Below, in pieces: positions 1-64,000 of a DNA stretch of 64,000 nt (the first letter of the stretch is position 1; every line of letters starts with the position of its first letter). Origin of the DNA: a virus (taxonomy: Duplodnaviria; Caudoviricetes); IMG/VR virus record IMGVR_UViG_3300046170_000302; one strand, given 5' to 3'. The notes beneath the pieces are model-generated. The model ran no database searches. It saw nothing but the letters and a program-made list of their open reading frames with translations, and had not been told where the DNA came from. Both the position numbers and the translations under genes were made by a program.

Positions 1-184
1 GATTATGGATGAGGTATTTGATAGTTCTCTGGATGGTTTTGGTACTGATGAATTCCTTAAAATCATTCGTTATGAGATACAAGATGCTAATATTTTTGTA
101 ATCTCTCATAAGGAATCACTATTTGATAAGTTTCAAAATGTAATTAAGTTTGAGAAGTGTAAAGGTTTCTCAAGAAAAGTGTGA
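1..184 (+). CDS. gp46: Recombination endonuclease ATPase subunit gp46 (SbcC/Rad50-like), C-terminal fragment
   Basis: Frame 2 reads IMDEVFDSSLDGFG...IFVISHK: Walker B/D-loop and H-loop of Rad50-like ATPases; stop at 182-184. Confidence 0.9.
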   Translation, partial: IMDEVFDSSLDGFGTDEFLKIIRYEIQDANIFVISHKESLFDKFQNVIKFEKCKGFSRKV

Positions 185-250
185 AAGATACAAAAGTATG
201 TTAAGTTAGGAAACCCTGACTATATAATAGTGGTATCATGGAGATTGTTT

Positions 251-421
251 ATGAAAAACTTGGTATCTCGCAACGAGCTAGCCACTTGGGAGTGGGACGA
301 AAAAACTACTGGAGAGGAAAAGTACGATCAAGTCACAGAATACTTTCAATGTATCACTGAGTGCGATATTCCAGATCATGACGCTAAAAGATTCTGTAGA
401 CACATTCTGACTACCACGTAA
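251..421 (+). CDS. Small hypothetical protein with three Cys (FQCITEC...FC)
   Basis: ORF track 230..421; ATG at 251; followed by a terminator. Confidence 0.7.
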   Translation: MKNLVSRNELATWEWDEKTTGEEKYDQVTEYFQCITECDIPDHDAKRFCRHILTTT

Positions 422-458
422 ACATAGACAAAAACAATTTAGGAGTCGCCTACCAAAG

Positions 459-478
459 AACCCCCCGAAAGGGGGGTT
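459..478 (+). terminator. Intrinsic terminator hairpin
   Basis: AACCCCCC-GAAA-GGGGGGTT. Confidence 0.75.
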
Positions 479-482
479 TGGT

Positions 483-540
483 GTGCCAGTTATTAAAGTG
501 GTAGAACCCTCTCAATAATTTTGTTACTCACCACTAAAAT
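483..540 (+). promoter_or_regulatory. CCAGTT-N4-AA(G/C)TG box upstream of a -10-like TAAAAT
   Basis: GTGCCAGTTATTAAAGTGG at 483-501; TAAAAT at 535-540; same spacing at 34405 and 56104. Confidence 0.55.
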
Positions 541-566
541 GCTTTATAAGTGAGAGAGACACCACA

Positions 567-2633
567 ATGGTAAACTACGAGATCAAGTCACAACTAGCAA
601 AACTCCTGGCTACTGAGGATCTTATAGTTGAGAACCGTAATGCTCAAACTGCATCCTTTGATGTTGAGAACAGGGTATTGACCCTACCAATGTGGGAGAA
701 AGCATCATCGACTGTTTATGATATGTTGGTTGGTCATGAAGTGGGCCACGCACTCTTTACTCCTGATGATTGGTCTTGGGAAAATAGAGTTCCTCGTTCT
801 TTCGTGAATGTCACAGAAGATGCTAGGATTGAGAAACTTATGAAACGTAAGTATCCTGGATTGACTAAAACATTTTACAGAGCATATAAAGATCTATCAG
901 AGGAAGACTTCTTTGAACTGAGTGATGTAGATATCAATGAGATGAACCTGGCTGATCGTATCAATCTAAAGTATAAGATTGGAAACTGGGTTGATGTTCC
1001 ATTCACTGATGAAGAAATGGAATTGGTTGAATTGGTCGGCAAAAGTGAAACCTTTGGAGAAGCAGTATTTGCAGCAGAAGAGGTATATCGATACACTAAA
1101 GAACAACTCAATACACAAACTCCACAACCAAATCTTGAAGAAGTAGTGGAGATACCTCAGGGGAATGGTGAAGAGATTGAGTCTGAGGAAACAGAAGAAT
1201 CTAGTGAACCAACACTTGATACTCCTGAGATGAAGGGTGAGAATCATAGTGAAGGTGATTCGATTCAACAACAACCTCAAGAGGTAGAACCTGAAGTTAC
1301 AACTGACGATATATTTTCAGAGAATGTATCTGAGTTAAATCGTCCATCAGATCTAACAGGTGGCAACTCTTACTATCAGATTCCTAAGTTGAACTACGAT
1401 GATGTTGTTGTTCCCAACTCTGAGATTCATGAGTTGATTGATGCATTTTGGAGAACTTATGAAGATGATGTGTTTAAAGAAGCAGACAGTGATTACTCCA
1501 AGTTCAAGAAGTCGGCACAGAAAGAAGTCAACTATCTTGTAAAAGAGTTTGAGTGTAAGAAGTCAGCTGACTCATACGCTAGAACCACTACTTCAAGAAC
1601 TGGTGTTCTGGATTGTACTAAACTTCACACCTACAAATACAATGAAGATCTCTTCAAGAAAGTATCTGTAGTTCCTGATGGAAAGAATCACGGTCTAGTC
1701 TTCATTCTTGATTGGTCTGGATCTATGTGTGATTCTCTTCTTGATACAATCAAACAACTCTATAACTTGGTCTGGTTCTGTAGTAAGGTCAATATCCCTT
1801 TTGATGTCTATGCTTTCAGTAACACATACAATCGTGGACAACAAGAGTCTAAGTTTCATAATGAAGTAGAGAAAGGTAATTTTGTAGTTGGTGGTGATTT
1901 TAAGTTGATGCACTTCTTGAGTAGCAAGGTAAACAAGAAAACACTTGATAATCAACTACTTAACATCTGGAGAGTTTCACGTCAGTTCCGAGTTTACTCA
2001 CCCTACCATGCTCCATTACAGGTATCTCTTTCTGGTACACCTCTGAATGAATCACTGGTAGCTTTACATACTATTCTTCCTAAGTTCAAAAGAGAGAATC
2101 AACTCCAAAAAGTTCAGTGTGTGATTCTCACTGATGGTGAAGCACATCAACTTTACTACTTTGATTACTACACTGGATACTATGACAAAAAGGAACATTT
2201 AGCTCCTCGTCAGTGTAGAGGTATAAAAGGTTATCTTCGTAATCGTAAGACTGGATACACCTATCAGATTGGTTATCAGTATTGGGATTTTACTGACATA
2301 CTTCTCAAAGATCTCAAACAATCTTTTCCTGATACGAACTTTATTGGTATTCGACTCGTAGCTCCCCGTGACTTTGCTACCTTCCTTAGAAGGTACGGTT
2401 TCCTAAGTGAACTAGACCTAAAGAAAGCTCGTAAGGAGAAGAGTTATAATATTACAGGGTCTGGATATGATGCATACTTTGCAATGATCCAGAACGCTCT
2501 ATCCTCAGATACAGAGTTTGAGGTTGAAGATGAGGCAAGTAAGACTAGAATCAAATCAGCATTCATGAAGTCACTCAAAGCTAAGACTCTAAATAAAAAG
2601 GTTCTTAGTAAGTTCATGGATTTGGTTTGTTAA
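567..2633 (+). CDS. HExxH metallopeptidase-like N-domain plus C-terminal VWA domain (CobT-like partner of MoxR ATPase)
   Basis: HEVGH motif; MIDAS DWSGSM; LTDGE; acidic linker; adjacent to MoxR ATPase. Confidence 0.85.
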   Translation: MVNYEIKSQLAKLLATEDLIVENRNAQTASFDVENRVLTLPMWEKASSTVYDMLVGHEVGHALFTPDDWSWENRVPRSFVNVTEDARIEKLMKRKYPGLTKTFYRAYKDLSEEDFFELSDVDINEMNLADRINLKYKIGNWVDVPFTDEEMELVELVGKSETFGEAVFAAEEVYRYTKEQLNTQTPQPNLEEVVEIPQGNGEEIESEETEESSEPTLDTPEMKGENHSEGDSIQQQPQEVEPEVTTDDIFSENVSELNRPSDLTGGNSYYQIPKLNYDDVVVPNSEIHELIDAFWRTYEDDVFKEADSDYSKFKKSAQKEVNYLVKEFECKKSADSYARTTTSRTGVLDCTKLHTYKYNEDLFKKVSVVPDGKNHGLVFILDWSGSMCDSLLDTIKQLYNLVWFCSKVNIPFDVYAFSNTYNRGQQESKFHNEVEKGNFVVGGDFKLMHFLSSKVNKKTLDNQLLNIWRVSRQFRVYSPYHAPLQVSLSGTPLNESLVALHTILPKFKRENQLQKVQCVILTDGEAHQLYYFDYYTGYYDKKEHLAPRQCRGIKGYLRNRKTGYTYQIGYQYWDFTDILLKDLKQSFPDTNFIGIRLVAPRDFATFLRRYGFLSELDLKKARKEKSYNITGSGYDAYFAMIQNALSSDTEFEVEDEASKTRIKSAFMKSLKAKTLNKKVLSKFMDLVC

Positions 2634-2679
2634 TGTTACTCACCTCCAAATTGCTCAATTACTGAAGAACCTTATTATC

Positions 2680-3774
2680 ATGTCTCTGTCTACTGAATAC
2701 ATTGTTGAATCTCTCCAATCACTTTACGGTGAATCCGTAACTACTGGTGATATTAGAGCCTGGTGTGCAATGAATGGTTGTTCCTATCCAACTGTAACTA
2801 AAAAAATCTCTGACTATAAGTCAGGTCGTGGTAAGTGGGAACTTAGTGTTCAAGAAATCAAAGAAGAACTAGAAGAAACATATACAGCACCATCGGTAGA
2901 AAACCACATCGAGCAAGATCTAGTCCCAGCAAAAGATGATACCTTCGTCCAGTTTGGTAACTTTGTTGATATTAAAAAGATTATTAAGTCCGGTCTATTC
3001 TATCCAACGTTCATTACGGGTCTTTCGGGTAACGGTAAGACGTTGGGTGTCGAACAGGCTTGTGCGGTTCTCAAGAGGGAGTTGATTCGTGTCAACATTA
3101 CTATCGAGACTGATGAAGATGATCTTATTGGTGGGTTCCGTCTTGTTAATGGCGAAACTGTTTGGCATAACGGTCCAGTCATCGAAGCTCTTCAACGTGG
3201 AGCAGTATTACTTCTAGATGAGGTTGACCTAGCATCTAATAAGATCCTGTGTCTTCAATCTATTCTGGAGGGTAAAGGTGTATTCCTCAAGAAGATTGGT
3301 AAGTTCATTCAACCCAAAGATGGTTTCACTGTTATCGCAACAGCAAACACCAAGGGTAAGGGTTCTGAAGATGGTAGGTTTATCGGCACTAACGTTCTCA
3401 ACGAAGCCTTTCTAGAGAGGTTCTGTGTGACCTTCGAACAGGAATATCCTACTCCTGTAGTAGAAACTAAGATCCTAGGTCACTTGTGTGATGATAAGAA
3501 GTTCTGTAAGCACCTGGCTGATTGGGCTGATATCATCCGTAAGACCTTCAATGAAGGTGGTATTGATGAGATTATCAGCACCCGTCGTTTGGTTCACATC
3601 GTCAAAGCGTATTCAATCTTTGAAGATAAGACCAAGGCTATTGGAGTTTGTCTCAATCGTTTCGATGATGAGACTAAACAATCTTTCATCGAACTTTATG
3701 ATAAGGTTGATGTAGAATTCCAAATGAATGAACTGGAAGATCAAATGTATGTTGAAGAAACCCCTGAATTCTGA
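2680..3774 (+). CDS. cobS: CobS-like MoxR-family AAA+ ATPase
   Basis: Walker A GLSGNGKT; Walker B LLLDEVD; ATANTKG; typical cyanomyovirus gene. Confidence 0.9.
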   Translation: MSLSTEYIVESLQSLYGESVTTGDIRAWCAMNGCSYPTVTKKISDYKSGRGKWELSVQEIKEELEETYTAPSVENHIEQDLVPAKDDTFVQFGNFVDIKKIIKSGLFYPTFITGLSGNGKTLGVEQACAVLKRELIRVNITIETDEDDLIGGFRLVNGETVWHNGPVIEALQRGAVLLLDEVDLASNKILCLQSILEGKGVFLKKIGKFIQPKDGFTVIATANTKGKGSEDGRFIGTNVLNEAFLERFCVTFEQEYPTPVVETKILGHLCDDKKFCKHLADWADIIRKTFNEGGIDEIISTRRLVHIVKAYSIFEDKTKAIGVCLNRFDDETKQSFIELYDKVDVEFQMNELEDQMYVEETPEF

Positions 3775-3785
3775 TATACTAAATT

Positions 3786-4322
3786 ATGAACGCATGGTCG
3801 CTACTTTATGAGGAACTTGACATGAGTAAAAACATTAAAGAAGGAGATCCCCAAGATTTCTGGTATGAAGATGGTATCAGTCTTGTAGGAAATCCATACA
3901 TCACTGGTCCACTTTCAAGTGATACTATTAACTTTTCATCAACTGTTATTGGTGGTGGTATCCTAGGAGGAGAGGGTGAGGATCACATCAGTTTTGATGG
4001 TCCAGTTAGTATCCCTGACTTCCCCACAACAAAGACTAGATGGAAGTATGATGAGGAAAAGATCCTCTCAGAGTTGTCCGATTATATTTCTGGTACATAT
4101 AACCAACATTATTCTGCTGGTACTGATAAGGTACAGACACTTGATCTCATTGAAGCCTGTGGTGACGGTGAATCATTCTGTCGATCTAACATCCTAAAGT
4201 ATGCCTCTCGATATGATAAGAAAGGTACAGCACGACGTGACATTATGAAGATCCTGCATTATGCTGTTCTTCTGTTACACTTCAACGACAAAAACGCACA
4301 ACGAGAAACCTATCCTCAATGA
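3786..4322 (+). CDS. Conserved phage protein (DUF3310-like C-terminal domain)
   Basis: HYS...QTLDLIE...FCRSNILKYASRYDKKG...DIMKILHY pattern; start uncertain. Confidence 0.6.
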   Translation: MNAWSLLYEELDMSKNIKEGDPQDFWYEDGISLVGNPYITGPLSSDTINFSSTVIGGGILGGEGEDHISFDGPVSIPDFPTTKTRWKYDEEKILSELSDYISGTYNQHYSAGTDKVQTLDLIEACGDGESFCRSNILKYASRYDKKGTARRDIMKILHYAVLLLHFNDKNAQRETYPQ

Positions 4323-4991
4323 CAATGAAACTTTCTGAATCAACCGTTAATCTTCTCAAGAACTTTAGTTCTATCAATCAATCTATCCTGTTCAAGGAAG
4401 GAACTAAACTTCGTACTATTTCAGTGATGAAGAACATTCTGGTTGAAGCAAATGTATCTGAAGAGTTTCCACGGGACTTTGGTATCTACGATCTCAATCA
4501 GTTCCTCAATGGTTTGTCTCTTCACGCTAACGCTGAACTGAACTTTGATAATCAGGAATATGTCCTGATCAAAGAAGGTCGTATGAGGAGTAAGTATTTC
4601 TTCGCTGATCCTTCTGTGATTGTTGCACCTCCTGAGAAAGAGATCACTCTTCCTTCTGAGGATGTTATCCTTTGAACTCACATCACAACAACTGGAGAAA
4701 CTGAAGAAAGCTTCTTCTGTTTATCAACTCCCTGATGTATCTGTGATTGGTGAGGCTGGTGTAATCAAACTGGTTGCACGAGATAAGAAGAATGACACAT
4801 CAAACAACTTTGAGATTGTTGTTGGTGAGACTGAAGATGAGTTCACATTCAACTTCAAAGAAGAGAATCTGAAGATTGTTCCTGGTAACTATGATGTTAC
4901 AGTATCTTCCAAACTCCTTTCCAAGTTCGTCAATCAGAACATCGACGTAGTATACTACATTGCATTGGAACCTGATTCTACCTTTGGCTGA
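4319..4991 (+). CDS. gp45: Sliding clamp gp45 (one frameshift near 4665)
   Basis: MKLSESTVNLLKNFSSINQSI...FGIYDLNQFL; continues in ORF 4620..4991 ending YYIALEPDSTFG. Confidence 0.92.
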
Positions 4992-5518
4992 TGAACATCT
5001 TTGTTACTGACCCTGACCCTATCAAGTCTGCTCAAGTCCTTCCTGACAAACACATTGTCAAGATGCCACTTGAGACTTGTCAGATGTTGGCTATTGTCTG
5101 TTCTGACAAATGGGGTCATGGGTTTGGTCAACTCCATCGTCAAGATGGTGAACCATACAAGACAGAGAAAGGTGCATTCCGTAACCATCCCTGTACTGTT
5201 TGGGCTAACTCTTTTGTGATGAACTGGCAGTGGCTCCTACACCATGGTCTTGCTCTCTGTGATGAGTACAAGAACCGTTATGGTAAGGAACACACTTGTC
5301 TGCAACCACTACAAGAAGCTCGTATTATTCTCCCTACTGGAGACCCTACAGGACGGTCTGGCAAAGACACCACACCGTTCGTTAGAGCTATGCCTGATGA
5401 GTTCAAACTAGATACTAGTATCTCAACCTTTGATGCATACAAGATGTACATTGGTTCTAAACCGTGGGTATCTGACAACTACCTTCGTATTCCTGATCGT
5501 AAACCTGAATGGGTATGA
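4991..5518 (+). CDS. Pyrimidine-dimer DNA glycosylase / endonuclease V-like protein
   Basis: MNIFVTDPDP...DKHIVKMPLETCQML...HPCT motif. Confidence 0.65.
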   Translation: MNIFVTDPDPIKSAQVLPDKHIVKMPLETCQMLAIVCSDKWGHGFGQLHRQDGEPYKTEKGAFRNHPCTVWANSFVMNWQWLLHHGLALCDEYKNRYGKEHTCLQPLQEARIILPTGDPTGRSGKDTTPFVRAMPDEFKLDTSISTFDAYKMYIGSKPWVSDNYLRIPDRKPEWV

Positions 5519-6207
5519 ATGAAATCTTAAAAGGAAAAGTAAAAACACTTTTCGAAACAGACAATCCTGAAGAAGTGATGATTCGTTATGAGGATTGTGT
5601 AACTGCTGGAAATGGACAGATGGTTGAATACCCAAAGGGAAAGGGTACAGTCTGTTGTTTGATGACAGCAATGTTGTTTGAGTATCTTGAAAGTAACTCA
5701 ATCAGAACACACTTTATTGATTGTCCTTCATTGGATACTATGAGGTGTAAGAAACTAAAGATCGCTCCTGTGGAAGTTATCTGTAGGAACATCGCAGCTG
5801 GTTCTATTGTAAAAACTACAAACATCACTGAGGGTTTCCTTATTCAACCTCCCATCATTGAGTTCTTTCTCAAGGATGATAGTAAGAATGATCCCTTACT
5901 CACACCAGATCGTGTGAAGTTGATGGGTATCGATACAGAACCACTGATTGAAAAGGCTCGCAATGTTAACGATCTGCTACAACCACTCTTCTTATTGTGT
6001 GGTATTGACCTAGTTGACTTTAAACTGGAGTTTGGGTATGACGCCCATGGTGATCTCTTCCTGGCTGATGAACTGTCACCAGACAACATGAGGTTATGGA
6101 GTAAAGACAGAACAGAACGGTTCGATAAGGACTTGTTCCGTAAGGGAGAAGGTGATATAGTAGAAGCCTACAAGATTATTTTGACAAAACTGAGGCAGTT
6201 TGTATGA
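5515..6207 (+). CDS. purC: SAICAR synthetase
   Basis: GKVKTLF; EVICRNIAAGS; EFFLKDD...DP; VDFKLEFG; LADELSPDNMRLW. Confidence 0.93.
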   Translation: MNEILKGKVKTLFETDNPEEVMIRYEDCVTAGNGQMVEYPKGKGTVCCLMTAMLFEYLESNSIRTHFIDCPSLDTMRCKKLKIAPVEVICRNIAAGSIVKTTNITEGFLIQPPIIEFFLKDDSKNDPLLTPDRVKLMGIDTEPLIEKARNVNDLLQPLFLLCGIDLVDFKLEFGYDAHGDLFLADELSPDNMRLWSKDRTERFDKDLFRKGEGDIVEAYKIILTKLRQFV

Positions 6208-7151
6208 GTCGTAATGAATTCGTTTGGGTGGAGAAGTATCGCCCCCAGACTATTGATGATTGTATTCTTCCTGATAACATCAAGAAGACCTTTATTGATT
6301 TCCTAGATAAAGGTGAGGTTCCAAATCTTTTGTTATCGGGACCACCTGGATGTGGTAAAACCACTGTAGCTAAAGCACTTTGTAACCAATTAGGAGTAGA
6401 TGTTTATGTCATCAACGGATCCGATGAGGGGAGATTCCTCGATACTGTCAGAAACAATGCGAAGAATTTCGCTTCGACCGTATCGCTTTCGTCAACTGCT
6501 AAACACAAAGTCATCATCATTGACGAAGCAGATAACACAACCCCTGATGTACAACTTGCCTTACGGGCGTTTACTGAGGAGTTTATTGGCAACTGTCGAT
6601 TCATCTTCACCTGCAACTACAAAAACAAGATCGTTGCTCCCCTCCACTCCCGATGTGCAGTCATCGACTTTGCCATTAGGGGAAAAGAAAGACAGGAACT
6701 TGCAGGTAAGTTCTTCAAAAGACTCCAACAAATCTTGGATCAAGAATCTGTTGGATATGACGCAAAAGTCCTTGCAGAACTTATCAACAAACACTTTCCA
6801 GATTGGAGAAGAGTACTCAACGAAGTTCAAAGGTATTCGGTCGGGGGCAAAATCGACTCAGGAATCCTCGCAAGTTTTTCGGATGTAAAAACTAATGATC
6901 TCTTTAAAAAACTTAAGTCCAAAGACTTCTCGGCAGTTAGGAAGTGGGTTGTTGATAATCTTGATAACGATCCCACTGTATTGCTACGTTCTATATACGA
7001 TGCAATCTACGCCCATCTTGATGGTCCTGGTATCGCTGCCGCTGTACTTATTATTGCGAAGTATCAGTACCAAAGTGGCTTCGTTGCTGACCAAGAAATA
7101 AATATGTTGGCTTGTCTAACTGAAATCATGGTGGAGTGTGAATTCAAATGA
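6204..7151 (+). CDS. gp44: Clamp loader large subunit gp44
   Basis: WVEKYRP; GPPGCGKT; IIDEADN; SRC motif. Confidence 0.96.
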   Translation: MSRNEFVWVEKYRPQTIDDCILPDNIKKTFIDFLDKGEVPNLLLSGPPGCGKTTVAKALCNQLGVDVYVINGSDEGRFLDTVRNNAKNFASTVSLSSTAKHKVIIIDEADNTTPDVQLALRAFTEEFIGNCRFIFTCNYKNKIVAPLHSRCAVIDFAIRGKERQELAGKFFKRLQQILDQESVGYDAKVLAELINKHFPDWRRVLNEVQRYSVGGKIDSGILASFSDVKTNDLFKKLKSKDFSAVRKWVVDNLDNDPTVLLRSIYDAIYAHLDGPGIAAAVLIIAKYQYQSGFVADQEINMLACLTEIMVECEFK

Positions 7152-7297
7152 GTAAACCCAGACAAAAGAAATCCAGAACTTATTATTACTTCTGGGGTTT
7201 GGCAACAATTGCAGTTGTGACCGGACAAATATATATCGGTAGTGGATATCATTCCATGGCTAATCAAGTCCGTGATTTGGTTGAGGTTGCTAAATGA
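7148..7297 (+). CDS. Small membrane protein (49 aa)
   Basis: MSKPRQKKSRTYYYFWGLATIAVVTGQIYIG...; ATGA overlaps with both neighbours; below ORF-track cutoff. Confidence 0.65.
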   Translation: MSKPRQKKSRTYYYFWGLATIAVVTGQIYIGSGYHSMANQVRDLVEVAK

Positions 7298-7566
7298 AGA
7301 AACTATTAATAGCTTTAGGTGGAGTTCTTTTACTCTCCTCACCCGTAATGGCTCACAGTAAGGGATATCGTTATCATAGTCGTGGTAGTCATAGTCACTG
7401 CCATAATCACTACAAACGTGGATATAGTCATTGTCACTGGCATTCCCATAGACCAGGAAATGGTCACCATGGAAGACAATATATGCATGGTAGAAGACAT
7501 CATGGACATCATAGTCACCGTGATCACTATTATGATGGTGATGACGTTCAAATTATTATTCGTTGA
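7294..7566 (+). CDS. Secreted His-rich small protein
   Basis: Signal peptide MKKLLIALGGVLLLSSPVMA; 19 His in the ~70 aa mature part; two SHCHxH motifs. Confidence 0.75.
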   Translation: MKKLLIALGGVLLLSSPVMAHSKGYRYHSRGSHSHCHNHYKRGYSHCHWHSHRPGNGHHGRQYMHGRRHHGHHSHRDHYYDGDDVQIIIR

Positions 7567-7569
7567 TTT

Positions 7570-7954
7570 ATGGAACTTAAAGATTGGTTGAATTCTCTTA
7601 ACTTTACCTAAAGAGAATCTTTTAGATGATGAACCCCATCTTGCAAAAGAGTATCCACCCTACATTATCAATCGTTGTATGTCTGGACACATGGATTCAG
7701 TCATGTATGCCCAAGAGATGAACAAGTATCACTTCCTTGATAAAGATTTGCAATATAATTTTTATCTAAATACTCTGAGAAAGAGGAAGAGATTCTCTCC
7801 TTGGATTCGGAAGGATAAAGTATCAGATCTTGATTATGTAAAACGTTACTATGGTTATAGTAATGAGAAAGCATCTCAGGTTATGAAGATTTTGACTCCT
7901 GAACAAATTACATACATTAAACAACGACTTGAAACTGGTGGGAGTAAAAAATGA
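7570..7954 (+). CDS. gp62: Clamp loader small subunit gp62 (frameshift near 7610)
   Basis: MELKDWLNSLNFT..KEN...YPPYIINRCMSGH...LRKRKRFSPW. Confidence 0.9.
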
Positions 7955-8412
7955 GTCAAACTACTGAACCTCAGGTTCAATGGTCTCAAGATAAAATGAT
8001 TGAGGTCAGATTGAATGAACCTGATGATTTCCTGAAAGTCCGTGAAACCCTGACTAGAATTGGTGTTGCTTCTCGTAAAGAGAAGAAACTATATCAGTCC
8101 TGTCATATCCTTCATAAGCAAGGTAAGTATTATATCGTTCACTTCAAAGAACTATTTGCTCTTGATGGTAAGTACGCAAACCTTACTATCAATGATGTAC
8201 AACGTAGAAACCGTATCACCAAGCTCCTCTCTGACTGGGGATTGATTGATGTGTGTACAGAGGATGAGATCATTGACATCGCACCACTGAACCAGATTAA
8301 GGTTCTTCCATATAAGGAAAAGAGTGAGTGGGTACTAGAACAGAAGTACAATATCGGATCGAAAAAGAACCAGGGTAGTGAAACCCCACAATACAGAAGG
8401 TCGTTTGAGTAA
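7951..8412 (+). CDS. regA: Translational repressor RegA
   Basis: EPDDFLKVRETLTRIGVASRKEKKLYQSCHILHKQGKYYIVHFKELFALDGK. Confidence 0.96.
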   Translation: MSQTTEPQVQWSQDKMIEVRLNEPDDFLKVRETLTRIGVASRKEKKLYQSCHILHKQGKYYIVHFKELFALDGKYANLTINDVQRRNRITKLLSDWGLIDVCTEDEIIDIAPLNQIKVLPYKEKSEWVLEQKYNIGSKKNQGSETPQYRRSFE

Positions 8413-8944
8413 GGCACAGAAACACCTTTCTACTCTTATCCCAGAACACTGTGTTGTTTTTGTTGCTAAACTAACTGAGCCAGGTGAAGTTTATGGTAAG
8501 AAGTATCCCAGAGGTCATCGTTGGAGAATTGATTCCAACACCCGTGCATTGAATTGGGCTCGAGCTGGGTCTGATGCTATTCCAAAAGATGTCTTTGTGA
8601 TTGAATATTCTTTTGAAGATCCTGATCGAATTCGTAAATCGTATAATACTTTTGACTCTCCTGATAGTGTAGAAAGAAACCAAGAAAAATTATATGGTAT
8701 CATTTCTGGGATGTACTGTTATACTCCACAGTCCTCAAAACTAATTAAGGGACAAATTATCTCTGGTCTCAATAAAGCATGTAATTTTTATTACCCAGAA
8801 ACTTGGAATCAGAATAATGTACCAGCAGCAGAACTTCCTGGACAGGTTGGTGCTTTCCTTGAAGAGCTTAAGACGTTGGATAGTCTAATGAAAAATAGTA
8901 CGGGGTTCAACACCCCCGTTTTTTATGCTATGTGTTATAATTAG
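8378..8944 (+). pseudogene. Apparently doubly truncated fragment of a phage hypothetical protein
   Basis: Folded-protein-like core (RIDSNTRALNW...YNTFDSPDSVE) but the start overlaps regA by 35 nt and the frame runs through a terminator hairpin into the next promoter. Confidence 0.45.
8900..8924 (+). terminator. Intrinsic terminator
   Basis: ACGGGG-TTCAACAC-CCCCGT followed by a T run. Confidence 0.75.
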
Positions 8945-9001
8945 TATGTGGTTGTCGAAAGAGACCACACATTTCAAACTCGCTTACTTAAGGAGTAACA
9001 C

Positions 9002-9445
9002 ATGACTACACTAGCACGCTACAACTCTGCAAACATCAACCAACTGATGGAACGTTTGCAACGAAACACGATCGGTATGGATGATTATTTTGATCGTGTA
9101 TTCAGCTACGAAGCACAAAGCTATCCCCCATATAACCTCGTTCAGGTTTCTGAGGATGAGTCCCGTCTAGAACTGGCTCTAGCAGGTTTCAGTCAGGATG
9201 AGGTAAAGGTCTACACTGAGAAGGGTTATCTGGTTATTGAGGGACAGAAGGAGAGCTCAGACGGACGGGAGTATATCCACCGCGGTCTGGCATCACGTTC
9301 CTTCACTCGTTCCTGGTCTATCTCAGAAGACACTGAAGTCTCTGATGTGAACTTCGAGAATGGTCTTCTGGTAGTAACACTGGCACGAGTGGTTCCTGAG
9401 AACCGTCGCCGTCGTTATCTTATGGGAGGTGGCGATACTAAATAA
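9002..9445 (+). CDS. hsp20: Small heat shock protein
   Basis: YPPYNLV; LELALAGF; YIHRGLASRSFTRSW; FENGLLVV; SD AAGGAG upstream. Confidence 0.95.
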   Translation: MTTLARYNSANINQLMERLQRNTIGMDDYFDRVFSYEAQSYPPYNLVQVSEDESRLELALAGFSQDEVKVYTEKGYLVIEGQKESSDGREYIHRGLASRSFTRSWSISEDTEVSDVNFENGLLVVTLARVVPENRRRRYLMGGGDTK

Positions 9446-9461
9446 TCTATATCGTCGCCGC

Positions 9462-9505
9462 GGGAGGCACCTGGTCAGTAATCAGGTTGCCCTCCCCCTT
9501 TTTTT
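9462..9505 (+). terminator. Long terminator hairpin whose 3' arm carries a -35 (TTGCCT-17-TATAAT, 9487-9515)
   Basis: GGGAGGCA-CCTG...CAGG-T-TGCCTCCC followed by a T run. Confidence 0.7.
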
Positions 9506-9536
9506 GCACTATAATAATAGAGAGATATTATCTAAA

Positions 9537-9901
9537 ATGACTGTAAAAGTAGTATTACTCAAATCAGGTGAAGATATCATCGCTGATGTTGAGGAAATGA
9601 TTGTAGGTGAACCAGCAAGAGTGGTTGGATACTTCTTCAACTATCCTTGTTCTGTGAAAACTCCTAGGTAATGAAGCCTGTGAAAGAACAGAAGGAATCT
9701 CCTTTCAGACTTCGTATCACACCGTGGGCACCACTCTCTAAGGATCAGAAGGTTCCTGTGGTGTCAGATTGGGTCGTTAGTATTATGGAACCCATCGATG
9801 ATCTTCTAGATATGTACACAACAAGTATTAAAGACTATGAACAAAGACAATCTAAAACTACTAGTTCTACCGACGAATCAGATTCTACTGACTCAGATTG
9901 A
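9537..9901 (+). CDS. Conserved hypothetical protein (frameshifted near 9660-9680)
   Basis: MTVKVVLLKSGEDIIADVEEM... joins ...TPWAPLSKD...WVVSIMEP. Confidence 0.7.
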
Positions 9902-10100
9902 GGAAGCTGGTGGTGATATCGGTGAACCTGATTGTAGATTGGTTGAACCCTTTGTGGTGAATGATGATGGGACTTTGGCTCCGTGGTTAGTTTCTCTTAC
10001 CAATCAGAACTCATTCATGATTCATTCTGATAAGATCTTGACTATCGTGGAACCCAATGGTACACTAGTAGATAAGTACAGCGACCTGGTGAAGGAATGA
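9837..10100 (+). CDS. Conserved hypothetical protein upstream of gp43
   Basis: IGEPDCRLVEPF...MIHSDKILTIVEP. Confidence 0.75.
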   Translation: MNKDNLKLLVLPTNQILLTQIEEAGGDIGEPDCRLVEPFVVNDDGTLAPWLVSLTNQNSFMIHSDKILTIVEPNGTLVDKYSDLVKE

Positions 10101-11560
10101 ACTTTTACGCCAATGTGATTATGGTTGGAAATGATTTCCTCGTTCGTGGTTATGAAAATGGCAAAAGAGTTCAATACAGGGAGAAGTTTCAACCCACCTT
10201 GTTTGTCAAATCAAACAGGGAGAGTGAGTGGAAGACATTGGAAGGTGAGAACGTAGAACCCATTCAACCTGGGTATGTCCGTGATTGTCGTGAGTTCTAC
10301 AAGAAGTATGATGGTGTAGATGGTTTCAAGATCTATGGGAAATGATCGATACATCTATCAATATATGTCTGAGAAGTTTCCACAAGATGAAATCAAGTGG
10401 GACATGTCTAAGATTAAACTTGTTACTATTGATATTGAGGTGAAGTCAGAAGATGGATTCCCCTCACCAGACTCTTGTTCGGAGGAGATGCTAACCATCT
10501 CTATTCAGGATTACAACACTAAGCAGATTCTTACTTGGGGACGTAAACCTTATACTCCATCACAAAAGAATGTCACATACTTCCACCACGAAGAAGAAGT
10601 GGATATGTTGAGAGCATTCATTAACTGGTGGAATGAAGATCCCCCAGAGGTTATTACTGGATGGAACTGTAGGTTGTATGATATTCCATATCTGTGTGGT
10701 CGTGTGGATAGGATAATGGGAACCAAAGAGATGAAGAGATTGTCTCCTTGGAATATCATTCAGCATGATGAGGTATACATCAATGGGAGACCACACAATG
10801 TATACAACATCGCAGGTGTAACTACACTTGACTTTATGGATCTCTACAAGAAGTTCACCTATGTGAACCGAGAATCATATCGATTAGACTTTATTGCAGA
10901 GACAGAACTGGGACAGAAGAAGTTGGACCACTCAGAGTTCAACACCTTTAAGGATTTCTATAATGGTGACTGGAAGAAGTTTGTAGACTATAACATCGTT
11001 GACGTGGAGCTGGTTGATAGGATGGAGGATAAACTTCGTCTGATTGAACTGGTGATTACTATGGCATTTGATGCTAAAGTGAAACTTCGTTGATCCTATG
11101 TTCCAGGTTAGATTGTGGGATACAATCATCTATAACTATCTAAAGAAGAGGAATATTGTAGTTCCTCAAATGGATAGAACAGACAAAGATTCAAAGTTTG
11201 CAGGTGCGTATGTTAAGGAACCGGTTCCGGGAGTCTATGATTGGGTTGTCAGTTTTGACCTTAACTCTCTCTACCCTCATCTTATCATGCAGTACAACAT
11301 CAGCCCCGAAACTCTCTTGGATGAGAAACATCCAACAGCCACAGTTAATCGAATTCTTGATGAGACGGTGAACTTTGAGATGTATAAGGACAATGCAGTT
11401 TGTGCCAATGGTGCAATGTATCGTAAGGATGTCAAAGGTTTCCTACCTGAGTTGATGGAGAAGATGTATGCTGAACGTAAGGCATTCAAAGGGTAAGATG
11501 TTGAAGAGTAAACAGAAACTAGTTGACATTGAAGCCGAGATGAAGAAGAGGGGATTGTGA
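10097..11560 (+). CDS. gp43: Family B DNA polymerase, N-terminal cistron gp43A (exonuclease + palm motif A + first fingers helix); frameshifts near 10340, 11085, 11491
   Basis: ExoI DIEV; ExoII GWNCRLYDIPY; ExoIII YNIVDVELV; motif A SFDLNSLYPHLI; corrected end FKGKMLKSKQKLVDIEAEMKKRGL*. Confidence 0.88.
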
Positions 11561-11823
11561 TAGAATTGCCAGAGATTATCAGAAAGAATTCATTTGCTTG
11601 TTTTGGTAGTTTGAATGCTACTGAGAGAGCAGTTATCTTAATGGGTGATGATGAGTATCGTAAATCACTAGACCTTGAGAATGATGATGCTCTCTGTTGG
11701 AAACTTCCAAGTAAGGAATCATCAACATTTGTTGGTTGGAATCCTCAATGTATTCCAACAATTGATTACATAGTATGGAAACTAGAACGCCTTGAAAAAA
11801 TTACTACAGGAGAAATTCACTGA
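11557..11823 (+). CDS. Hypothetical protein inside the split polymerase locus
   Basis: GTG start overlaps the gp43A stop (GTGA); stop overlaps the purM ATG. Confidence 0.75.
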   Translation: MIELPEIIRKNSFACFGSLNATERAVILMGDDEYRKSLDLENDDALCWKLPSKESSTFVGWNPQCIPTIDYIVWKLERLEKITTGEIH

Positions 11824-12745
11824 TGGACTATAAAACTTCCGGTGTCGATATTGAAAAGGGTAAAGCATTTGTAGAACATCTCAAAATTATGGCACCTAAA
11901 ATTGGTGGGTTTAATGGAATGTATCCCCTTCCAAAAGGATATGAAAGACCGGTTCTGGTATCTGGTGCTGATGGTGTCGGAACTAAGATGAATATCTGTA
12001 GAATTGCCTTTGACTACACTACAATTGGAATTGATTTAGTTGCAATGTGTGTCAACGATGTAATCTGTAGTGGTGCTAAACCATTATATTTTTTAGACTA
12101 TATCTCTACTAAAAATATAAACTCCAGTGTCAATGAGATTGTATCTGGAATTGTCAAAGGATGTGAGATTGCTGGAATGGACCTTCTGGGTGGAGAGACT
12201 GCAGAACATTTCAGAGCAATCTGACTATGATCTTGCTGGTTTCTGTACTGGTATTGTAGGAGAAATATGAGATTGTTAATGGTAGTAGCATCCGAGCTGG
12301 TGATGTAGTCATCGGTATTGAGAGTAGTGGTCTTCATAGTAATGGATACACTCTTATCAATGATATGTTGTGGAGGAATAAAATCCTCTATAAGGATATG
12401 CCAGAGTTGTTAACACCAACCACAATCTACTCTCCTGTAATCCAAAAACTATTGGATGAAGTTCCTATTCTAGGTATGGCACATATCACAGGTGGTGGTA
12501 TCCCAGAGAACCTTCCTAGGTGTCTCCCCAAAGACAAAGGACTGAGTGTGAATGTTGATTACAATTCTTGGGAAAGACCAGAACTCTTTGATAAGATACA
12601 GAAAGCTGGTGACATCACTGAAGAGGAGATGAGGAACGTATTCAATCTTGGTATCGGGTTCTGTTTGATTGTCCCACCTGATGTGGTAGAATACACTCAA
12701 GCACTTATAGGTATGAAGTCCTGGGTCATCGGAGTAGTGGAATGA
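11823..12745 (+). CDS. purM: AIR synthetase (frameshifts near 12222 and 12262)
   Basis: MDYKTSGVDIE; DGVGTK; DLVAMCVND; GAKPLYFLDY; GGETAE; SSGLHSNGY; AHITGGG; FNLGIG. Confidence 0.93.
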
Positions 12746-13025
12746 AGTTCAAAGCATTAGTATTCATTCGTCTGAGATCACAGGTTGATGACTCACCAGG
12801 TAATGCTGTGAGAGACGCCTGTAAACGATTATCTGAGTTGGATATCAAGAAACTTAGACTTGGGTAAGGTGGTTGATGTTTGGTTGGAAGCAGAGAGCTA
12901 GAGAGTATGCTGAGAAGGAACTTGAAATGCTGTCGGATAGATTTCCTTGCTAATAAAGGTTATGGAAGACTGGGATTATGAACTTGACTGAGATTGAAAA
13001 CTTTCCTAAAGGTATTGAGGAATAA
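12742..13025 (+). CDS. purS: FGAM synthetase small subunit PurS (several indels)
   Basis: Hand-read MKFKALVFIRLRSQVDDSPGNAVRDACKRL...LRLGKVVDVWLEA...DRFLAN..MED; not in the ORF track because of indels. Confidence 0.75.
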
Positions 13026-14187
13026 TGGGATATCTAATCGGTGGTGCTGGTGAAGGTGTAGAAGAGGAGATCGTACAATCTGGTAAAGACTATTCTAAAC
13101 TGTCTGATCGAGAACTCCTAAGTCTCAGGGATCAGACAGTAAAAGATGTTGCTAAGTTCAACAACTTTCAGATGGTGAGAAAGATTTGTTTGAACTCAGC
13201 TTATGGTGCGGTTGGTAACCAATACTTCAGATACTTCAAACTTGCAAATGCAGAAGCTATCACTCTGTCAGGTCAAACATCTATCAGGTGGATTGAGGAT
13301 AGGTTGAATAAGTATTTGAATGAACTCCTAAAGACTGATAATGATTATGTTATTGCCGTTGATACTGATTCTGTATACCTTAACCTTGGTCCTCTTGTTG
13401 ATAAGTTCCTAGCAAAACAGAAGGATGATAAGGAGAAGGTGGTGAACCTTTTGGATAAGGTTTGTCAAGACAAGTTAGAACCTTTTATCGACGACTGTTA
13501 TGTGAAACTGGCTGACTATGTGAATGCATACGATCAGAAGATGCAGATGAAGACGTGAGAATATTGCTGATCGTGGTATCTGGACTGCCTAAGAAACGAT
13601 ACATCCTCAATGTGTGGGATAGTGAGGGTGTTCGTTATGAAGAACCCAAACTCAAGATCATGGGTATTGAGGCTGTCAAATCATCTACACCTGCTCCCTG
13701 TAGGAAGATGATTAAGGATGGTCTTCGAGTGATGATGGAAGGAACTGAAGATGAGATGATTAAGTTCATCGATCAAGCTAGACTTGAGTTCAACAAACTA
13801 TCAGTAGCTGAGTTGTCATTTCCCCGTTCTATTTCTGATGTAAATAAACATAAGAGCCACACAACCATCTATGGAAAGGGTTGTCCTATCCATGTGAGAG
13901 GTTCACTACTCCATAACCACTACATCAAAGAGAGAGGTTTGGATAACAAGTATTCTCTTATCAATAATGGTGATAAGATTAAGTTTGTTTATCTTAAGAA
14001 AGCCAATCCTATTCGTGAGAATGTGATTTCATTCTTGAATGATTTTCCGTATGAACTCGGACTTGATAAGTATATTGATTATGAGTTACAATTCAACAAA
14101 GCCTTCCTTGAACCTGTAAAGGTCATTCTTGATTCCATTGGATGGAATGTTGAGAAAGTTGCAAACCTAGAGTTATTTTTTAGTTAA
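13025..14187 (+). CDS. gp43: Family B DNA polymerase, C-terminal cistron gp43B (second fingers helix, motifs B and C, thumb); frameshifts near 13553 and 13588
   Basis: Motif B KICLNSAYG; motif C DTDSVY; KKRYILNVWDSEG...KIMGIEAVKSSTP; clamp-binding tail LELFFS. Confidence 0.9.
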
Positions 14188-15197
14188 TGGATTTCCTTAA
14201 AGAGATTGTAAAAGAGATTGGAGATGAGTACACCCAACTGGCAGCCGACATCGACGAAACCGAAACTTACGTGGACACGGGTTCGTACATCTTTAACGGA
14301 CTTTGTTCAGGTAGTATATTTGGTGGCGTATCTGGGAATAAGATTACTGCCATTGCTGGGGAGTCTTCTACTGGAAAGACTTTCTTTAGCCTGGCAGTCG
14401 TCAAGAATTTCCTTGATTCTAACCCTGGTGGTTATTGTCTATATTTTGACACTGAAGCCGCTGTTAACAAGTCTCTTCTCACAAGTAGGGGGATTGACCT
14501 AGACCGTTTCGTTGTAGTCAATGTAGTTACTGTCGAACAGTTTAGACAGAAGGCACTACAAGCTGTTGATATCTACCTCAAAACACCAGAGGAAGATAGG
14601 AAACCTTGTATGTTTGTATTAGACTCTCTGGGTATGTTATCTACAGAGAAAGAGATTCGTGATGCTCTTGATGACAAACAGGTTCGGGACATGACCAAAT
14701 CACAGTTGGTCAAAGGAGCCTTTAGAATGTTAACCCTGAAGTTGGGACAGGCTAAAATCCCAATGATTGTTACTAACCACACCTACGATGTTATCGGATC
14801 TTATGTCCCGACTAAGGAAATGGGAGGCGGCAGTGGCCTCAAGTATGCCGCCTCTACGATCATTTATCTCACAAAGAAAAAGGAAAAGGATGGAACGGCT
14901 GTTATCGGAAACCTTATCAAAGCTAAAACAGCAAAGTCAAGACTTAGTAAAGAAAATAAAGACGTAACAGTTCGTCTCTACTATGATGAGAGAGGTTTGG
15001 ACAAATACTATGGTCTTCTAGAGTTAGGAGAAGCTGGTGGTATGTGGAAGAATGTGGCTGGTCGTTATGAGATGGATGGTAAAAAAATATATGCAAAAGA
15101 GATTCTTAAGAATCCAGATAAGTATTTTACACAGGAAGTTTTAGAACAGTTAGATGAAATCGCGAAAGAACAATTCTCCTATGGTTCAAGTATTTGA
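14187..15197 (+). CDS. uvsX: RecA-like recombinase UvsX
   Basis: AGESSTGKT; FDTEAA; VLDSLG; GGGSGLKYAAS. Confidence 0.95.
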   Translation: MDFLKEIVKEIGDEYTQLAADIDETETYVDTGSYIFNGLCSGSIFGGVSGNKITAIAGESSTGKTFFSLAVVKNFLDSNPGGYCLYFDTEAAVNKSLLTSRGIDLDRFVVVNVVTVEQFRQKALQAVDIYLKTPEEDRKPCMFVLDSLGMLSTEKEIRDALDDKQVRDMTKSQLVKGAFRMLTLKLGQAKIPMIVTNHTYDVIGSYVPTKEMGGGSGLKYAASTIIYLTKKKEKDGTAVIGNLIKAKTAKSRLSKENKDVTVRLYYDERGLDKYYGLLELGEAGGMWKNVAGRYEMDGKKIYAKEILKNPDKYFTQEVLEQLDEIAKEQFSYGSSI

Positions 15198-15699
15198 CCA
15201 TGTTCTCCCTGAGGACTTGTGTCACAATCTCATAGATCTATTTGAAGATTCTGAGAAGAACCACGAATACTTTAATGATGATTACAAACCCTGTTTTACA
15301 CAACTGAACCTCAATCAACACAACCCAGAACTGGTAAAGGTTCTGGTTGGATTTGTTCAGAAAGCATACGGAATGTATTCAGTTGAGGTTAGAAGAAAAC
15401 ATCTACCAAGATTGAAATCTCTTGAGCAGTTTAGACTCAAGAGATATCTTCCTGGTGGAGAAGAACGATTTGATGAACATGTGGATGTGGGTGACCACGA
15501 ATCTGCAAGGAGATGTCTTGCCTTCTTATTTTATCTAAACGGTAGTGACGGAGAAACATACTTTCCTGAACATGACGTGACAATCCACCCAAAGTGTGGT
15601 AAAGTATTAGTGTTCCCTCCAACATGGGAATACCCACACGCTGGGTTGCCACCAACAAATACAAAGTATATTTTGAGTACATACATTCATTATGAATAA
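15181..15699 (+). CDS. 2OG-Fe(II) oxygenase (prolyl-4-hydroxylase-like)
   Basis: FDEHVD; LAFLFYLN; GKVLVFPPTWEYPHAG; KYILSTY. Confidence 0.85.
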   Translation: MVQVFDHVLPEDLCHNLIDLFEDSEKNHEYFNDDYKPCFTQLNLNQHNPELVKVLVGFVQKAYGMYSVEVRRKHLPRLKSLEQFRLKRYLPGGEERFDEHVDVGDHESARRCLAFLFYLNGSDGETYFPEHDVTIHPKCGKVLVFPPTWEYPHAGLPPTNTKYILSTYIHYE

Positions 15700-17065
15700 G
15701 GTTGAGTTTCTAATCCTAAGAAGTCTTCTTCACAATGAAGAATATTTGCGTAAGGCTTTACCATTCCTCAAAGATGAATACTTTGAGGACGAGGATCAGA
15801 AAGTTGTATACCAAGAGATTCTCAGTTTTACAACTGAGTATAATGAACTTCCTACAAAAGAGGTTCTTTCTATTGAGGTTGAGAAACGAAAGGATATCAA
15901 TGAGGATCAGTTCAAGAAAATTGCTCATCTGATTTCACATCTAGATGATGAACCAGCAGAGTTTGATTGGTTGTTAAACACTACTGAAAAGTGGTGTCGT
16001 GAACGTGCTATCTACTTGGCACTGGTTGAGTCTATTGGTATCGCAGATGGTCAGAGTAAAGATAAGACTCCAGATGCAATTCCTTCTATCTTATCTGATG
16101 CTCTAGCTGTTAGTTTTGATAATCATGTTGGACACGATTACCTAGAAGATTATCTAGAACGATATGAAGCCTATAACAGAAAGGAGAATAGGATACCATT
16201 TGATCTAGAATACTTTAACAAGATTACAAAGGGTGGTCTTCCTAACAAGACACTGAATATTGCTCTGGCTGGCACAGGTGTTGGTAAGTCTTTGTTTATG
16301 TGTCATATGGCTGCCTCTGTTCTTCTTCAGAACAAGAATGTTTTATACATTACTATGGAGATGGCTGAAGAGAAGATCGCAGAACGTATTGACGCTAACC
16401 TTTTGAATGTGAATATCCAAGAGGTGGCAGAACTTCCTAAACAGATGTTTGAAACCAAGGTAAATAACCTAGCAAAGAAGACTCAGGGAACCCTGATCAT
16501 CAAAGAATATCCCACAGCATCGGCACACAGTGGACACTTTACATCCCTTCTTAATGAGCTTGCACTTAAGAAGTCATTTAGACCTGATATTATTTTCATT
16601 GATTACCTTAATATTTGTGCTTCCAGCAGGTATCGCGGAGGCAGCAATGTCAATTCATATACGGTTATTAAGTCTATTGCTGAAGAGCTTAGAGGACTCG
16701 CTGTCGAAGCGAACGTACCTATCGTATCTGCCACCCAGACCACTCGTTCTGGTTATGGTAGCAGTGACGTTGAGCTTACTGATACTAGTGAGTCCTTTGG
16801 TCTCCCTGCTACTGCTGATCTTATGTTTGCCCTTATTTCAACTGAAGAACTCGAATCCTTGGGACAGATACTGGTGAAGCAGTTGAAGAACAGATACAAT
16901 GACGCTAATGTGTATAAGAGATTTGTGATTGGTATTGACAGAGCCAAGATGAGGTTGTATGATTGTGAGCAGTCAGCTCAGGACGATCTCCTTGAAAGTA
17001 AAACCGAAGAGGAGTATAATTATGAGGACAAACCTAAGAAATCATTTGAGGGATTTAAGTTTTGA
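15692..17065 (+). CDS. gp41: Replicative helicase gp41
   Basis: AGTGVGKS; ITMEM; IFIDYLN; TQTTRSG; SESFGLPATAD. Confidence 0.96.
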   Translation: MNKVEFLILRSLLHNEEYLRKALPFLKDEYFEDEDQKVVYQEILSFTTEYNELPTKEVLSIEVEKRKDINEDQFKKIAHLISHLDDEPAEFDWLLNTTEKWCRERAIYLALVESIGIADGQSKDKTPDAIPSILSDALAVSFDNHVGHDYLEDYLERYEAYNRKENRIPFDLEYFNKITKGGLPNKTLNIALAGTGVGKSLFMCHMAASVLLQNKNVLYITMEMAEEKIAERIDANLLNVNIQEVAELPKQMFETKVNNLAKKTQGTLIIKEYPTASAHSGHFTSLLNELALKKSFRPDIIFIDYLNICASSRYRGGSNVNSYTVIKSIAEELRGLAVEANVPIVSATQTTRSGYGSSDVELTDTSESFGLPATADLMFALISTEELESLGQILVKQLKNRYNDANVYKRFVIGIDRAKMRLYDCEQSAQDDLLESKTEEEYNYEDKPKKSFEGFKF

Positions 17066-17418
17066 ACGGTTACTATTCAGTGTTTAATCCCAGAGGTGAA
17101 AAGATTGCCGATTGTGGTAGTCAAAGAGATGCCGTTAATCTTATTGGTATGAGGAATGCACGATGGGACGGACATTACTATATGTTCAATCCCCTCCCTG
17201 GTGATATAATTGATGTTAGTTCTGACAAACAACTTCCTACCCGAGACATCGTAGTTAATATGGATGGTGGAGTAGGTGGTTCTTGGAAAGAAGTTTCCGA
17301 GGAAGAATATGTTCACATCAATGACGATCCTCATGATGGATGGTGGTTGAGACCCGAACATCAAGACTGGAATCTCCCTGAACTCCCTGAAAATCAACAA
17401 CAACCTTTAGACTTATGA
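17062..17418 (+). CDS. Hypothetical protein
   Basis: ORF coupled to both neighbours. Confidence 0.7.
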   Translation: MNGYYSVFNPRGEKIADCGSQRDAVNLIGMRNARWDGHYYMFNPLPGDIIDVSSDKQLPTRDIVVNMDGGVGGSWKEVSEEEYVHINDDPHDGWWLRPEHQDWNLPELPENQQQPLDL

Positions 17419-17819
17419 CTGTAGACACACAACGATACCTTGAATTTGTAGATGGCGTTACCTCGGAACAAAGTAAAGATTACGAAGCTTTTGTATATCG
17501 TATCCAAGAACTTGAAGGACAGGAATTTCCTACCGAGCGATTGCTTACTGCTGCTGTAGGTATGTCAGCAGAGGCAGGTGAGTTTACTGAGATTGTCAAG
17601 AAGATTGTATTCCAAGGTAAACCTGTCAATGAAGAGAACTTGTTTCATATGAAACGAGAACTTGGTGATATTATGTGGTATGTGGCTCAAGCCTGTATGG
17701 GGTTAAATACCTCGATCGATGAGATCATTGAGATGAATGTAGAGAAACTTGAGAAACGATACCCTGGTGGATCGTTTGATGTTCACTACTCTGAAAACCG
17801 TAAACAAGGAGACCTCTGA
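17415..17819 (+). CDS. mazG: MazG-like NTP pyrophosphohydrolase
   Basis: EAGEFTEIVKK; ELGDIMWYVAQ; NVEKLEKRYP. Confidence 0.93.
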   Translation: MTVDTQRYLEFVDGVTSEQSKDYEAFVYRIQELEGQEFPTERLLTAAVGMSAEAGEFTEIVKKIVFQGKPVNEENLFHMKRELGDIMWYVAQACMGLNTSIDEIIEMNVEKLEKRYPGGSFDVHYSENRKQGDL

Positions 17820-17938
17820 TGGATGGTGCAGTTCATGCATGGAATACCATGAGTTATGGAGAAGGATTTCTCTTCTCCGTTTGGTTACTGGGAATGTATT
17901 TTATTAAACTAAAAATGGATCAGAGGTTTGGGCGATGA
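17819..17938 (+). CDS. Small membrane protein (39 aa)
   Basis: MDGAVHAWNTMSYGEGFLFSVWLLGMYFIK...; overlapping start and stop codons. Confidence 0.6.
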   Translation: MDGAVHAWNTMSYGEGFLFSVWLLGMYFIKLKMDQRFGR

Positions 17939-18096
17939 ATCTTGAAATGAGTAGACGTGATGCAATTGTTCTACGTCATCATCTTTTCTTGTATACAAAA
18001 GACCATCCTGGTTTCTTCTCTGATGAAGGTATTCTAAAGATCAGAGAGATTTCACAACAACTAGATAAACAAATTGGTAAGGAGGAAAACCTATGA
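17935..18096 (+). CDS. Hypothetical protein (53 aa)
   Basis: MNLEMSRRDAIVLRHHLF...; ATGA coupling. Confidence 0.55.
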   Translation: MNLEMSRRDAIVLRHHLFLYTKDHPGFFSDEGILKIREISQQLDKQIGKEENL

Positions 18097-18311
18097 TTAA
18101 AATTGAAATGGATGTTAGAGCTGCAGCCGCAGTGAGAGCATCACTTTTTCGTGATACAAAAGATTATACATATGATCCAACCTGTTGTCCTCAACGAGTT
18201 GTTGATCTTCGTAACGTAATTTTAGATTTGGACACACAAATCGAAACAGAGATCCAAAAAGTAATTGAAGCACAAACTGAGGAGGAATCAAATGAAACTA
18301 CTGACGCTTGA
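18093..18311 (+). CDS. Hypothetical protein
   Basis: ORF track; SD AAGGAGG upstream. Confidence 0.7.
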   Translation: MIKIEMDVRAAAAVRASLFRDTKDYTYDPTCCPQRVVDLRNVILDLDTQIETEIQKVIEAQTEEESNETTDA

Positions 18312-18513
18312 AGATTATCAAAAGGCTGGAGAAGAGTTTTGGCCTAAGTATTGGTATGTCTCTAAAGAACTTGGAGAGGGAGCTAAGGTTGAGGACATTC
18401 TAAAAGTTATGGAATCTCTTGGTGCTGTTGCTTTAAAAATTAAAGTAGAAGACAAACTCTCTGGACCATTTGGATTTAACAAAAAGAAAGATGACGAATC
18501 AACGGAAGAATGA
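18292..18513 (+). CDS. Hypothetical protein
   Basis: MKLLTLEDYQKAGEEFWPKYWYV; SD GAGGAGG. Confidence 0.75.
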   Translation: MKLLTLEDYQKAGEEFWPKYWYVSKELGEGAKVEDILKVMESLGAVALKIKVEDKLSGPFGFNKKKDDESTEE

Positions 18514-18721
18514 AACCCTGGTTGATGAAGCGTTCTATGTCTGGGAAACTAGATATGGACTGTGGTCAACAGAAACAAAAGAAGGTCGTGGTATGATGAC
18601 TGGAGCTACTAGAGATGCTGTTGTTGTAATGACACGGTGGCATCTCAAGTGTGAACAAGATGGAACTCTTGAACAATACACAAGAGTTGTAGGTAGTTCT
18701 GTGGTTGATGGGAAGTTGTAA
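18491..18721 (+). CDS. Hypothetical protein
   Basis: FYVWETRYGLWST...TRWHLKCEQDG. Confidence 0.65.
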   Translation: MTNQRKNETLVDEAFYVWETRYGLWSTETKEGRGMMTGATRDAVVVMTRWHLKCEQDGTLEQYTRVVGSSVVDGKL

Positions 18722-18921
18722 TGGACCAAATATTCAGACTGTTGTCTATGTTTGTTATGTTGTTCAATATCTGTAATCAGAGTGACTTCAATAGACAACA
18801 GTGTATGAAAGACTGGGATGTGTGGTTGTATCCTGAACTTATAAGTGGTTGGAATCTATACACAGAAAAAGAAAAACCCTATCAAAGAGAGAAGGAAATA
18901 TTAGAAGACATAAATAACTAA
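18721..18921 (+). CDS. Hypothetical protein
   Basis: ORF track; hydrophobic N-terminus. Confidence 0.55.
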   Translation: MDQIFRLLSMFVMLFNICNQSDFNRQQCMKDWDVWLYPELISGWNLYTEKEKPYQREKEILEDINN

Positions 18922-18943
18922 TAATAGATTTGTTGCTAGAACC

Positions 18944-20163
18944 ATGCAAGATATGAGAGATCTGTATAAGGCATATTCTGCCGTACATGATACTACTATT
19001 AAGGAAGAACTAGATAACTCGAAAGATCAGATTTCTGTAATGAACTTGGGTCAGCTGACCGAAGATGATTTGCTTGAAGTTTGTGAGGAGATTGTAGAAG
19101 GTTTGTTCCAGTATGGTTGTGTTCTAAACACTGTACATGAAGTTGTTGGTTCTGTTATGGAATCGACTGTAGAAGGTGAACTTCCTGCACATAGACAAGA
19201 GAAGATTGTTCGTATCTCTGAAGCATTTGATAAGACATTTGAAAAGGTAGCTAGTAGAGCTGAGAGAAACTGTGAAGAAGAGTTCCTCAAGTATCGCACT
19301 AATAAGCCTCTGAATGAGAAGTGGCAAAATAAGTTGAATAATGAAGTTGGTAATGAGAAACTTCATGCAGCTTTGATTCACGAAGATAGAGAAACCATCA
19401 AGGGTGGTTTGATTGAGATGATCTCCAAGGTCATTGAAGAAAAGAAAGATTCTTCTTATCTTGAGACAGATATGAAGAAGAGAGAGAAGAATAACGAGAA
19501 GGCTCGTAAGGACATGGAGAAGATGGGTTCTATGAAGAATCCAGCCTTTGAAGAAGTATCAACTCTGAGAAAGGGTTGGGGTGATGCATATGCTGCCATC
19601 TACGAGAAGAAACTTGATCCCGTAGGTCAGGAAGATGGTGATATCGATAACGATGGTGATAAGGATTCTTCTGATAAGTATCTTGCCAAGAGACGTAAGG
19701 CTATTGCTAAGTCCATGAAGGAAGGTAAGATGTCTGATGAAGACATCAAGAAGCGTGTTGGTTACACTTCTGATGAAACTCGCCAGAAGAGACTTGATAA
19801 AATCAAAGTCAAGTTTATGAAGAAAGAAGAGACTGAAGTACAAGAAGGTATCCGTGATCTTGATCAAGAAAAGGGAACCAAGGAAAGAAAAGCAAGTCTC
19901 GAAAAGAAACGTGGTATGAAACTTGATGATCATCCCCAGTATAAGAAAGAAAAAGTCGAAGGTTATATGCCTATGACACCTGAGAGAACTGCTCGTGTTG
20001 ACAAATCAAAAGCAAAGGCAGGTAAAAAGTCTGGTAAGATTGTCAAGGCACTGAACAAAGATGCTGAGATAACAACAGAAACGACGTGAAGAATGAGGGA
20101 GTGACTTTCTCAGAAACTGAACTGAAGAAGTTTGAAGAGATTGCAAAATCCTGGGAAGATTGA
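18944..20163 (+). CDS. Large charged protein, probable prohead core/internal head protein (frameshift near 20070)
   Basis: Many I/L-x-E sites; DxDxDG-type loop KLDPVGQEDGDIDNDGDKDSSDKYL; corrected end VTFSETELKKFEEIAKSWED*. Confidence 0.65.
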
Positions 20164-20166
20164 TCG

Positions 20167-22198
20167 ATGACGAGAGACGTATTTAAAGTATTTTAAACAC
20201 GTAAGGTCTCTCCAAGAAGATAAAGGAGCTGAGAAAGCAGCAGAGCTTGGTTATCAACACCAGGCTCGTGGTGTGTATATCTAGATCCTAAAACTCAGAA
20301 GAGATACAAGAATGTTGGCGATAAGTTAGAACCTATCGTTGTTGAACCAACTGCTGATAAAGGTAGTGGTGAAGAGAAACCTGCTGGTAAGCCATTAAGT
20401 CAGTTTAGAAAAGATGCTGCAGCATCACAACCTACTCCTACTGCACTTCCACAAATTCCTGATGGAGTTAGTGACGATGAGTTTGCTGCAGCCAAGGCAA
20501 AAGAATTTACTGGTGGTAGAGATGTAACACCAGAAAGAAAGGAGTTCCTTGATAAAGTATCTAAGACACTGGTTGCATTAGGGCAATCGTCAGGCAGGCA
20601 GCTGAGGTAACTGATGAAGAGAACCTGAAACACCAGAAGAAGAACCTAAGGCAACTGAAGAACCAGAGAAAACTGCTGACGACTTTCCTACTTTAGATGA
20701 TAAAATTGCTGAAAAGGATGGTGAGGAGGAACTAAACAAAGTGAATGAAGTAGATGCCTTGATGAATGAGGAACCATCCGCAGAAAATATTGCTGATCTT
20801 CAAGACACAATGTTAGAACTTAGAAAACTGACTGGCAAGCAATCAACAGATGCTGTCCAGAAAAGTGAAGCAAAATATGCCAAATACATGGATAAAGTCT
20901 TCAAACCTTTTGAGGATCTTGTTAATAGTATGGATGAAAAGAAACAAAATTCTTTTGCCGCACTGGTCGCTAATGCACATAAGTTCACCGGTAGATCAAA
21001 CAATGGTGCAGGATTGAATTCATTGGGTCAGTTTGACGTTAAACAACTTGCACTAGCAAAGAAAAGAATGTTTGATAATTATGATTTTGATGACAAGGAA
21101 AGTGTAGAGAAGTATGTTAGAAGTGTGAGGAATAATGAAGTAACTGATGAACTAGTGGATACATCATTTGAAATCTTACCTAAGAAACTTAAACAGACCT
21201 GGGGCAAAAAAGGTATGGCAGGTAAGGGAGAACTTGGGAAAAATCATTTCTTGGGCTATGATAAAAAAGGAAAAGAGATGAGAGGACAGGGTGGTGTAGA
21301 TAGAGCCAAGTATGTTTGGAGAATGTATTTGGAACAAGGTGGTGTAGATGCTTACACGGGTCTTCCTCTCAATATTGATAATATTGACCTTGAGCATATC
21401 CGACCCGCATCAAAAGCAGAAGGTGATTTGGATGAGTTTAGAACAAGAGAGCATGAAAAGAACTGGGTTCTTGTGAATAGTAATGTTAATCAAGCCAAAA
21501 GTGATCTTACTATGAATGAGTTTTTTGAAAAACAAGTTGATCCTTTATCTTCAAAGGGTGACGACTATTGGAAAACTCGTTCAGAAATCTTTGACTATAG
21601 AAACTCTATTCCATCAAAAGAATCTGAACTTATGAGTTCATTTGTTGATAAAGATGCGAATATTGTTGAGAGTATGACAGGTGAACTTTTTATGGAGATG
21701 ATGGAGAACCACGAATCTGGACTTAAGAATACCAAGAAAGAACTTGGTATTGGTGCAGACTCAAGTGGTGATAAAGAGATTAAAGATGCTTGGAAATCGA
21801 TTGAAACTCAGTCCAAGTTAGCAAAGGAACTCACTACTGTATTGGGATTGCCTAGAGGATATAACAAACAAAAGAATGTTGAGGGATCTAAACCAAGATC
21901 AAATTCTATGGGATCTGATAATTATTATCGTGGAGTATTTCTCTCTATAATTGGCAAATCTCCTGAAGAACAGGAAAAGATTAAGAATACTTATCGTGAT
22001 GCAATTAGACATGCAGAAGATTCTGGTGGTGGGGATGCTGCCTTTGCTTCGTATATGGTTGAGAATGGGGGTGTGGATATGGAAAGAATAAACAAGTACA
22101 AAGCTCTTTCTAAAATATTCAAACCTCTTCAAGAAAGCATTAATTATGGAAGAATGACTATTGATAAGTTGAAAAAATCATTAAGAAATCCCTTTTGA
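20167..22198 (+). CDS. Large protein with head-protein-like leader and Cas9-type HNH nuclease domain (several indels in the first 600 nt)
   Basis: Hand-read N-terminus ...RSLQE-DKGAEKAAELGYQHQARGVY.DPKT; ORF 20741..22198 has MYLEQGGVDAYTGLPLNIDNIDLEHIRP...NWVLVNSNVNQAKSD. Confidence 0.65.
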
Positions 22199-22199
22199 C

Positions 22200-22228
22200 T
22201 TGACACAGGGGTCAAGGTGTGTTAGTAT
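22200..22228 (+). promoter_or_regulatory. Sigma-70-type promoter for the phage sigma factor
   Basis: TTGACA-17 nt-TAGTAT with extended -10 TG. Confidence 0.8.
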
Positions 22229-22252
22229 TGTCGTATAGTAAAAAAGTCATTA

Positions 22253-22933
22253 ATGTCCGTTAGTCTAAGACTCTCTCATATTGAGGAGATTGAGTTGTGT
22301 AAGTCAGCACAACAGGGTTGTGAGAAGTCCATGGAGAAGATGGTGACTCATAATCTTGGTCTGGTAAGTAAACTTGCCAAGAAAATGTATTACAAGAATG
22401 AGCAGTTCTCCTATGAGGATATGTTCCAAGAAGGTGTCATCGGTTTGATGAAAGCCATTCGTAAGTTTGATCCAAAAGAAGGTTGTAGGTTTTCTACTTA
22501 CTCTTACTATTGGATCTATTGTTTTGTAAGTAAGTTTCACACCAATCACTATGGTAGAGTTCGTGTTCCTTCACATGTAAAAGAGAAGCTCCGTAAGTTG
22601 GAGAAGACTGATATTAAAGGTTTCACTACATTGAAGAACTCACTTCCTTATGTTGTGTCAATGAACTCATCGATTGGTGATAGTTCAACACTTGAAGATC
22701 TTATCTCAGATGACTATTATAGAGAACTTGATTGTGAAGTAGAAGTTGTTATTGATCAGATGAGAAAGGTTCTGAACGAACGTGAATACAGTGTAATGTG
22801 TCATCGTTATGGTTTGGATGGTAAAGATCAAATGACACAACGTGAGTGTGGTAAGGTATTTGGTGTAAGTTACGCCATGATCCACTTGATTGAGAAGAAA
22901 TCACTAGATAAACTTAGAAGATATTTCAACTGA
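22253..22933 (+). CDS. Sigma-70-family RNA polymerase sigma factor
   Basis: Region 2 NLGLVSKLAKK..YEDMFQEGVIGLMKAIRKFDPKEGCRFSTYSYYW; region 4 LNEREYSVMCHRYGL..MTQRECGKVFGVS..IHLIEKKSLDKLR. Confidence 0.9.
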   Translation: MSVSLRLSHIEEIELCKSAQQGCEKSMEKMVTHNLGLVSKLAKKMYYKNEQFSYEDMFQEGVIGLMKAIRKFDPKEGCRFSTYSYYWIYCFVSKFHTNHYGRVRVPSHVKEKLRKLEKTDIKGFTTLKNSLPYVVSMNSSIGDSSTLEDLISDDYYRELDCEVEVVIDQMRKVLNEREYSVMCHRYGLDGKDQMTQRECGKVFGVSYAMIHLIEKKSLDKLRRYFN

Positions 22934-22961
22934 TAAATACTACTATGGTTGTATGTAGAAG

Positions 22962-24232
22962 ATGAAAGATTTTTTCAACTTCCTTTCGGAGGCTAGAGTA
23001 TCTAAAGCTGCTGAGAAGGCAAAGAAACTTGGCCTCACTAGTGATGGATCAGGTGGATGGGTAGATAGACAAGGTAATGTTCAAGCAAGAACTGTAGGTG
23101 GGGAACTAGTATTCTCACAGAAGAAAGGACCAACTGCAGAGAGAGAAACGGCAGGAAGAGTTGCCGCAACTAAGGAAGATCCTAAGGCACAATCTCAACA
23201 ACAGGCAGAACCTGAGGTTGAGAAGAGTAAGGATGATCAAACTGATGGTGATATGAAGAATGGGGAGACAATCACCCTAGTCTTCGGTAGGTTTAATCCA
23301 CCAACAGTTGGTCATGAGAAGTTACTTAATGGTGCAAAGAGTATTGCAGGTGGTTCAGAACTGAGGATTTATCCATCAAGATCCACTGATCCTAAGAAGA
23401 AACCCTTTGGAACCAGGTGAAAAAACTAATATGATGAAGCAAATGTTCCCTGATCATAAGGAGAGTATTGTTAATGATGAAGGTATCAAGACTATCTTTG
23501 ATGCTCTTAAGTTAGCAGATGATGAGGGATATTCTAATGTCAAAATCGTAGTTGGATCTGATAGAGTATCTGAGTTTGATAGTCTGGCTCAAAAATACAA
23601 TGGTAAGTTGTATAACTTTGATGAAATTGAGACTATTTCTGCTGGTGATAGAGATGCAGAAGGTGAAGGTGTAGAAGGAATGTCAGCCTCTAAGATGAGA
23701 CAGGCTGCATCAGAGGATGATTTTGAGGCATTCAGACAGGGTATTCCATCATCGCTGGATGACAAAACTGCAAGACAGTTGATGAGTACTGTTCGTAAGA
23801 GAATGAAAGTTACTACAGAGTCTTGGGGTCTGTGGGAGATTGCACCTAAGTTTGATTGGAGAAACCTCCGTGAGAACTATGTAACTGGTAAAATCTTTAA
23901 CATTAGTTCTTTGGTTGAGAACCTTAAACACTGGTTTGGTTGGTAAAGTTATCCGTAGAGGAACCAACTATCTAATCTGTGTGACAGAGGATAATATTAT
24001 GTTCAAGTCTTGGGTAAGAGATCTCAAGGAATATACTGAAGTCAAGATGGATAGTGAGATGAGAGATAAGACTCATCCAAATACTTTGGTTGGAACTTCT
24101 GGTAACTTCAAGAGAGTTGCAAAACTCACACCTGGTTTTGAGAAGGGCGACCCCACTAATCTACAAGATGGTGGTAAGCCATATAAGGGTTACGATATCA
24201 GAAACTTCATAAATAAGAATAAGAAAAAGTAG
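22962..24232 (+). CDS. HIGH-motif nucleotidyltransferase (often annotated as cytidyltransferase) with capsid-targeting-like N-terminus; frameshifts near 23410 and 23930
   Basis: FGRFNPPTVGHEKL; IVVGSDR; MSASKMR; N-terminus MKDFFNFLSE; late-like GATAAATA at 22932. Confidence 0.85.
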
Positions 24233-24240
24233 TCAAAGAA

Positions 24241-25353
24241 ATGATTAACCCTCTTAATGAATTGTCTTCTGTGTATATGCAGGACATTTCAGAAAAAAAG
24301 AAGTGTGATGAAAAACTCCCACAGGGTGATAGTGTAGATGGTGGAGATGCTGCTAAGCCTGGTAAGGATAAGAACTATGTGAAGCCTATGGCTACAGAAG
24401 GTCATTGTGCTGTTGATGGTGTTGAGTGTTCTCCAACAGAGAAGAAGAAAGACTCTAAGAGAATGAAGAAAGAAAGTGCATATTCAAATTGGAGAAATGA
24501 TTCACAAGATCTCCTAGAAGTCATTGGTGGCGCATATGGTGGAGTTGCCGGTATTGACGGTGAGAAAAATCTTGAGAACCCTAAGGCCAAGAAAGCTTCT
24601 AAGTCTAACTGAGAAGAATTGTTGAGAAAGAGTGTAAAGAATAAGATTATTATTAATCCACCTCAAGGTATGAAAGAAGCTTTTGCTGAGCTGGGTGGTG
24701 TTATTACAGAGATGTATGAGATCACTGAGAAAATTGATATCAAAAAGGCTGATATGGGTGATGTTGTAAAGGACTTCCGTAAGTCTGATGCACCTCAGTT
24801 TAAAGGTAAGTCGGATAAGAAGAAACAAGAAATGGCTGTTGCAGCTAAACTAGCTACTGAGGAGACTGAAGAAGAGAAGAAGAAGAGAGAGCTTTTGGCT
24901 AAGACCAAGGAACATGATGATAAACAGTCAGGTAAGTTGGCTGAGGCTGATATGACTGGAGCTCCTTCTATCAAAAATATGAAACCAGCAAGAAAAACTA
25001 ATGTGAAGTATGATCCTCACATGAAAGTTATGGCTCCTACCATTAAGGCAGAGGGTAGAGCACTGGCTGGTGTTCTTTCTACCATCAGAGCCAAGAATGG
25101 AATCAGAACTGTAACAGCCAAGGGAGCTGATAAACTACAGGATAAGAAAGAGAAGACTATGGGCGAAGAGATGAGTATCAAGGACCAGATGAGAATCTCC
25201 CGTGAGGCAGCTAAGAATCGTAATCCTAATCCTGACCACAGAAAGATTAATGCTATGAGGGCATCTAACCAGAAGAAAGATAATAGAACTGATGCACAGA
25301 AGATGACTGATGCTACTGGACCTAGACCTGGATCTAACTACAGAGGAGACTGA
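24241..25353 (+). CDS. Highly charged probable internal head protein (frameshift near 24590)
   Basis: ORFs 24241..24612 and 24619..25353 join; K/E-rich with repeated x-E processing-like sites. Confidence 0.6.
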
Positions 25354-25835
25354 TGCAAGTTGGAACTGGAGGATTTACTAATAGTTCTCCTGCACAAGGA
25401 CCAGTTGCTGGTATAGACACAAAGTTGTTCAAGGGCGAAGATGATCTTCTGGATCAAGATTATCAAACCCCTGGACAATCAGGTCAAGCCAAGTGGAGAT
25501 TTTCTAATGTCTATCCTGTTCAGAGAGTAGGGTTACAAGATGTTGATGCAATGGTTGATGCATCTAAAGAGTATGTTAAGATGGTGGATGAATCAGCCTA
25601 TCAACGTATCCGTCAGGTCTTCAATCAAGTGAGGTTAGAACAAAAGATGAGAGAGAACTACGATCTTAAACGTGAAAAAAGACTTGATGATCAAGAGAGG
25701 AAACATAAAGAGCAAGATGAAAGAATGAAGTATGGTAAGAAAGGTTTTAATCAATATCAAAAAGATTCACTGAGACCTGGTGAAGTGAAAAGGTATGACA
25801 AAATGAAGAAGAAGTGGGTATCAAATAAAGATTGA
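25353..25835 (+). CDS. Hypothetical protein, possibly head-associated
   Basis: GGFTNSSPAQGPVAG repeat-like motif, shared with ORF 27039. Confidence 0.65.
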   Translation: MQVGTGGFTNSSPAQGPVAGIDTKLFKGEDDLLDQDYQTPGQSGQAKWRFSNVYPVQRVGLQDVDAMVDASKEYVKMVDESAYQRIRQVFNQVRLEQKMRENYDLKREKRLDDQERKHKEQDERMKYGKKGFNQYQKDSLRPGEVKRYDKMKKKWVSNKD

Positions 25836-25866
25836 TTTATATATAGTGTAGTTATGAATTATTACT

Positions 25867-26067
25867 ATGCTATCCTTTCTACTACCATTAGCAGCAAAGA
25901 TTATTAAAGATGCTGTTGCAAATATTCCCGAGAATGAAGAACTGGGTGAGAAAATGGTTGAGATCTGTCTTGTTATTCTTTCTAAGGCAGTTAAGCTGAC
26001 CAAGACTGATATGGACGATCAACTTCTTGAGGTTGTCACAAAGGCAATAAATAATAGAGAAGAATGA
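25867..26067 (+). CDS. Hypothetical protein
   Basis: MLSFLLPLAAKII...AVKLTKTDMDDQLLE. Confidence 0.75.
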   Translation: MLSFLLPLAAKIIKDAVANIPENEELGEKMVEICLVILSKAVKLTKTDMDDQLLEVVTKAINNREE

Positions 26068-26100
26068 TAAATGAACCCCCTATTAGGGGTTCTATTTTTT

Positions 26101-26108
26101 TATAAATA
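26101..26108 (+). promoter_or_regulatory. T4-type late promoter TATAAATA
   Basis: Exact consensus ~36 nt upstream of ORF 26144. Confidence 0.75.
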
Positions 26109-26143
26109 TTTACTAACATAACAAAGTTTATTAAGGCAGAAAC

Positions 26144-26662
26144 ATGGCACTTTGGGGAAATAACGATAACGTAGGATCGACGGGTACCGTTGCCCTGAAC
26201 TACTCTACGGGCGTCGTAACAGGAACTGGCACAACGTTCGGTCAAGTGGGTGCAGCATCAACTGGTGATGTTATTCGATTCGGTGCCCGTGGTGGTGCCT
26301 ATTTTGGTGATGCAGTCATTGTTAGTATCGCTTCTACTATTTCTTGCACGATTGGTTCGACCATGGGTCTGACTGGTGGTGCTATTAGTGGAGCTCAATT
26401 TAAAGTATCTCAACTTCCTAAGTCTAGCATTAAGGATTCTACTTACTCTAAGAAAGGAACACTATCAGGAGATTCTTTGGTTTACGGTGTGGCTAATGCT
26501 GGAGGAGTGATTCCTTCATATCATGTCACAGCAGAAGGTTGGGTTGGTGTTACTACATATAATGACTCACAAGGAAATCTGAGAGTTAAGAAAGAGACTT
26601 TAGTTGCCATGTCTGGTATTACAACTGGAGCTGGATCTATTGTATATCCTACTAACAAATGA
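26144..26662 (+). CDS. Probable virion structural protein (Gly/Thr-rich)
   Basis: MALWGNND; GTGTTF; KKETLVAMSGI; late promoter upstream. Confidence 0.7.
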   Translation: MALWGNNDNVGSTGTVALNYSTGVVTGTGTTFGQVGAASTGDVIRFGARGGAYFGDAVIVSIASTISCTIGSTMGLTGGAISGAQFKVSQLPKSSIKDSTYSKKGTLSGDSLVYGVANAGGVIPSYHVTAEGWVGVTTYNDSQGNLRVKKETLVAMSGITTGAGSIVYPTNK

Positions 26663-26665
26663 TAA

Positions 26666-27058
26666 ATGATATTTAATGAATTGAACGCAGATAACTTTCT
26701 GCTATTCGCTATTAAAAATTATGAGAATCCTCAGGCAGTCAGTGTTGATGACTTTGAAAAAGATTTAAACATCTTTCGATACATCAAACGACTCCTGAGG
26801 AAGTATAAAAATGGTTCAGGTCTGAAGGTTCATCTTCTAATAAACCATTTTATTATTCTTTATAATATCTTTGGAGATGCTGCGACACCCATGCTTTTCT
26901 TTAAGCTGGATGAGGATTTGTGGCCTTCACTGAAGGCTTTTGTCTTATTCTTAGATAGATTACCAGATTACCCGAGAACATCTTTACATGAACTTGAGGT
27001 AGATGAATATTGTTTAGAAGAACTCAGAGGTATTACTGATGGAAAGGGGGAAAATTGA
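26666..27058 (+). CDS. Conserved T4-like hypothetical protein
   Basis: MIFNELNADNFLLFAIKNYENPQ...HLLINHFIILYNIFG. Confidence 0.8.
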   Translation: MIFNELNADNFLLFAIKNYENPQAVSVDDFEKDLNIFRYIKRLLRKYKNGSGLKVHLLINHFIILYNIFGDAATPMLFFKLDEDLWPSLKAFVLFLDRLPDYPRTSLHELEVDEYCLEELRGITDGKGEN

Positions 27059-27350
27059 TAGGGTAATCGATGCATTTCGATCTGCCATGTATCAAGAGTT
27101 CAGTGTAAGTGAAGAAGGAATGGTAGCTAATCCTCCTGGTGGATCCGGTGGGTTTAGTGGATCTTCTGATGCAAAAGGACCAACTGCTGGTTATGATAAA
27201 CCAATGAAGTTTGATGGTCGTAATAAGTTTGTAAGAAAAGCTATCAGTGACCTGATGAGTAGAAAGGAAAAAAGAGAAAATAGAAAAAATAAAAAGAAAG
27301 CATTAGAGTTCAACCCCTACTTTAAGCCTCAAGATGGACGATCAAGTTAA
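27039..27350 (+). CDS. Hypothetical protein
   Basis: GGSGGFSGSSDAKGPTAGYD motif. Confidence 0.65.
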   Translation: MERGKIDRVIDAFRSAMYQEFSVSEEGMVANPPGGSGGFSGSSDAKGPTAGYDKPMKFDGRNKFVRKAISDLMSRKEKRENRKNKKKALEFNPYFKPQDGRSS

Positions 27351-27708
27351 GTTGGCTATACTACAGCAGAGAGTTGATGACATCAAACCTCTGTTAGATA
27401 AATTAGACGTAACTATTGAAAAACTTTCTGAGGTAAATACAACAGTTAGCAGAATGCTTGCTGTCCATGAAGAAAGATTATCAAAGTCAGAAGAGATTGA
27501 CTCTGTATTATTTGCAAAGATTGACGAACTCCGTGATAAAATGGACTCAGATCATAACAGTGTCTTGTCAAGACTACAGGATCTAGAGAAAAAGGTTTGG
27601 GTTGCTATCGGGTGCGTAGTAGCTGTGTCTTTTATAGCACAAACCAATTGGTTCGACTTGACTCCACCATCAGAAGTTGGTAAAATAACGAGTAGTTATA
27701 TCAAGTGA
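27334..27708 (+). CDS. Coiled-coil protein with C-terminal transmembrane helix
   Basis: LAVHEERL; KVWVAIGCVVAVSFI. Confidence 0.7.
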   Translation: MDDQVKLAILQQRVDDIKPLLDKLDVTIEKLSEVNTTVSRMLAVHEERLSKSEEIDSVLFAKIDELRDKMDSDHNSVLSRLQDLEKKVWVAIGCVVAVSFIAQTNWFDLTPPSEVGKITSSYIK

Positions 27709-27709
27709 T

Positions 27710-28702
27710 ATGGATTTTATTGATGTCAAATACATCAATTTGATCTCCTCCAGACTTCAAAAGTTCAAAAGAGTAAAGCCAAAGCTTTATAACTTCCGAT
27801 GTCCCATATGTGGTGACTCTCAGAAGAATAAGAACAAAGCTAGAGGTTTTCTTTATCAGGTTAAGAACAATACTAATTTCAAGTGCCATAACTGTGGTAT
27901 CAGTGTTTCGTTTGCAAACTTCTTAAAGGATTTGGATCCTCAAACTTATAAACAATATACTTTTGAGAAGTTCAAAGAAGGTAATACTGGTAAGAACTTT
28001 GTAACAGAATCACCTGAAGATATGTTTAGTAAGATGAGAAATACTAAACCAACATTTAAGAAGAAGATTGTCATCGATCTCCCTTCTGCTTTCAGTATTC
28101 CATCGTCTAAACACTATTTGGAATCTAGAGCCATCTTGAGTGGGAACTTTTATTACGCAGAAAACTTCCAAGAGTTTGTTAATAGTATCAAACCAGGTTC
28201 ATTTGAACATCCTAAATTTGGTGAATCTAGAATTGTAATTCCTCTTGTCAGGGATGAGAAACTTATCGGGTTACAGGGCAGAGCCCTATCTACAAACCCT
28301 GTTAAATACTTAACCGTTATGTTGGATGAGGATGCCCCAAAGATCTATGGAACCGATGAGATTGACAAATCCCTTCCAGTCTATATTACAGAAGGACCAT
28401 TCGACTCTACGTTCATTCGCAACTCGGTTGCTATGTGTGGAGCTGATGTTGATGTCGTCAGTTGCGGGATTAGTAATCCTGTCTGGATATATGATAACGA
28501 ACCACGCAACTCCCAAATCACCAGAAGAATTGAACAAACAATCGATCAAGGAGATAGAGTCGTTATCTGGCCCTCCAATATTCGGGAAAAGGATATAAAT
28601 GATATGGTCTTAAGTGGACATAAAGTTCAAGAGATTGTAGACAAAAACACCTACAAAGGATTAGAAGCAAAACTAAAATTTACCAGTTGGAAAAAAGTAT
28701 GA
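27710..28702 (+). CDS. gp61: DNA primase gp61
   Basis: Zn finger CPICGDS...CHNCG; TOPRIM EGPFDS; YDNEPRN; KDINDM. Confidence 0.96.
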   Translation: MDFIDVKYINLISSRLQKFKRVKPKLYNFRCPICGDSQKNKNKARGFLYQVKNNTNFKCHNCGISVSFANFLKDLDPQTYKQYTFEKFKEGNTGKNFVTESPEDMFSKMRNTKPTFKKKIVIDLPSAFSIPSSKHYLESRAILSGNFYYAENFQEFVNSIKPGSFEHPKFGESRIVIPLVRDEKLIGLQGRALSTNPVKYLTVMLDEDAPKIYGTDEIDKSLPVYITEGPFDSTFIRNSVAMCGADVDVVSCGISNPVWIYDNEPRNSQITRRIEQTIDQGDRVVIWPSNIREKDINDMVLSGHKVQEIVDKNTYKGLEAKLKFTSWKKV

Positions 28703-31000
28703 GTAACGGTACAAAGGTTCAGAAGAGAGATGGTCGTGTTGAATCACTTGACCTGGATAAGATGCATCTTATGGTTGAAGAGGCGTGTGATGGCCTATCA
28801 AATGTGTCTGCTAGTCAGGTAGAGATGACATCTGGTATTCAGTTCTATGATGGCATTACTACTGCTGAGATCCAAGAGATTCTTATTAAGAGTGCCAGTG
28901 ACCTGATTGACTTGGATCACCCCAACTATCAGTTTGTAGCTGCAAGACTCCTTCTGTTCTCTCTTAGGAAGCAACTGTATGGTGGTAGGAGGGAGATGCC
29001 TTCCTTGATTGATCACATCACCAAACTGGCATACGATGATCACTATGATAGAGATATCTTTACAAAGTATTCACAAGAAGAGATTGAGAAGGTAGAAACT
29101 TTTATTGATCACGATCGTGATTTTCTATTCACATATGCTGGTTTGAGGCAGGTTGTGGATAAATACCTAGTACAAGATAGGAGTATTGGAAAGGTACACG
29201 AAACTCCTCAGTTCATGTATATGATGATTGCATTGACAATCTTCCGTGAGTATCCAAAAGAAACAAGACTTTCCTACGTTAGAAGATACTACGATGCCAT
29301 CTCAAAACACAGACTCAACATCCCAACGCCAATCATGGCGGGTGTCAGAACTCCCCTACGCCAGTTTGCGTCTTGTGTTCTGGTTGATGTTGATGACACC
29401 CTGGATAGCATTTTTAGTTCTGATATGGCCATTGGCCGTTATGTCGCACAAAGGGCTGGCATCGGTATCAACGCTGGCAGGATCCGTGGGATCAACAGTA
29501 AAATCAGGGGCGGAGAAGTACAGCACACTGGCGTTGTTCCTTTCCTTAAGAAGTTTGAATCAACTGTACGATGCTGTACACAAAATGGGATTCGTGGTGG
29601 CTCAGCAACAGTCCACTTCCCCATCTGGCACCAAGAAATCCAAGACATCATCGTCTTAAAGAACAACAAAGGCACAGAAGACAACAGGGTACGGAAACTT
29701 GATTACTCAATCCAAATTTCAAAGATTTTCTACGAACGTTTCATTGCGAATGGAGAGATTAGCTTGTTCTCACCGCACGACGTACCGGGTCTGTATGATG
29801 CCTTTGGTACTGACGGGTTCGATGATTTATATGTTAGTTTTGAACGAGATGAGTCTGTTCCAAGAAAGAGTATTAAAGCACAAGAACTAATCCTCGATAT
29901 TCTCAAAGAAAGAGCAGAGACCGGTCGTCTGTATCTGATGAATATTGACCATTGTAACTCTCACTCTTCTTTCAAAGATAAGATTGAGATGAGTAATCTG
30001 TGTCAAGAGATTACTCTCCCCGACATATCCTTTGTCACACATCGATGACCAGGTTGGTGAGATTGCACTGTGTATTCTCTCAGCAGTCAACGTTGGTAAG
30101 ATTAAGTCCGATGAGGAACTAGAAGACCTCTGTGACCTAGCTGTGAGGGGTCTAGACGAGTTGATTGACTATCAAGACTATCCAATCATCGCAGCTGAAC
30201 TTGCAACTAAGGCAAGAAGGTCTCTGGGTATTGGTTACATTGGATTGGCACACTACCTAGCAAAGTTGGGTTACTCCTATGATTCACAAGAGGCATGGGA
30301 TGCTGTTCATGGACTCTCTGAGTCCTTCCAGTATTACCTTCTGAAGTCTTCTAATCAGTTGGCTAAGGAGAAAGGTCACTGTGAATACTTTGGTCGCACC
30401 AAATACTCCAGTGGAACACTACCTATCGATACATATAAGAAAGATGTAGATGAACTAGTATCAACGGAGTTGCAACATGATTGGGATATGCTTAGGAATG
30501 ATATCCTCGAATACGGTCTCAGGAACTCAACACTGTCCGCACAAATGCCATCGGAAAGCAGTTCCGTTGTGTCAAACGCAACTAATGGAATCGAACCTCC
30601 TCGTGGATACTTGTCCATTAAGAAGTCCAAGAAAGGGCCTCTTAAGCAAATTGTTCCCCAGTATGCCTCATTGAAGAATAACTATACTCTTCTGTGGGAT
30701 ATGAAAGATAATGGTGGATACATTAGAATAGTAGCTGTGATGCAAAAGTTCTTCGACCAGGCAATTTCTGGTAACTGGAGTTATAATCCAGAGAACTATC
30801 CTGATAATGAGGTTCCTGTTTCCCAGATGGCAAAGGATTTTCTCACAACTTATAAATATGGTTGGAAGACATCCTACTATCAGAACACTCACGACTTAAA
30901 GTCTGATGAAGTAGATGAAGAGCCGCAGTCGAAGTTAGATGAATTGTTATTAGAACTATCACAAGCCGAGGAGGGAGAGTGTGAATCCTGTGCAGTTTAA
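28699..31000 (+). CDS. nrdA: Ribonucleotide reductase class Ia alpha subunit (frameshift near 30020-30040)
   Basis: ATP cone; TPIMAG; SCVL; SNLCQEI; MPSESSS; YQN; C-terminal CESCAV. Confidence 0.95.
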
Positions 31001-32178
31001 AGTTTCACCAGTAGGTGGCAAAGATATCATGAATGAAGTGAAAGGTATGACGGTGTTTAACACCGAGGTACATGATGCAAAGAAACAACCAATGTTCTTT
31101 GGTAAACCTCTGGGAGTCCAGAGGTATGATTCTTATAAGTATCCGGTGTTTGAAAAACTTACTACACAACAACTTGGATACTTCTGGAGACCAGAAGAAG
31201 TTTCACTACAGAAAGATAGAGGAGACTATCAGTCTCTCCGTCCAGAACAGAAACATATCTATACTTCTAACCTGAAGTATCAGATTATGTTGGATTCTAT
31301 TCAGGGTCGTGGTCCTGGTATGGCATTCATTCCTTACTGTTCCTTACCTGAACTAGAAGCATGTATGGAAGTCTGGGGATTTATGGAGATGATCCATAGT
31401 CGTTCCTACACATACATCATTAAGAACATTTACTCTAATCCAGCTGATGTGTTGGATAAGATTGTCACAGATCAAAAGATCCTAGACCGTGCCAAGAGTG
31501 TTACAGAGTCATATGATGACTTCATCAACACCGCACAAGTCTGGGGAACTACTGGTATGTGGTCTGCAGATTTTAGAGGATCTCCATCAACTGAGTATGA
31601 AATCAAGGAAGTCAAGCGTAAGCTCTACAGAGGCTGTTGCGAATGTCAACATCCTGGAAGGCATTCGTTTCTATGTCAGTTTTGCTTGTTCTTTTGCTTT
31701 CGGCGAGCTCAAACTCATGGAAGGGTCGGCGAAGATCATTAGTCTTATCGCCCGTGACGAGAATCAGCATCTTGCAATCACGCAGAATATCCTGAATAAG
31801 TGGAAGAGTGGTGATGATCCTATGATGAAACAGATCGCCAAAGAAGAAGAAGAGTGGGTCTATGCAATGTTTGATAGAGCTGTGAATGAGGAGAAGGCTT
31901 GGGCTGACTACCTGTTCAAGGACGGTTCTATGATTGGTCTAAATGATACCCTATTGCAACAGTATGTTGAGTGGATTGCCAATCGTCGTATGAAGGGTAT
32001 AGGATTGAAGCCAGTCTATGATGTACCTGCTAAGAACAATCCCTCTCCCTGGACCCAACACTGGATCTCCTCGAAGGGACTGCAAGTGGCACCACAAGAA
32101 ACGGAAGTTGAATCTTATGTCGTCGGTGGAATCAAACAGGATGTACAAAAAGACACTTTCTCAGACTTTAAACTCTGA
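30981..32178 (+). CDS. nrdB: Ribonucleotide reductase class Ia beta subunit (frameshift near 31630)
   Basis: FWRPEEV; MEMIHSRSY; LEGIRFYVSFAC; RDENQH; APQETE. Confidence 0.95.
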
Positions 32179-32446
32179 GATAGAAGGGAGATATCCCTAT
32201 AACAAATCTCTTTTGTCCTATAAGAGGTGGTCTGATAGTCTCAGGCCACCTTTTCGTGGTATGGCACATAAGGTATTGAAGAGATCTTTGGAGTGGTGGT
32301 ATGAGAAACCCATCTATCTACATCCTTTACCTGTGAATGAACAGGTTAAGAATGTAAGAAAGGTATATGGTAAGACTCAGTACCCTTCAACAGAAGATAG
32401 AGCTACAGAATACATCTGGACTGGCGATGGGGACTGGCACCGATAA
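32141..32446 (+). CDS. Hypothetical protein
   Basis: ORF 32018..32446; start uncertain. Confidence 0.5.
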   Translation: MYKKTLSQTLNSEIEGRYPYNKSLLSYKRWSDSLRPPFRGMAHKVLKRSLEWWYEKPIYLHPLPVNEQVKNVRKVYGKTQYPSTEDRATEYIWTGDGDWHR

Positions 32447-32469
32447 ATACCCCCAGTTGAATACATTAT

Positions 32470-32898
32470 GTGTGTGACTACGAGAACCCCTGGACCTTTC
32501 TGGAGAGACCTTTTACTAGTGATGATGTTCACGACTTTTTTGGGTTTGTGTATCTCATTACCAATCTCACAAACCAACGACTCTACATTGGGAGAAAAGT
32601 TTTTTGGTTCCACAGAAAACCTCCTGGAAAGAAAAGAAGAGTAAAGAAGGAGTCAGATTGGAAAGTGTACTATGGTTCCTCTGACGAACTGAAGGCGGAT
32701 GTTAAACTTCTTGGAACTCATATGTTTCGTAGGGAGATCCTTTCACTGCACAAAACCAAAGGTAAGACAAACTTTGCTGAGACTGAGGCATTATTTAAGA
32801 ACAATGTTCTTACAGAATCTATGCCTGATGGTACTCCCAAATACTACAACTCCAACATTATGAATCGTTATTATCGCAAGGATTACTTTGAGATTTGA
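32470..32898 (+). CDS. GIY-YIG family endonuclease
   Basis: GFVYLITNLTNQRLYIGRK; YYGSSDEL. Confidence 0.8.
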   Translation: MCDYENPWTFLERPFTSDDVHDFFGFVYLITNLTNQRLYIGRKVFWFHRKPPGKKRRVKKESDWKVYYGSSDELKADVKLLGTHMFRREILSLHKTKGKTNFAETEALFKNNVLTESMPDGTPKYYNSNIMNRYYRKDYFEI

Positions 32899-32923
32899 TT
32901 GAGATACATAATACTACTATAAT
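32895..32923 (+). promoter_or_regulatory. Sigma-70-type promoter
   Basis: TTGATT-17-TATAAT. Confidence 0.65.
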
Positions 32924-32945
32924 ATTTAAGATTTTTATTTGACTC

Positions 32946-33540
32946 ATGAAGAAACTATTAACACCTTTACTAGCAACACTGTTGGTAGGATGTCAACAAG
33001 CCTCAACAGGAGCCAACTTATCAGTTGATGTCACTGAAGACAATAACACAGCTGTACCTATTGAAGTTGTTCCACCAATCAAATGGACCTGTCCAACATG
33101 TACAGACAATGAAAAATATGTCCTCAAACAACTACAAGAAAAAACAAGAATCACAGATCGAAATGCCTTGGCAACGATCATGGGTAATATTAAACAAGAA
33201 AGTAAGTTCTATTCCAACATTTGCGAGGGAGGGGACTAGAGTTCCTTACTCTGATTGCCATCGGGGTGGGTACGGACTCATTCAGTGGACCTCTACACAG
33301 CGTCATCTGGGGTTAGGATATTTCGCTAAAAAGTATGGATGTGATCCTAGCACTCTTGAGTGTCAGACACGTTATATGATTAACGAACCTATCTTCCAAC
33401 GGTATCTTCCTGAGTTTGAAGGTAGTGACCAGAGTATTGCTCAGTATATGGTTCCTTCCTACTACTGGTTAGGGTGGGGAATTGAGGGATCAAGAGAGAC
33501 ATATAGTCATCAATACAGATCAAAGCTACTGAAGCCTTGA
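32946..33540 (+). CDS. Lipoprotein with phage-tail-lysozyme-like (lysozyme2) domain; frameshift near 33232
   Basis: Lipobox LLVG-C; ALATIMGNIKQES; GGYGLIQWT. Confidence 0.7.
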
Positions 33541-33565
33541 CAAGGGTAGGAGCACCCTCTATAAT
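33537..33565 (+). promoter_or_regulatory. Consensus sigma-70 promoter driving the ncRNA/tRNA operon
   Basis: TTGACA-17-TATAAT. Confidence 0.88.
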
Positions 33566-33570
33566 ATAAG

Positions 33571-33633
33571 GGTTGAGAGATCAACTGCGGTGACCCCCTT
33601 GGTAGTTCAGGGTTAGCGGCGATAGGAACTACC
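33571..33633 (+). ncRNA. Structured RNA: GNRA hairpin plus H-type pseudoknot
   Basis: GGTTGA-GAGA-TCAACT; TGACCC/GGGTTA; GGTAGTTC/GAACTACC (8 bp). Confidence 0.6.
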
Positions 33634-33637
33634 TCTT

Positions 33638-33710
33638 GGGTCAGTAGCTCAGTGGATAGAGCATCGCACTTCTAATGCGTTGGTCGGGGGTTCAAATCCC
33701 TCCTGACCCG
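33638..33710 (+). tRNA. tRNA-Arg(UCU)
   Basis: Cloverleaf; anticodon loop CTTCTAA; TTCAAAT T-loop. Confidence 0.93.
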
Positions 33711-33712
33711 TT

Positions 33713-33784
33713 GCCTCCGTAGCTCAGTGGTAGAGCAGGGCTTTTGTAAAGCTCAGGTCGCAAGTTCAAATCTTGTCAGAGGCT
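33713..33784 (+). tRNA. tRNA-Thr(UGU)
   Basis: Anticodon loop TTTGTAA; one acceptor-stem mismatch. Confidence 0.9.
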
Positions 33785-33788
33785 CCTC

Positions 33789-33862
33789 GCGGAATTAGTT
33801 TAGAGGCAAAACTAAAGGTTTCCAACCTTTCGTCACCGGTTCGATTCCGGTATTCCGCTCCA
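33789..33862 (+). tRNA. tRNA-Gly(UCC), CCA encoded
   Basis: GCGGAAT/ATTCCGC acceptor stem; loop TTTCCAA. Confidence 0.9.
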
Positions 33863-33863
33863 A

Positions 33864-33935
33864 TCCTCTGTAGCTCAGCGGTAGAGCCGACGACTGTTAA
33901 TCGTCTGGTCGCAGGTTCGAATCCTGCCGGGGGAG
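33864..33935 (+). tRNA. tRNA-Asn(GUU)
   Basis: Anticodon loop CTGTTAA; GGTTCGAATCC. Confidence 0.93.
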
Positions 33936-33938
33936 TTG

Positions 33939-34010
33939 GCTCGAATAGCTCAGCGGTAGAGCACCTCCTTTACACGGAGATTGTCGGGGGTTCGATCCCC
34001 TCTTCGAGCA
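33939..34010 (+). tRNA. tRNA-Val(UAC)
   Basis: GCTCGAA/TTCGAGC acceptor stem; loop TTTACAC. Confidence 0.93.
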
Positions 34011-34025
34011 TTTGTATTTTCTATC

Positions 34026-34208
34026 ATGCAACGATTGCCAGAGATCAAACCCGAACATTATGTTACTGAGAAACAGTGTCAGGAAATGATCGACAAAGCC
34101 ATCGATAAACATAACAAAACAGCAACACTTATCAGTGCAAGTATCGGTACAGTGTTGTTGTTTTTCTATGCACAAGGGTTGCTAATTGTAATCGGTTTGT
34201 GGAAATAA
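34026..34208 (+). CDS. Small membrane protein
   Basis: YVTEKQCQEMIDKAIDKHN followed by a TM helix. Confidence 0.7.
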   Translation: MQRLPEIKPEHYVTEKQCQEMIDKAIDKHNKTATLISASIGTVLLFFYAQGLLIVIGLWK

Positions 34209-34241
34209 TATTGTAATAAATAAACCAACTACAACAGACTG

Positions 34242-34412
34242 ATGGAAGTTTTTTCTGTAGAAGAATTTCAAGAACGATGGGACGAACTAATAACTAGAGT
34301 GGAAAAGGGGGAGACGTTAGGAGTAGTGAATGAGAACGGGAATGCAGCTGTGATGGTTCCAGTTGATGATCCAGTATACAAGATGTATTGTGATCACAAC
34401 GAGGCCAGTTAA
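34242..34412 (+). CDS. Phd/YefM antitoxin-like small protein (56 aa)
   Basis: MEVFSVEEFQERWDELITRVEKGETLGVVNENGNAAVMVP; not in the ORF track. Confidence 0.55.
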   Translation: MEVFSVEEFQERWDELITRVEKGETLGVVNENGNAAVMVPVDDPVYKMYCDHNEAS

Positions 34413-34458
34413 GTAACTGACCACTCACTTAACCCCACGGGGTTCGTTCCACTATAAT
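34402..34458 (+). promoter_or_regulatory. Palindromic CAGTT-N4-AACTG box plus -10 TATAAT
   Basis: CCAGTTAAGTAACTG at 34405; TATAAT at 34453. Confidence 0.6.
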
Positions 34459-34480
34459 ATAAAAGTAATCAAACAGAACA

Positions 34481-34696
34481 ATGACTGTTACTTCGAAGTT
34501 TAAAAAGGATCTTCCTACTCTTCGCTCTGCTGCGAATGGTGAATTCTACCTTGATGTAAAGAATCCGAAACTTTTCAAAAAGGTTCGTAAGTATTACGAG
34601 AACGATGGTGTTGAATTCTCTGGTGATCCACTAGATGACTATGATATTTTGATCGATTGTTTGAATGAAGACCTTGAAGTTGTTGAGGTTGGTTGA
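34481..34696 (+). CDS. Conserved cyanophage hypothetical protein
   Basis: LDVKNPKLFKKVRKYYENDGV.FSGDP.DDY. Confidence 0.75.
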   Translation: MTVTSKFKKDLPTLRSAANGEFYLDVKNPKLFKKVRKYYENDGVEFSGDPLDDYDILIDCLNEDLEVVEVG

Positions 34697-34932
34697 TGAA
34701 AGTTCTATTAGAACGTGGACCTTTTAGATTTGTTGAAAAGGGTACTATTGAACTCAATGGTAAACCTGATTATAGATTACAGGAGCAAGACTACTACAAT
34801 CGTAGATGGTTTGATGTTTACCTGTTCGACAACCAGGAACAATGTCTTTTAGCAATGGAAGACGCGGAGTATCCTAAGTGGTTGACAGGTAAACCCTGCT
34901 ATATCAAAGACTCGGTAAGTCGTGTAAACTAG
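34696..34932 (+). CDS. Hypothetical protein
   Basis: MKVLLERGPFRFVEKG...YLFDNQEQC. Confidence 0.7.
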   Translation: MKVLLERGPFRFVEKGTIELNGKPDYRLQEQDYYNRRWFDVYLFDNQEQCLLAMEDAEYPKWLTGKPCYIKDSVSRVN

Positions 34933-35003
34933 CCCTGGTCGGGATTTGAGACTTAGTTATTACTCAACAATAAAAATAACTTGGCGCGGCATGTGTAACC
35001 CCA
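34931..35003 (+). ncRNA. Structured RNA resembling cyanophage wcaG/manA-class motifs
   Basis: GCCCTGGTCGGGA; AGTTATT/AATAACT hairpin whose loop CTCAA can pair with upstream TTGAG; TGGCGCGG; upstream of an epimerase gene. Confidence 0.5.
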
Positions 35004-35005
35004 TC

Positions 35006-35029
35006 AAAGAGACCTTCGGGTCTCTTTTT
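35006..35029 (+). terminator. Intrinsic terminator
   Basis: AAAGAGACC-TTCG-GGTCTCTTTTT. Confidence 0.85.
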
Positions 35030-35063
35030 AACGCATAAATATCAGCAGTTATTTTTAAACAAT

Positions 35064-35279
35064 ATGTCAGCAGCAGGATCGGCAGCTAAGTCTGCTAGTG
35101 GGGCAGCAATGTCAAAGTATGATGTCGAAGTAGAGGCGAGACTGAAGGCACTTGAAGCCGCAGTAAAGGAACTTAAGAGTCACTCACATGAATCGTCAGG
35201 TGGTGGTGAATGTGATGGTGATCTAGAAGCCAAAGTTGATGACCTCATCGAGAGACTTGGTAGAAAGATGCAGTTCTGA
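35064..35279 (+). CDS. Hypothetical protein
   Basis: MSKYDVEVEARLKALE; late-like CATAAATA upstream. Confidence 0.7.
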   Translation: MSAAGSAAKSASGAAMSKYDVEVEARLKALEAAVKELKSHSHESSGGGECDGDLEAKVDDLIERLGRKMQF

Positions 35280-35305
35280 TATAATAGAAACAACTACACT
35301 ATAAC

Positions 35306-36361
35306 ATGGCACAATATACTAAGAAGGCACTTGTTCTAGGTGCTGGTGGATTCATTGGTTCTCATATGGTCAAGAGACTTAAGTCTGAAGGCTACTGGGT
35401 TCGTGGTGTTGATCTCAAAGCCCCTGAGTTCTCTGCGACTGAAGCGGATGAATTCGTTTATGGTGATTTGAGAGATGCATCTTTTGTAAAACGCGTTCTT
35501 GAATATAAGGGAGATAGGGGAAATTTCTACTACAGTGTTCCCTATCGGTATATTCAATCCTTTGATGAGATTTATCAGTTTGCAGCTGATATGGGTGGAG
35601 CAGGGTTTGTATTCTCAGGTGAGAATGATGCAGATATCATGCACAACTCTGTAAGTATCAACCTCAATGTTCTAGAAGAACAAAGAAAGAGAAACGAAGT
35701 TACTGGTAGAAACTATACCAAGATCTTCTACTCTGGATCTGCTTGCATGTATCCAGAACATAATCAATTAGATCCTGACAACCCAGATTGTAGTGAAGAC
35801 TCAGCATACCCAGCAAACCCAGACTCCGAATACGGATGGGAGAAGCTCTTCTCCGAGCGTCTGTACTTTGCTTATCATCGTAATCACGGCATCCCTGTTC
35901 GGGTTACTCGATATCATAACATCTTCGGACCAGAAGGAACCTGGGATGGTGGTAGAGAGAAAGCCCCAGCAGCCATCTGTAGAAAGGTAGCACAACTACC
36001 TCCTGTTGGTGGTCACATTGAAGTGTGGGGTGATGGTGAACAGACACGTTCATTCCTTTATATTGATGAGTGTATTGAAGCCTCCCGTCGTTTGATGGAT
36101 AGTGAATTCATTGGTCCTGTGAATATTGGTTCAGAGGAAATGGTAACTATCAATCAACTAACTGATATTGCTTCTAGGGTAGCAGGTAAACCTATTAAGA
36201 GAAACCACAAAATGGATGCACCTCTTGGTGTTCGTGGTAGGAATAGTAACAATGATGTGGTCCGTCGTGAGTTAGGATGGGACTACGAACAACCCCTTGA
36301 AGAAGGGATTCGTAAAACTTATGAATGGATTGAGGCAAGAGTCAATGAACAGAATCAATGA
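35306..36361 (+). CDS. NAD-dependent epimerase (GDP-mannose 3,5-epimerase-like, WcaG family)
   Basis: GAGGFIG; FAADMGGAG; YGWEK; RYHNIFGP; WGDGEQTRSF. Confidence 0.92.
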   Translation: MAQYTKKALVLGAGGFIGSHMVKRLKSEGYWVRGVDLKAPEFSATEADEFVYGDLRDASFVKRVLEYKGDRGNFYYSVPYRYIQSFDEIYQFAADMGGAGFVFSGENDADIMHNSVSINLNVLEEQRKRNEVTGRNYTKIFYSGSACMYPEHNQLDPDNPDCSEDSAYPANPDSEYGWEKLFSERLYFAYHRNHGIPVRVTRYHNIFGPEGTWDGGREKAPAAICRKVAQLPPVGGHIEVWGDGEQTRSFLYIDECIEASRRLMDSEFIGPVNIGSEEMVTINQLTDIASRVAGKPIKRNHKMDAPLGVRGRNSNNDVVRRELGWDYEQPLEEGIRKTYEWIEARVNEQNQ

Positions 36362-37092
36362 TTACAATCAACTCAAGGATGATATTTCTTCTTGGTTGAG
36401 TGAATATAAAGATACAAGTTCATCTGAATGTTTTGTAGTTGGTGTGTCTGGTGGTATTGATTCTGCCGTATCATCAACTCTAGCAGCTGAAACTGGATAC
36501 CCTGTGTATGCTATAGGGAATGCCTATTCATCAAAATGAACAACAGAAAGAACTTTCTGAGACACATCTTGATTGGTTGGAAAGGATTTATCCAAATGTG
36601 GTTGTATTGAGATATGATCTCACCAATACATTTGAATCTTTTCGTTATACTATTGGTGTTGACAGTACCAATGTGGACAATCATTCCTTAGCGAATACAC
36701 GTTCACGACTTCGTATGGTTACTCTGTATCAGATTGCGGGAAGACATAAAGGTCTTGTGGTTGGAACTGGTAACAAAGTCGAAGATTATGGTGTAGGATT
36801 CTACACTAAATATGGTGACGGCGGGGTGGATGTTGCACCTATCGCTGATCTTTATAAGACTGAAGTATGGGAACTTGGTAAATTCTTGGGAGTTGACTCA
36901 AGGATTGTTGAAGCTAAACCAACTGACGGATTATGGGATGATGGACGAACAGATGAGGATCAACTTGGTGCCTCCTATGCTGAACTAGAAGAAGCAATGG
37001 AGACTGGCAGTGGTCCTGGTTTGGAAGTTCTACAAAGGTTCAATAAAATGAACCAACACAAGATGCAACCTATTCCTACATTTACACTATGA
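36345..37092 (+). CDS. nadE: NH3-dependent NAD+ synthetase-like protein (frameshift near 36518)
   Basis: GVSGGIDSAV; ANTRSRLRM; GTGNKVED; FYTKYGDGGVD..PIADLYKTEV; PTDGLW..TDEDQLG. Confidence 0.9.
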
Positions 37093-38243
37093 AAATTGGA
37101 GTTATTGGAGCAGGCAGATTAGGTATCTGTTTTGCCCTTCTTTGTGAACAAGCTGGTTATGATGTTCTAGTATCAGATATCCGTGAGGATTATGTAAAAG
37201 ATCTGAACCAGAAGAAGATCACAACTAATGAGCCCGAAGTAGAAGATCTACTTAGAGTATCAAGAAACTTTAGAGCTACGACTAACAACAAAGAAGTAAT
37301 TGATGAGTGTGATCTCATCTATACTCTTGTGCAAACTCCATCTAATGATGATGGATCATATGATGTATCAGCTGTCTGGCAGGTTGTAGAAGAATTTAGT
37401 GATGTAAAGAAGAGAAAGTATCTTGTGATTGGTTGCACTACCAACCCTGGTGATTGTGATCAGTTTACTTCACAACTTCCTAGTAATGTGAAGGTACTCT
37501 ATAATCCTGAGTTTATTGCACAGGGTAGTATTGTGAGTGATCTTAAGAAGGCCGATATGGTTCTTCTTGGTATTGATCAAACTATGGAGAACGATACAAC
37601 CGTAAAGGATATCAATAATCTCTACAAGAAGATTCAAATCAACAGAGCAATTGTTTGTACTATGAGTACAAAGTCTGCAGAGATTACTAAGATTGCAGTC
37701 AATTGTTTCCTTACAACCAAGATCAGTTACGCCAATATGTTAGGTGATGTCCTTCATATGGCAGGATGTGGTGATGAGGTTACCGCAGTCCTAAGTGCTG
37801 TTGGATGTGATAGTCGTATCGGTAAGAAGTATCTTGGTTGGGGTGTAGGTTATGGTGGTCCTTGTCTTCCTAGAGACAACAGAGCCTTCGCACACTTTGC
37901 TAAGGGTGTAGGACTGGAGTATAACCTAGGTTATGTTACAGATGGTTTCAATAACGAACACGCGAAGATCGTATGTGATTATTGGGATACAATGAACTCA
38001 CATAAACTCCCATACTACTTTGAGTATATTACCTACAAGAAGGGAACAGATATTCTTACAGAGAGTCAACAGTATCGTTTGGCTCTAGACCTCCTAGAGA
38101 GAGGACACAAGGTCTATATTCAGAATGACAGAAGGGTCACACCTCAAGTGTCTGAATACCTTGACAAAACCTATGGTGATATGGTAAGATTCGTGGACAA
38201 CAAGTTCAACATCACTGAAGACATCTTTATTGTAAACTTATGA
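37089..38243 (+). CDS. ugd: UDP-glucose/GDP-mannose dehydrogenase family protein
   Basis: GAGRLG; YNPEFIAQG; AEITKIAVN; GYGGPCLPRD. Confidence 0.88.
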   Translation: MKIGVIGAGRLGICFALLCEQAGYDVLVSDIREDYVKDLNQKKITTNEPEVEDLLRVSRNFRATTNNKEVIDECDLIYTLVQTPSNDDGSYDVSAVWQVVEEFSDVKKRKYLVIGCTTNPGDCDQFTSQLPSNVKVLYNPEFIAQGSIVSDLKKADMVLLGIDQTMENDTTVKDINNLYKKIQINRAIVCTMSTKSAEITKIAVNCFLTTKISYANMLGDVLHMAGCGDEVTAVLSAVGCDSRIGKKYLGWGVGYGGPCLPRDNRAFAHFAKGVGLEYNLGYVTDGFNNEHAKIVCDYWDTMNSHKLPYYFEYITYKKGTDILTESQQYRLALDLLERGHKVYIQNDRRVTPQVSEYLDKTYGDMVRFVDNKFNITEDIFIVNL

Positions 38244-39152
38244 TTGGATATGATCGCCTAGGAACGAATGGTCGTTTCGGTAACCAACTCTTTCAGTATG
38301 CAGCACTGAGAGGTATTGCATCAAAACATGGGTATGAGTGGTGTATTCCTCCTGATAGTCATGACACCTATGCTAACTATGGGATGCATCATCCCTTTGA
38401 GTTGGTTGGACTGAAACCAGATAACATTGGATTTGTGAATGAGAATGTCTCACCACAATCTATGTTTTCTTTCCAGGCTCTTAAGGAAACTAATCCTAAT
38501 ACTAAGAATGTAACTGAGGGTGCTTATTGTTTTGATGAAGAACTCTTCAATAACTTTGAGGACGGAACAAACCTAGATGGATATCTTCAGACTGAAAAGT
38601 ATTTCAAACACATCGAACACGAGATTCGTGCAGACTTCGCATTCAAGCCAGAGATTCTAGAACCCTTGTAATGACTTTATCAGTAATTTTGAGAACATTA
38701 ATTTTCTCCATGTTCGTCGCGGAGATAATGTGGGTCGTGAAGATTATTATCGGATGATGACGTTTGACTATTACACAAGAGCTTTGGAACTATTTCCTGA
38801 AGACTCTCATGTATTGGTATGTTCTGATGATCCTCAGTGGTGTTCTGAACAAGAGTTCTTTGATGATGAAAGGTTCTTGATTAATACTGATGTTCCTGAG
38901 TATGACCATATGTGCCTAGAAGGTGATGGTGGTCGTCGTCGTTCTAAGGTTCCTTATACTGACCTGTGTCTAATGTCTCTATGTAATGGAGCTATTCTCT
39001 CCTCCTCCTCTCTGGGTTGGTGGGGAGCCTGGTTGCAGAAGGGTAGGACTAACCCTGTAGTGGCTCCTGAACACTGGTATGGACCTGTCCTAGAGGCTGT
39101 CAATGATTGTAAAGACCTCTACCCTGACGAGTGGACCGTTATCCCTAACTAA
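38240..39152 (+). CDS. GT11 alpha-1,2-fucosyltransferase-like (frameshift near 38665)
   Basis: GRFGNQLFQYA; LHVRRGD; SSLGWWGAWL. Confidence 0.85.
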
Positions 39153-39153
39153 T

Positions 39154-39975
39154 ATGAGACACGATCTTAAAGACACCACTTTCATCATTCCTATTTGTAT
39201 CGAATCAGAAGATCGAATGAGGAATGTAATCACTACATTGTGTTATCTCCTTGAGAACTTTGATACAAAGGTTATTCTCAAGGAGGTTGACACTGAATCA
39301 GTATTTCAACAACAGTGTCTCCCTCAGATCTCGGAGTATGTGGAGGATGGGATTGAGAACTTAACTCATATCTTTGAGAAGAGTGATCCTGCTGACAATA
39401 TGTTCTATCGTATGAGATATCTCAATGAGATGTTGAGTATGTGTGAAACAGAGGTAGTTGCTAACTATGATTGCGATGTTTTACTGCCTGTTAATACATA
39501 CCTAGAAGCACAAAAGTTTATTACTGAAGGAGGTTATGATGTCATCTACCCCTATGGTCAAGGTCCATGGCAAAAGAAAGTATATGCTACCGATGAAATG
39601 GTATCTAAGTTTCTATCTAACGACTGTAAGTTCTCACATCTAGAGAAAAAGGTAGAGATTGATAATGCAGAGAGTGGCCACGCACAGTTCATTCGTAGGT
39701 CAACATACATTGAAGCTGGTATGGAGAATGAAAACTTCATCTCATACTCACCAGAAGATAAGGAGAGACTTCATAGGTTCAATATCCTTGGATACAATGT
39801 AGGTAGGATTGAGAACTGGGTGTATCACCTAGAACATATGAGAACTCATAACTCATGGTTAAATAATCCACACATGCAAAACAACTTTGCCTTGTGGGAG
39901 TTTCTCAAACCTTTGAGTGAAGAAGAACTTAGGCAATACTACAAAGAACAGAAGTATCTCAAGAAGTATACATGA
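39154..39975 (+). CDS. GT-A fold glycosyltransferase (GT2/GT7-like)
   Basis: YDCDVLL; GMENENFISYSPEDKER; VYHLEH. Confidence 0.8.
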   Translation: MRHDLKDTTFIIPICIESEDRMRNVITTLCYLLENFDTKVILKEVDTESVFQQQCLPQISEYVEDGIENLTHIFEKSDPADNMFYRMRYLNEMLSMCETEVVANYDCDVLLPVNTYLEAQKFITEGGYDVIYPYGQGPWQKKVYATDEMVSKFLSNDCKFSHLEKKVEIDNAESGHAQFIRRSTYIEAGMENENFISYSPEDKERLHRFNILGYNVGRIENWVYHLEHMRTHNSWLNNPHMQNNFALWEFLKPLSEEELRQYYKEQKYLKKYT

Positions 39976-40778
39976 TTGGTTTTAACTACCTAGGAAAACT
40001 AGGACAACTTGGTAATCAGATGTTCCAGTATGCATCACTCATTGGTGTTGCAGATAAGATTGGAACATCTTTTTGTATCCCACATCATCATGAAGTGATG
40101 GTTGACAACCTGGGAAATAGACTTAGGATAGAGTTGTTTGATGCATTTGATATCAAACCAGATAGGGTTGGATTTATTCCTACTGATAAGAACTATCAAG
40201 AAGGAGAGTTCACTTTCGAAGAGGGAGCATTCCAGATTGACACTGAACATGACACATGTCTGATTGGTTTCTTTCAAACCGACAGATACTTTAGACACAT
40301 TCAAGATCGTATCAGATCAGAGTTTACATTCAAGAATGAAATTAAAGAGGAGTGTCAGGATATCGTGGATTGTTTTGACAATCCTGTTGCTTTGCATATT
40401 CGTAGAGGTGATTATCTCATCAATAGTGGTAATCATCACAACCTTTCTGATGATTATTATGAACATGCATTGAAAGAGTTTGACGAAGATCGACAAGTGG
40501 TTATCTTTACTGATGACCCTGAGTGGGCATTGAACAACCCTCTCTTTGGAAGTGATAGATTCATCGTATCAGAAGGTAATGGTCCTTATCATGACCTGTA
40601 TATGATGACACAGTGTAGTGATTTTATTATCTCTAACTCTACATTCTCATGGTGGGGAGCTTGGTTGGCTGACAAAGGTAAGGTGATAGCACCTGAGGCT
40701 TGGTTTGGTCCTAACAACTCAGATAAATCTACAAGGGATTTGTATCCCGAACATTGGACAATTATTCCTCAATCATAA
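39972..40778 (+). CDS. GT11 alpha-1,2-fucosyltransferase-like, second paralog
   Basis: GQLGNQMFQYA; LHIRRGDY; NSTFSWWGAWL. Confidence 0.88.
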   Translation: MIGFNYLGKLGQLGNQMFQYASLIGVADKIGTSFCIPHHHEVMVDNLGNRLRIELFDAFDIKPDRVGFIPTDKNYQEGEFTFEEGAFQIDTEHDTCLIGFFQTDRYFRHIQDRIRSEFTFKNEIKEECQDIVDCFDNPVALHIRRGDYLINSGNHHNLSDDYYEHALKEFDEDRQVVIFTDDPEWALNNPLFGSDRFIVSEGNGPYHDLYMMTQCSDFIISNSTFSWWGAWLADKGKVIAPEAWFGPNNSDKSTRDLYPEHWTIIPQS

Positions 40779-42360
40779 TGACTTGGAACTTACTTACAGT
40801 ATCATTTGGTAATAATAAGTATAGGAGAGGACAATCTTTTCTAAACAAACTATCAAAACAGTTAGGTGTAAATCACTTTGCTGTTGATGAGGAATCACTT
40901 TTTAACTCCGAGATCTACAAAGAGAATGAGGAGTGGTTCTCGAAGATAATAACTATGGTCACTTTGCTTGGAAACCATACTTTCTCCTACAGACTATGGA
41001 GAAGTTGGAAGAGGGTGATAAGATTCTAGCACTGGATGCTCTTGATATCTTTCACCCTGAAATCTTTAAAGCTGTCGATGATATCTGGGAGGGTGACCCA
41101 TGTCTCCTTCCCTTAGGTAATTCAGTCCAAGGTGAATACACCAAGAGAGATTGTTTTCATTACATGGATTGTGATGAAGAGGATTACTGGGAGTCTAAAC
41201 AACTCGAAGCTGGTTTTACATTCTGGAAAGTGTGTGATGAGTCAAAGAAGATTCTGAAAGACTGGTTAAAGTGGTGTCTAGATGAAAGAACTAATGGTGA
41301 GGTTACTACATTCTCTGGTAAGGGAGAGTTGGATGGATTCGAAGAGGTTCGTCATGATCAAAGTATCCTTACTAACATTGCTATTCGTGATGGACTCCCA
41401 GTAGTTGGTAGTGACATTCGTAACTTTATTGAGTGTAATGCTGACTACTGGTATGAGAGATACAACAAAGGAATTGTTTCTCTCTATCGTCCTATTGATC
41501 AGTTCCTTGTAAGTATCAAAGACCAGGTTGATTACCTAAAACCAGAACCAGTCGATAGTTTGATCCTTACAGTCCACAACCAAGAAGATATTATTGAGGA
41601 TGTATTGAAAGGTATTGAGGATAATACTGATGGTAACTATGAGTTGATTGTAGTTGTGGATGGTTGCACTGATAAATCAGAAAAAGTCATCACAGACTAT
41701 TTGAAAAACTCTGAGATTACTAATTCTGTAATCAATACACCAGATGTATTTGAGACAAAGGCAAACAACGCTGGTCTCAAATTGGCTCAAGGTAAATATG
41801 TAACTATCATCCAAGATGATATGGTCATTCGTGAGAAGGGTTGGAATACTCGTATGAGGAAACCCTTTGAAGCGTTTGATGATGTGTTTGCTGTGACTGC
41901 TAGAACTGCACACAACTACAAGTTCAATCCAAACTCCACACATCTTGGAATGGAGGAAGACTTGGATAACTGTTGGTGTGATATTGTAGATCCATGTGAT
42001 GAAGCAAATCAATCAAACATTGATAGAAACACATTTGCTGTAAGAGGCACAGTAAATCGTGGTCCTCTGATGATCAATAGTGAAGATCTTAGAAAGATGA
42101 ATTACTTTGATGAGGAGTTCTCACCACAGGATATGGATGATCACGATCTCATGTTCCGTATGAGAAAGAAACTCAATAAGGTTGTGGGTTGTTATTGGAT
42201 TGATTTTGTATCAGATCCAAGTTGGGGTGGAACTCGTAAGGAGACTGGAGAACCAGCACCATGGTTGTATAAATCACAACACAAAAACAGTAAAATATTC
42301 TACAATAGAAACAAAGACAATCTTGAGAGAATTATTATTAACAGGGAGTTACCAGAATGA
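40778..42360 (+). CDS. Two-domain glycosyltransferase with C-terminal GT2 (frameshift near 40950)
   Basis: FAWKPY...HRHDQSIL-type N-domain; TVHNQED; VVDGCTD; IQDDM; QDMDDHD. Confidence 0.8.
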
Positions 42361-42998
42361 CATACAGTAAAAGGTTTAGTAGTAAGTTCTTTGCTAAGAT
42401 GCTACAACCAGCAGGACCAAATAATCCTGTAAGAGATAGGGCAACTTCCCTCTCTATGGTGTTTGAGATCTTAGATGAGAAGAAGAATAAAGACTTCTTC
42501 ATTGTAGAGACAGGATGTATGAGAGCAGACCATGGTCAACTTGCTCTTGGTGATGATGGAGCTAGTACCTACATCTTTGATGACTTCATTAACTACTATG
42601 ATGGTGAAGTAGCTTCAGTGGATATCAATCCAGATAATGTGGCACACGCTCAGAAGATGGTATCTGACAAGACACAGGTGTATTGTAGTGATTCAGTAGA
42701 GTTTCTATGGAACATTCCTTCGAAGAGAAAGATTGATCTATTGTATCTGGACTCATTTGATTTTGAACCAGAAGATCCTATTCCTTCACAGAAACATCAT
42801 CTTAAGGAACTCACAGCAGTTATGAAAAACTTGAGAAAAGGTAGTATAATTATGGTTGATGACAACCTTAATACCCCTGAGTTTGAATGGTTCACCAAGA
42901 TTGCACAAGGTGGTAAGGCAGGATTCGTAAAAGAGTTCATGAAAGACATTGGAGCAGAGCTCCTCCTAGACGAGTATCAAATTATTTGGAGGTTATGA
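42357..42998 (+). CDS. Class I SAM-dependent methyltransferase
   Basis: IVETGC; SVDIN; SDSVEFL; LLYLDS; MVDD. Confidence 0.8.
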   Translation: MTYSKRFSSKFFAKMLQPAGPNNPVRDRATSLSMVFEILDEKKNKDFFIVETGCMRADHGQLALGDDGASTYIFDDFINYYDGEVASVDINPDNVAHAQKMVSDKTQVYCSDSVEFLWNIPSKRKIDLLYLDSFDFEPEDPIPSQKHHLKELTAVMKNLRKGSIIMVDDNLNTPEFEWFTKIAQGGKAGFVKEFMKDIGAELLLDEYQIIWRL

Positions 42999-43291
42999 TG
43001 AACGTAAAACTGTTTCGTATTGTCACTGGCGAAGAAGTAATTGCAGAGGTAGTTGAAGAAAACGCATCTACTGTAACTGTAAGAAATGGACTGGTTGTGA
43101 TTCCACAGGCACAGAACATTGGGTTTGCACCTTGGGCTACTGTGGTTAGTAGAGAGAAACCAGAACTCGAAGTTTCTCGCACACACATTGTATATGTTGG
43201 TGAGGTAGAACACTCTATTAGAGAGAAGTATGATTCTATCTACGGTAGTAAACTGGTAACACCTGAACCCAAGAGTTTGATTCTCCAATGA
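42995..43291 (+). CDS. Conserved T4-like hypothetical protein (Sm-like)
   Basis: VKLFRIVTGEEVIAEV. Confidence 0.75.
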   Translation: MMNVKLFRIVTGEEVIAEVVEENASTVTVRNGLVVIPQAQNIGFAPWATVVSREKPELEVSRTHIVYVGEVEHSIREKYDSIYGSKLVTPEPKSLILQ

Positions 43292-43938
43292 GCTATTTTC
43301 AATTTGCTAAGAACTACTATTCTGCCAATGGTGAGGATGGTATCACAGAACAACTATTCAAAGATCTCAATATCAATGATGGTGTAGTATGTGAGTTTGG
43401 TGCATGGGATGGATTTGACAATAGTAATACTGCATACTTCTGGTTCACCAAAGACTTCTCAGCTATTTTAATTGAAGGTCTAGAGAGTAGATTTAATCAA
43501 CTTGTAGGTAACACAAAGGGGTTTGATGTAACCTGTATCAAGAACATGATACAAGAATCTGGTGATGATAGTATTGATAACATTCTTGATCGGTCTATGG
43601 TGAAGTTGAACGATGATAACTTTGCTTTGATGTCTATTGACATTGATTCATTTGACTATTATGTGTTTGGTAGTATCAAGAAGTATCGTCCTAAGGTTTG
43701 TATTGTAGAAACCAGTAGTGGATACACACCAGACCAAGACTTTGTTTCTCGTAACGCTGGTTGTTCTCTAAAGTCTGTAGCAGAACTAGGAGAGACTATT
43801 GGATATAAGTGTGTGATCCATACAGGTAATGCATATTTTGTTCGTGATGATTTGGTTCATCTTTTACCAGACTATGATTATAGTTTAGATGCAATCTATA
43901 GCTCTCCATCAGACATTGAGTCTAGACAAGTTGTATGA
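43288..43938 (+). CDS. FkbM-like methyltransferase
   Basis: YSANGEDGI; EFGAWDG; SIDIDSFDY; RPKVCIVE. Confidence 0.8.
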   Translation: MSYFQFAKNYYSANGEDGITEQLFKDLNINDGVVCEFGAWDGFDNSNTAYFWFTKDFSAILIEGLESRFNQLVGNTKGFDVTCIKNMIQESGDDSIDNILDRSMVKLNDDNFALMSIDIDSFDYYVFGSIKKYRPKVCIVETSSGYTPDQDFVSRNAGCSLKSVAELGETIGYKCVIHTGNAYFVRDDLVHLLPDYDYSLDAIYSSPSDIESRQVV

Positions 43939-44369
43939 TTTTAGACATCCTACATGATGGTGATGAGATACTGAAAAAGATATCTTGTTCTGTCATTTTA
44001 GATGATGAAGTTAGAGAGTTCATTGGATCTATGAAAGAAACAATGATCGATGCTAATGGTATAGGTTTAGCTGCACCTCAAGTTGGTAGAAATATCAGAG
44101 TCATTGTAGTTAAACTTCAGTATGGTGACATACAAGAGATGATTAATCCGGCTATCAAATGGTATTCGGATCACACTGTCAATATTGAGGAAGGATGTTT
44201 GAGTATTCCTGGTAAACATATTGAACTTATCAGACCCAGTAAAATCTCAATATCATTTCAAGATTTGAGTGGTAAATATAAAAGGTGGAAACTAAAATCA
44301 CTTGAAGCTCGTATAGTTCAACATGAGATCGATCACTTAGATGGAGTATTGATGACGGATTATGAGTGA
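43935..44369 (+). CDS. def: Peptide deformylase
   Basis: GIGLAAPQVG; EGCLSIP; QHEIDHLDG. Confidence 0.95.
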   Translation: MILDILHDGDEILKKISCSVILDDEVREFIGSMKETMIDANGIGLAAPQVGRNIRVIVVKLQYGDIQEMINPAIKWYSDHTVNIEEGCLSIPGKHIELIRPSKISISFQDLSGKYKRWKLKSLEARIVQHEIDHLDGVLMTDYE

Positions 44370-44392
44370 TAAAATTATTCTGAGGAAGAGAA

Positions 44393-45406
44393 ATGAAAGC
44401 TGTTGTTCTTGAAGAACTAAATCAACCTCTTGCACTTAGAGAAGTAGGATTAACTGAACTTAAGTTCGGTCAGGTATTAGTAAAAGTATTGGTAAGTGGA
44501 TTATGTGGAGCACAACTTCGTCAGATTAAAGGTCATGAAGGTAACGAAAAGTTTCTACCACACTTGATAGGTCATGAGGGTTGTGGTATCGTTGAGGGTG
44601 TGGGTATTGGTGTCACTACCGTAAGACCTGGAGACAAAGTTGTTATGCATTGTCACCTTGGTTCTGGTATAGAATCATCTTCCCCTTCATATACTTTGGA
44701 TGGTAAGACTATCTCTAGTGGAAAGATTACTACCCTAAGTGAGTTCTCTATCGTATCTGAAAATCGTGTTACTAAGATTGATCTCAAAACCCCTTCGGTT
44801 CTCGCTGCTATGCTTGGTTGTAGTCTCACCACTGCTCTGGGTATTGTTGACAATGAATGTGAACTGAAGTTCGGTGAGTCTGTTGCTATTCTTGGTTGTG
44901 GTGGTGTAGGGTTGAACCTTATCCAAGCAGCCAAGATGAAGAATGCATCACCCATTTATGGTGTGGATATAAACCAAAGCATGTTTGATCTAGCTTCACA
45001 ACTAGGAGCAGACTGTTTTGTGTATGATATTCAATATCTTCCAAATAAATGTGATATTATTATCGACACAACTGGTATTCCTGATGTTATCTCTGCAGCT
45101 TTTGAAAGATTGAAACCTGGTGGAAGATTGATCCTAACTGGACAACCTGCACCAGACCGTCTTGTATGTCTTCCTAATGTTGTATCCATGTTTGATGGTG
45201 ATGGTAAGTCTATTCGTGCCATAAGAGGTGGTGGGACTGATCCTGAGAAGGATATCCCTCGTTATATTAAACTTGCCCTCAAAGGTTTATTGGATTATGA
45301 GACCATACATACTCATACATTTACACTCGATGAAATCAATGAAGCTTTTGATTTGTTGAGGAGTGGAAGTGCTGGTAAAATTATGATAAAGATTAGCGAA
45401 TCATGA
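44393..45406 (+). CDS. Zn-dependent medium-chain dehydrogenase
   Basis: GLCG; GHEGCG; GCGGVG. Confidence 0.88.
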   Translation: MKAVVLEELNQPLALREVGLTELKFGQVLVKVLVSGLCGAQLRQIKGHEGNEKFLPHLIGHEGCGIVEGVGIGVTTVRPGDKVVMHCHLGSGIESSSPSYTLDGKTISSGKITTLSEFSIVSENRVTKIDLKTPSVLAAMLGCSLTTALGIVDNECELKFGESVAILGCGGVGLNLIQAAKMKNASPIYGVDINQSMFDLASQLGADCFVYDIQYLPNKCDIIIDTTGIPDVISAAFERLKPGGRLILTGQPAPDRLVCLPNVVSMFDGDGKSIRAIRGGGTDPEKDIPRYIKLALKGLLDYETIHTHTFTLDEINEAFDLLRSGSAGKIMIKISES

Positions 45407-45558
45407 AACGACTAGACAAAGAAACAGGTAAACTCATGACACAATTGAACATCAGTAATCTGGTTCAATCTCTTGAGGCTGAAGTAACTTATCTTACCTG
45501 TTGGGATTACAACGGTAAGAAAACTAAGAAAATTGTATTTGAGTACACTGATGAGTGA
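45403..45558 (+). CDS. Hypothetical protein (51 aa)
   Basis: MKRLDKETGK...KKIVFEYTDE; coupled overlaps. Confidence 0.55.
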   Translation: MKRLDKETGKLMTQLNISNLVQSLEAEVTYLTCWDYNGKKTKKIVFEYTDE

Positions 45559-46285
45559 TGTAATCCTAGCAGCATGGCATGGAGGGTTGGGTGATAATAT
45601 TCAATTCTCCACATTACCTGAAGAGTTCTACAAACAACAGGGTAGAGAAACATATCTGAAGGATGGTTCATCTTTCAGAAACGAAGGTATCTATGAATTG
45701 ATTTGGAAATACAATCCTTATATCAAAGGTATCAAAGAGGGTGAATGGAATGCAGGTGATATCCCAGAGATTGAATATTCCAATGTAGCTGGAACCTGTA
45801 TTGCAAACTGGGAAAAACTTCATGGGTTAGAACCAACTAATAAGTATCCAAAGATATACTACAAACCCAAAGTATCTTCAAAATATAGTGGTGTTTATCT
45901 GGTTGACTTCACATGTATAAGTATTGATTATGATATGGGGAAGTTAATCAATAAACTGAAACAACTTCAGAGTGAATATTCTGACATGAAGTTTGTTGAG
46001 GTAACATTCTCTGAAGACCTGAGTGGTGATGATGGGAAGTATAATCAGTATGACATGAACTTGGAGAAACTGGTTATCAATAATATCTTTGACTACTATG
46101 ACATCATTTGTAGTTGCTCTGGTCTGGTTGCTCTCAGTAGTGGAGCCAGTCACATGTCCTCTGCAGCAAAGGAACATAACAAATCTCTAAACAGTATTTG
46201 CATTATGGAGGAATCGTGGTATAATTACCATGTGAATAAAGGAAACCTCTTCATCTTTGACAACATTGACTATCAAGTAATATGA
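45551..46285 (+). CDS. Putative glycosyltransferase-like protein
   Basis: HGGLGDNIQFS; SSGASHM; glycan-island context. Confidence 0.55.
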   Translation: MSDVILAAWHGGLGDNIQFSTLPEEFYKQQGRETYLKDGSSFRNEGIYELIWKYNPYIKGIKEGEWNAGDIPEIEYSNVAGTCIANWEKLHGLEPTNKYPKIYYKPKVSSKYSGVYLVDFTCISIDYDMGKLINKLKQLQSEYSDMKFVEVTFSEDLSGDDGKYNQYDMNLEKLVINNIFDYYDIICSCSGLVALSSGASHMSSAAKEHNKSLNSICIMEESWYNYHVNKGNLFIFDNIDYQVI

Positions 46286-47259
46286 AATTTTTAATCACAG
46301 GTATCACTGGGTTTGCTGGTCCACACCTAGCAAACCTTCTTCATGCACGAGGTCATGAGGTTTATGGTCTTATTCGTAGGACCAATGGAATGGAGAGTGA
46401 CATTCGTGATGTTGTTCCTGATGATGTGTATGAAGATATCACATTTGTATATGGAGAACTGACAAACTATCGTTCACTCGTTACTATCTTTAAAGATACT
46501 CAGTTCGATGGTGTCTTCCACCTTGCAGCTCAATCACACCCACCTACAAGTTTCCGTGATCCTATCGGAACTATGGATACTAATGTGATGGGTAGTGCTA
46601 ACCTGTTCCAAGTCATTCAAGACTTCCAGGATAACTGTAAGGTGATGTTCTGTTCTACATCTGAAGTTTATGGGAACGTTGGATCCGATGGTCGTAAGAT
46701 TCGTTGGGATGATACTATCCTTCCTTCTAATCCTTATGGTGCTTCTAAGGCAGCGACTGATGTTTATCTCCAAGAGAGATTTGCAAATGGATTCATGAAA
46801 GGTTTCATCACTCGTGCGTTCTCACACACTGGTCCACGTCGTGGTCGTATCTTCTCTATCTCCTCTGATGCTTATCAGATTGCAAGGATGATGAGAGGGT
46901 ATCAAGAACCAACTCTATTGATTGGAAACCTCTCTACAACCCGTGTGGTGATGGATGTGAGGGATACAGTAAGAGCATACTACTTGGCTATGATTAATCC
47001 TGAAGTGAAGGATCAAATCTTTAATGTGTGTGGTGATACTCCTCGACAGATGCAGTATTTTACTGATAAGTTGATTGAACTATCTGGTCTAAAGGATGTG
47101 AAACAGAAGATCCATCAACCATTCTGGAGACCACATGAGATTCACTATCAACATGGCGACTCTACTAACCTTGTAGAGATGACAGGATTTGAAGAGGAGT
47201 ATAATATTGACACAACTCTGATGGATCTGTTACGATACTGGTATGACAAACTATCATGA
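46282..47259 (+). CDS. gmd: GDP-mannose 4,6-dehydratase-like SDR
   Basis: TGITGFAG; HLAAQSH; STSEVYG; NPYGASK; FSHTGPRRG. Confidence 0.88.
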   Translation: MKFLITGITGFAGPHLANLLHARGHEVYGLIRRTNGMESDIRDVVPDDVYEDITFVYGELTNYRSLVTIFKDTQFDGVFHLAAQSHPPTSFRDPIGTMDTNVMGSANLFQVIQDFQDNCKVMFCSTSEVYGNVGSDGRKIRWDDTILPSNPYGASKAATDVYLQERFANGFMKGFITRAFSHTGPRRGRIFSISSDAYQIARMMRGYQEPTLLIGNLSTTRVVMDVRDTVRAYYLAMINPEVKDQIFNVCGDTPRQMQYFTDKLIELSGLKDVKQKIHQPFWRPHEIHYQHGDSTNLVEMTGFEEEYNIDTTLMDLLRYWYDKLS

Positions 47260-47996
47260 AGAAGATTTTAATCATTGGTGATAGTTGTAAAGACATCTAC
47301 ACCTATTGTGATGTTAAAAGATTGTCACCTGAAAAACCTGTCCCTGTTCTTGAGGTAGATCATGTAGAAGAGATGCCCGGTATGGCTATGAATGTCTACC
47401 GGAATGTATGTCACATGATGCCAAGAAAGAAAGTAGACATTGTTACCAATAATAATTGGAAGAGTGTCACAAAGAATAGATTTGTGGACCAGAAAAGTAA
47501 TCACATGTTTAGTCGTGTTGATACCCCGCAGTTTATTGATAGGGTTGATGTATTTGAATTAAAGTTAGAGGACTATGAGTATGTCATCATTTCAGATTAT
47601 GATAAGGGATTTATTTACTGGGATGATATTGAGTGGATTTGTTCTCGCCATAGTTCCGTTTTTCTTGACACGAAAAAGGAGTTGGACACTTGGGCATTTG
47701 ATGCTAAGTATATCAAGATCAATAACTTCGAAGCTGAAAGAAGTTGTATTATGGTTGAACACTTGGGCGAAAAGGTGATTCAAACCTGTGGTAGTGATGG
47801 TGTATTTTGGAATGGTGATCTGTTCCCTGTGAAAGATAAGGTAGAAACACTAGACGTTAGTGGTGCTGGAGATACCTTCTTAGCAGCACTTGTGGTAAGA
47901 TACTCACAGGATAAGAAGATTGTAAGTTCTATCAAGTATGCCAATAGACAGGCAAGTAAGGTAGTATCTAAAAGAGGAACTAGTGTCCCAGACTAA
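47256..47996 (+). CDS. HldE/RfaE kinase-like domain (PfkB family)
   Basis: RLSPEKPVPV; SDYDKG; DVSGAGDTFLA. Confidence 0.85.
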   Translation: MKKILIIGDSCKDIYTYCDVKRLSPEKPVPVLEVDHVEEMPGMAMNVYRNVCHMMPRKKVDIVTNNNWKSVTKNRFVDQKSNHMFSRVDTPQFIDRVDVFELKLEDYEYVIISDYDKGFIYWDDIEWICSRHSSVFLDTKKELDTWAFDAKYIKINNFEAERSCIMVEHLGEKVIQTCGSDGVFWNGDLFPVKDKVETLDVSGAGDTFLAALVVRYSQDKKIVSSIKYANRQASKVVSKRGTSVPD

Positions 47997-48402
47997 AACT
48001 ATTTGGTTAAATGGATGTTATGACATTCTTACTCCTGCTCACATTGAGTTATTCTCAGTAGCCAGATCCCTTGGTGGGACTGAAGGGAGAGTTATTGTTG
48101 GTCTCGATTCTGATGATAAAGTCAAGAGAAGTAAAGGAGATCTGAGACCTATCAATACATTCTCAGATCGTAAAATCATGTTAGAGTCTATTAGATACAT
48201 AGACTTAGTAATAGGGTTTGACAATCGTCAGGGATTAGAAAACTTGATTGAGATGTTCAAACCCGATATCATGTTACTAGGCGGAGATTGGAGAAATGGG
48301 GATGTCGTCGGACGACAACATTGTGAAGATGTCAGATTTCTTGACAGGAGGGAAGGGTATTCCTCAACAGATATCATCGAAAGGTGCAAACGATCTAATT
48401 AA
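47983..48402 (+). CDS. HldE/RfaE nucleotidyltransferase-like domain
   Basis: NGCYDILTPAH; GLDSD; RPIN; GYSSTDII. Confidence 0.88.
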   Translation: MSQTKTIWLNGCYDILTPAHIELFSVARSLGGTEGRVIVGLDSDDKVKRSKGDLRPINTFSDRKIMLESIRYIDLVIGFDNRQGLENLIEMFKPDIMLLGGDWRNGDVVGRQHCEDVRFLDRREGYSSTDIIERCKRSN

Positions 48403-48739
48403 GTTTGTACCAAAAGGATGGGGATATGAGAAGTGGATTGTCAATTGTCCACTATATTGTGGTAAGATACTATTCATCGCTCAGGGTAAGAAGTGTTCCT
48501 GGCACTATCATAAGGTAAAGGATGAGGTATTCTATGTCCAGAGTGGTGCAATAGAAGTTATCTTTTCTTATAAAGATAACCCAGAGGTTGCTGATAAAAT
48601 CCTTCTAATAGAAGGAGATAAGTTTCATGTTCCTACAGGTATGAGACATCAAATGTATGCATTAAAAGATACAGAGTTGTTTGAGTTCTCGACACAACAC
48701 TTTGACTATGATAGTATTCGTTTACAGAAAGGAGACTGA
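48296..48739 (+). CDS. Cupin-fold sugar isomerase/epimerase; start uncertain
   Basis: VPKGWGYEKW; CSWHYHKVKDEVFYV; EFST. Confidence 0.75.
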   Translation: MGMSSDDNIVKMSDFLTGGKGIPQQISSKGANDLIKFVPKGWGYEKWIVNCPLYCGKILFIAQGKKCSWHYHKVKDEVFYVQSGAIEVIFSYKDNPEVADKILLIEGDKFHVPTGMRHQMYALKDTELFEFSTQHFDYDSIRLQKGD

Positions 48740-49083
48740 TGAGGTATTGTTTTGATATTGACGGTACAATCTGTACCCCAACTATAGGAAGGGCATACGA
48801 TCAGGCAATACCTTATACCTCAAGGATAGATCGTATCAATGGATTATATGATGAGGGACACTACATCATCTACTTTACAGCAAGAGCTATGGGTAGGTTT
48901 GCTGGTGACCCTGATGATAGACAGAAGGCCAAAGAAGCAATGGAAGATATTACTGCCGAGCAACTCAAGAAGTGGGGGTGTAAATATCATGAACTCCTGT
49001 TCGGTAAACCACACGCTGATGTGTTTATTGATGACAAGGGTGTAAGTGATTTGAATTGGTTTGATCAGGAAGGACTTCAGTAA
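48739..49083 (+). CDS. HAD-family phosphatase (capsule-biosynthesis type)
   Basis: FDIDGTI; FTAR; GKPHADVFIDDK. Confidence 0.85.
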   Translation: MRYCFDIDGTICTPTIGRAYDQAIPYTSRIDRINGLYDEGHYIIYFTARAMGRFAGDPDDRQKAKEAMEDITAEQLKKWGCKYHELLFGKPHADVFIDDKGVSDLNWFDQEGLQ

Positions 49084-49877
49084 TGGACAAGAACAAAGCA
49101 GTATTCAAGACTAAAAACATTGGTCCTATCTACTACATCAATCTGGATGATCAACCAGAGAGGCGTGAGTTTATGGAGAACCAGTTTAAGTACTGGGAGA
49201 TAGAGAACTACACCAGAGTATCTGCCTATGATGGTAGAGAAGATGATCTGAGTGATATTATCAAGGGTAGATACCCTGAGCTGATGTCATCCGGTGAGAT
49301 TGGTTGCACTACATCACATCTCAAAGCTATCAAACAGTTCTATGATAGTGGAGAACCATATGCAATCATGATGGAAGATGATTGTAGTTTAGATCTAATC
49401 AAGTATTGGAACTTTACTTGGAGAGATTTCTACTGTAAGCTTCCTTATGACTGGGATGTGTGTCAGATTGCAATCATCTGTACAGGAGATGTGCATATTA
49501 AGATTCATAAGAGATTTGTAAATGAGTTCTCTACTGCTTGTTATCTAATCACAAGACATCATGCAGAGAAGATGATTCGTCTTCATTGTCGTGGTGAGAA
49601 ATACAAACTGGACAATGGTGTAAGACCACGACCAGTTGCAGATGACCTTCTGTATAACTCAGGTAATACTTACGCTCTCCCTCTCCTTCTATATCACATC
49701 CCATTGGGGTCTAGTATCCATCCAGAACACGTTGATGCCTTCCATAAGGGTAACTTTGACGCTCAGTTTAACTTCTGGTCACAGAAGGGTGCACAGATGA
49801 GTATTGATGAACTGATGGATTATGATCCATATCTTGGTAGAGTGTCAGCGTCTTCACACCAACCGAACCAAGCTTGA
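49083..49877 (+). CDS. GT25 family glycosyltransferase
   Basis: YINLDDQPERR; GEIGCTTSH; MEDD. Confidence 0.85.
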   Translation: MDKNKAVFKTKNIGPIYYINLDDQPERREFMENQFKYWEIENYTRVSAYDGREDDLSDIIKGRYPELMSSGEIGCTTSHLKAIKQFYDSGEPYAIMMEDDCSLDLIKYWNFTWRDFYCKLPYDWDVCQIAIICTGDVHIKIHKRFVNEFSTACYLITRHHAEKMIRLHCRGEKYKLDNGVRPRPVADDLLYNSGNTYALPLLLYHIPLGSSIHPEHVDAFHKGNFDAQFNFWSQKGAQMSIDELMDYDPYLGRVSASSHQPNQA

Positions 49878-49902
49878 CGGTTTAGTAATTTATTACTATA
49901 AT
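49874..49902 (+). promoter_or_regulatory. Sigma-70-type promoter upstream of a structured leader
   Basis: TTGACG-17-TATAAT. Confidence 0.7.
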
Positions 49903-50060
49903 AAATAAACTTGTGAGACGGTAATTCCTCACAAGATTTTTTTCAACAGTGCCCTACCCTCGCAAACTTAGGTTAGGGGCATGTAGTTCAAACAAACAGA
50001 GACGAGTCGAGTCTCTTTCCATCCGTAGGTTAAACTCTACGAGACAAAAAGGTAAAACAA

Positions 50061-50427
50061 ATGTTTAAATCTGTATTCGCAGCAACCGCTGCTCTGTCCA
50101 TGTCCGCTGGCGCTGCCCTTGCAGGTCCCTACGTCAACATCGAAACCAATGCTGGTTGGGTTGGCGATGACTACACCTTCTGCAACGACAGACCTCCACG
50201 TAGGTTTTGAAGGAGAAGCCGGTGCTGCTTCCTACTACATCCAGGCTGGTCCTGCAATCGTCGCTGTTGACGGCGAAGAGACTGACACCCAGTTCTCTGG
50301 TAAGGCAGGTATTGGCGTCCCCGTTTCCGACGCACTTGGCGTCTATGGTGAGATGTCCTTCCTGACCGCTGAAGACGAAGACGACTTCGGTGTTGGTGGC
50401 AAATTGGGTGTTAAGTACAACTTCTGA
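50061..50427 (+). CDS. Small outer-membrane beta-barrel-like protein with signal peptide (frameshift near 50178)
   Basis: MFKSVFAATAALSMSAGAALA-GPYVNIE; alternating beta pattern; C-terminal GVKYNF. Confidence 0.7.
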
Positions 50428-50465
50428 TTGTTCATATAGACATATAAACATCTAGATGTTATACT

Positions 50466-50491
50466 GGGGGTGCTACAGCATCCCCTTTTTT
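50466..50491 (+). terminator. Intrinsic terminator
   Basis: GGGG-TGCT-AC-AGCA-T-CCCC followed by a T run. Confidence 0.7.
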
Positions 50492-50492
50492 T

Positions 50493-50702
50493 ATGAAAAA
50501 ATACCTTATAAACTTCATAACAAATCCAGGAACACTAACCTCCCTTCTGTTGTTTGGAATGATAGCACTGATAGGGGCACTGCATAACCATGCTCACTAT
50601 GAAATGACTATGGATGCAGATAGTTATGTGAGGCAATGGTGTAGAGCATCAGCAGAAAACAAAAAGACCTGCATCCGTTATGGCGGAGACATGGAATATT
50701 GA
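50493..50702 (+). CDS. Membrane hypothetical protein
   Basis: TM helix; HNHAHYEMTMDADSYVRQWC. Confidence 0.7.
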   Translation: MKKYLINFITNPGTLTSLLLFGMIALIGALHNHAHYEMTMDADSYVRQWCRASAENKKTCIRYGGDMEY

Positions 50703-50754
50703 CAAATGTTAAGAAAACATATATAATATAACATAACTTAACATAAAAGAATTT

Positions 50755-50966
50755 ATGACTGTAACTACTAATGAAAGAGGACAACAGAATTTGTTCGCCA
50801 AGGAACCTACAATGTATGTTTCTCAGACTGATGCTGAAAGATACGGTTATGAATCCTATGCAGAAAAGGCAGAGAAAGCTCAATGGTCGTGCCGCGATGG
50901 TTGGTTTCTTCTTTGCTATCTTTCTCATACTCATTGACCGGTAACATTTTCTTCGGTCTTATCTGA
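50755..50966 (+). CDS. hli: High-light inducible protein (two indels)
   Basis: MTVTTNERGQQNLFAKEP...AEK(L)NGRAAMVGF; TTGACA promoter at 50699. Confidence 0.85.
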
Positions 50967-51049
50967 TGACATTACTGGCATTATCTGGTATACTATTTGC
51001 GTCCTTTGTGGGCGCATCACTAATCACACAAACAGGAGAGGAATCATGA
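50966..51049 (+). CDS. Tiny membrane peptide (27 aa)
   Basis: MTLLALSGILFASFVGASLITQTGEES; coupled on both sides. Confidence 0.5.
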   Translation: MTLLALSGILFASFVGASLITQTGEES

Positions 51050-51153
51050 ACGAAAACGCAGAACGCATCAACGGTTGGGCAGCAATGCTCGGAATCATGG
51101 CAGCCATCGGCGCCTATGCTACAACTGGTCAAATCATTCCAGGCTTATGGTAA
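51046..51153 (+). CDS. hli: High-light inducible protein (35 aa)
   Basis: MNENAERINGWAAMLGIMAAIGAYATTGQIIPGLW. Confidence 0.93.
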   Translation: MNENAERINGWAAMLGIMAAIGAYATTGQIIPGLW

Positions 51154-51278
51154 TCGAACAAACAATATTATTTTGTTTGGTTCCTCTAATCTTCATGTTA
51201 TTGTTGGTAGAAGAGGAAGATGATGATAACGATATGGACGGGGGCATGATGGTTCCCGCATACCAAGGATCCCAATAA
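51147..51278 (+). CDS. Small membrane protein with acidic tail
   Basis: TM helix followed by EEEDDDNDMDGGMMVPAY. Confidence 0.6.
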   Translation: MVIEQTILFCLVPLIFMLLLVEEEDDDNDMDGGMMVPAYQGSQ

Positions 51279-51322
51279 GGGGTCCTTTTTTTCTAAATAC
51301 TGGTGCCACACCAGAACCAATA

Positions 51323-51775
51323 ATGGAAAATAATCCAGAAGAAATTAAGAAGGAAGATCCAAAAAAGAAAGGTATCCTCGGTAAACTAAAAGAGGCAGCA
51401 GATGACAAAGAAGAACAACTTGCTATTCTGTCTACTTTTGTTAGGCTTGGGATCCTTGTTTGGAGTGGCGGAATACTCACGTTGGCTTATATACAACTCC
51501 CCCCAGCTCTTGGTATTCCCGAACAAAAACTAGATCCAACTTTTATTGCATCTGTATTCACTGGAGTGCTTGCAACCTTTGGTGTTCAGGCAGCAAAGAA
51601 AAATGGAGATGGAACCTACAAAGCACAAGCAGTTACAGCTGGTGGTATCACCAAAGCTGATTTGAAAGAACTCATTGATGCTGCCAAAGAGACAGCACCA
51701 GCACAGGTGATTAGAGTAGAACAAGCTCCACTAGTTATTTCTGCAATTGATCCTAAAAAAGACTTGAAATCCTAA
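51323..51775 (+). CDS. Conserved two-TM membrane protein
   Basis: LSTFVRLGILVWSGGILTL...DPTFIASVFTGVLATFG. Confidence 0.75.
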   Translation: MENNPEEIKKEDPKKKGILGKLKEAADDKEEQLAILSTFVRLGILVWSGGILTLAYIQLPPALGIPEQKLDPTFIASVFTGVLATFGVQAAKKNGDGTYKAQAVTAGGITKADLKELIDAAKETAPAQVIRVEQAPLVISAIDPKKDLKS

Positions 51776-51835
51776 CAAATAGTTGTCTTAAACACACTCC
51801 ATATCTAATATAGATTATAGAGTTTTAAGAGAAAA

Positions 51836-51976
51836 ATGATCTCTTCACTAATGAACAATGGCCTCTTCTTAGGAGGTCTTTGTTATGCTTTAATAGTTGT
51901 GCCAGTAATAGGAATGCAACTAATCCATGAACATGGATGGCAACACTGGCAACCCTTTGATAAGGGGCACAAGTGA
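51836..51976 (+). CDS. Small membrane protein (46 aa)
   Basis: MISSLMNNGLFLGGLCYALIVVPVIGMQLIH..HGWQHW. Confidence 0.55.
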   Translation: MISSLMNNGLFLGGLCYALIVVPVIGMQLIHEHGWQHWQPFDKGHK

Positions 51977-52182
51977 ATCTAATACTAAGAACACATGAGA
52001 ACTTCAACGATCCAGTATGGAGTGTGATATGGTGTATTGTTATACTTTTGTTAGGAATTGGTTACTACATCTTATACATAATGAGAACTGCATTTTACGA
52101 GTTAGAACATGGGAGCCATGACACCACCCAGCAGAAAAAGCTGCTACAACTTTCGAGTCACGGAGATCAACCGTGTTCTTGA
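51973..52182 (+). CDS. Small membrane protein
   Basis: DPVWSVIWCIVILLLGIGYYI. Confidence 0.6.
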   Translation: MNLILRTHENFNDPVWSVIWCIVILLLGIGYYILYIMRTAFYELEHGSHDTTQQKKLLQLSSHGDQPCS

Positions 52183-52569
52183 TGGCGATACTATCGATGT
52201 CACCATTGATCTGGGGTTTGATCTATACAAGAAAGAAAGAGTTAGAGTTGCAGGAGTTGATACGCCAGAAAAGAGGACGAAGAACTTAGAGGAGAAGGCT
52301 CTTGGAATCGAAGCAACCAACTGGCTCAAAGAGAAACTGGAGAGTACTATCGCTGGTGATGATGAGTTGTCTGTTAGGACTGAACTTGTTGGTGGCGTCG
52401 GTAAATATGGGCCGTCTTCTTGGTTGGCTTTACATTGGGGACAGCAGACGTGTCCCTCAACGAACAAATGATTGAGGAAGGTTATGCTCACGCATACGAC
52501 GGAGGAACAAAAGACATGGATCTCGAAGCACTCAGAGAGATCAGAAGGGCGCACGGCACGTTGGTGTAG
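52109..52569 (+). CDS. Thermonuclease/SNase-like endonuclease (indels near 52415-52450)
   Basis: RVLDGDTID; RVAGVDTPE; (KY)GRLLGWLY; LNEQMIEEGYA.AYDGG. Confidence 0.85.
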
Positions 52570-52696
52570 AAGTGTTGTCTGTGGATCTACACCTTTTATC
52601 CCAGACTCCGAATTTGGAGGGGAAAACTGCGAACTAACTTGTAGTATTGCTAAAGATTAATTCTAAACTATATACTTTTAATTAGGAAAAGTAAAA

Positions 52697-52942
52697 ATGC
52701 AAAAAGTAATTAATGTTTTAGCAGTCCTGTCGTTTGTGGGAACTGCGGGTATCATTGGAGGTGGTACTGCGGTCTATCTCAATAAAGATTCTATTATTGA
52801 GAATGCAAAGAACCAAATTGCAGCAGCTGCTGGTGAAGCAATTGCAGGACAACTTCCTGGAATGATGGATGCTGGTATGCCAGAACTTCCTAGTGCTACT
52901 GGTGGAGCTGTTCCTATGGGTGGAAGTGCACTTCCTTTCTGA
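52697..52942 (+). CDS. Membrane hypothetical protein
   Basis: MQKVINVLAVLSF. Confidence 0.75.
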   Translation: MQKVINVLAVLSFVGTAGIIGGGTAVYLNKDSIIENAKNQIAAAAGEAIAGQLPGMMDAGMPELPSATGGAVPMGGSALPF

Positions 52943-53749
52943 TGGATATCCCTGAGATCGTTGTCCCTAATACGAGTGTCAATATTAGTGACATTCGTAA
53001 TTTGAATATCGATGTAATGCCTGATTGGATGAGAGATCCTCCTCAGGCATTACCAATTTACCCACCCGTGTCTACACAGGTGGGTGTTCCTATTGTTAAT
53101 ATACCTGGATGTGTTGAGTCTCATAGAGATAGTAGTGAGAATCAAACACTGAAAGAAGAGGACAGGGATGGTGTTAGAGTTTTCTGTGATGCAGGGACAC
53201 CTAGTTATAGTCCATTAGATTATGACCCACGTAGATTAGAAGTAACTACAACATCTCCACCTCCACCACCATATAAAGCACCAGAATCAAAACCACCACC
53301 AACTCCTGATGCACCACCAACTCCTAAAACTGATGCTGCAATCGCAGAGTGTCCGAGTAGAGCACAAGAATTAAAAAACCCTGTAGGAAAAATCCTAGAG
53401 GGTAATAAAAAGATTACTGGGTATGAGACCGTAGGAAAAGAATGTCTCCCCGTATTTGAAAATTTAAATATACCAGATCAGATTGTCCAGAACATACCAT
53501 CAGCAGGTATGATAACTGTCACTGCATCTATCGCCTGTGGTGGCAACGACCTCGGCACTGCTCGCAAAACCTCTTGCTGACCTTTTGTTAAAAGTGGTGA
53601 AACCTGTGACGAAGAAGGTTGTGAAGAAGATTGCTGCCTTACGGGGTAAGAAACCCCCGGTATTGTCTGCGACTGAGAGGAAGGCGGAGCAACGGGACCG
53701 GAACCGGGCGATAAAGGTCTTACGTTCGGCACTGAAACCGAAGGGATAG
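52942..53749 (+). CDS. Pro-rich hypothetical protein with C-terminal membrane segment (frameshift near 53535)
   Basis: VNIPGCVESH; joins ORF 53537..53749 ATTSALLAKPLADLLLKVVKP. Confidence 0.7.
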
Positions 53750-54560
53750 AATGACGATGTTGCTTGACGGTAGTTACATTTTGTACTACAACGTCAGCAC
53801 ATATTTTATAGTAAGGGCTACGTGGGTGGAAACTGATTCCCCTCTGCATCAATTCGCCACAATTCTTAAGTCTCGCAATCTCAAAGTCTAATCTTTTATT
53901 GGCAAGCATTTGACCCTGTAAAGCAATTTGTGTCTCTGCTGCTTGTTTACAACGTTCTTGTAGTCCACCATCAAGTGGAAAAGAAATTGTTGCAGATAAT
54001 CCAAGACTGGTGCTGTAGTTTTTAGTGTCACCAGTTCTTACTGGTTTCTCCCAGAGTTCTGCTCCTGGATTATCGGGCACACCATCTCCCATCATTTCCA
54101 TAACTGTGATGGGCATGTCTGCACCATCTTCATAGGCACGAACAGTTTCACCTTCTGAGTTTGTATATGTCCTATCATCATAATGTTCAGACCAAGGCCA
54201 GTTCTTCACATTCTTCTGAACTTCTACTAACTGACCTTCAAAATCTCTTCCATCATATTGAGGTTCCATATAGTGTGTCTCAAATGGATCCTTCTCATTA
54301 CGAGCATGAGTAATGAATGGTGTGATGTTAGCAGTCGGTCCTTGACATGCGATACCACCACCGTATTGATTAGTGATATATGGACCTTGTAAGACCTGAA
54401 TAGCTTGGTTGGTCACTGAGCCTGAACTGTTTGCGATTGGGTTTGCAGTCGCAGAAACACCTCCCACATCAGCAGCACTGACGGGGGAGGCGATAAGAAG
54501 TGATATTACTGGGTAAAGATACTTGTGGTATCTGTGATGCTTGTAACCTCTGTTGTTCTT
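53478..54560 (-). CDS. Secreted hypothetical protein (both ends uncertain)
   Basis: LYPVISLLIASPVSA-ADVGGVSATANP; NQAIQVLQGPY; ATISFPLDGGLQERC; merged with the upstream gene in the ORF track by an indel. Confidence 0.7.
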   Translation of the reverse strand, partial: KNNRGYKHHRYHKYLYPVISLLIASPVSAADVGGVSATANPIANSSGSVTNQAIQVLQGPYITNQYGGGIACQGPTANITPFITHARNEKDPFETHYMEPQYDGRDFEGQLVEVQKNVKNWPWSEHYDDRTYTNSEGETVRAYEDGADMPITVMEMMGDGVPDNPGAELWEKPVRTGDTKNYSTSLGLSATISFPLDGGLQERCKQAAETQIALQGQMLANKRLDFEIARLKNCGELMQRGISFHPRSPYYKICADVVVQNVTTVKQHRHSIPSVSVPNVRPLSPGSGPVAPPSSQSQTIPGVSYPVRQQSSSQPSSSQVSPLLTKGQQEVLRAVPRSLPPQAIDAVTVIIPADGMFWTI

Positions 54561-54977
54561 TGAATCACAGTTTGATTCGTTACACCCGGTCCCATGTAGG
54601 TCTGAGAGAACTGAAATGCTGCTCCTGGTTCTGCGATTGTGAAACTCTGTCCACTTTAATTCGAGACCAGAGTTGGCGCTTGTTACTTGCCCCTCTGTTC
54701 CTCCTAATGGATTCACTATCACTGAGTTTGTCGTTGGGTTCGGACTGAGGGATTGTCCCCCGTTCGTCACGTTTGTTCCCGATACTGAATATTGCCATCC
54801 TGTTGCATAATCTATAGAGTTAATAGTTTCAGTCACCTTCGATGTTGTCTCTGTGTGACTCGTCATGCTTCCCTGAGTGAAGTTTGGCACTACAGGGACC
54901 GCCAGGGCAGCGGCAGGAATAAGACTTACTCCCACCGCAGACATCACAATATATATGATTGTCTTTCCAGAAGTCAT
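54506..54977 (-). CDS. Secreted Thr/Ser-rich protein (one indel near 54655)
   Basis: Signal peptide then VPVVPNFTQGSMTSHTET; corrected end TEVTSITDTTSIFTQ*. Confidence 0.7.
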
Positions 54978-54997
54978 GTTTTCTGACCTCCATTTAT

Positions 54998-55492
54998 TTA
55001 GTGTAGAATCGTGAGCTCACTGACGAATTGACCAGTAGCATTTGTACCAGCTCCACCAGCCGTCAAAGTAATAGCACCAGCAGTACTAAGAGTACCAGCT
55101 AGAGAACCAGCAGCTCCTGCAGTTGTAGATGTAATATTGCCAAAGTTTGCTACATCACCAACAGTGACTGCACTGGTTGGGATTGCATCTGCCTGTGTAT
55201 AAGACTGAGAGAAACTAAAGGAACTACCAGGATTATCCTGAGTAGCAGCAATTGTGCCTGGGGCATAAATTCCACTGGAAATTGCACCAGTAGAAATTGT
55301 ATTAACTGTTGTTCCGTCAGTAGTATCTACACCGCTGCCTGAAATTGAGAAGTTACTACCAAGTCTTGTGACATTAGTAGCAGCTGCATCAACGGTTAAT
55401 TGAACACTAGAAGATAACTTATGAGTAAGAGCACCTGCATTTGCTGCTGGTGCGGTCATCAATAACATTATGAAAGGTAAAAACCGTTTCAT
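54998..55492 (-). CDS. Secreted beta-rich Gly/Thr/Ala protein
   Basis: MKRFLPFIMLLMTAPAANA; SSVQLTVD; AGTNATGQFVSELTI; late-like CTAAATA on the minus strand. Confidence 0.75.
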   Translation of the reverse strand: MKRFLPFIMLLMTAPAANAGALTHKLSSSVQLTVDAAATNVTRLGSNFSISGSGVDTTDGTTVNTISTGAISSGIYAPGTIAATQDNPGSSFSFSQSYTQADAIPTSAVTVGDVANFGNITSTTAGAAGSLAGTLSTAGAITLTAGGAGTNATGQFVSELTILH

Positions 55493-55625
55493 AGTAAACC
55501 GAGAAGGGTATGTGTGCTATTTAGAAACTAAATTATTTGATACAATGTTAAAGTATCACTACAAACATTTCACATAATCAATTAAATAGATTAAATAGTT
55601 ATTCACCAAAAACAAATTAAATAAA

Positions 55626-55892
55626 ATGTATTCCAAGGAAACATCTGACTTATTTGTCAGTCGAAAGGAATGTCCAAAATGTGGAGCAGTGTGGTTAAAT
55701 GGTCAACACATATGGAGCACTGGTCGTAAAGGTGATGAAGAAACTCTAAGTAACCTTGTGTGTAGTATCAAAAATGATCCACAATGTATTAACTCAAAAC
55801 ATAAGGTAGGTCATGTCTACGGTGATAAAGACACTTGGGAAAAGAGAAGTAAATTCGTTAAACAAAAATTGAAGGAGATTGACGATGCCTAA
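55626..55892 (+). CDS. Zn-ribbon-like hypothetical protein
   Basis: ECPKCGAVWLNGQHIW; LVC..C. Confidence 0.75.
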   Translation: MYSKETSDLFVSRKECPKCGAVWLNGQHIWSTGRKGDEETLSNLVCSIKNDPQCINSKHKVGHVYGDKDTWEKRSKFVKQKLKEIDDA

Positions 55893-56040
55893 AGGTAAAA
55901 TGTTGAAGTATGAAATGGAATCTCATCTTTATAGGTTAAAGAATGAACTACACAGTAGGTCAGGAGTGTGTGAATCTAAAGGTCTAGCTGATGAGTATCT
56001 CAATAGGGTCTTAGATAAACTTCAAGAGTTTAGATACTAA
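55885..56040 (+). CDS. Hypothetical protein (51 aa)
   Basis: MPKGKMLKYE...YLNRVLDKLQEFRY; SD AAGGAG. Confidence 0.65.
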   Translation: MPKGKMLKYEMESHLYRLKNELHSRSGVCESKGLADEYLNRVLDKLQEFRY

Positions 56041-56086
56041 GCTAAGCCCAACCTTTATCGGTAACAAACCTATTGTAGTCAAAACC

Positions 56087-56157
56087 AATACCCTTGTTAA
56101 GTACCAGTTCTCTAAGTGGAACACCAACTTAACAGGGGTATTTCTTTGTGGTATGAT
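56087..56157 (+). promoter_or_regulatory. psbA promoter (TTAACA-17-TATGAT) with a CCAGTT-N4-AAGTGG box inside a 16-bp inverted repeat
   Basis: AATACCCTTGTTAAGT (56087-56102) / ACTTAACAGGGGTATT (56127-56142). Confidence 0.6.
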
Positions 56158-56249
56158 AACAGGGTAAACAAAACTTTACATAAATAAACCAGTTACTTGT
56201 GTTGGTTTCAACATAAGTGTTTATACTTACTCCCCCTAAACCAAGACCT

Positions 56250-56349
56250 ATAGGGAGTTTAAAAACGTCTTTAATACCTGTATCTAAGGGTGATACAGGA
56301 ATAGTAAAACCATCATTTCCCTGATGATCTTACTTTTAAGTACATTACA
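56250..56349 (+). ncRNA. PhotoRC-II-like psbA leader RNA
   Basis: CGTCTTTAATAC-CTGTATC..GATACAG-GAATAGTAAAAC-CATCA..TGATG; position upstream of psbA. Confidence 0.7.
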
Positions 56350-57429
56350 ATGGCTTCAACACTTTCAAGGCAACAATCACAATCCACATGGAATGACTTC
56401 TGTGACTGGGTTACCTCTACCAACAACCGTCTGTATGTCGGTTGGTTCGGTGTACTGATGATCCCAACTCTGTTGGCGGCTACCATCTGTTTCATTATTG
56501 CATTCGTAGGTGCTCCTCCTGTGGACATCGACGGTATCCGTGAACCCGTTGCTGGTTCACTCATGTATGGCAACAACATCATCTCTGGTGCTGTCGTTCC
56601 TTCCTCCAATGCAATCGGTCTACATTTCTACCCCATCTGGGAAGCAGCCTCACTCGATGAGTGGCTTTACAATGGCGGTCCTTTCCAACTGGTAGTCTTC
56701 CACTTCCTTATCGGCATCTACGCTTATATGGGACGTGAGTGGGAACTTTCTTATCGTTTGGGTATGAGACCCTGGATCTGTGTGGCATATTCCGCACCTG
56801 TAGCTGCAGCGAGTGCAGTATTCCTGGTCTATCCTTTCGGTCAAGGTTCTTTCTCCGACGCGATGCCCCTGGGTATCTCTGGTACATTCAACTACATGTT
56901 GGTCTTCCAAGCAGAACATAACATCCTGATGCACCCCTTCCACATGTTGGGAGTTGCTGGTGTCTTCGGTGGTTCACTCTTCTCGGCAATGCATGGTTCA
57001 CTGGTTACTTCTTCTTTGGTTCGTGAAACGACCGAGCAAGAGTCACAGAACTATGGTTATAAGTTCGGACAAGAGGAAGAGACCTATAACATCGTCGCAG
57101 CTCATGGCTACTTCGGTCGTCTCATCTTCCAATACGCTTCTTTCAACAACTCTAGAAGTCTTCACTTCTTCTTGGCAGCCTGGCCTGTTGTAGGTATCTG
57201 GTTCACCGCACTTGGTGTTTCCACGATGGCCTTCAACCTGAACGGTTTCAACTTCAACCAGTCCATCGTTGATGGTCAGTCCCGTGTTATCAACACCTGG
57301 GCCGACGTTCTCAACAGAGCTGGACTTGGTATGGAAGTTATGCATGAGAGAAACGCTCACAACTTCCCACTCGACCTGGCAGCAGCTGAGTCTACTCCTG
57401 TAGCACTCACCGCTCCTTCCATCGGTTGA
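56350..57429 (+). CDS. psbA: Photosystem II D1 protein, uninterrupted
   Basis: [14 protein letters not shown]; [13 protein letters not shown]. Confidence 0.99.
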
Positions 57430-57453
57430 TATAACACCTGATACGTGTTACAA

Positions 57454-57479
57454 TAAGAGGGACTTCGGTCCCTCTTTTT
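57454..57479 (+). terminator. Intrinsic terminator
   Basis: AAGAGGGAC-TTCG-GTCCCTCTT followed by a T run. Confidence 0.88.
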
Positions 57480-57506
57480 CTTTATTCTTTAATGTGAAGT
57501 TTTATT

Positions 57507-57713
57507 ATGATTGAACTTTTAACTTACTATGTTATTGGTGGAGCACTACTAGTTGGAGCTCCTGCTGTGTTCTTCCTTATCGCTTTTATGCCAGCCCTTC
57601 AAAATACGAAAGGTCGTATGGTTGGATATAAGGATCGGAAAGCATATGGTGACATCTCTTCTTACGAGAACTCACCCACAGATCAAACTAAATTCTTTTT
57701 AGAACTGAACTAA
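57507..57713 (+). CDS. Small membrane protein
   Basis: TM helix; PALQNTKGRMVGYKD..YGD. Confidence 0.7.
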   Translation: MIELLTYYVIGGALLVGAPAVFFLIAFMPALQNTKGRMVGYKDRKAYGDISSYENSPTDQTKFFLELN

Positions 57714-57715
57714 TC

Positions 57716-57949
57716 ATGTCCTGTAAAACTTTAAGAACAGATATTCTCTCTGCACTTAGAAGTGCAGCAGAAGGAAATATTCAAAAGGCAAGGATCAACA
57801 TTGAGGTTTACTTGCACAACCCTGTTGGTATCGGTGAACACCCAGATGTGTTAGCTGCCATTCAGGATCAACTCGATGTTATTGCACACGAAGAGGAACG
57901 TATTCAAGTAATTGAAAAGCACTTCTCTTCACATACTCACTCAGAATAA
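57716..57949 (+). CDS. Conserved hypothetical protein
   Basis: NIEVYLHNPVGIGEHPDVLAAIQDQLD. Confidence 0.75.
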   Translation: MSCKTLRTDILSALRSAAEGNIQKARINIEVYLHNPVGIGEHPDVLAAIQDQLDVIAHEEERIQVIEKHFSSHTHSE

Positions 57950-59004
57950 ATGGCAACATCTACACTTGCACCCCCTACTAGGGGGTGGTTCGATCTTTTA
58001 GACGACTGGTTAAAAAGAGACAGATTTGTATTCATAGGATGGTCCGGTGTTCTTCTTCTACCTACTGCTTACCTTGCAATTGGGGGCTGGCTTACTGGCA
58101 CAACTTTCGTTACGAGCTGGTATACCCATGGTCTCGCTAGTTCCTATCTTGAGGGTTCTAACTTTCTTACGGCAGCTGTTAGTACTCCAGCTGATGCTAT
58201 GGGTCATTCTCTTCTTCTCCTCTGGGGTCCAGAGGCTCAGGGGGATTTCGTCCGATGGTGTCAACTTGGGGGACTCTGGAATTTTGTGGCACTCCACGGA
58301 GCCTTTGCTCTCATTGGTTTCATGCTTCGACAGTTTGAAATCTCTCGTCTCGTAGGAATTAGACCGTACAATGCTATTGCGTTCTCTGGGCCTATCGCTG
58401 TTTTTGTCAGTGTGTTTCTCATCTATCCACTCGGACAGTCCAGTTGGTTCTTTGCACCGTCGTTTGGTGTTGCAGCGATATTTAGGTTCCTGTTGTTCCT
58501 TCAGGGTTTCCACAACTGGACGCTCAACCCATTCCATATGATGGGAGTTGCAGGTATCCTAGGTGGAGCACTACTCAGTGCTATCCACGGTGTCACAGTA
58601 GAGAATACATTGTATGAAGATGGTGAACAGGCAAACACATTCAAAGCATTTGACTCAACCCAAGAGGAAGAGACTTACTCTATGGTTACAGCCAACAGAT
58701 TCTGGTCTCAAATTTTTGGTATCGCTTTTAGTAACAAGCGCTGGCTTCATTTCTTTATGTTATTTGTTCCAGTTATGGGGCTCTGGACTAGTAGTATTGG
58801 GATTATTGGGCTTGCTCTTAATCTTCGTGCTTACGACTTTGTGAGTCAAGAGATCAGAGCAGCAGAAGATCCAGAGTTTGAAACCTTCTACACAAAAACA
58901 TTCTCTTGAATGAAGGACTACGTGCATGGTTGGCACCAGTTGATCAACCACATGAGTCATTCGTATTCCCAGAAGAAGTATTACCTAGAGGTAACGCACT
59001 ATGA
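57950..59004 (+). CDS. psbD: Photosystem II D2 protein (1-nt deletion near 58900)
   Basis: [16 protein letters not shown]; corrected end (KNI)[33 protein letters not shown]. Confidence 0.97.
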
Positions 59005-59246
59005 TTAAATCTCTATTCAGTTTGGTATTTGCAGCTCTAATGTGGGTTCAAGTACCTCAGTGGAAAGATGATTGGTCTAAGTGTGCTGTTGATGTACCTG
59101 ACACAGCATGTCACTGGTACATCGTGGCACCAGATAGCACCATGGGAGAGGGGTTCGATTGGGCCACCGCTCCCTGGTTCTCAGTCGAAGGATTGAGAGA
59201 CATTGGTGAACTCAAAAACACAGTCCAGTCTCTACAGGAGGCATAA
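59001..59246 (+). CDS. Hypothetical protein
   Basis: [23 protein letters not shown]. Confidence 0.75.
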
Positions 59247-59452
59247 TGAATAACTTCGAAGTCATTTTATACTTCGTCTGCTTCGCTGCTATTGGTGGCG
59301 GTGCCTTTGCTATGATGTGGTCTAACATCCAATCTATTAACATAGAGATGGCAAAACCTAAACCACGTCACCCTGAAGCACCACAAGCAGGTGAAGAACT
59401 GATGTATGTGGATTTAAGTAGAGAAAAACTAGAGGATTTGTATAATGATTAA
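59246..59452 (+). CDS. Small membrane protein (DUF2973-like)
   Basis: AFAMMWSNI; RHPEAPQAGEELMYV. Confidence 0.65.
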   Translation: MNNFEVILYFVCFAAIGGGAFAMMWSNIQSINIEMAKPKPRHPEAPQAGEELMYVDLSREKLEDLYND

Positions 59453-59843
59453 GTCATTAGGATTCTTACTACTCCGTCTATCGATAGGCATCATGCTTAT
59501 CCATCACGGATACGAGAAACTAGATAACATTGAAAACTTTGCGGATGCATTTGTAAGACCATTACATCTTCCGTTTCCAATCTTCTTCTCATACGTTGCA
59601 GCTTTCTCTGAGATTGTAGGAAGTTGGTTGGTCATCTTTGGACTTGTTACTAGGTTGGGTGCCTTAGCAATCTTAGGCACTGTATCATTTGGAATCTATC
59701 ACGCTTTAGTTACAGCTGGATTCAACATCTATCTGTTAGAACTCTTAGTTCTTTACTGGGGAGGTGCAGCTTGTATCGTTCTCGGTGGTGGTGGTAACTT
59801 CTCAATAGATCATTTGATACTAAGAAGACTTAAAGGAGTATAA
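59445..59843 (+). CDS. DoxX family membrane protein
   Basis: LLRLSIG..LIHHGYEKL; EIVGSWLV.FGL.TRLGA; SID. Confidence 0.85.
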   Translation: MIKSLGFLLLRLSIGIMLIHHGYEKLDNIENFADAFVRPLHLPFPIFFSYVAAFSEIVGSWLVIFGLVTRLGALAILGTVSFGIYHALVTAGFNIYLLELLVLYWGGAACIVLGGGGNFSIDHLILRRLKGV

Positions 59844-59873
59844 ATTTATACCCTAATAACAGGAAATACACAC

Positions 59874-59907
59874 GGAGGGTTGACCCTCCTTTTTTTGTGT
59901 GTATAAT
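59874..59907 (+). terminator. Terminator with embedded -35 (TTGACC-16-TATAAT)
   Basis: GGAGGG-TTGA-CCCTCC followed by a T run, then TATAAT. Confidence 0.7.
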
Positions 59908-59931
59908 TAGTGTATGTAATTTTGTTTTTAC

Positions 59932-60225
59932 ATGGATCATTCAGTAACACTACAATATCCTGACGGTCGTGAGGAGAAGTTCACTTGTCCAGAGGACGAG
60001 TACATCTTAGATGTGGCAGAAGAAAAAGGATTTGATCTTCCTTATTCATGTAGGGCAGGTGCTTGTTCCTCATGTTGTGGAAAGATTGTTTCTGGAACTC
60101 TGGATCAAAGCGATCAATCCTTCCTAGATGATGAACAAGTGGAAGCAGGGTTCGCTATGTTGTGCGTATCCTATCCAAGTTCTGATCTGGTAATTAAAGC
60201 AGAAGCAGAAGAGGAACTATACTAA
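59932..60225 (+). CDS. petF: Plant-type [2Fe-2S] ferredoxin
   Basis: [16 protein letters not shown]; QSDQSFLDD; LCVSYP. Confidence 0.95.
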
Positions 60226-60227
60226 AA

Positions 60228-60521
60228 GTGAAAACTCTTTATATTCATCCCTTAGGTGACACAGGTTGTCTAACACATGATGGATACATTCAAATAGGAG
60301 TATTCAATCATTCACTAGAGAAACACCTTGAACTTAATCCGACTATAAACTGGGTTGAAACCTATTGGTATCCTGATGTATTTTCAAACAGATACAAGAG
60401 AGCAAATTTTCAACAAACAGAAAAAGCTAATGAAGGAAGTCCTAGGACTGACAATGCATTAGATAGTCGCCCAAGAGACTTTCCTGATCAAGCACAAACT
60501 AGATTAGACAGAACATTATGA
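60228..60521 (+). CDS. Hypothetical protein
   Basis: ORF track; PRTDNA.DSRPRDFPDQ. Confidence 0.7.
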   Translation: MKTLYIHPLGDTGCLTHDGYIQIGVFNHSLEKHLELNPTINWVETYWYPDVFSNRYKRANFQQTEKANEGSPRTDNALDSRPRDFPDQAQTRLDRTL

Positions 60522-60994
60522 GTTTTTGTATTGGAGCCCAAACTGTTATGGGCACCCTAGCAACAATTGGTGTTGGGATGGCCACACCAGACAAAGTTAG
60601 AACTTATGTCGGAGTTTATGTTACACCGGTTGAGAGTACTGAAGTATCTTTGGAACAACCATCAGGAACATTCGGTATTGAGTATGATGTAATCAATCAT
60701 ATTAGATTGTTTGCAGAACATCACTCATCACCAATGTCTTGTCAAGATGATCCGGGATTGAATATGGCAGGTGTTAAGTTCTTTATACCTCTTTCATCTG
60801 TCGCAAAACTATACACTGGTTTGGCTGTTCATGATGAATCATTTGATAGTAATAATGAACTAAGGAACCCTATTATCATCTCAGGTATTGAGGTTGGTAC
60901 AGAGGGTGTCAAATTATACACAGAATATATGACTGATACCTATAACTTTGATGGTGGTAGAGTTCAGTCAGGAATTAAATTTTTCTTTAGATAA
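60518..60994 (+). CDS. Hypothetical protein, possible beta-barrel
   Basis: Beta-rich pattern; C-terminal GIKFFFR. Confidence 0.6.
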   Translation: MSFCIGAQTVMGTLATIGVGMATPDKVRTYVGVYVTPVESTEVSLEQPSGTFGIEYDVINHIRLFAEHHSSPMSCQDDPGLNMAGVKFFIPLSSVAKLYTGLAVHDESFDSNNELRNPIIISGIEVGTEGVKLYTEYMTDTYNFDGGRVQSGIKFFFR

Positions 60995-60996
60995 CA

Positions 60997-61320
60997 ATGA
61001 AATTTCTATTCACACTAATCGCAACACTATTCTTAGCTCTCCCAGCATGGGCAGTTGATGTAACTATGGGTTCAAATGGTAACCTAGTATTTGCACCCAA
61101 TGACATCACTATCTCAGCAGGAGATACTGTTCACTTTATTAACGAAGCACTACCTCCTCACAATATCATTGTAGAAGGTCGTGCAGACCTTTCCAGAGAA
61201 GCACTATTGTTTGCTCCTGGCGAATCACAAGACGTTGTATTTGCTGACGCAGGGGACTATAATTTCTTCTGTGGACCCCATCAAGGTGCTGGCATGACTG
61301 GAGTCATTCACGTTCAATGA
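60997..61320 (+). CDS. petE: Plastocyanin
   Basis: Signal peptide; PPHNI; FFCGPHQGAGM. Confidence 0.93.
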   Translation: MKFLFTLIATLFLALPAWAVDVTMGSNGNLVFAPNDITISAGDTVHFINEALPPHNIIVEGRADLSREALLFAPGESQDVVFADAGDYNFFCGPHQGAGMTGVIHVQ

Positions 61321-61493
61321 TCGATTCTCCAGAAGCACCTATCGAAGGTGAAGTTGATAAGTGGGGGTTTACAATTAAACCCTCTATTACTGACGATGAG
61401 TTGATCCTCATGTGTCTTAAGAATGCTCCTTGTGGGGCAGATCGTAAACAAGCAATTGCTCTTATTAAAAAGTACGAAGACAAAGTAAAATGA
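61317..61493 (+). CDS. Hypothetical protein (58 aa)
   Basis: MIDSPEAPIEGEVDKWGFTIKP...CLKNAPCG; ATGA coupling. Confidence 0.65.
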   Translation: MIDSPEAPIEGEVDKWGFTIKPSITDDELILMCLKNAPCGADRKQAIALIKKYEDKVK

Positions 61494-62137
61494 AAATCTT
61501 CCTAGACACCGCGGACACATACGCTATTAAAGATTACTTTGATACAGGTCTCATCGATGGTGTCACAACTAATCCCACTCTGATTATGAAGAGTGGTCGT
61601 AACCCTGATGATGTGTATCAGAAGATCAAAGATATTGGTGTCAAGGATATCAGTATGGAAGTGATGGGTAACTTCGTTGAGATGTATACAGAGGCATCAC
61701 GACTCTCTCAGAAGTTTGGTGATGTGGCAACTATCAAAGTTCCTATGACCCGTGAAGGTTTGAGAGTATGTCATCAACTTTCTCAGGTTGATAAAGTGAG
61801 AGTGAATGTAACTCTTATCTTCTCAGCATCTCAAGCAGTTCTAGCAGCTAAAGCTGGTGCCACCTATGTGTCACCCTTTGTTGGTCGTCTTGATGACCAG
61901 TCTGTAGCCGGTCTAGAGGTGGTTCGTTCTATCTCTGAACTGTATCGTATTCATCGTATCCCTACACAGGTACTATCAGCCTCCATTCGTTCGGTACAGA
62001 GGGCTGTACGGTCCTGGTATAACGGAGCAGAGGTGGTTACGATGCCTCCTAGTATCTTTGAACAGATGTATGATCACATCTTGACTGATAAGGGTCTGGA
62101 GATCTTTGAGAAAGATGCAGCTAATATCAAACAATGA
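61490..62137 (+). CDS. talC: Transaldolase TalC
   Basis: MKIFLDTA; GVTTNPT; IKVP; NVTLIFS; SPFVGRLDD; SASIR. Confidence 0.96.
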   Translation: MKIFLDTADTYAIKDYFDTGLIDGVTTNPTLIMKSGRNPDDVYQKIKDIGVKDISMEVMGNFVEMYTEASRLSQKFGDVATIKVPMTREGLRVCHQLSQVDKVRVNVTLIFSASQAVLAAKAGATYVSPFVGRLDDQSVAGLEVVRSISELYRIHRIPTQVLSASIRSVQRAVRSWYNGAEVVTMPPSIFEQMYDHILTDKGLEIFEKDAANIKQ

Positions 62138-62310
62138 AAAGATATTACTACCGAGTTTATTCTGGTAGACCAGAAGAACTTGAGGCCGGGTATTATCCAC
62201 ATCTTGAAGCAGTCTTTAAAACCAAAGAAGAGAGCATTGAGTTTGTAAATACTTGGTTGGACTTATATCCAAAAGGTGATGTGACCTTTTGGTATGAAAA
62301 TCCAGATTAA
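62134..62310 (+). CDS. Hypothetical protein (58 aa)
   Basis: MKRYYYRVYSGRPEELE...; ATGA coupling. Confidence 0.5.
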   Translation: MKRYYYRVYSGRPEELEAGYYPHLEAVFKTKEESIEFVNTWLDLYPKGDVTFWYENPD

Positions 62311-62343
62311 AAATTGTCATAACCCTGTTGATCTCATAGGTCA

Positions 62344-62718
62344 ATGGGGTTATACTATGTGTATCGGAAAACAACTATGAACGGATCACTGGACCCAGAA
62401 GAAAGAGTTATGGAATCACCTACTGTAAACGAACAGGTTGCCTTTATCGCTCAAAAATATGGGTGGGAAGAAGGTGACGAAATTGTAGTTGAGGTTGGTG
62501 GTACCGTTGTATCTGGTATTCATCAAGGTGAAGACTATAACAAGAAGTGGGCAACACCCTTTGGTGTTCGTAAGTACAATAAGGATGCTTTCATCATTAT
62601 CAGTAATCAATCTCGTAGGGATCTGAGTAAATCTCAACCTATGGATAGGGAACATAAACCCCAACACCCATACACTCCCCCATCTCTAAATATTTCTGAA
62701 GAAAAGAAAACAAAATGA
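62344..62718 (+). CDS. Hypothetical protein
   Basis: KKWATPFGVRKYNKDAFIII.N.SRRD; promoter TTGATC-17-TATACT at 62328-62356, so the true start is probably downstream. Confidence 0.7.
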   Translation: MGLYYVYRKTTMNGSLDPEERVMESPTVNEQVAFIAQKYGWEEGDEIVVEVGGTVVSGIHQGEDYNKKWATPFGVRKYNKDAFIIISNQSRRDLSKSQPMDREHKPQHPYTPPSLNISEEKKTK

Positions 62719-62909
62719 GTTTCCCATTCAATCATGTTGTTCTTGAGGATCGTAAAGAAGTTTGGATCAAAGGTGGGTATCCTGGGTGTATGGCAGTACC
62801 AAGGTTGATGGAAAAGTTTTATCCTGGATATGAAGCCAAGTTGGCTAAGAATGAATTTATTGAGAAACTCAAAAAAGATTACACATTGAGGGCTACATTA
62901 GATGCCTGA
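62715..62909 (+). CDS. Hypothetical protein
   Basis: FPFNHVVLEDRKEVWIKGGYP. Confidence 0.7.
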   Translation: MSFPFNHVVLEDRKEVWIKGGYPGCMAVPRLMEKFYPGYEAKLAKNEFIEKLKKDYTLRATLDA

Positions 62910-62999
62910 TCACAGTATTCGCCCCCTACTTGAACAGGTAGGGGGTTTTACTATTACAATATTGATGTTTCTAGTTCCTATTTTAATTTTAATTTTACT

Positions 63000-63253
63000 A
63001 TGACTTTTCCTTGTATTCTCTAAAGACGGTTGCCCTTACTGCACTAAAGTTGCACAGGCACTTAAGCTCGCTGAAATGAAGCATGTCATATATAAACTTA
63101 ACCAAGGACTACACTCGACAAGAATTTTACAAAACATTTGGAGATGGCTCTACCTTCCCACAGGTTAGAGTATTCACTGAAGAAGAAGGTGAAAGAACTA
63201 TTGGTGGTTGTAGTGAAACGGTTAAGTATCTACGAGAAAACAAATTGATCTAA
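63000..63253 (+). CDS. Glutaredoxin (two indels)
   Basis: SKDGCPYCTKV; FGDGSTFPQV; IGGCSETVKYL. Confidence 0.85.
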
Positions 63254-63609
63254 TGGACAACACCTGGGAACTTCTAAACATTGTTGAGAGGACAATTGAT
63301 AGTGCATTCCAAGGCAAACAGATGCTCAACATGTATGAGTATTTGAAGTCTATCAAAGCAACTAAGAGAGATGCTACTGAATTTATTGATAGTTCTGTAG
63401 CCAGAGAGATTCAACTTCTTGTTATGGATCTTGAAGATTATCTTGAAGGTGGTAATGATGAACAACATAAACAACTGAGAGAAGGTTATGGTCATCTGGG
63501 TAAGCCCGAAGCCAGAAAGATAAAGGACTATCTCTATTCTATATTAGAGGATGCATGGAAGTATGAGCAAGAAAAAAGACCAGGAAGAAGGAGGAAAGCT
63601 TCTAAATAA
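63253..63609 (+). CDS. Conserved hypothetical protein
   Basis: EYLEGG.D..HKQLREGYGHLGKPEARKI. Confidence 0.75.
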   Translation: MDNTWELLNIVERTIDSAFQGKQMLNMYEYLKSIKATKRDATEFIDSSVAREIQLLVMDLEDYLEGGNDEQHKQLREGYGHLGKPEARKIKDYLYSILEDAWKYEQEKRPGRRRKASK

Positions 63610-63796
63610 CAAAATAAGTAACCTGCCATCAGAGATAGATAGAGGTGTCGAGTTACTATTAAGAAATAAAAAAGGGAGGGTTGGATCAAAAACTTTTCAG
63701 ATCAAATTTGATAAGATGATTTCTCTCTTCAAAAGAGAGTTCCACTTGAATATCGATTTTAGTTTCGATATAAAGAAGAAACCCCTAGGAGGTTAA
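63551..63796 (+). CDS. Hypothetical protein; start uncertain
   Basis: DRGVELLLRNKK. Confidence 0.6.
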   Translation: MHGSMSKKKDQEEGGKLLNNKISNLPSEIDRGVELLLRNKKGRVGSKTFQIKFDKMISLFKREFHLNIDFSFDIKKKPLGG

Positions 63797-63797
63797 G

Positions 63798-64000
63798 ATG
63801 TTAGCAGTTACTCTCACGTTCTCAGCATTGTTTTCAGTCATGTTCCTTGTGTTAGGAACAGTACTTGGTTGGTTGGCTAAAGACTATGTACTACAAAGAG
63901 ACTCTAAGTACATTCCACTTCACCCTGAGATGTTCGATGAGAATGGACAAGTTATCCCTGATGAAGTACTAGCAGTAAGATTTGAGAATGATATGCTTGA
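63798..64000 (+). CDS. Membrane hypothetical protein, runs off the window end
   Basis: MLAVTLTF...HPEMFDENGQVIPDEVLAVRFEN. Confidence 0.7.
   Translation, partial: MLAVTLTFSALFSVMFLVLGTVLGWLAKDYVLQRDSKYIPLHPEMFDENGQVIPDEVLAVRFENDML

Follow-up and report, generated by a model that had tools for sequence, protein, structure and literature searches.

Homing endonucleases have been associated with the fracture of phage genes, as for seg43 in Aeromonas phage 25 and mobE in nrdA of Aeh1. As in the locus described below, the polymerase of Aeromonas phages 44RR2.8t, 31, 25 and 65 is encoded by split genes, 43A and 43B, and in 44RR the two halves consist of 498 and 391 amino acids. In Aeromonas phage 25, the gap between the halves holds a GIY-YIG homing endonuclease, and the split gp43A/B proteins of this phage co-purify and are active (PMC2988022). 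Similarly, the gp43 of the T4-like Acinetobacter phage 133 is bicistronic (Petrov et al. 2006/2010, cited in PMC3061061): the PolB is broken at the tip of the fingers into genes for approximately 500 and 390 amino acids, separated by eight ordinary (non-endonuclease) ORFs over about 2.9 kb, including the tk.4 phosphatase. The PolB fold tolerates such a break, as an engineered Pfu PolB, split near the finger tip into two cistrons with an overlapping AUGA, is fully active (PMC3061061). A different kind of fracture is known from marine phages with split inteins, in which cyanophage-like replication genes (gp41, NrdA) are broken and a free-standing endonuclease gene lies between the parts (Dassa et al. 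2009, PMC2677866). Here, we describe a split gp43 in the window, a stretch of 64,000 nucleotides of viral DNA. In the reading that we regard as very probable, gp43 is a single-copy polymerase made as two polypeptides that reassemble as a PolB, the fingertip junction is a permissive site and the purine genes found in it are passengers.

The split gp43 locus and errors in the record

The gp43 of the T4-like cyanomyovirus in the window is encoded by two cistrons, coding for an N-terminal half of 486 amino acids and a C-terminal half of 386 amino acids. The features of the locus are as follows:

10097..11560, plus strand: gp43A, N-terminal half of the polymerase, with ATG at 10097 and TGA at 11558-11560
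11557..11823, plus strand: ORF88, conserved cyanophage protein (phrog_1132), with a GTG start inside the gp43A stop (GTGA)
11823..12745, plus strand: purM (AIR synthetase), Pfam AIRS and AIRS_C, 306 aa after error correction
12742..13025, plus strand: purS (small FGAM-synthase subunit), Pfam PurS, 92 aa after error correction
13017..13020, plus strand: Shine-Dalgarno-like GAGG, 4 nt 5' of the gp43B ATG, from direct reading of the sequence
13025..14187, plus strand: gp43B, C-terminal half of the polymerase, 386 aa, with an invariant MGYLIGG start
14187..15197, plus strand: uvsX (RecA-like), the usual downstream neighbour of gp43

These coordinates, including the gp43B ATG at 13025, and the four junctions (GTGA at 11557, TGATG at 11821, ATGA at 12742 and TAATG at 13023) are as claimed in an earlier note on this DNA, and at the last of them the TAA stop of purS overlaps the gp43B ATG. 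gp43A comprises the exonuclease domain and motif A (DLNSLYP) as well as the first of the fingers helices, which bears the R/K contacts to the triphosphate; in error-free relatives gp43A is 486 amino acids long with the C-terminal end KKRGL. The second of the fingers helices, which bears motif B (KICLNSAYG), is part of gp43B, as are motif C (DTDS), KKRY and the thumb, and the C-terminal LELFFS of gp43B is presumably a clamp-binding tail. With approximately 75% amino-acid identity to the gp43 of cyanophage RN05-S, matches to the RB69 and T4 gp43 structures (E values 1e-20 to 1e-27) and a conserved replication gene order, the window gp43 is a T4-type family-B replicative polymerase. The gp43 flanks are made up of hsp20, two small ORFs, uvsX and gp41, and as uvsX directly follows gp43B, the polymerase locus is otherwise in the standard cyanomyovirus order. 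The AIRS/AIRS_C and PurS domains, in frames that are intact after correction and in independent assemblies, identify two of the genes in the gap as the cyanophage purine auxiliary metabolic genes purM and purS.

In the raw window, gp43, purM and purS are all frame-broken due to extra single bases. Using the IMG/VR contig L006 as a comparator (96% identical), we counted 17 extra single bases in the stretch from 8896 to 13590, and 13591-17292 contained none. Twelve of the 17 are located inside the split-gp43 locus (10097-14187), at the following positions:

gp43A: about 10340, 11081 and 11488
purM: about 12216 and 12259
purS: about 12859, 12897, 12942, 12958 and 12984
gp43B: about 13554 and 13590

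The single extra G reported in the earlier note is real (near 11488-11491) and missing in independent contigs, but the damage was understated. Removal of nine bases restores the frame from the gp43A tail through ORF88, purM (306 aa) and purS (92 aa) into gp43B, and as independent metagenome contigs lack the extra bases, all five genes are intact in nature.

Twelve frame-breaking extra bases in 4.1 kb might suggest an artefact, with a chimeric assembly, or a dead gene, with a polymerase undergoing pseudogenisation. However, these bases are missing not only from L006, but also from contigs of four independent public runs belonging to four studies. In addition, the errors begin upstream of gp43 (8896-9682) and end abruptly at 13590, a pattern that fits a low-quality patch in the record. 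The junction at 11557 is bridged by contigs X1 (11293-11950) and X6 (11407-11881) and by X15 (11293-11702) from an RNA-library run, and the junction at 13025 by contigs X2 (12984-13365) and X6 (12987-13365); contigs of independent runs thus bridge both junctions, which argues against the chimeric assembly that the earlier note had wanted checked. Moreover, the intact arrangement recurs across many assemblies: the order 486 aa, 87 aa, PurM, PurS, 386 aa and RecA-like was found in eight independent assemblies (Tara Oceans, other ENA records and Logan), one of which, L137, has an additional 79-aa ORF after the N-half, and the IMG/VR contigs L004-L006 show the same gene order. Intact halves of 486 and 386 amino acids could be read from L006 and the eight independent assemblies, the split-locus stretch is present in 16 studies, and nearly all of the best 120 protein-collection matches to gp43B are exactly 386 amino acids long. 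We consider an artefact or a dead gene to be exceedingly improbable.

Conservation of the break and retention of both halves

In an alignment with RB69 gp43, residue 472 of gp43A corresponds to residue 494, which places the end of the N-half at about RB69 residue 508, and residue 21 of gp43B corresponds to residue 531. The break is therefore located between the two fingers helices, as had been proposed, in the loop at the fingers tip. The further proposal, that the two new ends carry additional helical sequence, is only partly correct, as the first 27 or so residues of gp43B are predicted, with low confidence, to be coil; the model of isolated gp43B is poor (pLDDT 54.7) and was used for N-terminal secondary structure only.

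Many contigs of marine cyanomyoviruses, as well as the cultured Synechococcus phages ACG-2014f, are broken at the same residue (KKRGL and stop, followed by MGYLIGG). Among 63 loci with both halves, gp43 is split in 30, and 28 of these possess the GYLIGG head. In 15 of the 28 GYLIGG-type loci the cistrons overlap by 1 nt (stop/start), and the remaining 13 carry 184-1657 nt of cargo. The signature of the split allele consists of the tail KQKLVDIEAEMK(K/R)RG(L), followed by the stop codon, and the head MGYLIGGAGEG. GYLIGG is invariant across 19 distinct sequences, with two to five different codons used at each of the six positions. This conservation of the break across diverse cyanomyoviruses, including cultured ones, agrees with the earlier view of an evolved two-cistron polymerase as opposed to a fresh disruption; as to whether split and cargo are conserved or variable among relatives, the break is conserved and the cargo between the halves is variable. 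The split is not special to the phage in the window, a widespread marine cyanophage, and it is probably an old allele, inherited or horizontally shared, in many marine cyanomyoviruses.

Both gp43 halves have dN/dS values of 0.04-0.09, the same as uvsX, and Exo I, motifs A, B and C and KKRY are all present across gp43A and gp43B. The earlier note had named an intact gp43 elsewhere in the genome as evidence against its reading; we found no further gp43 (PolB) match within the window, and the complete 223-kb ACG-2014f genome contains just one gp43 C-half. The low dN/dS, the full set of catalytic motifs and the single copy indicate that both halves are retained as functional genes. The predicted gp43A-gp43B complex reached a score of 0.84, compared with 0.00 for the best control, although so high a score may reflect model memory of the monolithic PolB fold. 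Of 78 solved complexes, 51 reached this mark, compared with 2 of 108 mismatched pairs. The prediction supports the gp43A-gp43B heterodimer that had been suggested, in which the halves would assemble physically and would be active.

Alternatively, the halves could end up as one polypeptide, through group I intron splicing, a split intein or bypassing by the ribosome. Gene 43 introns occur in some T4-like phages (PMC2993671), and among the replication genes of cyanophages, some, such as gp41, are fractured by split inteins (PMC2677866). However, an Rfam search of 9000-15500 gave no intron, even at E <= 1, the gap of 1.46 kb is coding throughout, and in cargo-less relatives, in which the halves meet at the TAATG junction only, there are zero intervening nucleotides. 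Furthermore, PolB domains are the only Pfam domains in the halves, with no intein domain among them, and together the halves are only about 41 residues longer than an intact 831-aa gp43. A search for a ribozyme core in the gap gave no Rfam match at E <= 1 except a sub-threshold sRNA hit, and an intron search at the second split site of relatives was negative. Contigs of an RNA-library run likewise lack a joint skipping the insert, and no joint skipping 11560-13025 was seen in assembled contigs, in which rare processing could escape notice; RNA libraries can also contain DNA. A joining of the halves is in our view very unlikely.

We propose that the sole replicative polymerase, gp43, is made as gp43A (486 aa) and gp43B (386 aa), broken at the fingers tip, and that the two halves would reassemble non-covalently to give the normal PolB fold. 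In the simplest form, the cistrons abut at TAATG, and the K-R-R-G codons (AAGAGGGG) would double as the gp43B ribosome-binding site.

Cargo in the fingertip junction

In relatives with the same break, the gap contains nothing (TAATG), small ORFs, purM alone, purS alone or homing-endonuclease-like genes. L058 has only purM in the gap, L018 has purM without purS and L017 has purS without purM. Matches to phrog_374 'HNH endonuclease' were found in the gaps of L070 and L076 (E values 1e-56 and 9e-60), and the gap genes of L111 and L128 match phrog_655 and phrog_314, respectively. The gap in the window holds no homing endonuclease gene, only ORF88, purM and purS. No purC was found among ten larger ORFs that were scanned. 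In most cyanophage contigs carrying the module, ORF88-purM(-purS) is located outside gp43, and ORF88 is usually found directly 5' of purM in other cyanophage contigs. As the cargo varies among close relatives and other phages have the module outside gp43, we regard the cargo as a passenger. AG-345-F15 was considered as a second insert case (76% coverage) and was rejected, as gp43 is intact there, with 831 amino acids, and purM is located approximately 600 bp 5' of it. For ORF88, no Pfam hit and no usable hit in an Atlas search were obtained, the only profile match was to phrog_1132, and its AlphaFold model is of moderate quality (pLDDT 72.5), with no fold match in the PDB or AFDB clusters.

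The cassette could instead be a selected regulatory design, in which translational coupling of gp43A-ORF88-purM-purS-gp43B links the polymerase to purine enzymes. The overlaps at all four cassette junctions, the tight packing kept in L004-L006 and the eight independent assemblies, and the purifying selection on the cargo genes (dN/dS 0.09-0.25) would be in line with such a design. Yet cargo is missing, partial or unrelated (ORFs, endonucleases) in sister lineages that share the break, and the ORF88-purM-purS module is normally found outside gp43. Overlaps of 1 or 4 nt are also present at 26 of the 99 adjacent ORF pairs in the window, and gp43B has its own GAGG ribosome-binding site. Nor is the cassette set apart by a promoter or terminator signal, as scans for sigma-70-type promoters and terminators and a search for the T4 late-promoter motif gave nothing above chance in or around it. 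The idea put forward in the earlier note, that polymerase expression is tied to purine supply, was not supported, given the variable cargo and the frequency of start/stop overlaps across the window, and a dedicated design of this kind seems improbable to us. Since all four junctions overlap and are tightly packed in the closest relatives, the cargo may nevertheless be under some selection to be translated together with the polymerase.

In the passenger reading, the fingertip junction would tolerate insertions and would have gained passenger genes repeatedly. The ORF88-purM-purS module, which other cyanophages usually carry upstream of gp43 or at another site, lies in the junction of the window phage. 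It is packed, with stop and start codons that overlap, and has the orientation of the replication genes on both sides. purM and purS would accordingly be ordinary auxiliary metabolic genes in a permissive site, and no dedicated regulators of the polymerase.

In a tree of the gp43 core, from which the fingertip region had been trimmed in every row, split forms of the GYLIGG type are mixed with unsplit ones. Monophyly of the split forms was rejected, as constraining them to a single clade costs 738 log-likelihood units (p-AU 2e-47), for a group that was defined after inspection of the tree. In addition, the same gap holds three different homing-endonuclease-like families in different lineages. 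One might speculate, tentatively and with more doubt than confidence, that the fingertip break is a mobile 'split allele' and no passive scar, which spread with its cargo by endonuclease-driven gene conversion among co-infecting cyanomyoviruses. If so, the middle of an essential polymerase gene would be a shared integration hotspot for genes of the purM and purS type, and the MGYLIGG head, which does not vary, and the KRRG tail would have evolved to serve assembly and translational coupling.

A globally distributed group of ocean cyanophages would replicate with a two-subunit PolB, and ACG-2014f could serve as a natural, cultivable system in which the assembly of a split polymerase and the effect of the split on fidelity or nucleotide selection can be studied. 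Within an essential gene, the junction behaves as a site for gene cargo and connects the traffic of homing endonucleases with that of auxiliary metabolic genes. On a practical level, the C-half is mis-started or fragmented by gene callers and in GenBank records, and gp43 PCR markers or trees that span the fingertip would be affected in split lineages.

Comparison with known split systems

A cultured counterpart is Synechococcus phage ACG-2014f (Atlauavirus tusconc8), which carries the same split allele, with an N-half ending in EAEMKRRGVL and a C-half that begins with (I)GYLIGGAGEG. Its cargo consists of two small ORFs (phrog_3538 and phrog_3571), whereas ORF88-purM-purS is present in the window, and its first C-half codon is ATT or ATC, with the GenBank C-half start at an internal GTG. 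The earlier note knew of no description of such an arrangement, which is correct only in part: our literature search found no paper discussing the cyanophage gp43 split, but cargo in a fingertip-split gp43 was already known from phage 133, and ACG-2014f records annotate two 'gp43 DNA polymerase' CDSs.

The engineered Pfu polymerase differs in that it is a laboratory construct without cargo, which was split within helix O and not in a loop. The halves of the genes described by Dassa et al. bear split-intein parts and are ligated by trans-splicing, whereas those in the window have no intein domain. Phage 133 belongs to another phage lineage with another host; its cargo is unrelated and includes no purine genes, and its break-end sequences appear to differ. 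In 44RR, the break lies within about four residues of the cyanophage break, as judged by the conserved RK...RKI landmarks, and the N-halves of both end shortly past RG(V/L). However, the gap in 44RR is a 49-nt untranslated spacer, as opposed to a TAATG overlap or cargo in the cyanophages, its end sequences are not recognisably homologous to the cyanophage ends, and the MGYLIGG head is absent in 44RR, the one Aeromonas/Acinetobacter-type comparator looked at. The Aeromonas-type and cyanophage splits are likely of independent origin. The split gp43A/B that the earlier note had named from Aeromonas and Acinetobacter T4-like phages is borne out by 44RR, phage 25 and phage 133, and the cyanophage split is the counterpart of the fingertip-split gp43 known from these phages.

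Integrity and reality of the interrupted polymerase gene

The gp43 homologue spans 10097 to 14187 on the plus strand and is interrupted at 11557-13024 by sequence encoding an 88-aa ORF (ORF88), purM and purS, the latter two identified by the Pfam domains AIRS/AIRS_C and PurS. An earlier note had proposed a polymerase split into two parts (gp43A and gp43B) with an ORF-purM-purS set between them; the ORF listing and the sequence confirm this, and the four junctions lie where that note had placed them.

11557, + strand: GTGA, gp43A stop and ORF88 start
11821, + strand: TGATG, ORF88/purM
12742, + strand: ATGA, purM/purS
13023, + strand: TAATG, purS/gp43B

The surrounding gene order (hsp20, two small ORFs, gp43, uvsX, 2OG-Fe(II) oxygenase, gp41, mazG) is normal for cyanomyoviruses, and the nearest deposited phage is Synechococcus phage RN05-S (~78% nucleotide identity). 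Within the gp43B coding region, 13119-13147 weakly matches the Ocean-VII sRNA (20.8 bits vs a gathering score of 53.5), probably by chance.

When the window was searched by tblastn with intact relatives, gp43 fell into six frame-pieces, purM into three, and the purS frame is broken several times. The single extra base noticed earlier is real, but the damage is larger: compared with the 96% identical IMG/VR contig L006, the window carries 17 extra single bases at 8896-13590 and none between 13591 and 17292. Removing nine of these bases restores the frame from the gp43A tail through ORF88, purM (306 aa) and purS (92 aa) into gp43B. The extra bases are absent from contigs of four studies (three DNA runs, one RNA-library run), and L006 and other relatives encode intact 486-aa gp43A and 386-aa gp43B proteins. 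The frameshifts are therefore errors of the record, with nothing pseudogenised in nature. The insertions lie mostly outside long homopolymers, gp45 is likewise frame-broken at ~4672, and this part of the source assembly looks to be of low quality. Several overlapping ORFs at 28687-33540, including a ribonucleotide-reductase small-chain fragment (30981-31742), look similarly frame-broken and reflect either additional errors of the record or a further split gene.

The insert is genuine and common. The stretch is present in sixteen studies, independent contigs bridge both gp43/cassette junctions, and none of the contigs examined omits the insert. The IMG/VR contigs L004, L005 and L006 share the gene order, and eight independent assemblies from Tara Oceans, other ENA records and Logan read 486 aa PolB / 87 aa / PurM / PurS / 386 aa PolB / RecA-like, one of them with an extra 79-aa ORF. 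One exact 386-aa C-half protein is present in 58 blocks of the assembly index, and the best 120 protein matches are nearly all exactly 386 aa, several being flagged 'complete gene'. Splicing of the insert finds no support, as an Rfam search revealed no intron, the gap is entirely coding and no contig skips the insert. PolB domains are the only Pfam domains in both products, whose summed length exceeds the intact 831-aa cyanophage gp43 by ~41 residues.

A shared break with variable cargo

With the C-half start as query, IMG/VR yielded 63 loci with both halves, and gp43 is split in 30 of them. A common signature is found in 28 of the 30, in which the N-half ends ...KQKLVDIEAEMK(K/R)RG(L)(K/S) before its stop codon and the C-half begins (M/V/I)GYLIGGAGEG. 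Fifteen signature loci lack cargo and have a one-base stop/start overlap (TAATG), with the C-half ribosome-binding site AAGAGGGG supplied by the K-R-R-G codons, and the other 13 hold 184-1657 nt of cargo.

Cargo in the gp43 gap of the window and related loci (L-numbers)
ORF88, purM, purS: window, L005, L006
ORF88, purM, purS, 66-aa ORF: L004
ORF88, purM, purS, further small ORFs: L010, L052
ORF88, ORF79, purS, ORF62: L017
Membrane ORF, ORF87, purM, lipoprotein-like ORF: L018
purM only: L058
Thioredoxin-like ORF, small ORFs: L060
Homing-endonuclease-like gene (phrog_374, phrog_655, phrog_314; E 1e-27 to 1e-60): L070 (4226-4687), L075/L076 (L076 4500-4955), L111/L114 (L111 3890-4564), L128 (4301-5005)

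The three homing-endonuclease-like families are distinct and sit exactly in the fingertip gap of different lineages; L111/L114 and L128 lack the GYLIGG head and represent a more divergent split type. The cultured Synechococcus phages ACG-2014f share the signature break and hold two small ORFs in their gap; their ~45 records annotate two 'gp43 DNA polymerase' CDSs, and the C-half is single-copy in a complete 223-kb genome. The split allele is widespread among cyanomyoviruses, and its junction appears to act as a hotspot for cargo and endonucleases.

In four lineages (L131, NC_047713.1, 3498-3503; L132; L070; L075/L076), gp43B has ATT or ATC as its conserved first codon, directly after GAGG or GGAGG. 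Just upstream of it, ACG-2014f and L075/L076 show no canonical start in frame, whereas L070 has a GTG in frame five codons before. This essential gene may use AUU/AUC initiation. GenBank annotates the ACG-2014f C-half from internal start codons, which is 50-62 codons too late.

Another gp43 split, found in cyanomyovirus contigs L084 (528-3805), L082, L086, L088, L118, L120, L122 and L124, breaks after motif A (...SISPETL, 17 extra residues, stop), followed by a 194-aa HNH endonuclease ORF and a C-part opening with ~60 extra residues; Rfam found no intron at this site. In L085 (6773-8834), L106, L108 and L109, uvsX is interrupted by ~1 kb near residue 205-216, which could be an intron, intein or endonuclease insertion.

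Purine genes and polymerase expression

The earlier note had further suggested that polymerase expression is tied to purine supply. The cargo proved variable among close relatives, which weakens this idea, and a selected coupling seems improbable. Among 47 ORF88-bearing IMG/VR contigs, ORF88-purM(-purS) mostly lies outside gp43, and in several that include the polymerase it is upstream of an intact gp43. In addition, gp43B has its own GAGG ribosome-binding site, 26 of the window's 99 neighbouring ORF pairs overlap by 1 or 4 nt, and no promoter or terminator distinguishing the cassette was found. Nucleotide-supply genes would also be expected among the replication genes of the gp43 block wherever they sit.

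PurS (12742-13025) is 96-98% identical between the window and L008, L011, L013 and L016, whereas PurM is only 75-79% identical and gp43, where on the contig (L008), ~70%, which suggests recent purS exchange or extreme constraint on purS. In ORF88 (phrog_1132; 11557-11823 and 47 IMG/VR loci), 26 positions never vary, two of them Cys, and purM follows it immediately downstream in about half of these loci; no matching fold or family was found for ORF88. Elsewhere, a sugar-nucleotide and glycosyltransferase cluster at 39100-49900 (GDP-mannose dehydratase-like, GT11, GT25, PfkB kinase, zinc-dependent alcohol dehydrogenase) is taken to be a cyanophage hypervariable island.

Function and evolution of the split polymerase

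N-half residue 472 aligns with RB69 gp43 residue 494, placing the N-half end at ~RB69 508, and C-half residue 21 aligns with RB69 531. By these alignments, the break lies in the loop linking both fingers helices, as had been proposed. Exo I and motif A are found in gp43A, along with an 'ERKAFKG' segment, the counterpart of the gamma-phosphate contacts R482/K486 of RB69 (PMC3061061), and gp43B carries motif B (KICLNSAYG), motif C (DTDS) and KKRY. Between diverged split loci, dN/dS is 0.04-0.09 in both halves, equal to uvsX, and 0.09-0.25 in cargo genes. GYLIGG is invariant although 2-5 different codons occur at each of its six positions, and constraint therefore acts on the peptide. The heterodimer envisaged earlier is well supported as a predicted assembly. 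The complex prediction scored 0.84 for gp43A with gp43B and 0.00 for the best control; among solved complexes this mark was attained by 51 of 78, among mismatched pairs by 2 of 108. The score may reflect memory of the PolB fold. Contacts predicted with confidence take in the N-half tail (residues 463-486) and residues 21-56 of the C-half, and C-half residues 1-20 are not among them; a low-confidence model of the C-half alone has coil at residues 1-27 and a helix at 28-56. These data suggest that the function of the split gp43 is retained.

After the fingertip region had been trimmed from every row, a maximum-likelihood tree of the gp43 core showed split forms interleaved with unsplit ones, and its starred branches force at least six state changes. 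Monophyly of the GYLIGG-type alleles, a group defined after the tree was seen, is rejected by an AU test (log-likelihood difference 738, p 2e-47). The nearest unsplit gp43 has a shorter tip and both flanks common to split forms (KQKLVDIES...DQTVKDIAKF). The interleaving fits either recombinational exchange of a fingertip cassette or repeated re-fusion. Since endonuclease genes occupy the gap, we infer that gene conversion is a plausible driver.

In the literature searched, no description of a split gp43 from cyanomyoviruses was found; split polymerase genes are mentioned in one paper, for cyanopodoviruses (PMC10976474). Fingertip-split bicistronic gp43 is established in the T4-like phages 133, 44RR, 31, 25 and 65, with gaps of 2 bp to ~3 kb; in phage 25 the two halves co-purify and show activity (PMC3061061; PMC2988022; PMC2677866). 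In a direct check, the 44RR2.8t halves measure 498 and 391 aa and are separated by a 49-nt spacer, the break lying within ~4 residues of the cyanophage one, and the 2.9-kb gap of phage 133 holds eight ORFs, one a phosphatase. The gp43 described here thus joins this established kind as a cyanophage member, with auxiliary metabolic genes as cargo.

Follow-up and report, generated by a model that had tools for sequence, protein, structure and literature searches.

The window, a 64,000-nt stretch of DNA, represents a T4-like cyanophage region that carries a primase gene, nrdA and nrdB, a five-tRNA array, sugar epimerase genes and a PhotoRC-II RNA (RF01717, 56218-56312). The nrdA, nrdB and lysozyme-like ORFs each appear split across two frames (28687-32178, 32946-33540), probably by sequencing or assembly frameshifts, and a Phd/YefM-like antitoxin ORF without an evident toxin lies 3' of the tRNA array (34242-34412). 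Ahead of the array is a sigma70-type promoter (TTGACA at 33537-33542, 17 nt, TATAAT at 33560-33565). It is the top-scoring site within 2.6 kb and was rightly called perfect in the preliminary description of this locus. Presumably, it is an early phage promoter read by the host polymerase. The promoter is followed by an RNA extending over 33572-33633, composed of a 5' hairpin (P0) and an H-type pseudoknot. The features of the locus, all on the + strand, are:

33537..33565, +, sigma70-type promoter TTGACA-17-TATAAT, 12/12 match
33572..33585, +, P0, the 5'-terminal hairpin, with a 5-bp stem and GAGA loop (GUUGA-GAGA-UCAAC)
33586..33620, +, stem 1; all cells paired (100%), 7/9 pairs with two-sided changes
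33597..33600, +, loop 1, CCUU; invariant in matches selected on stem 2 only
33601..33633, +, stem 2, the pseudoknot helix (33601-33608 with 33626-33633); 8-10 bp in relatives
33621..33625, +, loop 3, N-A-Y-A-G; 5 nt fixed, both A residues invariant, likewise in matches selected on stem 2 only
33634..33637, +, single-stranded spacer to the RNase P site of tRNA-Arg, 4 nt (TCTT)
33638..34010, +, tRNA array Arg(UCU), Thr, Gly, Asn, Val, downstream of the pseudoknot RNA

The pairing of the loop with 33626-33633, the resulting H-type pseudoknot and its distance of 4 nt to G1 of tRNA-Arg (33638) are all present in the sequence as initially proposed. The region of the tRNA array, which appears to be a co-transcribed passenger of the pseudoknot RNA, includes a terminator-like hairpin (33990-34009).

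Because the folding energy of the element is unremarkable (z ~0, single-sequence folding) and pseudoknots of equal size arise by chance in 0.4-0.7% of 63-mers (21 of 3000 random 63-nt windows, 11 of 3000 shuffles), the single sequence proves little. The proof is comparative. In an alignment of 63 variants, pairing holds in 99.7% of cells and two-sided changes affect 11 of the 17 pairs, such that the covariation check suggested at the outset yielded compensatory changes. In 112 variants, 99.6% of cells pair and the covariation score reaches 0.50, as compared to 0.19 for shuffled alignments and at most 0.09 for slid registers; none of 500 shuffles attained this score. Both pseudoknot helices covary strongly. 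When viral contigs were scanned with the stem 2 arms only and free spacing, 73 of the matches listed had the spacing seen at this locus, versus 1-6 at any other spacing. Later scans freed each part in turn, and all scans combined gave at least 409 distinct contexts and at least 207 core variants; class counts given here are counts among the matches listed in these pattern scans and not population frequencies. The patterns of the first two scans constrained different parts, so the invariant joining nucleotides cannot be put down to the patterns themselves. At the level of sequence comparison, these data confirm that the pseudoknot is real.

The comparison also refined the individual parts of the fold. 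The GNRA-capped hairpin formerly placed at 33571-33586 exists at 33572-33585, but G33571 and U33586 are not part of it, and its GNRA loop, found in just 109 of 259 relatives listed, is not conserved: the P0 loop ranges from 4 nt up to whole additional RNA domains. The first P0 pair is G-C in 232 of 232 cases, and the inner pairs covary. The first G of P0, which we infer to be the transcription start (+1), is found 6 nt downstream of the -10 box in 232 of 297 relatives listed. The promoter recurs as well, with a -35 box matching at 5/6 or more positions in 232 of 259 relatives listed and a frequent extended-10 TG. In one sub-group (L245, L260, L271, L183, L261, L580), the P0 loop contains a conserved UCGCUACC, a possible pairing partner for the GGUAG strand in stem 2.

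The proposed TGACCC/GGGTTA stem (33591-33596 with 33610-33615) is present and covaries, but forms only the core of a longer stem 1. Three additional pairs connect 33587-33589 with 33620, 33618 and 33617, making nine pairs in total, interrupted by a near-invariant G33590.G33616 mismatch and a bulged G33619. One of the extension pairs covaries between G-C and U-A in 17 of 112 variants. The 5' foot is an invariant U-G-C, with U33586 belonging to the invariant core. True length variants of stem 1 or loop 3 were absent from the 99 pattern matches with altered spacing that were listed, the stem 1 candidates examined being chance matches or coding sequence. In stem 2, GGTAGTTC (33601-33608) pairs with GAACTACC (33626-33633), and an A33609.G33625 pair probably caps the helix. 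Its distal four pairs covary freely, and the junction-proximal pair 33605:33629 is G-C in 263, U-A in 82, G-U in 45 and A-U in 18 of the contexts listed. The CCUU of loop 1 runs parallel to G33626-A33627-A33628 and probably occupies the major groove of stem 2 as a third strand, forming C.G-C, U.A-U and U.A-U triples. An extra U in loop 1 occurs in 99 of 100 U-A variants versus 90 of 132; this would suit a fourth triple, but kinship and distal pairing are confounders, and we do not count it. In all relatives, a single A separates the 5' strand of stem 2 from the 3' strand of stem 1. Altogether, about 18 invariant nucleotides lie within a 50-nt core of fixed geometry.

The family reaches well beyond tRNA operons. 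A tRNA follows in 187 of 409 contexts listed, almost always Arg-UCU or Pro-UGG and usually after 4 nt, and a tRNA-like start in 13. An ORF follows in 159 contexts listed, representing 42 unrelated families that include DUF6561, purM, gp32, psbA, 2OG oxygenase, halogenase-like and Phd-like proteins, and another promoter lies directly downstream in 25. Identical cores carry different downstream neighbours. The fold is intact in all downstream classes, with stem 1 perfect in 82 of 83 ORF-linked and 22 of 23 next-promoter copies listed. These numbers bear directly on the possibility that the RNA is a tRNA-leader element tuning RNase P processing of tRNA-Arg or tRNA-Pro. The spacer is near-constant in length (4 nt in 131 of 171 tRNA-linked copies listed) and variable in sequence, and in the window the 5' strand of stem 1 can pair with the first six bases of the tRNA. 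However, this alternative pairing is unconserved (6/6 pairs in 21 of 171 copies versus 13.6 with shuffled partners), ruling out a conserved switch with the tRNA acceptor, and roughly half of the copies sampled lack a downstream tRNA. As these non-tRNA copies are intact, a leader function is largely refuted as a general role, and we regard it as extremely improbable. For the same reason, the release by tRNA processing put forward in the preliminary description fits the tRNA-linked copies but not the remaining ones.

In ORF-linked copies, the spacer to the ATG is ~17-25 nt long, 84% AU and SD-like in only 4 of 79, so the fold stays clear of the ribosome site. A stable hairpin lies just downstream in only 16 of 112 non-tRNA copies listed; thus, in mRNA-linked copies, the RNA may remain within the leader. 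Linkage to the Phd-like antitoxin proved weak, such an ORF being found within 1.2 kb downstream in only 21 of 198 copies listed. On the other side, two loci (L066, L184) contain a conserved non-coding block (GGCAATCCATAAGT ... GGGAACCATTTGAC) ~50-100 nt upstream that runs into the promoter and whose 3' part is present in 29 of 303 contexts listed.

Carriers include S-SM2, Bellamy, ACG-2014f, S-SKS1, S-B05, S-B43, S-H68, RB11-B, S-SCSM2R, SynMITS9220M01, P-SSM2 and P-SSM5, and none of the carrier records shown annotates the pseudoknot RNA as RNA. The core occupies 144051-144101 in P-SSM2 (NC_006883), where the copy is ORF-linked, and 142161-142209 in S-SM2 (GU071095), where it is tRNA-linked. 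Whole-genome covariance-model searches gave one copy each in 17 of 17 carrier genomes. Among the contexts listed, two copies occur at two loci only (L055, L624); at L055, one precedes tRNA-Pro and the other tRNA-Arg, ~1.1 kb apart. The RNA was undetected in 12 cyanomyoviruses, namely S-SSM7, S-PM2, Syn9, P-HM1, S-CAM9, S-SCSM1, P-SSM4, S-CRM01, P-TIM68, Syn1, S-IOM18 and WH25-B, and weak BLAST matches in S-IOM18 and WH25-B were antisense coding sequence. In 185,579 prokaryote genomes, there was one match, a typical copy before tRNA-Pro on an 832-nt MAG contig, which is probably phage contamination rather than a host homologue. Given its patchy presence in cyanophages and near-absence from bacteria, the RNA is an accessory phage feature.

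The RNA had initially been left without a named family, and the Rfam check agrees: Rfam 15 gave no match at the gathering threshold or at E-values up to 10, returning only the tRNAs and the distant PhotoRC-II. Literature searches by words and by sequence retrieved no description of it, and Ocean-VI is unrelated. The TYMV-type tRNA-like structure has a pseudoknotted acceptor with a 3' CCA, which differs from the situation here: many copies do end in ACC-A, but this end varies together with stem 2 (AGG, GTC, AGC and AGA ends). Likewise, the T-even gene 32 autoregulatory pseudoknot precedes gp32, whereas the pseudoknot RNA does so in only 3 of 159 ORF-linked copies listed. Closer in setting are the orphan RNA motifs manA (RF01745), wcaG (RF01761) and PhotoRC-II (Weinberg 2010, PMC2864571), which are likewise covarying RNAs of marine T4-like cyanophages with function unknown, and manA is sometimes directly adjacent to the pseudoknot RNA. 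Yet the latter matches none of these models and is tied to no gene class. In the first 200 of the 438 supplementary files of PMC2864571, it is present solely in the unaligned sequence flanking manA matches, and main-text passages of PMC10690425 (Fremin 2023) and PMC5737381 (Weinberg 2017) contain no mention of it, though the 10,006 candidates that PMC10690425 leaves unnamed may include it. Taken together, the comparisons point to a real and apparently undescribed structured RNA family of cyanomyoviruses, for which the structure is strongly supported and a function can be proposed.

Our preferred explanation, to which we assign a probability of roughly 0.5, is that the locus is a single-copy gene for a stable early RNA that would be freed by host nucleases and whose rigid core would bind a partner as a decoy; the decoy step, with roughly half the weight of this hypothesis, is the least supported part. 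That the RNA is small and independent, as already suggested in the preliminary description, is consistent with its covariation, its own promoter and fixed start, its single copy and the lack of an Rfam match. If the element regulated in cis, it would be expected to keep to one class of genes, and an all-purpose stabiliser would be expected at numerous promoters. Its occurrence once in each carrier genome, with a fixed start, a rigid core and neighbours that can be exchanged, is better matched by a gene for a small RNA that has passengers behind it. An RNA of ~62-70 nt would be made from its own host-type promoter, starting at the G that closes P0, so that the 5' triphosphate end would be base-paired. 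The 3' end would be freed by RNase P where a tRNA follows and by endonucleolytic cleavage within the AU-rich spacer where an ORF follows, and exonucleases would trim it no further than stem 2 with its triple helix. The MALAT1/MEN-beta 3' triple helix, a eukaryotic lncRNA element with long U-A-U runs, offers an analogy for this maturation step only, in that a triplex located just 5' of an RNase P-cleaved tRNA(-like) unit would protect the new 3' end. The RNA would then accumulate and act in trans, the invariant core (UGC, G.G, bulged G, CCUU triplex, NAYAG) providing the binding surface, and P0 and the distal stem 2 pairs the scaffold. The putative partner would be a host protein that is neutralised or titrated, with the RNA serving as a decoy or in an antitoxin-like manner. 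Against a stand-alone RNA, we found no partner gene tied to it, no tandem repeats and no type III toxin gene.

Because the mRNA-linked copies have no obvious 3' boundary, the main rival is a cis-acting 5' stabiliser, an xrRNA-like cap that blocks 5'-end-dependent decay (RNase J, RNase E scanning) and protects whatever transcript follows during host RNA degradation. The position of the RNA, nearly always at the transcript start with P0 flush with the predicted +1, its indifference to the downstream gene and its location outside the ribosome footprint would suit such a cap. Moreover, stem 1 spans about one helical turn and, together with the fixed 5-nt loop, could ring the 5' strand, which is suggestive. 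However, a cap should hardly be limited to a single copy per 200-kb genome despite many early promoters, and tRNA precursors shed their leader at once. The RNA also persists in front of genes that are served by a separate promoter 10-30 nt away, and some copies carry an entire manA RNA or another domain 5' of the core. We consider the cap, which the preliminary description had also named, a serious, though on balance unlikely, possibility.

The invariance of about 18 nucleotides in a compact core surrounded by heterogeneous neighbours could also indicate a new small self-cleaving ribozyme that trims the transcript 5' end or separates co-transcribed RNAs. The order of the stems and the C-N-A strand joining onto the last helix are loosely reminiscent of HDV, with its P1/P2 and its J4/2 joining strand. 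The HDV-like/theta fold, however, is a nested double pseudoknot in which P3, L3 and P1.1 separate the 5' strand of P2 from the 3' strand of P1, whereas the pseudoknot RNA has a single A at this place. It matches no Rfam ribozyme and begins at the putative +1, where no cut is needed. It further sits 5' of tRNAs, while theta ribozymes process tRNA 3' trailers (PMC10879173). Self-cleavage by the pseudoknot RNA is thus very unlikely.

Another candidate function, the ligand sensor of the preliminary description, would require an aptamer, either an orphan riboswitch or a small-molecule sponge, with its pocket in the major-groove triplex. H-type pseudoknot triplexes do form pockets in the SAM-II/V, preQ1, guanidine-III and glutamine-II riboswitches (PMC6698751), and the pseudoknot RNA occurs in tandem with manA and psbA-leader RNAs. 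Its GUUCA...UAG-GAAC repeats the pseudoknot helix sequence of glutamine-II (Downstream-peptide, RF01704), with which it shares the GUUC/GAAC helix, the A after the helix and the purine-rich strand before GAAC; glutamine-II has a major-groove third strand, a feature that is only predicted for the pseudoknot RNA. The connectivity, in contrast, is different, and the ligand contacts of glutamine-II, namely C1:G40, G18 of the linking strand and the fixed G2:C39, are absent: the C1:G40 equivalent is G-C in 169 and A-U in 127 cases and never C-G, the third strand is CCUU, and in 100 of 409 contexts listed U-A or A-U replaces the G-C pair equivalent to G2:C39. In addition, there is no terminator or SD overlap that could serve as an expression platform, and the downstream genes are incoherent, as the ORFs fall into 42 unrelated families and tRNAs are the most frequent neighbours. 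The case for a ligand sensor is therefore weak, and we judge an aptamer to be quite improbable.

Returning to the stand-alone small RNA, two types of phage-related RNA provide useful comparisons. RNAC and RNAD of T4 lie in the tRNA cluster, are co-transcribed with tRNAs and are about twice as long as the pseudoknot RNA. Like the latter, they are small phage RNAs, and they are expressed, with function unknown (PMC9697503). They have been reported as late RNAs, unlike the pseudoknot RNA with its host-type promoter and, often, no tRNA. The type III antitoxins ToxI, CptI and TenpI are, similarly, small H-type pseudoknots, and they bind a protein, an endoribonuclease toxin that they inhibit; moreover, phage PhiTE uses a pseudo-ToxI RNA as a decoy (PMC3475682). 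The type III layout of repeats, terminator and toxin differs from that of the pseudoknot RNA, which is a single unit without tandem repeats or a terminator-plus-toxin operon, has variable downstream genes and carries an extra 5' hairpin. A more specific version, which we offer tentatively and hold to be rather doubtful, is that the RNA is free and nuclease-proof and counters a defence protein or signal of its marine picocyanobacterial host by acting as a decoy or sponge. It would belong to a modular set stacked behind strong promoters, including manA and a second nested pseudoknot, whose members would be trans-acting effectors and not cis-regulators.

With the pseudoknot RNA, a well-supported and apparently uncatalogued RNA family becomes known from viruses that are abundant in the ocean, and its indifference to downstream genes questions the default cis-regulator reading of cyanophage motifs such as manA. 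It also offers an entry point to the old question of the role of small RNAs in phage tRNA regions. As it is present in the cultured phage-host pairs of P-SSM2, S-SM2 and S-SKS1, its function is testable at once, and with ~65 nt and a rigid core, it is suited to probing, crystallography and pull-down.

Some copies are directly combined with other RNA domains. At L213:1-224, a manA RNA abuts the pseudoknot core, with gp32 downstream. A second, unclassified pseudoknot domain, without an Rfam match, is found at L534:5720-5830 (- strand) and inside P0 in L247, L441, L473, L485 and L536. It consists of a GGGCA..UAAGUC arm, a CCCC/GGGG stem, a covarying RUACA/UGUAY pseudoknot and a CUG-AGUAUAAG-CAG hairpin. 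In 14 of its 28 contexts, this domain directly precedes the core of the pseudoknot RNA, mostly within P0; in the other 14, it stands alone, mostly ahead of psbA-type leaders and once ahead of gp32.
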